Shown one piece after another: positions 1 to 32,000 of a stretch of DNA of 32,000 nucleotides (positions are counted from its first letter, which is position 1; every line of letters begins with the position of its first letter). The stretch is taken from positions 150,001-182,000 of the forward strand of contig JAZDEL010000009.1 in assembly GCA_043808785.1 (NCBI GenBank). Reading direction: 5' to 3'. This DNA comes from Candidatus Iainarchaeum sp. GTDB taxonomy: Archaea; Iainarchaeota; Iainarchaeia; Iainarchaeales; JAZDEL01. The notes under the pieces were generated by a model. The model was given only the letters and a program-made list of their open reading frames with translations, had not been told where the DNA came from and searched no databases. The position numbers and the translations under genes were made by a program.

Positions 1-1
1 C

Positions 2-613
2 GGCATTGCTTTCACGGCATACCTTTCAACAGCCCTTGGAACATTCTCGGGCACAATCAGGCAGGCACAGGTTATGGGCACGCTTGAATCAATGCTCGTA
101 ACCCCCACAAGCTTCACGGTTATGCTATTCGCCTCCTCGGGGTGGAGCTTCATTACCACGACAATAAATGTAATTATCCACCTCCTTTTCGGCATTTTTG
201 TTTTCGGGGTTGATTTGGGGAACGCGGACATCCCCGCGGCGATTGCAATCCTTTTGCTCACAATTGTTTCCTTCGGCGCTGCGGGCATAATTTCCGCCTG
301 CACAATCCTGCTTTTCAAGCGCGGCAATATTTTTGCATGGGCTTTCAGCAGCGTATCCGCGCTCCTGTGCGGCACCCTTTACCCCATAACAATCCTTCCC
401 GCCTGGCTGCAGGCATTCTCATATTTTCTGCCGCTGACATATGCCCTGCACGGAATAAGGCTTGCGCTTTTGCAGGGCTACTCTTTGGGCGCGCTTGCGG
501 GGGATTTGCTTGCGCTGCTTGCATTTGCGGTTGTGCTCGTTCCTTTGAGCATTGCAGTGCTGCGTTTCACGCTCAGGAAGGCAAGGCTGGACGGAAGCAT
601 TGCGGGCTACTGA
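2..613 (+). CDS. ABC-2 type transporter permease, C-terminal part (5' end lies outside the window)
   Basis: The frame is open from nt 2 (GIAFTAYLSTALGTFSGTIRQAQVMGTLESMLVTP...). It has the QxGTLExxLVTP-type motif typical of ABC-2 permeases, followed by 4-5 hydrophobic helices. The C-terminus (...LRKARLDGSIAGY) resembles that of the second ABC-2 permease at 14754-15578 (...FRVMSVQGY). Confidence 0.8.
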   Translation, partial: GIAFTAYLSTALGTFSGTIRQAQVMGTLESMLVTPTSFTVMLFASSGWSFITTTINVIIHLLFGIFVFGVDLGNADIPAAIAILLLTIVSFGAAGIISACTILLFKRGNIFAWAFSSVSALLCGTLYPITILPAWLQAFSYFLPLTYALHGIRLALLQGYSLGALAGDLLALLAFAVVLVPLSIAVLRFTLRKARLDGSIAGY

Positions 614-638
614 GCAAAAAGGCGTGCAGCCAGCCCTC

Positions 639-1421
639 TCACTTTATTATCATCGGTGCAACTATTGTCTTGTGCTTCCAGTAGGGGCAGCTTTTTGGCG
701 GGTTTACCCCGCATATCCTGTAATCAATTTTTGAGAACCCTGTGCGCTTCAGCGCATTTAAGTGCTTTGCCGAGAAGCCTTTTTCCTCGTTTGAGTAGTA
801 AGTGAAAACCCCGCCTTTTTTGAGGAGCGAATACGCCTCCTTGAAAAACGGGTGGTGGTAGCGGAAAACAAGATTCAGCACCTTTTTCTTTGAGGCATCC
901 TCGACTATGCTGAACCGCGTCTTTGCCTTGCTGCAAAGGTGCGCCCCCCCGAGGTAGTAAGAATCAAACAGGATGCCGTCGAAACTCCCCTTAGGGAACC
1001 TGCCGATTGCGTCCTCCCAGAAGCCGGTTATTACATTTACCTTCCCTTCGGCAATTTCCTTTTTGAACATTTTTTCGGCGTGTGCGGAGATGCCCGGATG
1101 GACCTCTATTATCGTGTGGTTTTTCACCTTCGGGTTTTCCCGGATGGCCCTTGCCGCAAGCCCCATGCCGTAGCCGACCTCAAGGATGTTGCCGCCGTTT
1201 TTTGTGGCGATTGATGCCAGCGTTTTCATGTAGCTGCGTATCCAGGTGTCCATTACCTGCCAGCCGCCCACAGTAAGCGAATTTTTGGTGAAGCAGGCTG
1301 GCTGCCTTATGAAATCCTTCTCGTCGGGTATATTGGCGTAGCTTACCCTCGCATCCCCGGAACCGAGGTAGTTTTGAAGTGATGCGCCTGCAGCCATAGT
1401 TGAAACCCCCCGGATAACCAC
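639..1421 (-). CDS. Class I SAM-dependent methyltransferase, guanidinoacetate N-methyltransferase (GAMT)/RMT2-like
   Basis: Motif I is GGNILEVGYGMGLAARA. Recalled vertebrate GAMT blocks match along the protein: VMDTWIRSYMKTLA vs VMERWETPYMHALA, GSFDGILFDSYYL vs GHFDGILYDTYPL, LLKKGGVFTYYS vs LLKPGGVLTYCN, and NPPKSCPYW vs PPADCRYY. The GTG at 1421 lies 27 nt from the TATA centre at 1448. An alternative ATG is at 1397. Confidence 0.85.
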   Translation of the reverse strand: MVIRGVSTMAAGASLQNYLGSGDARVSYANIPDEKDFIRQPACFTKNSLTVGGWQVMDTWIRSYMKTLASIATKNGGNILEVGYGMGLAARAIRENPKVKNHTIIEVHPGISAHAEKMFKKEIAEGKVNVITGFWEDAIGRFPKGSFDGILFDSYYLGGAHLCSKAKTRFSIVEDASKKKVLNLVFRYHHPFFKEAYSLLKKGGVFTYYSNEEKGFSAKHLNALKRTGFSKIDYRICGVNPPKSCPYWKHKTIVAPMIIK

Positions 1422-1443
1422 TGCTACATTTATCTACAAGCAT

Positions 1444-1452
1444 CTTTATAAG
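1444..1452. promoter_or_regulatory. Single near-palindromic TATA box shared by divergent genes
   Basis: CTTTATAAG sits in the middle of the 54-nt spacer. Its centre (1448) is 27 nt from the GTG at 1421 (minus) and 27-28 nt from the GTG at 1476 (plus). This is the archaeal TATA-to-TSS spacing and implies two leaderless mRNAs. Confidence 0.5.
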
Positions 1453-1475
1453 AATTTCACTAGCCAGTTGGTTCT

Positions 1476-2159
1476 GTGCTGACTATCGTAGTGCCCTGCC
1501 ACAATGAGGAACAGAACCTGGAGGAATGCATCCGCAGGGTTCCGCAGATGCCGTGGGAAACCGAAATAATTGTGGTTGACGACGGCAGCACGGACCGAAC
1601 CGCGCATGTTTGCCGCGGGGTTGCGGGGGAAGAAAGGCGGAAAGGCAGGGCCGTGCGGCTTGTAAGTTACGGGAAAAGCCGCGGCAAGGGGTTTGCATTG
1701 AGGCGGGGTTTGGAAAGCGCGAATGGGGGGGTAGTTGCAATACTTGATGCCGACATGCAGAACCCGCCGGAGGAGCTGCCGCACATTGTGGAGCCCATAA
1801 TGAACGGAAGTGCGGATTTTGTCAACACAAACCGCTTTGCGGGGGGAGGGCACGGATTCAATTTTCATTCCGCAAGGAACAGGCTCCTCGCATTCTTCTT
1901 TGCGGGCATTACAGGCATAAATGTAAGGGACTGCCTGAGCGGAATGAAGATTTTCAGGGCGGAACCGCTGAAGGGGCGGCTTAAAGAGGACGGCTGGCCC
2001 GATTTTGAGCTGCTTGTGCTCGCAAAGAGGCGCGGGATGCGCATTGTCGAACTGCCTGTCGCCTACGAACCGCGCGAAAGCGGAAAGTCGAAGATGCTTA
2101 CCCTGCGCGGAAGCGCGGGGCTTTTCAGGGCTTTTGCAGCCTCGCTGCTGCGGCGTTAG
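1476..2159 (+). CDS. GT2 family glycosyltransferase, dolichyl/polyprenyl-phosphate sugar synthase (Dpm1)-like
   Basis: The N-terminus is LTIVVPCHNEEQNLEECI, followed by IIVVDDGSTDRT and the DxD-containing ILDADMQNPPEELPHIVEPIMNGSADFV. This is the canonical GT-A/GT2 layout. Confidence 0.9.
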   Translation: MLTIVVPCHNEEQNLEECIRRVPQMPWETEIIVVDDGSTDRTAHVCRGVAGEERRKGRAVRLVSYGKSRGKGFALRRGLESANGGVVAILDADMQNPPEELPHIVEPIMNGSADFVNTNRFAGGGHGFNFHSARNRLLAFFFAGITGINVRDCLSGMKIFRAEPLKGRLKEDGWPDFELLVLAKRRGMRIVELPVAYEPRESGKSKMLTLRGSAGLFRAFAASLLRR

Positions 2160-4120
2160 CCGCGTTTGCACTGCGCCGCGAATTCCGCGCCCGCGGAGCG
2201 CAAAATTGCGGCCTTTTTTTCAGGGAATTCGTAATACAGTTCGTCAAGCGCGCGGATTATCCCTGCGCAGCAGTCCGCACTGTGTGTGCTGCCGAATGCC
2301 GTGCACATTGCACTGAATTCCGCAGGCACGGGCCCGCGGCGGTAAATGCTTATGTATGCCGCCCCCGCCGTGCAGTCGCCGTAAAACTCGGCGGGAGTGC
2401 CGGTGCATGCGCCCGAAATTGCGCCAAGCTCAAAGTAGCATGCATTTCTGTAGCGCGGGGAAAGCATTGCGCAGGTTTCGGGGGACTGCGGGATGTATGC
2501 TGCAAGGGTTTCGGCACAGCAGTCCGCGCAAACTCCGTCAAGCACGCCGCACATTGCGTTTGCGGTTTCAATGTCGCGCCCGTAGGCCATTGCAATGCCC
2601 CACACAATTCCCGAGTGGCAGTGTTTCCTGTATTCCGCGGGAACGGCGGCGCACCTGCTGATGGCGCTCTCAAGGCGTTCGCTGCTGTTGCATTCCGTGC
2701 CTGCGCATCGCTTTGCGAATATCTCGCCATAGCCTATGCCCTGCCCCAGGCCCCAATAGCAGTGCGCCCTGTTCTGCGCGTCAAATTTCCCGCACTGTTC
2801 AAGCGCGGCGGGAATGTCCGCGCCGTGCATCCCGCCCGGCTTTTTGGCAAGCCAGCCATAACAGTAAGGCCTGTAAACAGAATCGCCGCCGAAATTGAGG
2901 TTGCCCGGCTTGATAAGTGCGAGGTTTGAGGCAAGGCCCGCAAGCAGCAGCAGGCAGATTGCGGCAAATGCCGCAGGCGCAGCCCAACGCGGCAGGCGCA
3001 CCACCCCCGCTTTCGCTGTGAGGAGTGAGAACGCCTGCGCGATAATTATGAACATAAAGGGCAGCAGCGGCACAAAATACCTGAATCCCTTGCCGCCGAA
3101 TTCGGGATTGACGGTGAAACTGCCGAGGAGGTAGCCTGCGGAATAAATAATGAAAAATGCAATAGGGAATGCGGGCAAAAGGCTTTTTATGCCGCCGCTA
3201 TGCCGTGCTTTGCCGAATAATGAAAACGCAACAAGCAGCAGGGAAAGCAAAAACACGGCATAGTAAATGCAATTAAGCATCCAACCGTCCAAAAACAAAA
3301 GAGCCCTGAAATTCAGGGATGCGGGAAGTTCAACAAGGATGTAATTGGCTGTTTTCGCTGGCAGGGCCGCAAGCCTTTCCCCCGCGCCCGAAACAAACAC
3401 GGCCCTTGCCTGAACAAACACCGAGGTGCCGTACGCAAGCGCATAGTAAATAGCGGGGCTGAATCCCGCAAGGAATGACGCCGAGAACACTGCAAAATTC
3501 CTGCGCAGGAAAAAGCCCCTGTCAATTGCAAGCCAAAAAATAATGCATGTTATTAGCATCCCCGCAGTCATGCCCCCGAACCACAACGAGAAGCCCGAGG
3601 CAATGCCGAATGCCGCGAAGTCGCGCGCGCGGCTTCTGCCCCCGTAAAAAATGCGGAAGAAGAGGAACATCATCAGGAGCGTCAAAAATGTGTCCTCAAA
3701 CGCGTGCTGGGAAATCAGGCCGCGCACTGTGAAGAGCGGCGGGGAGAGCAGGGCAAGCAGGGAGGCTGCGATTGCGGTTTTCTTGCCGAAATATCTCCTT
3801 GAAATCAGGCAGATAAGCGCAAATGTGCCGAGGGAGAATGTGAAGAGCATCATCAGCTTGAGAGTGAAGCCCGAAACCCCGAAAAGCGCAAAGAAGGGCG
3901 CAATCAGGAAGGGCAGGGAGAGCCCCGCGCCGTCGTAGGGCACCCACATGTAATCAAAGTAGGGCATTCTCAAGCCCCGCATAAGCTCAAGCGCAACCGT
4001 GCCGCGCACGCACTCCTCGTAGTCAAAAAGTTCAAGGGATGTTGAGGCAATAAGAAGCCTCAATATGAGGAATGCGAGGACCAGTGCAATGAAAATTTTG
4101 CGTTCGATAACCCGTTCCAT
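2156..4120 (-). CDS. Polytopic GT-C glycosyltransferase (PMT/ArnT-like, GT39/GT83-type) with a C-terminal cysteine-rich extracytoplasmic domain
   Basis: The N-terminal half carries an acidic first loop (FDYEEC) and about 10-12 hydrophobic helices, patterned like PMT_2/ArnT proteins. The last ~245 aa hold about 20 Cys in repeated (R/K)xxC(Y/H)xG(L/I)(G/V)xG blocks. The ATG at 4120 is preferred over the TTG at 4144 because the TATA at 4149-4160 sits about 30 nt upstream. Confidence 0.7.
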   Translation of the reverse strand: MERVIERKIFIALVLAFLILRLLIASTSLELFDYEECVRGTVALELMRGLRMPYFDYMWVPYDGAGLSLPFLIAPFFALFGVSGFTLKLMMLFTFSLGTFALICLISRRYFGKKTAIAASLLALLSPPLFTVRGLISQHAFEDTFLTLLMMFLFFRIFYGGRSRARDFAAFGIASGFSLWFGGMTAGMLITCIIFWLAIDRGFFLRRNFAVFSASFLAGFSPAIYYALAYGTSVFVQARAVFVSGAGERLAALPAKTANYILVELPASLNFRALLFLDGWMLNCIYYAVFLLSLLLVAFSLFGKARHSGGIKSLLPAFPIAFFIIYSAGYLLGSFTVNPEFGGKGFRYFVPLLPFMFIIIAQAFSLLTAKAGVVRLPRWAAPAAFAAICLLLLAGLASNLALIKPGNLNFGGDSVYRPYCYGWLAKKPGGMHGADIPAALEQCGKFDAQNRAHCYWGLGQGIGYGEIFAKRCAGTECNSSERLESAISRCAAVPAEYRKHCHSGIVWGIAMAYGRDIETANAMCGVLDGVCADCCAETLAAYIPQSPETCAMLSPRYRNACYFELGAISGACTGTPAEFYGDCTAGAAYISIYRRGPVPAEFSAMCTAFGSTHSADCCAGIIRALDELYYEFPEKKAAILRSAGAEFAAQCKRG

Positions 4121-4148
4121 AATCAAAACTAATTTAAAGTGCAAAGTA

Positions 4149-4160
4149 CATATAAATATC
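4149..4160. promoter_or_regulatory. TATA box in a very short divergent spacer
   Basis: CATATAAATATC lies between the minus-strand ATG at 4120 and the plus-strand ATG at 4168. With 27-nt spacing the plus-strand TSS would fall near 4182, next to an in-frame GTG at 4183. The PqqD gene may therefore really start there. Confidence 0.4.
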
Positions 4161-4167
4161 TGGTTCC

Positions 4168-4443
4168 ATGGCTCCGGAAAAAGTGTACTTTAGGGGGAAG
4201 AACATCCTGCGCAGGACTGTCGGGGGGAAAGAAATGATAGTGGATATTGGCAAGCAGACATTTTACCAGCTGAACACGGCGGGGACATTTGTGTGGGGGC
4301 AGATAAACGGCAGCAGGTGCACGGGTGAAATCGCGGCAAAGGTTGCAAAAAGGTTTGGCCTGCCCGAGGGGCGGGCAAGGGAAGATGTCGAGTCTTTCCT
4401 GAAAAGTATTGAAAAGGAAAAACTCGTAAGGCTGAAAGATTAA
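4168..4443 (+). CDS. PqqD-family protein (RiPP recognition element, lasso B1-like)
   Basis: 91 aa. The sequence is ...GGKEMIVDIGKQTFYQLNTAGTFVWGQINGSRCTGEIAAKVAKRFGLPEGRAREDVESFLKSIEKEKLV. This matches the PqqD pattern: beta strands, then xLNxtgxxiW, then a winged-helix tail ending in a fl..L...gL-type motif. The start may be the GTG at 4183. Confidence 0.8.
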   Translation: MAPEKVYFRGKNILRRTVGGKEMIVDIGKQTFYQLNTAGTFVWGQINGSRCTGEIAAKVAKRFGLPEGRAREDVESFLKSIEKEKLVRLKD

Positions 4444-4445
4444 GC

Positions 4446-4934
4446 ATGCTACAGGAGATGCATATGCTTTTCAGGCTGAAGAAAAAGCACCTGCGCCAGG
4501 CATGGAAGATTGCTGCAAGCCCTTCGGATGCCCTTCTTTTCATAGGGATATTTTTCAGCATCATAATTATTTCAGCCCTGCTTAAATTTTCAAACAGGAA
4601 AAGGATTTTCGAGATTATAAAGCCGGGGCGGGTGTTCAGGCCCGCAAACACGGACGAATACTGCCTCAAGCTCCGCAGGTATGCAAACTTCCTTTTGTCA
4701 AGGCGCACGCCGTGCTTCAGGCTCACCTGCATGAAAAGGGCGATTGTTTACTACATTTTTCTGAACATGGCAGGCATAGAATCAAGGCTGTGTTTTGGCG
4801 TGAGAAAAAATGACTGGGGGGATAAAGGTGCGCTTATGCATGCATGGGCAAGCGTGGGCAGCAAGCCCTTTCCCCCGAAAAGCGATGATGCCTCTGTTTT
4901 CAGGCAGGTGTGCTCGTTTCCCCGCGCGCGCTAG
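4446..4934 (+). CDS. Lasso-peptide B2-like leader peptidase (transglutaminase-core, McjB C-terminal type)
   Basis: It starts 2 nt after the PqqD stop. It has an N-terminal hydrophobic helix, then CMKRAIVYYIFLNMAGIESRLCFGVRKN...GALMHAWASVGSKPF. This matches the C...(L)xxGIxxxLxxGV...HAWV signature carrying the catalytic Cys and His of B2 proteins. Confidence 0.75.
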   Translation: MLQEMHMLFRLKKKHLRQAWKIAASPSDALLFIGIFFSIIIISALLKFSNRKRIFEIIKPGRVFRPANTDEYCLKLRRYANFLLSRRTPCFRLTCMKRAIVYYIFLNMAGIESRLCFGVRKNDWGDKGALMHAWASVGSKPFPPKSDDASVFRQVCSFPRAR

Positions 4935-5083
4935 GAAACCAATACCTGGCACCCGGCACCAGATGAGGCCTTCATGCAGGTTAATTTGGATGCATTTTTG
5001 TCAGCAACAGTGCATAGCGCGGCTGAAATTCTCTCAAATACCTCTTTGGACTCAATCGCCGGCTTTTCATATTTCCTCTTCAT
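4931..5083 (-). CDS. Candidate RiPP precursor peptide (50 aa): MKRKYEKPAIESKEVFERISAALCTVADKNASKLTCMKASSGAGCQVLVS
   Basis: The ATG at 5083 lies 7 nt downstream of the radical SAM stop (5091-5093), on the same strand. The peptide has a basic N-terminus, a YEKPAI motif (lasso leader YxxPxL type), three Cys in the C-terminal half and a C-terminal Ser. The six-frame track shows it only as the inner part of a 66-aa ORF (4931-5131). Confidence 0.5.
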   Translation of the reverse strand: MKRKYEKPAIESKEVFERISAALCTVADKNASKLTCMKASSGAGCQVLVS

Positions 5084-5090
5084 CGCAATA

Positions 5091-6176
5091 TTATGCACTT
5101 TTCTCTTTATTATTCTTTTCGTTTGCTGCAAGAGCCCTCCTTACGGCAAGCCTGTGAATCCTTGCCTGCCTGCAGCTTTCGCGCAACGGCATGTCAATGC
5201 CTCCCCCCTCAATCATTCTCAGCCCGGGGCAGGTAATGCAGTATGATTTCAGCCTGCAGGATGTGCAGGCTTCAAGTATTTGGCTTCCCGTTTCCCTTAG
5301 CTGTTTAAATGCTTCGGAATTATGCCAGATTTCCTTAAGGCTCCTTTCCCTTATGTTGCCGCCCCATATCCTGCCCAGCTCTATGCATGGAGATACATCG
5401 CCATAGGGGGAGATGCGGCAGGTATTCCTCCCCGCATAACAGCCTATCAGGTAAATGGGCTCTTTGTTATTCTCGCGTTCGGCAATCCTGCGCAGGATTG
5501 GGGTTTTTGAGCCCTTAAACCTGTCTGCATGCCATTCCGCCAGCTCCCTGTCGGAGAGCCTGAATTTGCACGGCCCTAGGGAACCGTCGTTCTTGGGGGT
5601 AACAAGCGCGGTGTGTGAAAACGTAATCTTTTTTTTCCTGCAGTGCTCTTTCAGGGGGGCGAACTCCCCCGCGTTCTGCTTCATGAATGTGCTTTTTGCA
5701 ACAACCTTAACCCTGCGCTTTTTTAGCAGGCGCATTGCCTCGATGGTTCTTTCAAGGGAGCCGGGCGTGCGTGTAATGCCGTCGTGTATTTCAGGCTTCA
5801 GGGAGAAGAGGCTTATCTCAACAGAGAGCGGGCTGAGGGATGCGAGTTTATCTGCCGCTTCCTCATCAATCAGCGTGCCGTTTGTAAGTATGCGTATGCC
5901 GAAGCCGCGTTTCCTTGCATAGCACGCTATTTCAAAGAAGTCCGCGCGCGCCAGCACCTCGCCGCCCGTGAATGTCAGAAAAAGGCAGCCCAGCTTTTCA
6001 AGCTGCCTTATTGCGGATTTTGCCTCCGCAGTTGTCAGTTCCTTTTCATGCCTTTGCACATTGTAGCACATTACGCAGTCCTGGTTGCATTTGTTTGTCA
6101 GCTCAATAATTGCCGAAATCGGGATGCACGCCTTTTCGGAATATCTCATCAGTTCTATGTATCCCATTGCCCGCAC
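5091..6176 (-). CDS. Radical SAM enzyme with C-terminal SPASM domain (RiPP maturase-like)
   Basis: The CxxxCxxC motif is NKCNQDCVMCYN, followed by FTGGEVL (a GGE motif). The C-terminal Cys cluster is GCYAGRNTCRISPYGDVSPC...ACTSCRLKSYCITCPG...ESC, enough for two auxiliary Fe-S clusters. The start is the GTG at 6176 or the ATG at 6167. Confidence 0.9.
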   Translation of the reverse strand: MRAMGYIELMRYSEKACIPISAIIELTNKCNQDCVMCYNVQRHEKELTTAEAKSAIRQLEKLGCLFLTFTGGEVLARADFFEIACYARKRGFGIRILTNGTLIDEEAADKLASLSPLSVEISLFSLKPEIHDGITRTPGSLERTIEAMRLLKKRRVKVVAKSTFMKQNAGEFAPLKEHCRKKKITFSHTALVTPKNDGSLGPCKFRLSDRELAEWHADRFKGSKTPILRRIAERENNKEPIYLIGCYAGRNTCRISPYGDVSPCIELGRIWGGNIRERSLKEIWHNSEAFKQLRETGSQILEACTSCRLKSYCITCPGLRMIEGGGIDMPLRESCRQARIHRLAVRRALAANEKNNKEKSA

Positions 6177-6185
6177 CTTGCAAGC

Positions 6186-6461
6186 CTACTTTGATTTCAT
6201 TACAAGCAGGCCTTCTTTCTCCAATTCATGCAGGAATTTCCGCACATCCCTTTGCACGGTTGTTTTTGCAGCATCATACTCCGCAAAGATTTTTTCAGCT
6301 ATGCCGCGCTCGCTGTTCCTGCTGTTTATCTTTCCCCATATTCTGGTGCCCGAGGCATTTAGCGTATATGCGCGGTAATTGCCTGTTTTTATTATCATTG
6401 CCTTTTTGCCAATGGCTCTTGAGGCAGTATCATTAGCCCTGCACGGCACTGCCGCTTTCAC
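6186..6461 (-). CDS. Second PqqD-family protein (RiPP recognition element)
   Basis: 91 aa. The sequence is ...AMIIKTGNYRAYTLNASGTRIWGKINSRNSERGIAEKIFAEYDAAKTTVQRDVRKFLHELEKEGLL, the same PqqD pattern as 4168-4443. Its GTG start overlaps the kinase stop (GTGA at 6458-6461). Confidence 0.75.
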   Translation of the reverse strand: MKAAVPCRANDTASRAIGKKAMIIKTGNYRAYTLNASGTRIWGKINSRNSERGIAEKIFAEYDAAKTTVQRDVRKFLHELEKEGLLVMKSK

Positions 6462-7384
6462 AGAATCCCCCCGAGTTTTGCCCCCTTTTCAAGGCAAAGT
6501 TCGTAGCACCTGCTTTGCATTGCGATTTCGCTGCACAAATTAAAAACTGCAACTGTTTTCCCCCTGCTTTTGTTCATGTGTATCGCGCACCCCATTAGCA
6601 TATGCAAGGCCTCGGCTTTCGGCAGTTCCGATTTTGAATTCCCGCGGCCTTTCTTTAGGAATAGGACTGAATCCATTTTAATGCCTTTGTTACTGCCGCG
6701 GTTCCCTGCAAGTGCGCCCCTGCCCCCCCAGAAGGGCGTGCCGAAAACGCGCAGCGTTTTGTTGACTTTGCGTATTGCGCAAATTTCATCATTAAGCACA
6801 AGCAGGCTCCTGCGGTTTGCCATTGAAATTGTTGTTTTGCCTGCCCCGCTCCTCCCCGGGAAAAGGAAGGCGCGGTTTCCCTTTGCAAGTGCGGCAGCAT
6901 GCACAAGCATGCCGCCCCTCTCGGCAAGGAAAAAGGAGAAGCAGTTCCTGAGGAAGACATCCACATTGTCCTCCTGCCCCTTATGCACCCAGACCTTCCC
7001 CGCGCTATTTCCTGCATCAATCATGCCGCGAATAAACCCGCATTCAATGAAAAGCTTCTTCCCTTTTGCATTTGTGAATATTGTTGTGTTTTCCCTGCTT
7101 CCTATGCCGTTGGAAACGGCAACCTCGACGCAAAAATGCGGCTTTTGTTTTGAGCGGAAATCCCTGTACTGCTTGCCTATGTAAGAAATGATTTCCGGGC
7201 TGTCAGACATTATGCGTGTGCAGATTCCCGCAACTTCAACAAGGCGCGTTTCGCAGTTTTTCGGGGGCGAAAAATTCCTGAATTCAATCTCACGCTCAGC
7301 CATTGGGAACAGCGGCGGCGGCAGGAAATTTTTTTGCATTGCCATATGAAACACAACATCAAAAATACAACATCGAACCAACAT
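6458..7384 (-). CDS. HPr kinase/phosphorylase-related kinase (HprK-related, RiPP-associated type)
   Basis: MLVHAAALAKGNRAFLFPGRSGAGKTTISMA...LVLNDEICAI matches the HprK C-terminal domain pattern (hHAsav...G.a.ll.G.SGaGKST...l.sDe). It is the first gene of the minus-strand operon. Confidence 0.75.
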   Translation of the reverse strand: MLVRCCIFDVVFHMAMQKNFLPPPLFPMAEREIEFRNFSPPKNCETRLVEVAGICTRIMSDSPEIISYIGKQYRDFRSKQKPHFCVEVAVSNGIGSRENTTIFTNAKGKKLFIECGFIRGMIDAGNSAGKVWVHKGQEDNVDVFLRNCFSFFLAERGGMLVHAAALAKGNRAFLFPGRSGAGKTTISMANRRSLLVLNDEICAIRKVNKTLRVFGTPFWGGRGALAGNRGSNKGIKMDSVLFLKKGRGNSKSELPKAEALHMLMGCAIHMNKSRGKTVAVFNLCSEIAMQSRCYELCLEKGAKLGGIL

Positions 7385-7417
7385 GAAGGCAGTTCCAAAA
7401 ATAATTAAAACAAAGGT

Positions 7418-7427
7418 TTTAATATAA
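7418..7427. promoter_or_regulatory. TATA box (TTTAATATAA) in the divergent spacer between the kinase operon and the Cys-rich protein gene
   Basis: The centre at 7422.5 gives a minus-strand TSS near 7396, 12 nt before the ATG at 7384. The same decamer TTTAATATAA recurs at 16621-16630 upstream of the ABC operon. Confidence 0.4.
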
Positions 7428-7480
7428 CGGATTGCTAACTAATTACGAACTAATTGCGCTGTAATTGTGTCGGTAATTAT

Positions 7481-8341
7481 ATGGGGCTAAAACTGAGGAA
7501 ATCTTGGCTTGTACTGCCCGTGGCAGTGGCTGCGCTCGCGGTGATCATTGCGGCGGAACTCCTCTGGCTGAACCCCGATGCGGCGGAGGGGGACGGTTTA
7601 GCGGGGCCGCTTGGTTTGGATGCGGGAGGGCTTACTGCAAACGACCAGAACAAGGAAATTTGCGGGGAGGGATACTATTACACAATTGAGTTTGACTGCT
7701 GGCAGAAAAAGGACAATCGCTTCTGTTACGGGGTGAGGGAAAACCCCGCAGGTTACTGTGCCGGGCCGAGCAACTGCGGCGTGTCAGGCTGCTGCCCTAA
7801 CCCGAATGACTGCAGGATGGATGGGCGTTGCTATGTCTCCGGAAAAGTCTTTACCGGGGACATGTTAGGCATAATGTGTTATGAGGGAAAATTCGGCCTC
7901 TGCCGTGAGGATGACGTATGCGAAGAGGTAGGGGGTTATTACTGTACCGGGGATACGTGGGTGGAGGAAGAGCCTGCAAATTGCGAGGGCGGGATTTCAA
8001 TCAAGCCGCCGGAGCCCGAGGATAGCAATGCGGGTACTGAACCAAAAGGCGACTGCCCCGAAGGCGAATTTTACCGCGGCGAGTGGGACTGTTTCGAGCG
8101 GGGGGATGATGAAAAGTGCGGCTCCGCGGATGCGGGGCACGGATGCTGCGCTTCCGAGGGGCAGTGCTGGTTCGGGGGAAGGTGCTATGCGGGGGGGAAG
8201 CCGCTTTCTGAAAGTTCGGAGTGGATATGCACGGAAGGGATGTGGGATAAGTGCATTGCTGATGACAGGTGCGAAAAACAGGGCACGTACCTGTGCAATG
8301 GGCTGGTGTGGTCTGCCCTGGCGCCCGAGGGGTGTGAATGA
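7481..8341 (+). CDS. Secreted/anchored cysteine-rich protein with an internal tandem duplication
   Basis: The ATG at 7481 gives MGLKLRKSWLVLPVAVAALAVIIAAELL, a signal or anchor sequence. Two homologous ~100-aa modules follow, each with about 11-13 Cys: C(G/P)EGxxY...(F/W)DC(W/F)...CC...GRCY..GK...C.EG...C..DD.CE..G.Y.C.G..W...P..CE. Confidence 0.75.
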   Translation: MGLKLRKSWLVLPVAVAALAVIIAAELLWLNPDAAEGDGLAGPLGLDAGGLTANDQNKEICGEGYYYTIEFDCWQKKDNRFCYGVRENPAGYCAGPSNCGVSGCCPNPNDCRMDGRCYVSGKVFTGDMLGIMCYEGKFGLCREDDVCEEVGGYYCTGDTWVEEEPANCEGGISIKPPEPEDSNAGTEPKGDCPEGEFYRGEWDCFERGDDEKCGSADAGHGCCASEGQCWFGGRCYAGGKPLSESSEWICTEGMWDKCIADDRCEKQGTYLCNGLVWSALAPEGCE

Positions 8342-8407
8342 TAGGTTTTTATATAAGTAAAGAGGATATTTAAACTGTAAAATGCAAATGCACAGGCCGT
8401 TGGGAAC

Positions 8408-8908
8408 ATGGCAAAGGCGCGGGCTGGAAAAGGATTCGGCGGCTTCGCTGCTGCATGCGCGGTTTTTTTGGCGCTGATGTTTGCCGTGCTCGCGGCAAAT
8501 TATTTCTATTTCAAGGAGGTTCCGCTGAAAACCCCGATAGTATGGGCGCTCGAGCCTGTTGCGCACATGCTTGTAATTATTGCGCTGTTCATGTTCTTTG
8601 CAAGGATGCGGCTAAATGATATGCCCGCATTTTTCACGGGATTTGCAAAAAGGTGGCCTTACCTGCTCATAGGCGCTGTGCTTGTCTGGGCAAGGTATTC
8701 CGTTGGAACGTTCGAGTTTTCAAAATACCTCACCGCCGCGGGCATCGCATCCCTAGGGCTTTTCGTTTTCGGCTTCAAACGCCTGAGAAGCCTGCGCAGG
8801 CGCTACGAGAGGGAGCTTATCCTTGCCGCACTTGCATACCTCTTCCTCCGGGTTGTGTTCGGGCTCGATTCGGTTATTTATTCCATGCTCATGATGCTGT
8901 TTGGGTAA
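8408..8908 (+). CDS. Hypothetical integral membrane protein (about 5 TM helices)
   Basis: The ORF is hydrophobic throughout, with positively charged loops (RLRSLRRRYERE). It is followed by oligo-T tracts. I recognised no family. Confidence 0.6.
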   Translation: MAKARAGKGFGGFAAACAVFLALMFAVLAANYFYFKEVPLKTPIVWALEPVAHMLVIIALFMFFARMRLNDMPAFFTGFAKRWPYLLIGAVLVWARYSVGTFEFSKYLTAAGIASLGLFVFGFKRLRSLRRRYERELILAALAYLFLRVVFGLDSVIYSMLMMLFG

Positions 8909-8948
8909 CCGAAAAAACAAAAAACGTAACCAAAAAACAAAAAAACGA
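8907..8948. repeat. Two tandem 21-nt A-rich units (AACCGAAAAAACAAAAAACGT / AACCAAAAAACAAAAAAACGA)
   Basis: Read directly from the sequence. The repeat starts within the stop codon of the 8408-8908 gene. Confidence 0.7.
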
Positions 8949-8957
8949 ACGCGCCGG

Positions 8958-8981
8958 TTTTTTTGGGGGGGTTATTTTTTT
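8958..8981 (+). terminator. Oligo-T tracts (T7 ... T7), archaeal-type intrinsic terminator
   Basis: GGTTTTTTTGGGGGGGTTATTTTTTTG lies 50-70 nt downstream of the stop at 8908. Oligo-T runs are the usual archaeal termination signal. Confidence 0.5.
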
Positions 8982-9018
8982 GTGCGGATAGCGGGGCGGA
9001 AGCGCATGCCCCGAATAC

Positions 9019-9033
9019 TAAATTATATATATA
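9019..9033 (+). promoter_or_regulatory. TATA box (TAAATTATATATATA)
   Basis: The centre near 9026 places the TSS near 9053, 7 nt before the ATG at 9060. Confidence 0.5.
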
Positions 9034-9059
9034 CGTATGCCATAATCTAATTGAAAAAT

Positions 9060-12000
9060 ATGGATAATAAGGGTTATCCGCGCACTGCGGGCAGAGGCGC
9101 GGGAAGGGGCTTTGCGGGAAAAAGCCGCGCAGGGGGCTTTGCGTTATTTTTGCTGGCAGTTGCAGTGCTCGCGCTTGCCTCTTATGCAGGCGCCTTCTGC
9201 ATAACCAATGCCGAGTGTGCGGCAATAAAATGCCCGCCAGCGGCGAACAAGGACACAACGCTCTGCAACAGCAAAACAGGGCAGTGCTACTGCGGGCCGA
9301 AAACCTGCGGGAACCTCGGCTGCGACAGGGGGGAAAACTTCATAAACTGCCCGTCGGAGTGCGCTGCAGGCTGCGGAAACCTCAGCTGCGAGCTCGGGGA
9401 AAACGGCAGGAACTGCCCCGCTGACTGCAGGGCTGTGTGCGGCAACAAGGTGTGCGAAACAGGGGAAACCGAATCAAGCTGCTTCTCGGACTGCGGGGGG
9501 AAACTGGACTGCTGTGAATATTCCACTGATGCGTATGCGGGCAAGGGGGCGTGCGTGTTATACTGCGCTGTGTGCGGCGACGGCTACTGCGACAGGCAGA
9601 GGGGCGAGGACAGGCTGACCTGCAGCAGGGATTGCGGAATGGCGGGCTGCGGCGACGGCATATGTGGAGCGGATGAGGACGCGCTGAACTGCCCTGCCGA
9701 CTGCCCGAAGGCGGAACTGGCGTGCGACGTGAACGCGCACTGCAATAAGCTTCCGAGCTGCAATTACGCGCCGCACGAGGAGAACATATATTACCTTGCT
9801 GAAAAGCCTGTCTTTAATGTGTGCAGCTGCATCACGGGAATGTGCGCAATAACCCTGCGCGCCCGCGATATTTGCGGCGACGGGTTCTGCAGCAGGGACG
9901 AGAGTTGCGACCCGACATTCGACAATTTCTGCAACCAGGACTGCGGAACATGCAGGCTTCCGGACCTTGCACTGGCGGGGCTGGAGGCCGACAAGGCTGT
10001 CGCTGAAAGCGGGGAAGGGGTTGCAATAACCGCCGCAGTAGAGAACCTCGGCTCAAAGGAGGCGGGCAAGTTTTCAATCTCGGTTTTCAGGGGAAGCGAG
10101 GGCGGGCAGATGCTTGAAACAGCGGAAATCCCCGGGCTGTTCCTTACCCCCGGAACAGGCGAAGAAAAGGTAGTAAGGTTCGGGAGCGAGGGGCAGCAGG
10201 GCGTGGCGCCGCTTGCAGTGGAGTTCGAATTCAGGGCTGAAGAGGGGAAGACTGTCGAGAGGTACGACCTTGATTTCGACGGGGATGGGACTTTCGACCT
10301 TTCGCTGAAGCCGCCTGTTTCAAAGGTTTCGCACACATACGGAAAGCCCGGCTTTTACAGGGCCACGACAACCGTAAGGTATGCCGACGGCAGCGGCGGG
10401 GAGAGCAGCGCGAACATAACCGCGCTTGAGCCGCAGCTGAGGCACACATTTAATCTTGACACAACAGGGATGTGTGGGGAGGTTCTGCTTGTCGTGAAGG
10501 CGGATGCGGAAGGGATTATTTCCGAGGCGAGCAGGGAGAACAACAGCAGGGCAATAGCGCTTAACATAAACTGCCCTGCGCTGCCCGTTGCTGTGTTCAC
10601 GGTTTCTCATGAGGGTAGGTTTGCGAAGTTTGACGCTTCCGCATCGCACAGCGATGAGGGCGATATCGTGCAATACAGGTGGGATTTTGGGGGCGGAAAA
10701 ACAATTGAAGCGGCGGATGCAATTGCGGAGCACACATATGAAACGGACGGCAATTTTTCAGTGAAGCTTGTTGTAGTGAATGCAGGCGGCAAGAAGGGCG
10801 CCGCTATCAAAAATGTTGTTGTCGGCACCCCCCCAAGCGCGAAAATAAGGCTCACTAATGGCAGCGGAATCGTGCCGCTGAAGATAGGGGCTGATGCCTC
10901 TGCGTCCTCCGACAGCGACGGGGAAATAGTTTCATACGCCTGGAAGTTCGGGGACTTGGAAAGCGCTGAGGGCATTCAGGCTGAGCACACATACCTCTCC
11001 CCCGGAGTTTACTCCCTGCTGCTCGAGGTTGTCGATGATGCGGGCCTGAGGGGAAGCGCTGTTTCGGAGGTTGTTGTTTTCGGCTCGCAGAAGGCGGACA
11101 TTGCCATAAAAATGCCGGCGCAGCCGGGCGATGTGGAACGGGAAAATGAAATTACTCTTGAGTTTTTGCTTTCAAACATCGACGGCGGGAATGCGGGGGC
11201 ATTTGATTTAGTGCTGAGGGAAGGGAAGCCCGACGGGAAAGAAGTCGCAAGGGAAAGCGTGCAGGGCATTAAATCAACGGAGTCCGTAACCGTAAAACTG
11301 AAAATAAAAACTCCCGAGGACCTCGGGCCCGTGGATTATTATGTTGTTGCCGACCCCGAAGACAGGGTAAGGGAATCGAACAAACGCGACAATGTGCTGC
11401 AGATTAGCCTGAATGTCATCCTGCCCGAGATTTGCGGCAACGATACGGATGATGATATCGACGGCTATGTGGATGAGGGCTGCGGGGTAAGCGTTGAGGT
11501 ATGCGCGAACAAAATCGACGATGATGGGGACGGGAAAATTGACGAGGGCTGCACGTGGACAGAGGCAATACTTGAGGGCGGGCATCTCATTGTTTCCGCA
11601 AAGGAGGAAGTGGTTACTGGGGAGCGGGCTGTTGTTGAGGTAAGCCACCCTCGGCTTGGGCCTGTTGAGGGTGCGGAACTTAAAATTATTTCACCGCAGG
11701 GGAAGGAAACGCGGCTGGCAACGGACAGCGAAGGGAAAGCCGTGCTTATGCTGAACGAGGTCGGGGAATACGCGCTTGTTGCGACAAAATACACGCTCAG
11801 GACAAGCCAGGGGCTGGCTGCGGTTTCGCAGGCAATGATTGCGGAAAGGCTTGCCAAAGTCCTGCCTGTTGCGCTGTTCGGGCAGGTTGCAATCGACCAG
11901 CCGCTGCTGATAATGCTGCTGCTTGCTTTGTGCGCGCTTGTTGCTGTGCTTGTTTTCGAGAGCGCGGAGCGGCTCTTCACAGAGGCGGAGTATGTGCCTG

Positions 12001-12221
12001 CCGAGGCACGGCAGAAGAGGGCGTTGAAATATGCCCTTGCGCTTGCGGTTGCAGCGGTGCCGCTGCTGATTAACAAGGTATACGGCTTTGAATTCGGCAC
12101 TGGAGTTGCCGCGGCAGGCCTGCTTGCAATGCTTTTCATCACATACAGCGCAAGAAAGGTCGACAGGCCCTGGGAAGCGGAGGGAGAACAAAGGCAGGAG
12201 GAAATGTTCCCGCCGGAATGA
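9060..12221 (+). CDS. Giant secreted, C-terminally membrane-anchored surface protein: Cys-rich CG(D/N)(G/L)xC repeats, CARDB-like and PKD domains, DxDxDG Cys motifs
   Basis: The signal-like segment is FALFLLAVAVLALASYAGA.
At least 6 modules of the type CGNLGCDRGENFINCPSEC, CGNLSCELGENGRNCPADC, CGNKVCETGETESSCFSDC, CGDGYCDRQRGEDRLTCSRDC, CGDGICGADEDALNCPADC and CGDGFCSRDESC follow.
There are CARDB-like segments (PDLALAGLEADKAVAESGEGVAITAAVENLGSKEAGKF and DIAIKMP...LSNIDGGNAGAF).
There are three PKD-like repeats (DLDFDGDGTFD...HTYGKPGFY, YRWDFGGGKT...HTYETDGNFSV and YAWKFGD...HTYLSPGVYSL).
A CGNDTDDDIDGYVDEGC / CANKIDDDGDGKIDEGC pair and 2-3 C-terminal TM helices complete the protein.
The ATG at 9060 is preferred to the TTG at 9051. 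Confidence 0.9.
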   Translation: MDNKGYPRTAGRGAGRGFAGKSRAGGFALFLLAVAVLALASYAGAFCITNAECAAIKCPPAANKDTTLCNSKTGQCYCGPKTCGNLGCDRGENFINCPSECAAGCGNLSCELGENGRNCPADCRAVCGNKVCETGETESSCFSDCGGKLDCCEYSTDAYAGKGACVLYCAVCGDGYCDRQRGEDRLTCSRDCGMAGCGDGICGADEDALNCPADCPKAELACDVNAHCNKLPSCNYAPHEENIYYLAEKPVFNVCSCITGMCAITLRARDICGDGFCSRDESCDPTFDNFCNQDCGTCRLPDLALAGLEADKAVAESGEGVAITAAVENLGSKEAGKFSISVFRGSEGGQMLETAEIPGLFLTPGTGEEKVVRFGSEGQQGVAPLAVEFEFRAEEGKTVERYDLDFDGDGTFDLSLKPPVSKVSHTYGKPGFYRATTTVRYADGSGGESSANITALEPQLRHTFNLDTTGMCGEVLLVVKADAEGIISEASRENNSRAIALNINCPALPVAVFTVSHEGRFAKFDASASHSDEGDIVQYRWDFGGGKTIEAADAIAEHTYETDGNFSVKLVVVNAGGKKGAAIKNVVVGTPPSAKIRLTNGSGIVPLKIGADASASSDSDGEIVSYAWKFGDLESAEGIQAEHTYLSPGVYSLLLEVVDDAGLRGSAVSEVVVFGSQKADIAIKMPAQPGDVERENEITLEFLLSNIDGGNAGAFDLVLREGKPDGKEVARESVQGIKSTESVTVKLKIKTPEDLGPVDYYVVADPEDRVRESNKRDNVLQISLNVILPEICGNDTDDDIDGYVDEGCGVSVEVCANKIDDDGDGKIDEGCTWTEAILEGGHLIVSAKEEVVTGERAVVEVSHPRLGPVEGAELKIISPQGKETRLATDSEGKAVLMLNEVGEYALVATKYTLRTSQGLAAVSQAMIAERLAKVLPVALFGQVAIDQPLLIMLLLALCALVAVLVFESAERLFTEAEYVPAEARQKRALKYALALAVAAVPLLINKVYGFEFGTGVAAAGLLAMLFITYSARKVDRPWEAEGEQRQEEMFPPE

Positions 12222-12269
12222 TGTTCTTCGGGTGCAGAAAGTTTATTCCCAAAGTCTGCCGAATTTGCC

Positions 12270-12713
12270 CTACTCCGCGCTTGCCCCGCTTCCCTTTATC
12301 CAGAAAAAGGCTTCCTGCCCGCTTCCACTGTATGACGCCACAACCCTTATTTTGAAAGGGTATGTTCGAAGTTCGGCAGGCACGTCAAGGGCTGCGGGAA
12401 CTTCAATGCTTTTCCCCGCAGGAACGAAAATATCCCCGCTCTTTATCAGCGTGCCCGCTGCAAAGAACCTGACGGCGTAATTCATGTCCCTGCCCTCCCG
12501 GTTTTCAATGCCGTATGTGAATACTGCCTTTCCGCCCCTTAGATAGCTGTCCCAGCTGTCGTGCACAAGGTAAACCGCTGTGCCGTGTTCTGGCTCATTG
12601 TAAGCGAGCATAACAAGCAGGGCAACAAGGCTGCCGGCTATAATAAGCGCAACGGTTGCCCTAAAAGCGAGGTTAACCAGTTCAGTATTTTCCTTTTCAG
12701 TTGCTTGGTTCAT
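12270..12713 (-). CDS. DUF1616-like protein, C-terminal half (one TM helix plus a beta-rich extracytoplasmic domain)
   Basis: The sequence is MNQATEKENTELVNLAFRATVALIIAGSLVALLVMLA, then TAVYLVHD...AVFTYGIENREGRDMNYAVRFF...IKSGDIFVPAGKSIEVPAAL. This resembles the C-terminal part of archaeal DUF1616 proteins (from recall). Its ATG overlaps the upstream stop (ATGA at 12710-12713). Confidence 0.6.
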   Translation of the reverse strand: MNQATEKENTELVNLAFRATVALIIAGSLVALLVMLAYNEPEHGTAVYLVHDSWDSYLRGGKAVFTYGIENREGRDMNYAVRFFAAGTLIKSGDIFVPAGKSIEVPAALDVPAELRTYPFKIRVVASYSGSGQEAFFWIKGSGASAE

Positions 12714-13072
12714 TTTAAAGGCCTCACAATGCATATCGCGTAAAGGAATACTGCTTCCGCCCCGACAACAATCGCGCTGTTCAGGAAGTTCATGGGCAGA
12801 TTAAGGATGAAATATGAAACAAGCACGCCGAAAACAACCGAAGGCACGGACAATGCGATTGCAAGCATAATTGTTTCAGCAAGCCCTGTCTCCCTCCGCA
12901 GCATTGCCGAGCACAACAGCGCGCCCACAGGGAAGAAAACAAGGTAAATTCCGAGCAATGCCTGCAGGTCGCGCAGCATTGCCATGCCTGAGAGGCGTAT
13001 TGCGGCAATCGCGAGAAGCGAAACTACGGCGCTTGCGAAAACAAGCGTGTCAGCGGTTCGGGACATAAACAT
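12710..13072 (-). CDS. DUF1616-like protein, N-terminal membrane half (4 TM helices)
   Basis: LLGIYLVFFPVGALLCSAMLRRETGLAETIMLAIALSVPSVVFGVLVSYFILN resembles the N-terminal TM block of DUF1616 (vlf.PGyal...l...erl.ls.glS). It overlaps the upstream gene end by 23 nt. Confidence 0.55.
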   Translation of the reverse strand: MFMSRTADTLVFASAVVSLLAIAAIRLSGMAMLRDLQALLGIYLVFFPVGALLCSAMLRRETGLAETIMLAIALSVPSVVFGVLVSYFILNLPMNFLNSAIVVGAEAVFLYAICIVRPLK

Positions 13073-14744
13073 GATACCCTCCTTTGCTGTATGCGAGGTC
13101 CAAAAATTCGCAGTCTATGTACGCCTCGCCGCCGTAAACAATGTCGGGCTTATATTTTGCAACGGTTTTTTCCCTGTCTTCGCAGCCTGCTGTCGGGAAC
13201 TCAATTACATCCTGCAGCGACTGCAGGCTTGCGCCAAGCCTTGCGGCGCCTGTTTCAACAACTTTCCTCTCGGAGATAAGGTAAACAGGCTTCGCAGCCC
13301 AGGGCAAAGCCATTACTACATAATCCGAGTGGGAATTTTCTGCAATCCATTTTATTGCATCGGCCTCCCCGAGCTCGATGTTATGGTAAAAGCCCGCCCT
13401 GTTTGTGTATGGTTCGGCAGTGAGCTGCTGCAGGAGGAAAACCGCAAGCGCAAAAACCGCAACAGCGTGCAGAACCCTTGAGGGCCTTGGAGGAATCTGC
13501 GCCGCGATTTTCGAAAGCGCATTTATTATTGCGAAAAGCCCTATTCCCGCTGCAATAAGCGCCATCACGGCAAATGCGGGGGTTGTGCGCCTGCAGGGGC
13601 CGAGCAGGCATATGCCGCTGCTGTCCGCATATGCGCGCACAAGGAAGAGGAGGGCGATGAAAAAGAGCATGAGTTTAGGGAAGTGCGTGCGCGCATTGCG
13701 CAGTGCGGAGGAATATGCATCGGATTTTGGCAATGCGCTGGCAGTGCGCGAACCAGCGGTTTCTTTTGCCCCTGCGCGCGCTGTGCCCGAGCCTGCAGCA
13801 GTTTTCCTCCCCGCAAGCGCCGCCCTTACTAAAGGCAGGAGCAGCCATCCAAGCCCCGCCAATGCAAGCGCAAAAGTGAGCGGCGTGATGTAAGGGATAA
13901 GCTGGTATGTTGCCGTCGTGTCCCCGTAATTCCACACAAGGAAATCCACGATGCGCTGCAGCGTTAGTAAAGGGTTCGAGAAATCCCACTGCACAAAGCG
14001 CGCTGAAAGCGCGATAAGCACCGCAGTGCCGAGCACGATTTTTGGCAGGTTCCTTTTCAGCCCGCGAGGGGCTGAGATAATGTAAAGGGCAAATACAGGT
14101 ATGAAAACCACCGCATAAACCGCGTGCGTGAGGGTTATGTTAATGAAAACCGCGAGCAGCAGCAGGAAGTACGCCCAGGAGCCAAGGCCGCGCAGGAAAA
14201 GGTAGGCCATAACGGGAATTGCGGCAAGGCCCATTGCCATTGGCACAAGAATCCAGTAGCCGAGGAATGCTATGTTGTTGTGCAGGAACAGGACAAAGAC
14301 TGCTGAGAGCAGCGCTGCAAAGCGCTTTCCCGTGATGAATTTCACAAGCACGAATGCCGAGAGCGACATAAGGAATGTGAGCATGGGCGGGATAACGAGC
14401 GGAATAAGCGTGAAGTCAAGGCCGGTGAACTGGCGGAAAACAAGCAGGAATATGTCGTAGTTCAGCTCAAGGTTCCTCACAGCAAACCTGTACTGCGTTA
14501 TGTAAGGGTCGTAAAGCACCCTGCCCTCCGTCCTTTCCATTTCCGCAACTGTTGCAAGGTGGTCGTATTCATCGGAGTGTATCGGAAGCGGGTAATTGTA
14601 GTGCATGGAATAGTTCAGGGCAATTGAGAGAAGGAAAAGCGCTGCAATAACCGCTATTTCAGAGCGCGGGGTTTTTGCGCGTTGCCGCTCCGCCGAAGGG
14701 CGGAGCATGTCCTGAAAAGCCTGCGGAAGGCCTGCACCCATCAT
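13050..14744 (-). CDS. Large polytopic membrane protein, GT-C-like (possible glycan or oligosaccharide transferase), with a C-terminal soluble domain
   Basis: 564 aa with about 12-13 hydrophobic helices. An acidic motif in the first loop (PLPIHSDEYDHLATV) is reminiscent of the first-loop acidic motif of STT3/PMT/ArnT-type GT-C enzymes. No WWDYG motif is present, so it is not a canonical AglB. It starts 9 nt after the ABC-2 permease stop. Confidence 0.55.
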   Translation of the reverse strand: MMGAGLPQAFQDMLRPSAERQRAKTPRSEIAVIAALFLLSIALNYSMHYNYPLPIHSDEYDHLATVAEMERTEGRVLYDPYITQYRFAVRNLELNYDIFLLVFRQFTGLDFTLIPLVIPPMLTFLMSLSAFVLVKFITGKRFAALLSAVFVLFLHNNIAFLGYWILVPMAMGLAAIPVMAYLFLRGLGSWAYFLLLLAVFINITLTHAVYAVVFIPVFALYIISAPRGLKRNLPKIVLGTAVLIALSARFVQWDFSNPLLTLQRIVDFLVWNYGDTTATYQLIPYITPLTFALALAGLGWLLLPLVRAALAGRKTAAGSGTARAGAKETAGSRTASALPKSDAYSSALRNARTHFPKLMLFFIALLFLVRAYADSSGICLLGPCRRTTPAFAVMALIAAGIGLFAIINALSKIAAQIPPRPSRVLHAVAVFALAVFLLQQLTAEPYTNRAGFYHNIELGEADAIKWIAENSHSDYVVMALPWAAKPVYLISERKVVETGAARLGASLQSLQDVIEFPTAGCEDREKTVAKYKPDIVYGGEAYIDCEFLDLAYSKGGYHVYVPNR

Positions 14745-14753
14745 TGTTTCCCC

Positions 14754-15578
14754 CTAATAGCCCTGCACGCTCATAACCCTGAAGAGCCTGCGGAAAAGGT
14801 AAACCGCCGCAAGAGGCGCGACAACCGCAAAGAAGAGCAGGTACATCAGCGGCTCGAAAGGCACAATGCCGTGGAGCCATATCGACCTGATTACATTAAC
14901 GCCCTGATATATGGGGTTGAAGTACGCTATCGTGGGGAGGATGCCGCCTATCGCGCCGAACTGCGGCACGCGCAGCACCTCAAGAGGGTAATAGAAGCAC
15001 GAGAAAAACACGACAACAATCCGCATATAGCCGAAGAGCGGGACAAAGTTCTCGTTGAACAGGCCTGCACAGCCGACAATGAGCCCTATGCTCAGCGAAA
15101 CAGTGAAAAGGAGCAGGAGCGCAAAGAGCACAAGCGCGAGATTGACGAAAGAAATCGGCATCAGGAAAAAGCAAAGCGCAAGGAACATCAGCGTCGAAGG
15201 GAAGAGGGAAATAGCCTCCGCAAGCCCCACACCGAAGATGAGCGAGAGCCTGTTTATGGGCGCGAGCAGGGTTGCATCAACGGTCTGCCAGTATTTCTCC
15301 GCGGTGAACTTCTGCAGGAACGTGGACCATCCGCTGAAAAAGAACACGTCCGCAAGCATGCCGAGCACAAGGAAAACAACGAAGTTCTGCGAGGTTACCT
15401 CGTTGCCTATTGCGGCAGTGCCCTGCCCCAGAAGAAAGAAGCCCCAGTAAACCAGGAGGAACGGCATTATGCGCATCAGCGGGGAAATCATGCTGTCCGC
15501 GAAGAATGCGAACTTGAAACGCATGGCAAGCGTTGTTTCCTTCTCGCCTATGGCAAGCGACTCGTCTATTATGCTCAT
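14754..15578 (-). CDS. ABC-2 type transporter permease
   Basis: 274 aa with six hydrophobic helices. Its ATG overlaps the stop of the upstream ATPase gene (ATGA at 15575-15578). The C-terminal pattern is similar to the partial permease at 2-613. Confidence 0.85.
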   Translation of the reverse strand: MSIIDESLAIGEKETTLAMRFKFAFFADSMISPLMRIMPFLLVYWGFFLLGQGTAAIGNEVTSQNFVVFLVLGMLADVFFFSGWSTFLQKFTAEKYWQTVDATLLAPINRLSLIFGVGLAEAISLFPSTLMFLALCFFLMPISFVNLALVLFALLLLFTVSLSIGLIVGCAGLFNENFVPLFGYMRIVVVFFSCFYYPLEVLRVPQFGAIGGILPTIAYFNPIYQGVNVIRSIWLHGIVPFEPLMYLLFFAVVAPLAAVYLFRRLFRVMSVQGY

Positions 15579-16570
15579 ACAACAGACCTCGCGGCGGTGA
15601 GCCTGACAAACACGTCTATAAGGCTGGGCTGCTCCTCGCGTATTGTCGTTATCTTATAGCAGGAGAGGAATGAAAGAAGGTCGGGCAGGAATTTCTTGTC
15701 CTCGAGAAGGACGCGCACCCCGACCTCGGAAAGTTCAACCGAGTGTATGTAGTCCTGCTTCCTGAGCTGACCGAGCACGGATTCGTCGACATAGCTCAGC
15801 CCGATATCAACAGCAACATTCTTTGCAATAACCTTCTTCAGGTTTGCGGGCGTGTCCTCCATCACAAGCCTGCCCCTGTTCATTATGCCTATCCTGTCGC
15901 AGAGGTCGTTCGCCTCGTCCATGTAGTGCGTCGTTATGACAACCGTTTTTTCCATTTCCTTTATTAACTGCCTTATCTGCAGGGATATTTTCGGGTCAAG
16001 GCCGAGCGTGGGCTCGTCAAGGAACAAAATATCGGGGTCGTGCAGCAGTGCGCGCGCAAGCGCAAGCTTTGATTTCATTCCCGAGGAGTAATGCTCCACA
16101 TATGAATCAAGCCACTGCCCGAGGCCTAAGAAGTCTGTAAGTTCGCGTATGCGCTCATCAAGGTTTTTCACCTTGTAGAGCTTGCCGAAAAACCTGAGGT
16201 TGTCCCTGCCCGTCATCCTGTGGTAAATCATCGAGAAGCCGAACATGACGCCTATGCGCTGCCAGGCTTCCTGCGGGGGCCTGCCCTCTATAACAACCCT
16301 GCCTTCGGTCGGCGTAATCAGGCCGACAAGCATCTTTGTTGTTGTTGTCTTTCCCGCGCCGTTGGGGCCGAGGAGGCCGTAAATCTCGCCCTCCTTTATC
16401 CTGAGCGAAACATCATCAACCGCACGGAACATCTGGTGCTGCGGGAAAAGGAAATCCACGAACATATTTCCCGTGTGCTGCGCCTTCGAATAGGTTTTCA
16501 CAAGGTTGTCGGCTTCGATTACGTAATCGCGCTTCTTTACCCCTGCTTCTACCTCGAGGCCGAATGGCAT
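15575..16570 (-). CDS. ABC transporter ATP-binding protein (ABC-2/DrrA-like) with a C-terminal accessory domain
   Basis: Walker A is GLLGPNGAGKTTTTKML, the signature is YSSGMKSKLALARAL, Walker B is ILFLDEPTLGLD and the H-loop is ITTHYMDEA. Confidence 0.95.
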   Translation of the reverse strand: MPFGLEVEAGVKKRDYVIEADNLVKTYSKAQHTGNMFVDFLFPQHQMFRAVDDVSLRIKEGEIYGLLGPNGAGKTTTTKMLVGLITPTEGRVVIEGRPPQEAWQRIGVMFGFSMIYHRMTGRDNLRFFGKLYKVKNLDERIRELTDFLGLGQWLDSYVEHYSSGMKSKLALARALLHDPDILFLDEPTLGLDPKISLQIRQLIKEMEKTVVITTHYMDEANDLCDRIGIMNRGRLVMEDTPANLKKVIAKNVAVDIGLSYVDESVLGQLRKQDYIHSVELSEVGVRVLLEDKKFLPDLLSFLSCYKITTIREEQPSLIDVFVRLTAARSVV

Positions 16571-16620
16571 TCGGAAAACACCGCCTAAGCGTCAATTTCT
16601 AAGAAGAGTAAACCAAACTG

Positions 16621-16630
16621 TTTAATATAA
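16621..16630 (-). promoter_or_regulatory. TATA box (TTTAATATAA; TTATATTAAA on the minus strand) for the ABC/GT-C/DUF1616 operon
   Basis: It predicts a leader of about 28 nt containing AGGCGGTG, which resembles the Shine-Dalgarno core AGGAGGTG, about 8-10 nt before the ATG at 16570. Confidence 0.4.
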
Positions 16631-16699
16631 CTTTTCCCGCGGCTTTTTTCGGCCTGTTTTCGTTTTTTTCGCATTTCCCGGGAATGCCTTACCCTGCAA

Positions 16700-16712
16700 C
16701 TTTTAAATAAAG
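16700..16712 (+). promoter_or_regulatory. TATA box (CTTTTAAATAAAG) for the KaiC-like ATPase gene
   Basis: The centre near 16706 places the TSS near 16733. The short leader contains AGGGG 9-10 nt before the ATG at 16751. Confidence 0.45.
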
Positions 16713-16750
16713 ATTACCCTATTTACTATGGTTTTTAGGGGATGCCATAG

Positions 16751-17536
16751 ATGCCGTTTGGGATAAAGTTTCCGGAAGAGCTTTTGCAAAGCGAAAAACG
16801 GGCGAAAGAGCGCGAGACCGCGCTGCCGCTCCGTGTCCCCGGGCTTGACGCAATGATAAGCAGGCACGGCATAGAACGCGGCTCCACTCTCCTTATTTCC
16901 GGCGGCTGCGGCACGGGAAAAAGCACGCTCGTGCTGCAGTCAATTTACAACGGCATGCTAAAGGGCGAGAAGGCGGTTTACATTTCATTCGAGCAGGAGG
17001 TTGCGGCAATAAAAAAGCACGCAAGGGTTAACTTTGGCTGGGACCTCGAAAAAATGGAGCGCGAGCGCAGGCTTTTCATGCTGCGCATGGACCCTTTCAA
17101 GATTGCGAGAAGCGTCGAGGCGTTCCTTGCGCAGAAGAAGGGCGACCTGCTTGTGAGCGTGGATGAAATCGAGTTTCCGTTCATACCCGACAGGATTGCC
17201 ATAGATTCATTGTCCGCACTGAACATCGCCTTCATGGGAAACATGGAGAACTACAGGTACTATGTGAGTTACATGTTCGACATGCTGAACAGGTACAACT
17301 CGCTGAACTTTGTTGTAAGCGAAACCGAGCTCACAGCGGGAACATACAGCAAGACCGGCATTGAGGAGTTCCTTGCCGACGGCGTAATTGTGCTCTACAA
17401 CACGAGCGAGAATTTCGGCGGCGAAAGGAAGCGCGCGCTCGAGATACTGAAGCTCAGGTTTTCCGAGCACGTGCACAGGCCAGTGCCTTTTAAAATCGGG
17501 AAATCAGGAATAAGCCTGCAGAAGCAGGGGATGTAG
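16751..17536 (+). CDS. Single-domain KaiC/RadA/RecA-superfamily ATPase (KaiC-like)
   Basis: RVPGLDAMISRHGIERGSTLLISGGCGTGKSTLVLQSIYNG (Walker A), EKAVYISFEQ, Walker B-like RIAIDSLSAL and ADGVIVLYN...ERKRALEILKLRFSEH. This is the KaiC-domain layout. Confidence 0.85.
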   Translation: MPFGIKFPEELLQSEKRAKERETALPLRVPGLDAMISRHGIERGSTLLISGGCGTGKSTLVLQSIYNGMLKGEKAVYISFEQEVAAIKKHARVNFGWDLEKMERERRLFMLRMDPFKIARSVEAFLAQKKGDLLVSVDEIEFPFIPDRIAIDSLSALNIAFMGNMENYRYYVSYMFDMLNRYNSLNFVVSETELTAGTYSKTGIEEFLADGVIVLYNTSENFGGERKRALEILKLRFSEHVHRPVPFKIGKSGISLQKQGM

Positions 17537-17582
17537 AGGTTGCGATGCGTGCAGGGATGCACTGCACAGGGAGGCAGTTGCA

Positions 17583-19388
17583 ATGAACTTCTGGCGGATG
17601 AAGGCGGGCAATGTGCGCATTTTGCAGGTGCTTGCGGCACTGCTGCTTATTGTGCCCCTATCATATGCCGAATGCGGCAACCTTGTCTGCGAGAGCGGCG
17701 AGAACGAGTGCAACTGCGCCGCGGACTGCGGCTCCTGCGGCGGCTGGGTTGAAAATGCGATGTGCCAGACATACACCTGCGCAACAGGCGCATGCGCTCC
17801 GACGCTCGCGCTCGACTGCTGCGGAAACGGCATATGCGAGAGGGGCGAAAGCTTCGGCAGCTGCGAATGGGACTGCGCGCCGAAAACAGTGGAGGTAAGG
17901 CTTGAAAAATTCGAGCAGCGGGATTACCTGCGCGGGGACAATGCGTTCGTGCAGGTTTACGTTTCCGCGGATTCGAAGCCCGCAATTGGCGCTTCGGTAA
18001 AGGCAAGCGGCATAGGGGATGTTGCGCTTTACGACGACGGCAACCATTCCGACGTCAGGGGCGGCGACGGGATTTATGCAAACAGCATACAAATACCCCT
18101 CGGCGCAAAGAAGGGGGATTATGTTGTCACTGTTGCCGCTGTAAAGACAGGGGTTACTGGCACGAAAACATTCACGCTTGCGGTTAACCCTGAAATAGAA
18201 ATAAAGCTGAATCTTGGCAAGGCGCAATACAGCCTCGGGGACATAATAACTGCAAGCGGCACGCTCTTGCGCGCGGGAAAGCCGTGCAGGGAAAATGTTT
18301 CGCTGGATTTCATCGTAAGCGGGCGCGGCATATTCCACGCCGATGTCAAGCCCGATGCCGCGGGAAATTTCAGCATCGCACGCAGGACAAGCCTGATAGA
18401 CCCCGCAGGAACCTGGACACTGAAGGCAGGCGCAAGGGATGAGAATTACAACGAGGGCATCATAGAGCAAGAGTTCGGGGTTCTGGCTGCGGAGGGCGGA
18501 AAATATTACGTAGTGAGTTTTATAGAGCCCGTTAGGAAGGTGTTCACGCGCGGCGAGGAGATAAGCTTCCTTGTCAGGGTCGAGGACCTGAACGGCGAAA
18601 GCATTCAGGGCGCTGATGCCGAGGTCGCGCTTTCGGACGAGGCAAAGGTCGCGCTTAAGGAGCTTGCCCCGGGAAATTACGGCGGCACAATGCGCATACC
18701 CCTGGATTTCGGGCTCGGCAAGCAGAAGATAACTGCAAACGTTTCAAGATATGACGGCGGCGCCCTGCACTCAGGGTTTGCTGAGGGCGTGCTATACACG
18801 AACGAGAGCCCCATAACAATAGAGATTATTTCGCCATTGAGGTCGACATTCAGCGCGGGGGAGAAGATTGATTTCAGGGTAAGGCTGCTTTACTCATTCG
18901 ACAGGCCCGTGGAGAATGCCGCGCTCGACCTGAACCTTAACGGCAAGATAGCAAGGGCAAAGGAGGTGGGGGGCGGGATTTATTTCCTGTCGCACACGCT
19001 TGCAAAGGACGCCCCTGCGGACTACTATGTTGCGGTTTCTGCAGCGGACAAATACATGAACACGGAAACAAAGAACCTTGTTTTCAGCATCAACTCCGAG
19101 TTTTCCCTGTTCTATTTCATAGCAAACGACCCGCTTGCGGTTGCCGCTGCAATAGTCGTGCTGCTTTTTGCCGTTATTGTGGGGGGGCTTTTTGCCTCGA
19201 ACTACATAAGGCTGAGGCTGCTAACAGGCAGGAAATGGCGGCTGACCGAAACGAAAAAGAAACTGCAGAACGCGTACTTCAACGAACGCGTGATAGGCAG
19301 CGAGGAATACTATCCGCTTATGGACAAATACAACGAGGAGCTCGGGAAGATAGATGCCACGCTGCAGACGCTGCAGCCCAAGAAATAA
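17583..19388 (+). CDS. Secreted single-pass surface protein: N-terminal CGNxxCExGE Cys modules, beta-sandwich (Ig/MG-like) repeats, a TM helix and a conserved cytoplasmic tail
   Basis: The signal sequence is MNFWRMKAGNVRILQVLAALLLIVPLSYA. The Cys modules are CGNLVCESGENECNCAADC and CGNGICERGESFGSCEWDC. Repeated blocks follow (VVSFIEP...GEEISF...; ITIEIISPLRSTFSAGEKIDF...GGGIY). The TM helix is LAVAAAIVVLLFAVIVGGLFA, with a 59-aa tail. It is a paralogue of 21518-22771. Confidence 0.85.
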   Translation: MNFWRMKAGNVRILQVLAALLLIVPLSYAECGNLVCESGENECNCAADCGSCGGWVENAMCQTYTCATGACAPTLALDCCGNGICERGESFGSCEWDCAPKTVEVRLEKFEQRDYLRGDNAFVQVYVSADSKPAIGASVKASGIGDVALYDDGNHSDVRGGDGIYANSIQIPLGAKKGDYVVTVAAVKTGVTGTKTFTLAVNPEIEIKLNLGKAQYSLGDIITASGTLLRAGKPCRENVSLDFIVSGRGIFHADVKPDAAGNFSIARRTSLIDPAGTWTLKAGARDENYNEGIIEQEFGVLAAEGGKYYVVSFIEPVRKVFTRGEEISFLVRVEDLNGESIQGADAEVALSDEAKVALKELAPGNYGGTMRIPLDFGLGKQKITANVSRYDGGALHSGFAEGVLYTNESPITIEIISPLRSTFSAGEKIDFRVRLLYSFDRPVENAALDLNLNGKIARAKEVGGGIYFLSHTLAKDAPADYYVAVSAADKYMNTETKNLVFSINSEFSLFYFIANDPLAVAAAIVVLLFAVIVGGLFASNYIRLRLLTGRKWRLTETKKKLQNAYFNERVIGSEEYYPLMDKYNEELGKIDATLQTLQPKK

Positions 19389-19533
19389 GGGGGAGTAAAG
19401 GCAAGCGATTTCCCTCCCGCAGTGCCGCCTTGTACAGCAACTGCACTTCACGCCCTACCGCGTTGCTTCACACAGGCAAGGCATCTTCGGCAGCAAAGCC
19501 CCGCAAAGCAGATGCACTTACTCCCCTGCTGCG

Positions 19534-20793
19534 CTACTTCATGCAGCGCACCGACCCGAGCACGTGGTCGCTTATGTCCTTGATTTTCGGGACCTCTTCC
19601 TTAAGGGATTTCACAGCAACCGTGTAGAACTTGGAGTTGCACTCCACAATTTTCGCCTTGTAAAGCCACTCGAGCCTGCCCTGCATGAAAACAAATTCCA
19701 AATATGCGCTGTCCACGCCTGTTTTCTCAACAAGTATTGTGGCCTTTAGCTGGCTCTTCACAAGCGAAACAACCTTGCTCACATATCCGCCGAATGTAAG
19801 CGGATATAGTTCCTTTACCGACGACTCCACGCCGCACGCCCCGCTCGAAACCGAAAGCAGCACATCCTCGGAAACATTAAGGTCCGGCACCCAGCCGGGG
19901 TACTCGAAATAGAAGTTGCCGTGCGTGAAAGGGTGGAACTTCACCTTGCGCTGGAAGAGCTTGCGCGCGTCGATTATGGAGGAGATGCCCTGCACAAACT
20001 TTGAGATTCCCTTAGGCGCCTCTTCCGCCTTTCCGATTTCCGCTGCGGCACCGTATCCGAAAACCACTTTCCCCCTTTCGGGCAGGAGCTCTGTTTCCCT
20101 CACTGAAAATTTTTCCTGCAGTGCGGTGCGCGTTTCCGGAACCGCGGCTGCTGCGGCTTTCCCGCGCCTCCCTGCCGCCTGCTTTGCCTTCACTGCACCC
20201 TTTCCTCCCGCCGACCTTAGCGCATCCAGTTCCGCTGCAAAGGATTTGTTTGCCCCCTCCTTTTCCTGCAGTTCGTTCTGCAGAAGCTCTATCCTCCTGT
20301 GCAGGCGCTCTGCCTCGCGCCTGTAATCGCCCTCATTGCCCGCGGCCGCGGCGCCGGAAGTTTCCGCTGACTTCTCCAGTTCCGCCTCGAGCCCCTCTAT
20401 GCGCCTGTTTAATTTTTCAACAAGCGCCTCGAGGGATTTTGTGCCCGCACCGCCGTGCGCGTGCTGCTTGCCCGCAACGGAAATATCCTTAAACTGATCG
20501 AGCAGGCTGCCCGAAATCAGGTATTCCGCAATCCCCATTTCCCCGCGCTGCGGGTCCTTTACGGTTACGCTGTCAAGTATGAGCTGCTGGTTCATGAGCA
20601 GCTGCTGCTGCCCCTTCTCCAATGCCGAAAGAAGCTCGTTGTCGAACGCGTATTTCATGTACGGGTTCTTGCGTATTATGTTTATTGTGGTGTCAAGATC
20701 TGTTGCGCCTTCCGAGAGCTGGCGGATGCTTCTTCTCTCGCGTGCGGCATCTGCGCCTTTTTTATCCTTCGAGAAAAAATCGAGAAAACCCAT
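19534..20793 (-). CDS. Hypothetical coiled-coil protein with an N-terminal amphipathic segment and a C-terminal globular domain
   Basis: The ATG at 20793 is supported by a TATA at 20817-20826, exactly 27 nt upstream, rather than the ORF-track start at 20910. The N-terminus is MGFLDFFSKDKK. The central heptad-like region is LEALVEKLNRRIEGLEAELEK...AERLHRRIELLQNELQEKE, followed by an Ala/Lys-rich linker and a ~170-aa C-terminal domain of unknown family. Confidence 0.75.
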   Translation of the reverse strand: MGFLDFFSKDKKGADAARERRSIRQLSEGATDLDTTINIIRKNPYMKYAFDNELLSALEKGQQQLLMNQQLILDSVTVKDPQRGEMGIAEYLISGSLLDQFKDISVAGKQHAHGGAGTKSLEALVEKLNRRIEGLEAELEKSAETSGAAAAGNEGDYRREAERLHRRIELLQNELQEKEGANKSFAAELDALRSAGGKGAVKAKQAAGRRGKAAAAAVPETRTALQEKFSVRETELLPERGKVVFGYGAAAEIGKAEEAPKGISKFVQGISSIIDARKLFQRKVKFHPFTHGNFYFEYPGWVPDLNVSEDVLLSVSSGACGVESSVKELYPLTFGGYVSKVVSLVKSQLKATILVEKTGVDSAYLEFVFMQGRLEWLYKAKIVECNSKFYTVAVKSLKEEVPKIKDISDHVLGSVRCMK

Positions 20794-20816
20794 GCTGAAC
20801 CAATATAACTGTTCAG

Positions 20817-20826
20817 AATTATAAAC
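20817..20826 (-). promoter_or_regulatory. TATA box (GTTTATAATT on the minus strand), leaderless geometry
   Basis: The centre at 20821.5 is 27-28 nt from the ATG at 20793. Confidence 0.5.
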
Positions 20827-20997
20827 CTTTCGCAAGGTTTTTGGTTCGGAATCCCGCGAAGGGAGGGCGGGGCAACGCACCAAAGGCAAAAACTGCCCAT
20901 GCCCGCCCATACGAAAATTTAATAAAGGGTTAGATGGTATTAGATATAGAAAATCGGTAGCAAAACTTTACAGCCGAAACTTTGAACGGAGAAGAAA

Positions 20998-21396
20998 ATG
21001 GTTTCAAAAGAAATTGTAGGGTATGCGAGGATCGCTTTCCTCGGGGGCTTTGTTGTTGCGCTCCTGAGCGGATTCATAATTCCCGAGGAACTCGGCGGAT
21101 ACAGGCCGATGTTCAATATGGGCGTAGTGCTGCCGCTTGTTATAATGCTCATTCTCGGTTTGACAGGGGTTTTCATTGCGTTCTTTGCAATAAAGCAGGA
21201 GGACGAGGTCCGCGTGCTCACAGGCATGACAACCCTGCTTGTTGCAGCGATTGCGGTATTCACTGTTTCCCCGCCCTCGCTTGCGATAGAGGGCTACACA
21301 ATAAGGGGCGCGATATCCGCGCTCAGCCTGCTCATTGGGCCGCTTGCGCTCGTTATTTCGTTCAAGACTATTTTCAGGGCAGTGCTCAGGGAGTAG
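20998..21396 (+). CDS. Hypothetical small integral membrane protein (4 TM helices)
   Basis: 132 aa, hydrophobic throughout (IAFLGGFVVALLSGFII, GVVLPLVIMLILGLTGVFIAFFAI, LLVAAIAVFTV, ISALSLLIGPLALVISF). GGAG lies 7 nt upstream of the ATG. It is preferred over the overlapping 208-aa Cys/Arg-rich ORF in another frame. Confidence 0.6.
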   Translation: MVSKEIVGYARIAFLGGFVVALLSGFIIPEELGGYRPMFNMGVVLPLVIMLILGLTGVFIAFFAIKQEDEVRVLTGMTTLLVAAIAVFTVSPPSLAIEGYTIRGAISALSLLIGPLALVISFKTIFRAVLRE

Positions 21397-21486
21397 GCCT
21401 GCTCCCAAAGTTGCGGCGGTTTTTTCAACGCATGATTAGCGGCAAGGCAGCACTTTTGTTTGCCTGTTCCCCGCCCTACCACGCGG

Positions 21487-21500
21487 TTTATAAATATAAA
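21487..21500 (+). promoter_or_regulatory. TATA box (TTTATAAATATAAA), leaderless geometry
   Basis: The centre at 21493.5 is 25-27 nt from the ATG at 21518. Confidence 0.5.
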
Positions 21501-21517
21501 TCGCACTATATATCAGC

Positions 21518-22771
21518 ATGCTTACAGTCAATGCAAAGCAACGCGCACTCACGCTCCTGCTTGCGGCACTTGCAGCGGTTTCGCTATTTCATTGTGCCTC
21601 GGCAATAGGAGATTTGCGCCTTGAAATTCCCGTGCAGGGCATCGAGAGGGGCAATGGGGAGTTCGGGGTATCGGGCATTGCGCAGGGCGCTGTCTCTATA
21701 AGGGCATTTCTCGGCGATGTGGAAGGGGGAAACGAGATATTCAGCCGCACTGTGCAGCCAGATGAGCGAGGCAGGTTCAGCTATGTGCACCAGTTGACTA
21801 TGCGCGAGCCGAGCGGAAGATGGCTGCTGCTTGTAAGCGACGAGAACAGCACCGAAAGGCTTTCCCTGTACGTTCCCCCGACAAGGGAATCCTCGTTCCT
21901 TGTGGTAAGCTTCCTCAGCCCCTCGCCAACGAGATATTACCGAACCTCGGAACTCACTGTGTCGGCGCTTGTGCTGGATGCCGGCACCCCGATAAAGGGC
22001 GCAACGGTTTATGCGTGGGATATCTCCGGCAAGCGGCAGAAACTGCGGGACAATGGTGACGGGAGCTATTCCCTAAGCATGGACATACCGTATGACGCGG
22101 AAACAGGGGAGTTTGAAATACTTGCGCTTGCATTCGCGCGCCTTGAAGACGGGACGCTTGCAGGCGGGCAGAATTCCATGAAAATAACCGTGGAAAAAAA
22201 CCCGATTAACGTGGAATTCATTTCCCCGAAAACAGACGAGTATGCTGTCGGGGAGAACCTGCCCATAGAAATCAAACTTTCATATGCCGGGGGAAAGCCC
22301 GTAGAGGGCGCGAAAGTTTATGCTTTCGTGAATCTCCTTGCGCTCGACCTTGCGCCAAAGGGCGGGGGAATTTATGCAGGCACCCATTTCCCCAAGTACG
22401 CAAAGAACGATGTCATAACCCTGTCGGTCAAAGCCGAAGATTCCGCAATGAACAGCGGCGAAGCCCTGAAATCGCTGAAGCCGGGCAACTACCTCATTTG
22501 GCAATTGAAGAGCAACGCAATATTCTACATATTCCCCGCGCTCATAATAATTTACATCCTCTACATTTCACTCAAGGAATTCAGGGTTTTCTTCTCGAAA
22601 TCCATGCTCAAGAGGGAGAGGCAGGAACTGCTCAGGCTCAAGGTGCACCTGCATGAAGATTTTTACCGGCGCAACATAATAGGCGAGCGCACCTTCCAGC
22701 AGCGCAATGCGGAATACAACGCGAAGCTTGACAGGATAGAGGCTGGGCTTTCGCAGCTTAAAGATGCGTGA
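21518..22771 (+). CDS. Secreted single-pass surface protein, shorter paralogue of 17583-19388 (beta-sandwich repeats, a TM helix and the same cytoplasmic tail)
   Basis: The signal sequence is LTLLLAALAAVSLFHCASA. The blocks FLVVSFLSPSP..., INVEFISPKTDEYAVGENLPIEIKLSYAGGKPVEGAKVYA and GGGIYAGT align with the 601-aa protein. The TM helix is IFYIFPALIIIYILYISL. The 65-aa tail aligns without gaps to the other tail. Confidence 0.85.
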   Translation: MLTVNAKQRALTLLLAALAAVSLFHCASAIGDLRLEIPVQGIERGNGEFGVSGIAQGAVSIRAFLGDVEGGNEIFSRTVQPDERGRFSYVHQLTMREPSGRWLLLVSDENSTERLSLYVPPTRESSFLVVSFLSPSPTRYYRTSELTVSALVLDAGTPIKGATVYAWDISGKRQKLRDNGDGSYSLSMDIPYDAETGEFEILALAFARLEDGTLAGGQNSMKITVEKNPINVEFISPKTDEYAVGENLPIEIKLSYAGGKPVEGAKVYAFVNLLALDLAPKGGGIYAGTHFPKYAKNDVITLSVKAEDSAMNSGEALKSLKPGNYLIWQLKSNAIFYIFPALIIIYILYISLKEFRVFFSKSMLKRERQELLRLKVHLHEDFYRRNIIGERTFQQRNAEYNAKLDRIEAGLSQLKDA

Positions 22772-23480
22772 GGTCGAGAGGGCATGGACGCACTTTCAAA
22801 AAAAAATAGGCGCGTTCATCAAAAACCCGAAATTTGCAATCGCGCGGCTGTTCGGCAGGAGGCGCGGCTGGCAGGAAAGCGGCGAAGGCGGCGGGCTTAA
22901 GGCGAAAAACTACATGAGTTACGGGGAATACCTCGCGCACCAGAAATCGAAACTCGGGCTGATGCGGAAAGAAACACTCCTCAAACACGATGAAAAATAC
23001 CGTCCCGCGCTCATGGAAAGGCTTATGGGGAACGGCATCGCGAAGCGGGGCATGAACGTGCTCTGCCTGGGCGCGCGCACGGGCGCGGAGGCAAAGTCCT
23101 CCCTCGACCTCGGCTGTTTTGCGGTCGGCATAGATATCAACCCGGGAAAGGAAAACAAATATGTGCTTTACGGGGATTTCCATAAAATCCAGTTCCCGGC
23201 GCAGAGCGCGGACATCGTATTCACTAATTCCCTCGACCATGCCCTCGATTTCGGGCTGCTTATGAGCGAAATAAAAAGGGTGCTCAAGCCCGAGGGCAGG
23301 CTGATAATAGAAATCGCTGATAAAAAAGAGATGCCATGCCCCGGCTATTACGAGTCTGCGGCGTGGGAAAGCGCAGGGGACATAATTTCATTGTTCCTGA
23401 AATCCGGCTTCAGGGCGGAAAGCGAGTCGCGCTTCAGGGTTCCCTGGGAAGGCAGGCATTTTTCGCTTGCGTTTGAATAA
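22764..23480 (+). CDS. Class I SAM-dependent methyltransferase
   Basis: Motif I-like MNVLCLGARTGAEAKSSLDLGCFAVGIDINP; post-I/II ADIVFTNSLDHALD; motif III VLKPEGRLIIE. It overlaps the upstream gene by 8 nt. Confidence 0.85.
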   Translation: MREVERAWTHFQKKIGAFIKNPKFAIARLFGRRRGWQESGEGGGLKAKNYMSYGEYLAHQKSKLGLMRKETLLKHDEKYRPALMERLMGNGIAKRGMNVLCLGARTGAEAKSSLDLGCFAVGIDINPGKENKYVLYGDFHKIQFPAQSADIVFTNSLDHALDFGLLMSEIKRVLKPEGRLIIEIADKKEMPCPGYYESAAWESAGDIISLFLKSGFRAESESRFRVPWEGRHFSLAFE

Positions 23481-23528
23481 TTCTTTTCACAAGCCCCGGC
23501 TTGCGCTTGAACAGAAGGGACATTGCCT

Positions 23529-24398
23529 TTATTTCAATTCCTTATTTTTTTCAAGCAGCGCAAACCCTCCCGCGGGACGGCAAAACCTTTTCCCAAAAAG
23601 CAACGGGTCGAGCATCTCTACACTGCCCTCAAGCAGCCAAAACAATTTTCCAATCGCATTCGGTCTTTTTATCTCCAAAGCTTTGCCCGGGCTCGGAGGC
23701 CTGCCATACTTCGCCTCCTCAAACATTTTTTCCCTGGCAGGGCGGACAAATGACACCACCCTCCTTGCAATGGGCATAAAAAATTGCCCGTAAACCACGA
23801 ATTTCCTGACTGCAAATCCGGACTTTTCGGCAAGTTCCGCAAACTCGCTTTCCGAGTACAGCGAAACATGACCGTGGCAATCATCCTCCAAAAGCGTGCG
23901 CCTCAGGCGCTTTTTTGATTCCGGGATAAAGCCCGTGAAAACAACCAGCTTCCCCGCAGGCTTCAGCACCCTGTTGAACTCCCCCATGCATTTCAAGGGA
24001 TCCGCAACATGCTCCATGAAATCCATTGCGAATGCCTTGTCAAAATAAGCATCCCCGAACTCCAGTGCCGAGACATCGCCTGTTGAAAAGAAGGCGTTTT
24101 TGGCGCCGGCGGATTTTTTGTACTCTAACGCGAATTCTATTATCGGCGGGTTTATATCCACCCCGCATACTGCTTTGCAACAATCGGACAAATTGACTGC
24201 ATAATGCCCGGGGCCGCATGCCGCATCCAGCACCACATCGCCTTGCGCGGGCTTAAGGAAATTTTTCAGCAGCCTGAACTTGGCCCTATACCTGAAATAC
24301 GCCCCTGGGGAGAGTGATATCTGCGATTTCACATACTCCGCCAAATCCATAGTTGCATAATTTTTGGCCTGACCGGGATTCCCGTAGCATTCGACCAT
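23529..24398 (-). CDS. Class I SAM-dependent methyltransferase (Methyltransf_11-like) with a C-terminal extension
   Basis: VLDAACGPGHYAVNL...VCGVDINPPIIEFA...FDKAFAMDFMEHVADP...VLKPAGKLVVFT. Confidence 0.9.
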   Translation of the reverse strand: MVECYGNPGQAKNYATMDLAEYVKSQISLSPGAYFRYRAKFRLLKNFLKPAQGDVVLDAACGPGHYAVNLSDCCKAVCGVDINPPIIEFALEYKKSAGAKNAFFSTGDVSALEFGDAYFDKAFAMDFMEHVADPLKCMGEFNRVLKPAGKLVVFTGFIPESKKRLRRTLLEDDCHGHVSLYSESEFAELAEKSGFAVRKFVVYGQFFMPIARRVVSFVRPAREKMFEEAKYGRPPSPGKALEIKRPNAIGKLFWLLEGSVEMLDPLLFGKRFCRPAGGFALLEKNKELK

Positions 24399-24415
24399 GA
24401 GATAAGAAAGGGGCG

Positions 24416-24432
24416 AAATAGTTAAAATAAGC
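24416..24432 (-). promoter_or_regulatory. TATA box (core TTATTTTAAC on the minus strand), leaderless geometry
   Basis: The core centre at 24425.5 is 27 nt from the ATG at 24398. Confidence 0.45.
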
Positions 24433-24525
24433 TACATAGCCGCAAGACCGCTTCCCAGCCGAATAATAGCCCGCCTGCGGCACACGGCATATCAAGCAGC
24501 ACGGCCTGCCTAATGCCATACCTCG

Positions 24526-24537
24526 CTTTTTATATTC
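24526..24537 (+). promoter_or_regulatory. TATA box (CTTTTTATATTC), leaderless geometry
   Basis: The centre at 24531.5 is 27 nt from the ATG at 24558. Confidence 0.5.
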
Positions 24538-24557
24538 ACGAATGGCGTTATTAGTTT

Positions 24558-25403
24558 ATGCTCACCGCAGGAATCTGTGCATACAACGAGGGCAGGAGCA
24601 TCGGGAAGGCAATCGCTTCCGTTCTGCCACAGCTCGGAAGCAACGATGAATTGATTGTGGTCGCAAGCGGATGCACGGACAGCACAGCCCCTGTTGTGCG
24701 CGAAATTGCCGAAAAGGATGCAAGGGTAAGGCTTATGGAGGAGCCAGAGAGGCGCGGCAAGTCGTCCGCGATAAACTTTATCCTGAAGAATGCGAAAGGC
24801 GGCACAATAGTGCTTACAGACGCGGATGTCATTGTCGGCAGCGGCGCAATCAAGGCGCTCGAGGAAAGGCTCGAAGAAAGCGGCGCGGGCGCGGTTATTG
24901 CCAGCACGTGCCCCTACAAAACCGAAAACTTTTTCGACAGGCTGCAGGCATTCGCATGGCGCGCATTCAACAGCACGCGCGCGGAGCAGTCGCAGAGCGG
25001 GGAGCTTTTCGCGCTTAACGGCTATCTCAGTGCCTTGAGGGCGGGAATTGTGGAACAAATCCCCGAAGGAAATCTTGTCGAGGACTGGCTCCTCGGCTGG
25101 GAAATAAAAAAGGCGGGGCATGCGGTGCTCTATGAGCCGCGCGCGGAGGTTTATGTCCAGGCCGCGCAGAACCTCGGGGATTACATAAGGCAGAAGGAAC
25201 GCGTAAGGACCGGCCAGTGGCAGATGAGGCGCGAGGGGATGAAACTTTCATACCTGAGGAAGCCCGTGCACCTGAAGCACCTGCTGAAAAGCCCGTACGC
25301 TTTGCCATACCTTGCGCTTGATGCGGCAATACTTGCAAAGGCATTCCTGAACTTCAGCACAGGCAGGCGCGCATGGGAGCCTGTTGCATCTTCAAAAATT
25401 TAG
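24558..25403 (+). CDS. GT2 family glycosyltransferase
   Basis: LTAGICAYNEGRSIGKAIASVL...ELIVVASGCTDSTAPVVREIA...RGKSSAINFILKNAKGGTIVLTDADVIV (DxD) ...EDWLLGWEIKKAGHAV. Confidence 0.9.
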   Translation: MLTAGICAYNEGRSIGKAIASVLPQLGSNDELIVVASGCTDSTAPVVREIAEKDARVRLMEEPERRGKSSAINFILKNAKGGTIVLTDADVIVGSGAIKALEERLEESGAGAVIASTCPYKTENFFDRLQAFAWRAFNSTRAEQSQSGELFALNGYLSALRAGIVEQIPEGNLVEDWLLGWEIKKAGHAVLYEPRAEVYVQAAQNLGDYIRQKERVRTGQWQMRREGMKLSYLRKPVHLKHLLKSPYALPYLALDAAILAKAFLNFSTGRRAWEPVASSKI

Positions 25404-25426
25404 GCACGGCGCCGCGGCAAAAAACA

Positions 25427-25439
25427 AAAATTTATATTC
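25427..25439 (+). promoter_or_regulatory. TATA box (AAAATTTATATTC), leaderless geometry
   Basis: The core TTTATATT has its centre at 25434.5, 27 nt from the ATG at 25461. Confidence 0.5.
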
Positions 25440-25460
25440 AGGTCGGGCGTAATACTTCGG

Positions 25461-26477
25461 ATGAACTGGCTGCTTCTTGCCCTTGCTTTTGCGCTTGCAT
25501 TCATCCCAACGGCATATTACATGCCTCATTTTATAGGCCTGCTGCGCACAAGGAAGGAGCTGCTGCGCCCGGACATGAACAAAGCGGGGAAACCGCTGGT
25601 GCCTGCGCTCGGCGGGATTGCGCTTGTAACCGGCTTCATGTTTTCCCTCGCAAGCGTTGTCCTTATTTCGGTATTATTCTCCGCGAATTCGGTGAATCTT
25701 GCGGTGCTGCTGCCAGCAATGCTCACCCTTGCCCTCATAGCCCTGCTCGGGCTTGTTGACGACATAATTGTGATTCCAAAGAGGTTCACAAAGCCCATAC
25801 TCACGCTTTATGCCTCGATACCGATGATGGCGCTTGCAGGGCTGAACACGGTTATTTACCTGCCGCTTTTTGGGGGCATAGACTTCGGCATACTCTACGG
25901 CCTTGTTTTTGTCCCGCTTGCGATAGTCTTCTGCGCAAATGCCGTGAACATACTCTCGACATACAACGGAATCGAGGCCGGAATGGGCCTTGTTGCCGCG
26001 TTCGGGATTTTCCTTGCGGCATACATAAAAGGGGAATTCACTGGCATGCTGATTGCCGTGCCGTTCATTGCAGTGCTCATTGTTTTCCTGCGCTACAACA
26101 TGCTCCCCGCGAAAATATTTCCGGGGAATGTGGGGGCGCTTTTCATAGGCGGCGCGCTTGCTGTTGCAGCAATCCTCGGCAACGTGGAACGCACGCTCGT
26201 GATAATAATGATACCCTACTTCGCACATTTCCTCCTTTATTCCCGCAACCTCTTCAGATGGAAGCCCGAAATGTGGGGCGTTCCGCAAAAAAACGGCACG
26301 CTGAAATGCGGCTACAACAGGCCATACGGAATTATGCACTGGCTGATTATGAACAGGCAGGGCATGACCGAAAAAAAGGTTGTTTATTCCCTTATCGCAC
26401 TCGAGGCGCTGTTTGCGGCTGCGGCAGTTATGGCTGAATTAACGCGCCTCAGGATTCCGGAGGTTTTTGCGCTTTGA
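25461..26477 (+). CDS. UDP-GlcNAc:dolichyl-phosphate GlcNAc-1-phosphate transferase-like (GT4 MraY/WecA superfamily, ALG7/AglH type)
   Basis: About 10 TM helices. It has GLVDDIIVIPKRFTK (a DDxxD-type motif) and NAVNILSTYNGIEAGMG, which matches the eukaryotic/archaeal GPT motif N(A/S)INILAG(I/V)NGLE(V/A)GQ. Confidence 0.9.
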   Translation: MNWLLLALAFALAFIPTAYYMPHFIGLLRTRKELLRPDMNKAGKPLVPALGGIALVTGFMFSLASVVLISVLFSANSVNLAVLLPAMLTLALIALLGLVDDIIVIPKRFTKPILTLYASIPMMALAGLNTVIYLPLFGGIDFGILYGLVFVPLAIVFCANAVNILSTYNGIEAGMGLVAAFGIFLAAYIKGEFTGMLIAVPFIAVLIVFLRYNMLPAKIFPGNVGALFIGGALAVAAILGNVERTLVIIMIPYFAHFLLYSRNLFRWKPEMWGVPQKNGTLKCGYNRPYGIMHWLIMNRQGMTEKKVVYSLIALEALFAAAAVMAELTRLRIPEVFAL

Positions 26478-27069
26478 CAACAACCGAAATCGCAAGCCTC
26501 GGGAAAATTGCCGCAACAAAGTTAAACCAGTAAAAGCCGCAGCCTGTTGTTTTTTTTACTTCGAAACCGTGCGATTTTATTTTTTCCGTGATTTCATCCA
26601 TTGAATATTCGTGAAGGTGCAGCGGGTTTGTTGGCGGGTTCATGCCGAGAGCGCGCAGAATCCTCCTGTTCATCCTGTTCCTGTTCGGCACCGTGACTAC
26701 GAGCGTGCCGCCCGCCTCAAGCACGCGCAGCGCCTCCTGCAATGCCGCGCCCCCGTCCTGCATGTGCTCCATTATTTCGCTCATCACAACCGAGGAAAAA
26801 ACCCCGCCCCTGAAGGGCAGGGCTGCGGCGTCGGCAATCGCAATCCTGCTCCTGCGCTTTGCCCAGTGCTTCGACCATTCGCCGCAACATTTCAATTCAT
26901 TTTCTATCCCGAACGTGCTGTCCGCGCGCGCGAGGAAGCTGTCGGTCTGGCTTGCAACAAAGCAGCCCACGTCCAGCAGCCGCCCCCCCTGCGGCAACAG
27001 CCCGAGAACCAGCCTTGCCCTTGCCTTCCATAGCTTTTTGCTCCTGAAAGACTGCTCGCTCAGGCTCAT
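26449..27069 (-). CDS. Class I SAM-dependent methyltransferase
   Basis: GGRLLDVGCFVASQ...IADAAALPFRGGVFSSVVMSEIMEHMQD...VLEAGGTLVVTVPNR. The ATG at 27069 (MSLSEQ...) is preferred to the ORF-track start at 27243, because a TATA (27095-27108) sits about 30 nt upstream and the 58-aa extension looks non-coding. The 3' end overlaps the convergent GT4 gene by 29 nt. Confidence 0.85.
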   Translation of the reverse strand: MSLSEQSFRSKKLWKARARLVLGLLPQGGRLLDVGCFVASQTDSFLARADSTFGIENELKCCGEWSKHWAKRRSRIAIADAAALPFRGGVFSSVVMSEIMEHMQDGGAALQEALRVLEAGGTLVVTVPNRNRMNRRILRALGMNPPTNPLHLHEYSMDEITEKIKSHGFEVKKTTGCGFYWFNFVAAIFPRLAISVVVKAQKPPES

Positions 27070-27287
27070 GCCCCTGAGAATTTCAAAAAAGCCCACAATA
27101 AATAGAAGCCTTAACAAAATAAAAACCGCACTGCGGGAGACCGGCGCAGCAGAAATTAAAGAAACCTGAACCCGTGGAAAATTTGGTTGTGAAAAAGAAA
27201 AACCGCGGAAGCGGTTGGTTTGCGGGGTTTGCGAGCAGCGCAACCGCGCTATTCGGGCGCGCTAATCGGGCAGGGGCAATGAAAAGC

Positions 27288-27298
27288 GATAAATATAA
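27288..27298 (+). promoter_or_regulatory. TATA box (GATAAATATAA)
   Basis: The centre at 27293 places the TSS near 27320. The 13-nt leader has GGGGG 6-10 nt before the ATG at 27333. Confidence 0.45.
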
Positions 27299-27332
27299 GT
27301 TGCCACCAATTATTGCAAAATCGGGGGATACC

Positions 27333-29555
27333 ATGGCGGGAAACGGCATATGCAGGGCTGCGGCAGTTATTGTGATTTTTTTCGCGCTCGCCGCTCCCGT
27401 GCACGCATCATACGACAAAGGCAGATACAATACGGACGTGGATTACCTCGCCCTCCACCTTGCCGAGATAGATAAGGACGGCTTTACCAAATACAGCGAC
27501 GAATACGCGAGCTTCAGGTGGCGCAACCTCGCATTCCTCCCGGAAAAAATCCCCGTGATGGGGCTGGGGCCGCTCGCCTCAGACGCCCTTGTTGTAATGG
27601 AACTCAAAGACATAAACGGCACGGTTTTCATGCACACTTTCATAAATTTTGACGGCATGGAAAAATATCCCATAATAGAAGGGGCGGACTATTTTGAAGG
27701 CGACCCGAAGGCTCTCGGCCTTTTCAGGAAGGTTGACGATGCAAACGAACTTACCATCTGGCGCGAGCATCCCGTGATTTCAATCTTCGGCAACAGCATG
27801 TTCGACCCGCCGTCGGGAGTTCCTTTCAGGGTGAACAACAGCGGGGCATTCGGCAATATTTCGATATTTGTCCCGAAAAACCTGGCTATGCTGGATTATT
27901 ACAGCAACCAGTACATATTCAAGACAAACGAGAACTCGGTATTTGCATACCATTACAATGTAACCTCTGTTGTATATGCCGACCTCGGCTTCAAGCTTGC
28001 GATACAGATTGCGCTCGGCTTAATAACCATGCTCGTTGTTTTCACAATACTCTGGCTGTACAAATACATCCCGCAGTTCAACATAAGGCCGAAGCACTTC
28101 GTGCTTGCGATGCTTGCCTGCGGCCTGTTAATGGCACAACTGGCGTTTCTTATCCCCAACCCGAATGCGCTTAATATCGACTGGTGGCTGAAACCACAGT
28201 ACGGCGAGGAAGTGGTTCCGTTCTACCTGCGCTTTATCCTCGGCATGACCGATTCCGCGGACGGAATATTCATCCACAGCTTCAGCTGGAACGAGAACGA
28301 GCCGTTCAGCAAGGACAGGGGAACATTCCTCCTTATGAAAAGTGCTGGGAAAATTTACATCTTAGAGGGGCTTGAGGACAGCAGGGGCACTGTGCAGCTC
28401 ATAAAGGAAAATGCGGGCGCGGAAAAGGTCGAGTTAATATCGGAAGCACAGCTTCAGGAAAAGAAACAGGAGATGTCGCGCGCTTATCCGTGGGATTTCC
28501 TCTTCCAATACGTAAGGGCGCCGATATATTTCCTGTTCCTCATTATATCGTTTGCCGCCACTGCATTCATAATAACCCTTGCTTTCGAGATAAAAGGAGT
28601 GCGCGCATTGGTTGCTGCCGCGGTTATCCTGTTTGTGACGCCGTTCGCGCTCCAGTTCCTCAACATACTCGCCGGTTTCCAGGCGCATCTCCCGGTGACA
28701 TACCACGGCGCAAGCACGCTCCCGCTTACTATGTCATCGCGCTCGATCCCTTTCCTCGAGCAGGCGCACTCGGTAAGGGCTGTGCTGCTCATGCTCGGCG
28801 TAGGGTTTGCTTTCATTTTTGTGCGGGCGGTGCGCAGGCGCATCAGCATCCGCGCGTTCCTTGTGCCTATCCTTATATTCGCGCTTTTGCTGACCCTGCC
28901 GCAGACTGAATTTTCCGCAAAAAGGACAATAGGCGCCTTTGCATGCGGCGACTGCGGCATAAACTACCGCGGCCAGCTTGACTGGCTGAATACCATTAAC
29001 CTATATTCCGCGGTAAGGGCAAACAGCGACCTCTCGGCGCTCTTCGAGGAAAGTTCCCAGGACATGCTGAATAAGGCAAGGGGCCTGCGCCTGCAGGGAA
29101 AATACCCTGAAGCGATAGAGGCGTTCGAGGAGATACTTTATTCGAGGCCTATTGATAGGGACCTGATTCCTCCGCTGATTGAGCTTGCCGACCTCAGTTC
29201 ATATACCGGCGATTACGGGAAGGCGATAACCGCGCTGCAAATAGCGCTCGACACAGGCCCCGACCAGAGCGAAAAAGGCAACATACTGCTTGGATTGGGA
29301 ACCGTGTATGAAAGGCAGGGCGGCGCGGAGAATTTTAAGAAGGCAATGGACATTTACACCGAATGTATAGGGAGCGTTGGGGTCGAGGATTATGTTGTAG
29401 TGTGCATGTTCCGCAGGGCGGAGAAATACGGGCAGAACGGGGAATTCGCAAATGCGGTAAAGGATTATAAGGAAATAGTCGAAAAATACCCCGAACATAG
29501 GATGGCGCCTACGGCACGGCAGAGGCTGGAGGGCCTGATGGGGGCGAAAAAATGA
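27333..29555 (+). CDS. Large membrane protein: N-terminal extracytoplasmic domain, about 8 TM helices and C-terminal TPR repeats
   Basis: The start at 27333 gives the signal-like MAGNGICRAAAVIVIFFALAAPVHAS. The TPR-like helices are GKYPEAIEAFEEILYSRP, GDYGKAITALQIALDTGP, GNILLGLGTVYERQG and GEFANAVKDYKEIVEKYPEH. There are several N-x-S/T sequons in the N-terminal domain. Confidence 0.8.
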   Translation: MAGNGICRAAAVIVIFFALAAPVHASYDKGRYNTDVDYLALHLAEIDKDGFTKYSDEYASFRWRNLAFLPEKIPVMGLGPLASDALVVMELKDINGTVFMHTFINFDGMEKYPIIEGADYFEGDPKALGLFRKVDDANELTIWREHPVISIFGNSMFDPPSGVPFRVNNSGAFGNISIFVPKNLAMLDYYSNQYIFKTNENSVFAYHYNVTSVVYADLGFKLAIQIALGLITMLVVFTILWLYKYIPQFNIRPKHFVLAMLACGLLMAQLAFLIPNPNALNIDWWLKPQYGEEVVPFYLRFILGMTDSADGIFIHSFSWNENEPFSKDRGTFLLMKSAGKIYILEGLEDSRGTVQLIKENAGAEKVELISEAQLQEKKQEMSRAYPWDFLFQYVRAPIYFLFLIISFAATAFIITLAFEIKGVRALVAAAVILFVTPFALQFLNILAGFQAHLPVTYHGASTLPLTMSSRSIPFLEQAHSVRAVLLMLGVGFAFIFVRAVRRRISIRAFLVPILIFALLLTLPQTEFSAKRTIGAFACGDCGINYRGQLDWLNTINLYSAVRANSDLSALFEESSQDMLNKARGLRLQGKYPEAIEAFEEILYSRPIDRDLIPPLIELADLSSYTGDYGKAITALQIALDTGPDQSEKGNILLGLGTVYERQGGAENFKKAMDIYTECIGSVGVEDYVVVCMFRRAEKYGQNGEFANAVKDYKEIVEKYPEHRMAPTARQRLEGLMGAKK

Positions 29556-30079
29556 GGGCAAGGAATGCGGCACTGCTTATCGGGTTTTTCCTGCTTATGC
29601 TTATGCCGTCCGCGTTCTCGCGCGCAGGATTTGAAAGCCTTTTCGAGGCGCAGATTGCGAGCAGGGGCATGCTGCTTTATTTCGCCGCATTTGTTGTGCT
29701 GCTTGCAATCCCCTTTATGAACAGGTATCTGGCGATTGTGGCAATTTATTTTATAGCCTTTGCATTGAGCAGGGGGCTTATGCGCATAACCGACGAGCAG
29801 GATACCGTAAGGACGGTTTACAGCATCGGCGCGGGCTTCGAACTCGGTTTGAAGGTCGCTTTGCCGCTACTTGCAGCCGCGGCATTATGGCTCGGGATAA
29901 TTCTCCTGCTGAAGAGGCTGAAGTTTGTCTCCGCAACATCGGGAGAGGAAATAATCGAGCGCATAAACAGGGAAAGGCGCAAAGGAAAAAGCCTGGATGC
30001 AATAAAAGGCGAGCTAATCGGCGAGGGCGTGAGCGCGGAGGAGATAGGCAAGGCGCTCCGCGGGAAAGGGGGGAATTGA
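29552..30079 (+). CDS. Hypothetical membrane protein (4 TM helices) with a charged C-terminal tail
   Basis: It overlaps the upstream gene by ATGA. It has hydrophobic helices, then EEIIERINRERRKGKSLDAIKGELIGEGVSAEEIGKAL. Confidence 0.6.
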   Translation: MRARNAALLIGFFLLMLMPSAFSRAGFESLFEAQIASRGMLLYFAAFVVLLAIPFMNRYLAIVAIYFIAFALSRGLMRITDEQDTVRTVYSIGAGFELGLKVALPLLAAAALWLGIILLLKRLKFVSATSGEEIIERINRERRKGKSLDAIKGELIGEGVSAEEIGKALRGKGGN

Positions 30080-30080
30080 T

Positions 30081-30491
30081 TTGAGGGAAAGGCTTAAGGA
30101 AGCGCTTGCGGGCAAAGTGGAATCAATTTTGAGGAGCAGGAAATTTGCCGCGGCACTGCACCTGCCTGTTGCTGGCGCGCTCCTCTGCATGGCTTTCGGG
30201 TTTTTTATCGCAAAAAGCTGGCGGACGCTCGGCGAGGACGTGAAGCTCGGGGTTGCGGCGCAGTTCTGTTTTCCACTTGTTTTCCTTTTTGGCCTTGCAG
30301 TGAGATACCTTTTCTGGCTCTTTTGGTTCGAGTGGGTGAATCTCGCAATGCAGTATGCGCTTTCGGCATATATGGTAGCTGCATATGCCGCAATGCTGCT
30401 TGCCGCATTTGGCATTTACACAGGGCGCAACTTCAGGTATGGGCGCCTCAAGCCCGCATTGCTCGGGTTTGCGGAATGGCTCTTCGGGTGA
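30081..30491 (+). CDS. Hypothetical membrane protein (3-4 TM helices), TTG start
   Basis: The TTG lies 1 nt after the upstream stop, and the first in-frame ATG is only at codon 37. The body is hydrophobic (LFWLFWFEWVNLAMQYALSAYMVAAYAAMLLAAFGIY). Confidence 0.5.
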   Translation: MRERLKEALAGKVESILRSRKFAAALHLPVAGALLCMAFGFFIAKSWRTLGEDVKLGVAAQFCFPLVFLFGLAVRYLFWLFWFEWVNLAMQYALSAYMVAAYAAMLLAAFGIYTGRNFRYGRLKPALLGFAEWLFG

Positions 30492-30557
30492 GTATGGTGA
30501 AAGCCCCGAGTGAACTGCCTGCCGCTGAAGCGGGTGAGGGTTCTCTCGGGCTGCGCC

Positions 30558-30614
30558 CTAAAGGCCGGGCGTTTCCCGCGCACGGGCTAAAGGCGGGCGT
30601 TTCCCGTGCCACGG
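30558..30614. repeat. Tandem direct repeat, two units of 29 and 28 nt (CTAAAGGCCGGGCGTTTCCCGCGCACGGG / CTAAAGGCGGGCGTTTCCCGTGCCACGG)
   Basis: Read directly, in the 123-nt spacer between convergent genes. A third partial unit, CTAGCCGCGG, starts at the stop codon of the 30615-31556 gene. Confidence 0.7.
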
Positions 30615-31556
30615 CTAGCCGCGGTAGTGCGCGAGTATTTCCCCCGCAGCCCTTTCCCAAGAAAAATCCTCCATTTCGCGCCTGAATTCACGTACGCACG
30701 AGGGCCTGTCTTTCAGGATGCCCAGAACCTTCTCAATAAACTCCCGACCGCTTGAAGCAGTAATAGTCAGCTGGCTTTTCATGGAATCGGGACCGATTAC
30801 GGGGACGCGGAAGCAGTATGCCACGTGCGCAACCCCGCTCCAGTTGTTCTGTGTGTTTGTAAGCAGCGCGGCATCCGCAATCGTGAACAGCTCCGCTGTT
30901 TCCTTTTCACCCATATATTTCGGGTGCAAAACCGCAAAATCCGGAAGTTCCTTGAGGCCGCACTCGCCAAGGCTTGCGTATCCCTGCTGCCCCGCAATCA
31001 GAAGCATGGCATTCGGCCTTTTCCGCACAACGTCACGCATAATCCGCAGCATTGACGCATAGCCCTTGCTCGGCCGTATTATGCCGTACGAAAGCACAAC
31101 ATCCTTTCCGGAAACGCCCCACTTTTTCTTGAGCATTGAGCGCGGCTGTTTGCTTCTGTGCTTCAGGTAAAACGAGAAGTTGCCGTGGGGAATCGCCGCT
31201 GTTTTATATGAAAAGCCCCACTCTGTTTTGTCGTGCACGAGTATTTTGTGCGCGGTTTTGTAGAGCAGGCGCTCGTACAGCCTGCTCTTCAGGGGCTTTG
31301 CGCCGCGCGCAGTCGGGCAGAAGCTCGTCACAATAACCCTCTTTCCTGCCGCGCGCCCGAGCATGAGAAGCGCTAGGAGAAAAACCTGCTTCGCATTGCC
31401 GAAGGTGTCGAAATTGTAGTGCAGCACGTTTGCGGAGGGAAAATCCCGCCAGCCAGCCGAGGCATGCACGCCCTTTTCCTTCAGCGCCCTCTCAAGCTCC
31501 CGCACATAGTAGTAAATGCCGCCTCTTTTCCCCCTGCCGAACAAAACCGCGTTCAA
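30615..31556 (-). CDS. GT-B fold glycosyltransferase (group 1 / GT4-family-like)
   Basis: The N-terminus GRGKRGGIYYYVRELERALKEKGVHA is the typical GT1 pattern (GG...v..La..L...Gh.V). The C-terminal half has LLIAGQQGYA, EKETAELFTIADAALLTN and SGVAHVAYCFRVPVIGPD. The TTG start overlaps the upstream stop (TTGA). Confidence 0.75.
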   Translation of the reverse strand: MNAVLFGRGKRGGIYYYVRELERALKEKGVHASAGWRDFPSANVLHYNFDTFGNAKQVFLLALLMLGRAAGKRVIVTSFCPTARGAKPLKSRLYERLLYKTAHKILVHDKTEWGFSYKTAAIPHGNFSFYLKHRSKQPRSMLKKKWGVSGKDVVLSYGIIRPSKGYASMLRIMRDVVRKRPNAMLLIAGQQGYASLGECGLKELPDFAVLHPKYMGEKETAELFTIADAALLTNTQNNWSGVAHVAYCFRVPVIGPDSMKSQLTITASSGREFIEKVLGILKDRPSCVREFRREMEDFSWERAAGEILAHYRG

Positions 31557-31999
31557 AGTTTATCGCCCGCCCGCAGCGCGCCATAAATTGTGCCGAAAAC
31601 AAAAGCGAAGCCGTCCGCAAAGCTGAGCGCGGCAAGCCCCGCAATATAATGCGCGCTGCGGAAGCCGAGGACTGAAATGCCGTTCCTCCTTATCGCGTGG
31701 TTCAGGATGGCTGCGGCAAAAGCCGCAATGGCGGTTGCCGCAAAAACAAAAAAAGCCGTAGACCAAAACAGCGATGCTATTCCCGCAAGGGGAATTGCGG
31801 CAAACAATGCGAATTTTGCAGCGGGAAATTCGCTTGGGTACGCGCGGAAGTATGCAACACGCCCCGCGCTGTGCAGGAAAGAGCGTGAAATGCCCTGCAA
31901 AAAATTGCGCGGCTTGCCTGCATGGAACTGCACCGCGCTTGGCTCGAAGCCGATTGTGAAGCCCGAGGCAAGCATGCGCTTCCCCAAGTCGCGTTCCTC
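31553..31999 (-). CDS. C-terminal part of a GT2-like glycosyltransferase with a membrane-spanning tail (5' end outside the window)
   Basis: The frame is open to the window edge. EERDLGKRMLASGFTIGFEPSAVQFHAG matches the GT2 (E/D)DxDLxxRxxxxGyxixyxPxAxvxH block. Three or four hydrophobic helices follow. Confidence 0.6.
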   Translation of the reverse strand, partial: EERDLGKRMLASGFTIGFEPSAVQFHAGKPRNFLQGISRSFLHSAGRVAYFRAYPSEFPAAKFALFAAIPLAGIASLFWSTAFFVFAATAIAAFAAAILNHAIRRNGISVLGFRSAHYIAGLAALSFADGFAFVFGTIYGALRAGDKL

Positions 32000-32000
32000 C

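Follow-up and report, generated by a model that had tools for sequence, protein, structure and literature searches.

Six genes arranged in two converging transcription units occupy positions 4168 to 7303 of the window, the 32-kb stretch analyzed here, which belongs to a 182.6-kb contig deposited at NCBI as a Candidatus Diapherotrites (DPANN) archaeon MAG. The plus-strand unit starts with a discrete, B1-like RiPP recognition element (RRE) of the PqqD family (PqqD1, 4168-4443, 91 aa; PF05402, 51.6 bits, E=1.2e-13), followed after 2 nt by a B2-type transglutaminase-core (C96) cysteine peptidase (4446-4934, 162 aa; PF13471, NF033537), our proposed leader peptidase. On the minus strand, a ScmC-family P-loop protein and putative peptide kinase (6458-7303 with the NCBI start, the longest ORF extending to 7384; PF27840) overlaps by 4 nt the gene of a second discrete RRE (PqqD2, 6186-6461; PF05402, 54.8 bits, E=1.2e-14), which lies between the P-loop protein and a radical SAM (rSAM)/SPASM peptide maturase that carries no fused RRE (5091-6167, or from an alternative GTG start at 6176; PF04055, E=1.9e-26; PF13186, E=3.1e-13). 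The stop codon of the rSAM gene at 5091 is separated by 7 nt from a 50-aa precursor peptide (4931-5083; hypothetical protein V1676_06415/MFH1225406.1 at NCBI), whose stop codon overlaps that of B2 by 4 nt (4931-4934). The sequence-only reading had described these six ORFs with motifs and spacings that proved exact to the base, and its rSAM/SPASM and PqqD calls are borne out by the PF04055, PF13186, and PF05402 matches. It had also named conservation in relatives as a check, and we found the six-gene set again in two related loci, L001 and L042, at 52-66% amino-acid identity, so that the arrangement did not arise by chance; L042 even retains the 4-nt overlap of the B2 and precursor stop codons.

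The precursor (MKRKYEKPAIESKEVFERISAALCTVADKNASKLTCMKASSGAGCQVLVS) is the only YxxP precursor ORF in the window. It combines the leader MKRKYEKPAIESKEVFER(IS) with a core that contains three cysteines and ends in serine. In the L001 and L042 homologs, the leader is almost unchanged and the core varies, and the window peptide is matched by an HMM derived from the bacterial precursors of the family. Throughout the family, the spacing Y-x2-P-x-Φ … F-E-[T/S/R] is constant and the cores are almost devoid of Asp and Glu. The C-terminal Ser is found in 24 of the 26 unique precursors, and 21 of the 26 contain two cysteines, whereas all three archaeal peptides contain three. The archaeal precursors also carry two additional residues (IS) where the leader meets the core, and their leader has no Thr at position -2, a usual feature of lasso substrates.

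The rSAM enzyme contains the motif CNQDCVMC (its PF04055 match begins at residue 24), shares 40-44% identity with the rSAM proteins of bacterial ScmC cassettes, such as P0009 in L006, and has SkfB, PqqE, and SuiB as its best solved relatives. Its top NCBIfam E-values are those of NirJ2 and AhbD, which could suggest a cofactor- or heme-type enzyme next to a spurious small ORF, and thus a locus that does not make a RiPP at all. We regard this as very improbable, since these matches cover only the N-terminal half of the protein and score far under cutoff, since two PqqD RREs are encoded adjacently, and since the small ORF, its leader conserved and its core variable in the classic manner, is kept in three archaeal and over 20 bacterial loci.

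The B2 protein, with its CMKRAI and GALMHAWASVG motifs, scores above cutoff with both PF13471 (43 bits, cutoff 26) and the curated NCBIfam model NF033537, lasso_biosyn_B2 (45.2 bits, cutoff 33), so that the B2 assignment made from the sequence survives the profile check. NF033537 matches all 27 sequences of the B2 family, in which Cys95, His132, and Trp134 are invariant; Asp147 is invariant among the three archaeal copies, and the third catalytic residue aligns only imperfectly with the consensus of the family. The structure model of B2 has low confidence (pLDDT 66.9), and a Foldseek search with it gave no significant match. B2 is under purifying selection, its dN/dS against the orthologs (0.21-0.38) being comparable to that of rSAM (0.21-0.30) and ScmC (0.24). 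PqqD1, which is 51% identical to its L001 ortholog, stays under the cutoff of the lasso_PqqD_Bac model (35.8 bits, cutoff 80). Its best nonorthologous match is the PqqD2 type of its own cluster (46-50 bits, other PqqDs reaching at most 37.5), and PqqD1 and PqqD2 are mutually closest paralogs. The sole role described for C96 transglutaminase-like proteases is that of leader peptidase for lasso peptides (PMC10885120).

The minus-strand core is a member of a widespread, uncharacterized bacterial cassette made of a ScmC-type P-loop protein, a PqqD/RRE, an rSAM/SPASM enzyme, and a precursor of ∼50 aa. In a sample of 37 nonredundant bacterial ScmC loci, mainly from Acidobacteriota, the neighborhood of ScmC contains an rSAM gene in 35 loci, PqqD in 32, an S24/S26-like peptidase in 28, a precursor in 23, and NTP_transf_5 in 14, and none of the 37 cassettes includes B2. 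The top NCBIfam match of the bacterial cassette peptidase is TIGR02228, archaeal-type signal peptidase I/SipW. Two bacterial loci, L003 and L006, have the order ScmC-PqqD-rSAM-precursor-peptidase-NTP_transf_5; the window reads ScmC-PqqD-rSAM-precursor-[B2, PqqD1], with PqqD2 at the position of the single bacterial PqqD, and thus the swap falls in the peptidase slot. The ScmC variant with B2 is known from three loci, all related: no signal-peptidase-like gene is found in any of these archaeal loci, and the PqqD-B2 pair lies in or beside its slot. Alternatively, the PqqD1-B2 pair might be functionally unrelated to the rSAM unit, either as a decayed lasso relic or as the machinery of another, undetected precursor. 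It is indeed encoded on the strand opposite to the rSAM unit, its two genes are separated in L001 by arginase-fold and NTP_transf_5 genes, and a Thermomonas locus (L033), in which true lasso modules (B2, B1, Asn_synthase, kinase) flank a ScmC-PqqD-rSAM cassette, demonstrates that lasso and ScmC clusters can be simple neighbors. Nevertheless, B2 is intact in three genomes at dS≈1, with Cys95 and His132 invariant under the constraint described above, and the absence of the signal-peptidase-like gene from all three loci, the single YxxP precursor of the window, the close paralogy of PqqD1 and PqqD2, and the stop-codon overlap shared with L042 all tie the pair to the rSAM unit. We therefore consider a functionally separate pair improbable.

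The claim that the 32 kb contain no lasso cyclase held in Pfam, phmmer, and HMM searches. Pfam scans of all large window ORFs revealed no Asn_synthase-like ORF, phmmer with E. coli AsnB as the query returned nothing at E<=10, and an HMM of seven Asn-synthase/cyclase sequences (--max) gave a best E-value of 2, against 1e-170 to 1e-270 for positive controls. Likewise, no cyclase is found in 15 kb of L001 or in L042. The genes of an ordinary lasso cluster with rSAM and kinase tailoring might nonetheless be present here, with the cyclase encoded elsewhere: the window spans only 32 kb of the contig, B1 and B2, together with a YxxP leader and an HprK-like protein, are lasso hallmarks, L033 brings genuine lasso modules next to such a cassette, and an A1-D8 ring (AALCTVAD) is possible in principle in the window core. 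However, Asp and Glu are entirely missing from the L001 core, and in the L042 core neither occurs at positions 7-9 counted from any plausible N-terminus; two of the three archaeal cores thus cannot form a lasso ring, and the ring acceptor is not conserved. Moreover, 35 of the 37 bacterial cassette loci lack an Asn synthase within 10 kb. The nearest nonarchaeal relatives of B2 also argue against a distant cyclase: they reside in rSAM-PqqD-B2 operons (L125, L126/L127, L124) or in a PqqD-B2-NTP_transf_5 arrangement (L128), and none of these loci contains a cyclase. HprK-like kinases are also found in L125 and L126, and NTP_transf_5 in L125. The cyclase-less rSAM-PqqD-B2 architecture is therefore recurrent rather than a one-off, and an ordinary lasso cluster seems to us an improbable reading of the locus.

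The P-loop protein, which contains GRSGAGKTT, had been read as an HprK-like kinase, a reading that holds only in part. Its confident AF2 model (pLDDT 89.7) adopts a PEPCK-like fold, the HprK_rel_A and HprK_rel_B models give only 29 bits against cutoffs of 200, and the precomputed family of the identical NCBI protein is ScmC, PF27840. In Foldseek, ATP-PEPCK ranks on top (E=2.5e-9, TM 0.53-0.56), and none of the 50 structure matches listed is HprK/P. HprK/P belongs to the same SCOP superfamily as the PEPCK-like fold. Invariant positions in 28 ScmC homologs are His135, Gly150, the Walker A GKTT (Gly155-Thr158), Leu170, Asp172, and Pro190, with the entire SGAGKTT invariant in a 17-sequence subset; we take the GKTT, His135, and Asp172 to resemble the P-loop and catalytic Asp of HprK/P. 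With the same architecture, ScmC might not be a Ser kinase and might instead activate the peptide, for instance by adenylylation, or serve as an NTP-dependent scaffold, in which case the conserved C-terminal Ser would have another purpose. The separate family, the structural match to PEPCK rather than HprK/P, the scores under the HprK-related cutoffs, and the phosphosite of linear polyphosphorylated peptides (LPPs), core Ser3 rather than the C-terminus, speak for such a role. On the other hand, the nucleotide-site residues above are invariant, and a ScmC HMM retrieves a Pfam-certified Hpr_kinase_C protein of L126 (E=7.5e-8) as well as the lasso-linked kinase of L033 (E=9e-14). Lasso-associated kinases phosphorylate exactly the C-terminal Ser, to which PsmN afterwards attaches a hexose (PMC9266682). 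We consider a nonkinase ScmC unlikely, though less so than the two preceding alternatives.

Judged from sequence, the locus is probably a functional, cyclase-less RiPP cluster of a DPANN archaeon, with a ScmC-type core and PqqD-B2 as leader peptidase. Both RREs would bind the conserved Y-E-K-P-A-I motif of the leader. PqqD2 would hand the precursor to the rSAM/SPASM enzyme for crosslinking of the conserved core cysteines, most likely through thioethers of the sacti- or ranthipeptide type, a guess at the level of the class, and also to ScmC for NTP-dependent phosphorylation of a Ser, for which the near-invariant C-terminal residue is the likeliest candidate by analogy with HprK-like kinases acting on paeninodin-type lasso peptides. 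B2, activated by PqqD1, would then cut off the leader near FER(IS)↓A and yield a non-lasso crosslinked peptide; crosslink type, phosphorylation, and cleavage site are thus candidate chemistry for this locus. The sequence-only reading had proposed a chimera of lasso-type leader removal and rSAM crosslinking, which the missing cyclase, the B2 scores, and the conserved neighborhood support. Specifically, the chimera is a swap of the leader-peptidase module, from a signal-peptidase-I-like enzyme to PqqD plus B2, which places a two-part lasso-type protease in a cluster with no lasso-forming enzyme.

The minus-strand cassette has relatives in Haft's SynChlorMet cassette and in the LPP family, which was described in 2026. 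The SynChlorMet cassette (TIGR04248-04251: ScmC, ScmD, ScmE, ScmF) reportedly has a bioinformatic definition only, and we found no literature on it. It shares with our locus the trio of ScmC-family protein, PqqD-family protein, and rSAM/SPASM enzyme, but the locus has a single rSAM enzyme and misses the NCBIfam equivalog cutoffs (ScmC, 24.9 against 125; ScmD, 22.2 against 100; ScmE, 111.5 against 400). LPP clusters, reported from Bacillota only, combine a SpI-like leader peptidase that depends on an RRE with an HprK-like kinase and an NTP transferase, and their leaders have a YxxP…FET pattern (Popov et al., Nat Commun 2026, PMC13381572). Like our locus, they lack a cyclase and encode a discrete RRE and a P-loop protein of the HprK superfamily, they lie within a glycosyltransferase-rich surface-polysaccharide region, and their leaders are similar (Y-x-x-P … F-E-T, compared to Y-E-K-P … F-E-R); the bacterial relatives of the locus additionally share the SpI-like peptidase and NTP_transf_5 with LPP clusters. 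In contrast, LPP clusters lack the rSAM enzyme of the locus (the term is absent from PMC13381572) and use an HprK-type kinase acting on core Ser3 instead of a ScmC-family protein, and the window has B1/B2 in place of SpI, NTP_transf_5, and the MsbA-like exporter.

Sactipeptide and ranthipeptide systems resemble the locus in their full SPASM rSAM, RRE-dependent recognition, and conserved core Cys, and the nearest solved homologs of the rSAM enzyme listed above are all RiPP maturases. Their RRE is fused whereas that of the locus is a separate protein, the kinase-like protein and B2 are foreign to them, and no known family model matches. Finally, paeninodin/pseudomycoidin-type lasso clusters share the split B1 (PqqD) and B2, the YxxP leader, a kinase-like P-loop protein, and a precursor ending in Ser, their phosphosite; their NTP_transf_5 is found in L001. 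Compared to these clusters, the locus is devoid of the Asn-synthetase-like cyclase, the conserved ring acceptor, and the Thr at -2, and it adds an rSAM/SPASM enzyme with a dedicated RRE.

The six genes of the locus occupy the positions and keep the spacings that the sequence-only reading had assigned to them, as borne out by the ORF map and the sequence, and they form two convergent transcription units. On the plus strand, a PqqD-type RRE (PqqD#1, 4168-4443; PF05402, E=1.2e-13) is followed by a peptidase of the lasso B2 type (4446-4934), which starts 2 nt past the PqqD#1 stop codon. The minus strand carries a P-loop protein (6458-7303, with a longest ORF extending to 7384), a second PqqD (PqqD#2, 6186-6461; PqqD profile E=1e-14) that overlaps the P-loop gene by 4 nt, a radical SAM/SPASM enzyme (5091-6167, with another possible start, GTG, at 6176; Radical_SAM E=1.9e-26 and SPASM E=3.1e-13 in profile searches) and, starting 7 nt past the stop codon of the latter, the gene of a 50-aa precursor peptide (4931-5083), MKRKYEKPAIESKEVFERISAALCTVADKNASKLTCMKASSGAGCQVLVS, listed at NCBI as hypothetical protein V1676_06415. 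The reading of these genes had been made subject beforehand to a cyclase search, to profile searches and to a search for the neighborhood in relatives, and it came through all three.

The gene neighborhood is kept in two archaeal relatives, L001 and L042. L001, a 19.9-kb Logan contig whose proteins are 51-66% identical to those of the window, carries ScmC, PqqD, radical SAM, precursor (MKAKYEKPAIESKESFERISASLCLTTRTSSRPTCQKVSGTNCPAAKLS), B2, and second PqqD genes, with arginase-fold and NTP_transf_5 genes between the last two, and is flanked by the same surface-protein and ABC genes as the window locus. L042, a 2.4-kb contig, carries radical SAM, precursor (MKAKYEKPAIESKEVFERISAVICNLPSRNSGRTTCAKQPEFLYCGGGNYS), B2, and arginase-fold genes. 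The converging B2 and precursor genes share 4 nt at their stop codons in the window (4931-4934) and in L042 (1008-1011); in L001, the third archaeal locus, a 90-nt gap separates them. No terminator-like element lies between these convergent genes, and a scan of the window for sigma-70 promoters and terminators gave no more than the shuffled expectation, the sigma-70 model not being meaningful for an archaeon; neither tRNA nor Rfam features appeared in the window scan. Syntenic in L001 are a Cys-rich 295-aa repeat protein without a Pfam match (7454-8341), a membrane protein (8408-8908), and a 1056-aa PKD/CARDB surface protein (9051-12221). Many glycosyltransferase, methyltransferase, and ABC-2 transporter genes surround the cluster (1-4144 and 12270-31987), and Pfam searches of the large ORFs of the window also returned a KaiC-like ATPase, PKD/CARDB surface proteins, and a TPR protein. 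The arginase-fold gene (PF00491) adjoins B2 in both relatives (L001:11958-12767, plus strand; L042:2-487, minus strand) and has no counterpart in the window; its products are formimidoylglutamase/agmatinase-like, under the cutoffs. The L001 and L042 cores have Arg at +5 and +9 past the first Cys, and the window core has Lys at both positions. OspR is reportedly a peptide arginase that converts Arg to ornithine, and the arginase-fold protein could be such an enzyme, on what is anecdotal evidence from three loci.

A lasso cyclase is absent locally, as had been claimed for the 32 kb. Pfam scans of every large ORF of the 32-kb window found no Asn synthase (PF00733), and phmmer with E. coli AsnB gave no match at E<=10 in the window (ORFs from 35 aa upward in all six frames), L001, or L042; the same search picked up Asn-synthase homologs in two bacterial loci. 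An HMM built from seven Asn-synthase/lasso-cyclase sequences and run with --max reached a best E value of 2 across the window, L001, and L042, its positive controls giving 1e-170 to 1e-270. The scope of these searches is 32 kb of the 182,652-bp contig, together with L001 and L042. As for the precursors, an A1-D8 ring is conceivable from the window core, the L001 core is devoid of Asp and Glu, and no usable position of the L042 core is occupied by either residue, the lasso acceptor being residue 7-9. No Thr, the lasso hallmark at position -2, stands ahead of the putative leader/core junction FERIS|A. We speculate that the Ile at -2 of this junction may bear on a lasso variant with a penultimate Ile, which is reported in PMC10368454.

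The assignment of the peptidase to the B2 family holds, with scores above cutoff for both NF033537 lasso_biosyn_B2 (45.2 bits; curated cutoff 33) and PF13471 Transglut_core3 (43 bits; cutoff 26). Among the archaeal orthologs, the dN/dS of B2 (0.21-0.38) is similar to that of the radical SAM enzyme (0.21-0.30) and of ScmC (0.24), values that are rough because dS is about 1. A word-indexed search recovered the three archaeal B2s only, and peptide patterns of B2, run against metagenomes, hit 78 stretches with no relative among them. An exhaustive profile search gave 259 relatives at E<=1e-3, a single representative, that of the archaeal B2 group, reaching E<=1e-30 and the next best standing at 1.5e-19. 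The 27 nearest B2s all match lasso_biosyn_B2, and all keep Cys95, His132, and Trp134. In three of the relatives (P0229, P0231, and P0243), the B2-family domain is N-terminal in proteins of 550-568 aa, whose sole NCBIfam match is the B2 model. The structure model of B2, built on a three-sequence alignment, is of low confidence (pLDDT 66.9) and had no significant Foldseek match; its weak matches to vasohibin, transglutaminase, and pseudomurein endoisopeptidase are consistent with the fold and do not count as evidence. The B2 profile found no match in the PDB.

The genomic contexts of the five nearest non-archaeal B2s (L123-L128, with L126 and L127 counted together) contain no Asn synthase. In L125 (3335-11920 of GCA_018400015.1 contig JAGYNB010000001.1; GC 33%; bacterial going by its neighbor genes), an NTP_transf_5 gene precedes, at some remove, a 61-aa ORF ending in GAWVSS, a P-loop kinase-like gene (motif GKTGCGKST), PqqD, radical SAM (336 aa), B2, a second radical SAM (607 aa), ABC, and ABC-2 genes, which is a second, independent architecture of kinase, RRE, radical SAM enzyme, and B2 without a cyclase. 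L126 and L127 share the order radical SAM, PqqD, B2, VIT/VWA, Hpr_kinase_C (PF07475), and acetyltransferase (L126:6710-12144); their radical SAM protein has 329 aa with a short, Cys-rich C-terminal domain, and a simple motif search found no precursor in this operon. L124 reads SPASM-like C-terminus, PqqD, B2, and L128 reads PqqD, B2, NTP_transf_5; the context of L123 is uninformative. Since these contexts combine radical SAM and RRE genes in the absence of Asn synthase, the B2 clade habitually partners a radical SAM enzyme and an RRE, free of a cyclase. A 2023 review of RiPP leader peptidases gives C96 transglutaminase-like proteases for lasso peptides only (PMC10885120), and a literature search on PF14907 and PF13471 found no paper on a non-lasso B2 or on the ScmC cassette.

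PqqD#1 falls below the cutoff of the lasso-specific NCBIfam PqqD models (35.8 of 80). In a comparison set that took in the B2-coupled PqqDs of L124-L128 and a lasso B1, PqqD#1 and PqqD#2, which are 32% identical, are reciprocal best non-orthologous matches at 46-50 bits, other PqqDs reaching at most 37.5 bits, and a neighbor-joining tree places the archaeal B2-linked and radical SAM-linked PqqDs as sister groups. Either the gene was duplicated in this lineage or the two proteins converged on one leader, both of which would fit this likeness, and it is suggestive but not strong support for both RREs binding the single precursor. We also considered a recent capture of the B1/B2 pair from a canonical lasso cluster, and rejected it on the grounds that PqqD#1 is most like PqqD#2 and that the nearest B2s sit in radical SAM operons.

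The P-loop protein is a member of the ScmC family (precomputed Pfam match, PF27840), not a canonical HprK-related kinase. Its earlier designation as an HprK-like kinase stands as regards the PEPCK/HprK-like superfamily fold and motifs and fails as regards a full-length match to HprK_rel_A/B (TIGR04352/TIGR04355), where its scores are 29.4 and 29.1 bits, the cutoffs being 200, and the P-loop region alone aligns. Across 28 ScmC homologs, His135, the Walker A GKTT, Leu170, Asp172, and Pro190 are invariant, as is the entire SGAGKTT in a subset of 17 sequences. The P-loop and the downstream acidic motif form what we take to be an HprK/P-like arrangement. The AF2 model (pLDDT 89.7, pTM 0.88) has ATP-dependent PEP carboxykinases as its top Foldseek matches in the PDB (E=2.5e-9, TM 0.53-0.56), and the sequence profile reaches PEPCK at 2.6e-5; the catalytic domain of HprK/P belongs to the same superfamily (SCOP "PEP carboxykinase-like" fold). 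The ScmC HMM also recognizes the Pfam-certified Hpr_kinase_C protein of L126 (E=7.5e-8) and a lasso-linked kinase of the bacterial locus L033 (E=9e-14). Fold, motif arrangement, and the kinases found by the HMM therefore make a kinase-type function plausible.

The locus is not singular; it is an archaeal, B1/B2-bearing variant of a large uncharacterized radical SAM RiPP family. Context look-ups of ScmC and radical SAM homologs, together with a genome scan by a pattern from the ScmC subset that is unable to match the window's own sequence, yielded 37 nonredundant bacterial loci, mostly from Acidobacteriota and also from Myxococcota/Polyangia, Chloroflexota, Kiritimatiellia, Anaerolineales, and one Thermomonas. 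By our own HMM annotation, the vicinity of ScmC contains a radical SAM enzyme in 35 of the 37 loci, a PqqD in 32, an S24/S26-like peptidase of about 160 aa in 28, a homologous precursor in 23, and, within 8 kb, NTP_transf_5 in 14; B2 is found within the cassette in none (0/37). Among NCBIfam models, the cassette peptidase matches TIGR02228 (archaeal-type signal peptidase I) best and SipW next, and our S24/SpI HMM found no such peptidase in the window or L001. The gene order is ScmC-PqqD-rSAM-precursor-peptidase-NTP_transf_5 in L003 and L006 and precursor-peptidase-ScmC-PqqD-rSAM in Acidobacteriota. The archaeal B2 directly follows the precursor, in the slot held by the peptidase in L003 and L006; B2 has thus taken over the peptidase slot in the archaeal loci. 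A metagenome scan with patterns taken from the three archaeal radical SAM enzymes returned 80 loci, which were nearly all unrelated radical SAM enzymes (best 38% identity), with a few cassette members, none of which had B2.

Some bacterial loci have further features. L033 (1-20483; Thermomonas sp. MAG) shows how lasso and ScmC modules can meet: its ScmC-PqqD-rSAM cassette and precursor (9041-11903) have lasso modules on both sides, with a B2-like ORF (16-498) and an Asn_synthase (495-2393) on one and a kinase (16452-17438), B2 (17354-17968), B1 (17880-18227), and cyclase-like Asn_synthase (18824-20482) on the other. L033 also has two NTP_transf_5 genes and an ABC exporter, and no SpI-like peptidase was detected in it. 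In L003, L004, and L005, a second radical SAM/SPASM gene (381 aa; L003 7452-8597) is located some 1.4 kb upstream of the ScmC gene, adjoining transposase (rve) remnants, and echoes the two-rSAM layout of the SynChlorMet cassette. Cassette genes are broken into several ORFs in the MAGs of L008, L019, L020, L023, and L034, the precursor of L023 being read through; frameshift errors of long-read assemblies, not pseudogenes, are the probable explanation.

The 26 unique precursors share a Y(W)-x-x-P-x-Φ motif, a fixed spacing, F-E-[T/S/R], and a short core, most of the cores being free of Asp and Glu. Bacterial cores have about 22 aa and two Cys, as in MALSCGKVQSTQGQCHFNRKNS; the three archaeal precursors have near-identical leaders and cores that vary except for three Cys, at the same positions in all three, and the final Ser. 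In the archaeal precursors, FER is set apart from the core by two additional residues (IS), and therefore the leader/core junction differs where the peptidase differs. The C-terminal Ser is present in 24 of the 26, the others having one Thr and one apparent frameshift. By analogy with LPP Ser3, the core Ser immediately ahead of the first Cys was a candidate for the kinase site; we rejected it, since this position is occupied by S, T, or A and the C-terminal Ser is near-invariant.

The gene content, its conservation, the domain-level family memberships, the local lack of a cyclase, the replacement in the peptidase slot, and the precursor features are observations. Beyond them, we propose that the radical SAM enzyme, to which SkfB, PqqE, and SuiB are the closest relatives of solved structure, would crosslink the conserved core Cys through thioethers by analogy with SPASM/RRE maturases, that ScmC would phosphorylate the C-terminal Ser, and that B1/B2 would cut off the leader near FERIS|A, giving a mature non-lasso peptide. 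We give an even chance to a broader reading, namely, that B1/B2 (C96) is not lasso specific and is an interchangeable RRE-dependent leader-peptidase module of a large unrecognized family of radical SAM-crosslinked, probably C-terminally Ser-phosphorylated non-lasso peptides, spread over Acidobacteriota, other bacteria, and DPANN archaea and here replacing a signal-peptidase-like enzyme. RiPP leader peptidases are normally class-bound, and we know of no characterized RiPP from DPANN archaea. If true, this reading would provide a B2 peptidase with its first non-lasso substrate, and the pathway would be among the first RiPP pathways from a DPANN archaeon. Should B1/B2 process a radical SAM-modified non-lasso peptide, RRE and B2 would form a portable module, which would matter for pathway evolution and for engineering, given that B2 accepts varied cores. 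The window offers a compact six-gene DPANN RiPP cluster as a testable archaeal case within a large untouched family defined by a ScmC-type P-loop protein, RRE, radical SAM/SPASM enzyme, signal-peptidase-like protease, and NTP_transf_5.

Compared with known systems, the locus resembles sactipeptide and ranthipeptide clusters in its radical SAM enzyme with SPASM (PF04055, PF13186), its RRE, here discrete, and its Cys-containing core. Like lasso clusters it has a B2 with a PqqD-family B1 2 nt away, but it differs from them by the lack of a PF00733 cyclase and by precursors that do not follow the lasso pattern of ring acceptor and Thr at -2. In lasso clusters that include a kinase, this enzyme phosphorylates the C-terminal Ser, to which PsmN then adds a hexose (PMC9266682). 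The SynChlorMet cassette of Haft has the same ScmC/PqqD/rSAM trio, but the window proteins score below its equivalog cutoffs (ScmC, 24.9/125; ScmD, 22.2/100; ScmE, 111.5/400). Literature searches found no paper on this cassette and nothing relevant joining radical SAM RiPPs with HprK or lasso peptides with radical SAM enzymes, PqqD, and HPr kinase.

A close parallel is with the linear polyphosphorylated peptides (LPP) of Bacillota, whose clusters encode an SpI-like leader peptidase (LppS), an RRE (LppB), an HprK-like kinase (LppK), an NTP transferase (LppN), and an exporter, without a cyclase (PMC13381572). The LPP leader motif is YxxPxVLxHQxIxFETxxS, cleavage follows Thr-1, and polyphosphorylation is on Ser3 of the core; the clusters are often found next to lasso clusters of the paeninodin type and within polysaccharide loci, and radical SAM enzymes are not mentioned (PMC13381572). 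The window likewise has discrete RREs, in the form of two PqqD genes, a YxxP leader (YEKPAIESKEVFER, with YQKPAFRHERVFET in bacterial relatives), and surroundings resembling the polysaccharide setting of LPP and paeninodin clusters. It differs in that the spacing from P to FET is 2 residues shorter here and in that it lacks the SpI-like (SipW-type) leader peptidase, present in 28/37 bacterial cassettes. As for the kinase and the NTP transferase of LPP clusters, the P-loop protein of the window is of the ScmC type and not Hpr_kinase_C, and NTP_transf_5 is absent from the window and present in L001 and 14/37 bacterial loci. From these features, the cassette looks like a radical SAM-containing relative of the LPP clusters, and the family to which the locus belongs forms a link between LPP peptides, phosphorylated lasso peptides, and SynChlorMet-type cassettes, tying the first two to radical SAM chemistry.

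Follow-up and report, generated by a model that had tools for sequence, protein, structure and literature searches.

A putative radical SAM-dependent RiPP precursor with a lasso-type leader in a Diapherotrites archaeon

In the genome of a Diapherotrites (DPANN) archaeon, a 50-codon open reading frame (ORF) directly follows a radical SAM (rSAM) gene, which raises the question whether it is a gene at all and, if it is, what the neighboring enzymes would make of its product. The initial annotation of the window, that is, the whole 32-kb stretch of DNA analyzed here, proposed that the ORF encodes a RiPP precursor, acted on by the neighboring rSAM and PqqD proteins, in which a lasso-style leader precedes a core containing Cys residues. 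This central claim is supported by homologous small ORFs beside rSAM/PqqD genes, and the ORF is very probably the precursor (A) peptide gene of a radical-SAM-dependent RiPP cluster. The relevant features are the following.

4168..4443, plus strand: second PqqD-family protein, lasso B1-like (PF05402 51.6 bits; lasso_PqqD_Bac 35.8 and lasso_PqqD_Strm 33.8 bits, both below cutoff)
4446..4934, plus strand: lasso-type B2 leader peptidase, a transglutaminase-like Cys protease (NF033537 lasso_biosyn_B2 45.2 bits, cutoff 33; PF13471 43 bits)
4931..5083, minus strand: predicted precursor peptide gene, 50 aa (HMM of the precursor family, E 1.8e-11)
5021-5083, minus strand: predicted precursor leader, residues 1-21
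4934-5020, minus strand: predicted precursor core, residues 22-50
4931-4933, minus strand: precursor stop codon
5091..6176, minus strand: radical SAM/SPASM maturase, GTG start, 361 aa (358 aa in the NCBI model; PF04055 93.6 bits, PF13186 SPASM 50.2 bits)
6186..6461, minus strand: RiPP recognition element of the PqqD family, encoded in one operon with the kinase and rSAM enzyme (PF05402 54.8 bits; lasso_PqqD_Bac 42 bits, below the cutoff of 80)
6458..7384, minus strand: ScmC-family HprK/PEPCK-fold P-loop kinase (281 aa, 6458-7303, in the NCBI model)

The B1/B2 pair (4168-4934), the HprK-like kinase (6458-7384) and the conserved C-terminal Ser/Thr of the precursors lay outside the initial annotation.

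The precursor gene and its closest relatives

The minus-strand ORF at 4931-5083 translates exactly to the peptide first reported, MKRKYEKPAIESKEVFERISAALCTVADKNASKLTCMKASSGAGCQVLVS. As also described at the outset, its ATG (5083-5081) is located 7 nt downstream of the rSAM stop codon TAA (5093-5091), the leader contains Y5-x-x-P8-x-I10, and a cut after A21 leaves Cys residues at core positions 3, 15 and 24; in the mechanical ORF list, the precursor appears only as part of a 66-aa ORF with a TTG start (4931-5131), 41 nt of which lie within the rSAM gene. Relative to the predicted cut, Y5, P8 and I10 occupy positions -17, -14 and -12, and position -2 is Ser20, not Thr. The precursor and B2 genes are convergent, and their stop codons have one CTAG in common. 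The ORF had been called unannotated, which is incorrect given that GenBank contains the identical 50-aa 'hypothetical protein V1676_06415 [Candidatus Diapherotrites archaeon]'; no function is assigned to this record, and neither Pfam nor NCBIfam has a family that it matches.

Homologues of the peptide in two related archaeal contigs (L001 and L004) have leaders of equal length and a conserved start position. When leader codons 1-21 of the window, L001 and L004 were compared, the counts of synonymous and non-synonymous differences were 8 and 1, 12 and 2, and 9 and 1 in the three comparisons, and the leaders shared 19-20 of 21 residues, compared to only 59-61% identity among the rSAM proteins and 52% among the B2 proteins. 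Across the reading frames of these three loci, the sense frame had the top amino-acid identity, and no other frame was conserved as well. Judging from these codon patterns, the ORF is under strong purifying selection and is a real, conserved, translated gene. An ORF on the plus strand (4974-5246) was rejected as the real gene: it overlaps the 3' end of the rSAM gene, its seeming conservation comes from coinciding third codon positions, and no antisense frame is open family-wide.

It is exceedingly improbable that the ORF between the rSAM and B2 genes arose by chance and is untranslated. Such an explanation would be compatible with the shortness of the ORF, with the lack of an obvious Shine-Dalgarno sequence upstream of the ATG and with an exact-sequence look-up of the peptide, which returned no called gene in the contig collection, but not readily with the strong synonymous to non-synonymous ratio and the conserved start position, with HMM E-values down to 3e-19 across the family, or with the closure of all alternative frames somewhere in the family.

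Conservation drops sharply past the leader: the window and L001 peptides are identical at 20 of 21 leader positions but at only 6 of 29 core positions. The core is hypervariable across the window, L001 and L004, with the three Cys residues and the C-terminal Ser retained. The predicted cut after A21 falls where conservation breaks off in the three closest peptides and also on an Ala, three residues before the first Cys (Cys-3), that is conserved family-wide (46 of 65 precursors).

A family of precursors beside rSAM/SPASM genes

Peptides this short cannot reach significance in searches and, therefore, the family was reached through the rSAM gene. A word-index search with the peptide retrieved only itself and one homologue, a two-peptide profile run exhaustively with HMMER against 1.84 billion representatives recovered those two peptides only, and a scan of the metagenome collection with the peptide gave no match. 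Exact look-ups of the window rSAM protein and of the peptide returned no contig. Scanning the genome collection for the pattern MK[RA]KYEKP yielded two loci, of which L002 (Faecousia), where a ScmC-like gene and an rSAM gene are close by, may contain a distant family member; the other match, L003, looks like chance.

The locus set comprised 86 loci, 80 of them retrieved via rSAM homology. The precursor-family HMM matched a same-strand neighbor ORF in about 67 of these, with E-values of 1e-8 to 3e-19, among 5,499 ORFs. There are 65 distinct precursor peptides, which adjoin rSAM homologues of 34-44% identity. The check proposed initially, for homologous small ORFs by homologous rSAM/PqqD genes, was thus positive, with conservation of both [YW]xxPx[ILV] and the position of the first Cys. 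The family leader reads K-K-x-[YW]-x-x-P-x-[IVL] and the junction with the core E-T-x-A. Each of the 65 precursors contains 2-4 Cys residues (only two in 33, three in the window peptide); the first of these is invariant in position, with the spacing from the Tyr fixed at 18-20 residues. Of the 65 precursors, 47 end in Ser and 11 in Thr (89% together), compared to 10% Ser and 5% Thr in control ORFs (binomial p 8e-33 for Ser). Several different precursors are encoded in tandem at some loci (L017). Among other groups, the family is represented in Acidobacteriota, Planctomycetota, Omnitrophota, CPR bacteria and DPANN archaea.

The PqqD gene is located between the kinase and rSAM genes in nearly all related loci, and the complete cassette, an HprK/PEPCK-fold kinase of the ScmC family, PqqD and rSAM/SPASM, is present in nearly every locus with sufficient flanks. 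As far as these alignments and gene neighborhoods go, the window peptide, with its conserved 21-residue leader and hypervariable core, is a member of a large precursor family that always lies beside a ScmC-like kinase/PqqD/rSAM-SPASM cassette. These precursors are described in no curated family and in no open-access paper, and PMC12710340 contains nothing on them; subscription journals were outside this search, so that a prior description is possible.

The rSAM/SPASM enzyme and its possible chemistry

The CX3CX2C motif and the seven SPASM Cys residues are invariant in the rSAM family alignment. The best solved relatives found with the family profile are, in order, SkfB (2e-30), PqqE and CteB (1e-20). 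SkfB and CteB form thioethers, and MftC and PqqE form C-C bonds. No curated maturase family has a cutoff that the window enzyme reaches, and its scores are far below those for sactipeptide and ranthipeptide maturases (StsB 99.8 vs 625, AlbA 73.3 vs 850, SkfB 65.1 vs 300). Its best full-length NCBIfam alignments are with MftC (133 bits, cutoff 265, residues 18-332) and PqqE (101 bits, cutoff 381). In the pathway that we propose, the PqqD-type recognition proteins would, in all likelihood, bind the [YW]xxPx[ILV] leader and, with a chance that we put slightly below even, the rSAM/SPASM enzyme would crosslink the core at Cys, most likely through thioethers of the sactipeptide or ranthipeptide kind.

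The peptide could be a real precursor subject to some other rSAM chemistry, namely, a C-C or C-N crosslink, epimerization, or MftC/MftA-like action on the C-terminal Ser/Thr (a Tyr in MftA), with the Cys residues serving as disulfides or metal ligands. The MftC and PqqE alignments and the second rank of PqqE among the solved relatives fit this possibility, as do the C-terminal Ser/Thr, the top conserved feature of the core after the first Cys, and the many members with only two Cys. We nevertheless consider it unlikely: the first Cys is invariant and constantly spaced from the leader motif, thioether formers rank first and third among the solved relatives, and the conserved Ser is already explained by a dedicated kinase.

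That the peptide gives rise to a redox cofactor, as in the PQQ or mycofactocin systems, and not to a secreted natural product is, in our assessment, highly improbable. The core is hypervariable even among close relatives, some loci encode different tandem precursors, no cofactor-dependent dehydrogenases accompany the cassette, and the MftC and PqqE scores are far under the cutoffs, all of which speaks against a cofactor despite the resemblance of the PqqD and rSAM/SPASM pairing and of the conserved C-terminal residue to PQQ and mycofactocin systems.

Leader peptidases and the absence of a lasso cyclase

In the window, the B1-like PqqD gene is directly upstream of the B2 gene, and the pair (4168-4934) is convergent to the precursor gene. 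Most loci of the family encode a SipW-like signal peptidase (signal peptidase I), whereas the archaeal clade and one other subgroup have a lasso B2 in its place. B2 scores above the NCBIfam cutoff in the window, L001, L004 and L054; the second, B1-like PqqD is present in the window and L004. The lasso ruler, Y(-17) P(-14) I/L(-12) S/T(-2), is found in exactly these four B2 loci. Lasso B2 enzymes usually need Thr at -2, a position that is Ser in the window and Thr in the L054 subgroup. The ruler itself is the canonical one for lasso leaders (PMC10368454). The lasso-type B1/B2 pair would probably remove the leader after A21, releasing a 29-residue core that starts two residues before the first Cys. 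No transporter adjoins the cluster; the nearest ABC pair is ~8 kb off.

In the proposed pathway, the rSAM enzyme would stand in place of the lasso cyclase, and no macrolactam would be made because the cluster lacks such a cyclase. No asparagine-synthetase-like cyclase was detected in the 20 scanned ORFs of the 32-kb window (large ORFs and cluster genes), nor in L004 (a 13-kb locus), L005 or L007. The initial annotation had also predicted that no lasso macrolactam forms, on the grounds that core positions 7-9 contain no Asp or Glu. The conclusion is supported by the missing cyclase in the window and L004 and by the absence of Asp7 from L001 and L004, but the argument was a miscount because D28 is core position 7 (A22 being position 1). 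Of the three closest peptides, only that of the window has Asp7; positions 7-9 are S-R-N in L001 and R-T-S in L004.

Should a cyclase encoded elsewhere in the genome join Ala1 to Asp7 in a 7-residue macrolactam after cleavage by B1/B2, with the rSAM enzyme only tailoring the product, the peptide would be a true lasso precursor. We regard this as quite improbable given the unconserved Asp7, the cyclase-free window ORFs and L004, and the constant partner of the 65 family members, which is the rSAM enzyme and not a cyclase, even though the leader spacing is canonical, B1 and B2 are present, a small residue at core position 1 accompanies the Asp at position 7, and a kinase is combined with a C-terminal Ser as in paeninodin-type lasso peptides (PMC9266682).

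The HprK-like kinase and the C-terminal Ser

The kinase homologues belong to PF27840, the broader Pfam ScmC family. The window kinase matches HprK_rel_A, HprK_rel_B and ScmC weakly, and 42 of 51 homologues give sub-threshold matches to the ScmC model. All or nearly all of the 51 homologues retain H135, G150-x-S-G-A-G-K156-T-T and D172-E173. The AlphaFold2 model (pLDDT 91) has PEPCK (E 6e-9) and HprK/P (E 1e-5) as top Foldseek matches. The lasso-precursor kinase BsfK shares the His-to-Gly spacing of 15 (PMC10368454), whereas the acidic pair is D-E in the window kinase and D-D in lasso kinases. The likeness to lasso kinases is one of motif, spacing and fold. A gene for NTP_transf_5, a known partner in phosphorylated lasso clusters (PMC9266682), occurs in L004 and at many further loci but not in the window. 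By analogy with paeninodin-type lasso peptides, the kinase could phosphorylate the conserved C-terminal Ser50, a step for which we see the chances as even. The L054 subgroup has the kinase and lacks the C-terminal Ser.

Comparison with known systems

The closest parallels are the phosphorylated split-B1/B2 lasso peptides, namely, paeninodin, pseudomycoidin and Bradymonas bsf (PMC9266682, PMC10368454). Shared with the window are the YxxPx(L/I) leader (Tyr -17, Pro -14, Leu/Ile -12), in which position -2 is a small hydroxyl residue, a separate B1 of PqqD type, a transglutaminase-like B2, a highly conserved C-terminal Ser and an HPr-kinase-like kinase with the H...GxxGxGK(S/T)...D(D/E) signature; their NTP_transf_5 nucleotidyltransferase is shared by many sister loci of the window. 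Unlike these systems, the window lacks a lasso cyclase, the family does not conserve an Asp or Glu at core positions 7-9, the constant partner is an rSAM/SPASM enzyme with its own PqqD, the core contains 2-4 conserved Cys residues, and in most family members a SipW-like signal peptidase takes the place of B2.

Sactipeptides and ranthipeptides (SkfB, AlbA, CteB, PapB) resemble the window system in the rSAM/SPASM enzyme with an RRE, the Cys-bearing core and the precursor gene adjoining the maturase gene, but the RRE of the window is a discrete PqqD rather than an N-terminal fusion, and the lasso-type leader, the kinase and the conserved C-terminal Ser/Thr set the window apart. The mycofactocin (MftA/B/C) and PQQ (PqqA/D/E) systems likewise combine a small peptide, a PqqD-type chaperone and an rSAM/SPASM enzyme, with a conserved C-terminal residue in MftA; the window differs in its hypervariable, Cys-rich core and in the presence of a leader peptidase and a kinase.

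The SynChlorMet (SCM) cassette (ScmC/ScmD/ScmE/ScmF, NCBIfam TIGR04248-04251) also includes a ScmC-family P-loop protein (PF27840), a PqqD relative and a PqqE-like rSAM/SPASM enzyme. The window proteins score far under the equivalog cutoffs (ScmC 24.9 vs 125, ScmD 22.2 vs 100, ScmE 111.5 vs 400), and the window has one rSAM gene, not two, and an identifiable precursor gene. In the TIGRFAM text, the SCM precursor was reportedly listed as unidentified. Loci with two rSAM genes (L027) were ruled out as the SCM cassette proper because their scores are far under the cutoffs.

Implications

Taken across the loci, the family might constitute a widespread RiPP class, a possibility that we advance tentatively. 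Its members would combine the lasso-type set of leader, RRE, kinase and nucleotidyltransferase with an rSAM/SPASM cyclase that replaces the ATP-dependent lasso cyclase. The C-terminal Ser/Thr would be the handle for a phosphate (or a phospho-sugar or nucleotide), and the leader peptidase would be interchangeable (SipW-type or B1/B2), with the leader length retuned by one residue to the B1/B2 ruler.

For a large family of ScmC-kinase/PqqD/rSAM cassettes, a substrate peptide can now be assigned where databases list only hypothetical proteins, and the enzymology can be tested directly using one peptide plus three or four enzymes. The finding also bears on the 'false positive' lasso RREs reported by RRE-Finder (PMC7470986). 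The apparent swapping of RiPP modules, with the lasso toolkit of leader, B1/B2 and kinase operating without a lasso cyclase, is relevant to the evolution of RiPP classes, and the locus would represent a multi-enzyme RiPP cluster in a small-genome DPANN archaeon, a group for which natural-product genes are rarely discussed.

The precursor gene and its close homologues

The open reading frame (ORF) at 4931-5083 (-) runs from ATG to TAG and encodes MKRKYEKPAIESKEVFERISAALCTVADKNASKLTCMKASSGAGCQVLVS, a 50-residue peptide that starts 7 nt past the TAA stop codon (5093-5091) of a radical SAM/SPASM (rSAM) gene. The initial annotation read it as a RiPP precursor with a lasso-style leader (residues 1-21) and a three-Cys core (residues 22-50). 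The translation contains the leader motif residues Y5, P8 and I10, as well as Cys at core positions 3, 15 and 24 if cleavage follows A21, and in a mechanical ORF list the peptide indeed appears only inside a 66-aa TTG ORF (4931-5131). Two details needed correction: the peptide is not unannotated, because an identical 50-aa protein, albeit without a function, is present at NCBI ([quoted passage not shown], 182,652-bp contig), and the reported absence of Asp or Glu from core positions 7-9 was a miscount, Asp28 being core position 7.

Genes around the precursor
6458-7384, minus strand: P-loop protein, 308 aa, with weak matches to HprK-related kinase A and B, ScmC and PEPCK
6186-6461, minus strand: PqqD protein, upstream of the peptide, ahead of the rSAM gene
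5091-6176, minus strand: rSAM/SPASM enzyme, upstream of the peptide
4168-4443, plus strand: second PqqD protein (B1-like; B1 below), converging on the peptide gene
4446-4934, plus strand: lasso-type leader peptidase, B2 (NF033537, 45.2 bits, cutoff 33), converging on the peptide gene

Homologous peptides in the two closest archaeal relatives
L001 (P0002), Logan SRR27458548: MKAKYEKPAIESKEVFERISAVICNLPSRNSGRTTCAKQPEFLYCGGGNYS
L004, 9196-9345, Logan SRR22387960, uncalled ORF: MKAKYEKPAIESKESFERISASLCLTTRTSSRPTCQKVSGTNCPAAKLS

In both relatives, the peptide ORF follows an rSAM gene, the product of which is 59-61% identical to that of the window, and faces a B2 gene (52% identical in L001); L004 is a syntenic relative because the PKD/CARDB and small-protein genes flanking the window cluster occur there too. 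The three leaders are identical at 19-20 of 21 positions; beginning with residue 22, conservation is confined to the Cys residues, a T-C-x-K motif and the terminal Ser. Synonymous/non-synonymous differences in leader codons 1-21 number 8/1, 12/2 and 9/1 in the three pairs, and amino acid identity in the sense frame exceeds that in all five other frames. Such a conserved leader and variable core, combined with this codon pattern, is, judged by sequence, the signature of a translated RiPP precursor. A 90-aa antisense ORF (4974-5246, +) over the leader and the rSAM 3' end is seemingly conserved in all three loci; it was rejected, given that it shares its third codon positions with the sense frame, is less conserved and is not open family-wide.

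The convergent B2 and peptide stop codons overlap on a common palindromic CTAG (window 4931-4934; L001 1377-1380); in L004, 89 nt separate the two genes. B1 directly adjoins a polytopic membrane protein of 662 aa (2156-4144, -) that is Cys-rich in its C-terminal domain and gave no Pfam or NCBIfam family match. On the other side lie a Cys-rich, secreted-looking 295-aa protein with an internal duplication (7454-8341, +; no family match) and then a 1056-aa PKD/CARDB surface protein (9051-12221, +). Counterparts of similar size flank the L004 cluster in the same order, domain matches confirming only PKD/CARDB. The cluster is ~8 kb from an ABC-2 permease and ATPase pair (14754-16570, -); a pair of this kind directly adjoins the cassette of ScmC-family kinase, PqqD and rSAM/SPASM genes in L005 and L027. 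In L004, the closest long relative, arginase-family and NTP_transf_5 genes (9958-11644) lie between B2 and a B1-like PqqD; the window, where B1 and B2 are immediate neighbours, yielded neither of these genes.

A wider family of precursors

The rSAM enzyme has 338 homologues (E <= 1e-30; ~35-44% identity) in many bacterial phyla. Three contexts share one order, namely ScmC (PF27840), PqqD, rSAM/SPASM and a small ORF, often followed by an S24/S26-like peptidase and an NTP_transf_5 nucleotidyltransferase. With 80 more loci from a metagenome scan using the rSAM alignment, 5,499 ORFs were searched by a motif scan and then by an HMM built from its matches. Small ORFs with a [YW]-x-x-P-x-[IVL] leader beside homologous rSAM genes, as anticipated for a genuine precursor, were found on the same strand in ~67 of the 86 loci (HMM E 1e-8 to 3e-19); those without a match are mostly short contigs.

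Features of the 65 distinct precursor peptides
Leader motif: [YW]-x-x-P-x-[IVL], preceded by basic residues
Spacing between Tyr and the first Cys: 18 residues (49 peptides), 19 (10 peptides) or 20 (6 peptides)
Junction consensus: F-E-T-[TL]-A-L-A-C-G-K
Ala three residues ahead of the first Cys: 46 of 65
Cys per peptide: 2-4
Last residue: Ser (47 peptides) or Thr (11 peptides)
Last residue of 5,433 control ORFs drawn from these loci: Ser 10%, Thr 5% (binomial p 8e-33 for Ser)

No alternative reading frame is open across the family. NCBIfam release 20 and Pfam yielded no family match for ten diverse precursors, and none of these curated models covers the precursors. A targeted search of open-access full text returned no description of the family, subscription papers being outside its scope, and an earlier description is possible. 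In L017 (1252-1974), one rSAM gene is followed by three tandem precursor genes with differing cores. L002 (4185-6734, a Faecousia sp. MAG), a possible distant Firmicutes member, combines an rSAM gene (4185-5294, -), an ScmC-like protein (5535-6380) and, from 6501, a peptide, MKRKYEKPMLLKEEF...NNLFSS, that ends in Ser-Ser and is overlapped by a 2941-aa ORF in another frame.

Predicted leader removal

In the alignment, A21 of the window peptide falls on the Ala conserved at Cys-3; therefore, the originally proposed cut after this residue agrees with the point where conservation ends in the close trio and also with the junction seen across the family. In most loci, a SipW/archaeal-type signal peptidase I gene lies beside the precursor (TIGR02228 in L027, 63 bits against a cutoff of 51.85; Peptidase_S24 matches elsewhere), which suits a -1 residue that is small and a -3 residue that is Thr or Ala. 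The only loci in which B2 exceeds the NCBIfam cutoff are the window, L001 and L004, along with L050 and L054, which belong to a second subgroup; L046 retains a B2-like C-terminal fragment. The B2 loci are precisely those with the canonical lasso ruler of Tyr(-17), Pro(-14) plus Leu/Ile(-12) (PMC10368454). Position -2 is Ser in the window trio, and in the L054 peptide (MDKKTDKERKRKNYSKPELTKHKPLREVTM/GEYNAVICSTVVQQTPETCP, the slash marking the predicted cut), Thr occupies -2 and Gly +1; in the majority of the family, with a Tyr-to-Cys spacing of 18, Tyr would be at -16. The correlation is suggestive rather than proven because a spacing of 19-20 also occurs in some signal-peptidase loci.

In the second, bacterial subgroup (L054 2458-6028, L050, L046), the order is PqqD, lasso B2, rSAM, a 50-aa TTG ORF, HprK-like kinase and NTP_transf_5. 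The peptide begins with a textbook lasso leader (Y-17, P-14, L-12, T-2, Gly+1) and ends in Pro, not Ser, despite the kinase gene.

Taken alone, Asp at core position 7 (D28, codon 5000-5002), together with the Ala at position 1, would permit a lasso ring of seven residues. This Asp is missing from L001 and L004, and among the 20 window ORFs scanned (large ORFs and cluster genes), none matched an asparagine-synthetase-like lasso cyclase. Cyclase-free use of B1/B2 is plausible, since such pairs cleave leaders in vitro without the cyclase (PMC10368454).

The putative modifying enzymes

The rSAM family alignment shows the CX3CX2C motif and seven more invariant Cys of a full SPASM domain, and no curated family cutoff was reached. 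The solved structures closest to the family profile are SkfB (2e-30), PqqE (1e-21), CteB (1e-20), anSME and SuiB. Of the three best, SkfB and CteB are Cys thioether formers, and the first Cys is invariant in all precursors; hence, thioether crosslinking of the core is our best guess, held at slightly under even confidence. Alternatively, the enzyme, with PqqE among its closest relatives, may make a C-C crosslink or act on the C-terminal residue, as MftC does.

The 308-aa protein has 86 homologues, all unnamed and all but two matching PF27840. Across 51 aligned homologues, H135, G150, G155, K156, T158 and D172 are invariant and S152, G153, A154, T157 and E173 nearly so, a pattern and spacing like those of the lasso-precursor kinase BsfK (H148-G163-G166-G168-K169-S170-D186-D187; PMC10368454), except that the acidic pair is D-E instead of D186-D187. 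Sub-cutoff matches to HprK_rel_A and ScmC were obtained for 36 and 42 of the 51, respectively, and among PDB structures the AlphaFold2 model (pLDDT 91.3) aligns with PEPCK (E 6e-9) and with HprK/P (E 1e-5). The precursors of paeninodin-type lasso clusters end in a strictly conserved Ser, which is phosphorylated by an HPr-kinase homologue; a hexose is then attached to the phosphate by an NTP_transf_5-like protein (PMC9266682). Given that a kinase, a conserved C-terminal Ser (here Ser/Thr) and NTP_transf_5 recur in the present family, we infer by analogy that the kinase would phosphorylate Ser50; the L054 subgroup, with a kinase and without the terminal Ser, and the window, without NTP_transf_5, speak against this.

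Relationship to known systems

In how its leader would be recognised and removed, and probably in phosphorylation at the C-terminus, the window locus appears to resemble lasso clusters; the ORFs scanned gave no match to the defining cyclase, and the acceptor Asp is not conserved. The paeninodin leader (MKKQYSKPSLEV...) is strikingly similar to MKRKYEKPAIES. With sactipeptide and ranthipeptide systems, the locus shares an rSAM/SPASM enzyme, a RiPP recognition element (RRE) and a Cys core; its rSAM belongs to no curated maturase family. The SynChlorMet cassette comprises the same kinds of proteins, but all equivalog cutoffs failed; L025 and L027 (e.g. L027 1292-6588) look similar to this cassette and were rejected as members, scoring far below its cutoffs. 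In these two loci, rSAM/SPASM, PqqD and SipW-type signal peptidase genes each occur twice around a single precursor.

RRE-Finder treated ~300 lasso-type discrete RREs co-occurring with rSAM enzymes as false positives (PMC7470986), and the present loci are probably among these. The core claim of the initial annotation is supported and extended, and on sequence grounds, we rate the window locus as a putative rSAM-modified RiPP that would use the lasso leader, B1/B2 and kinase toolkit.
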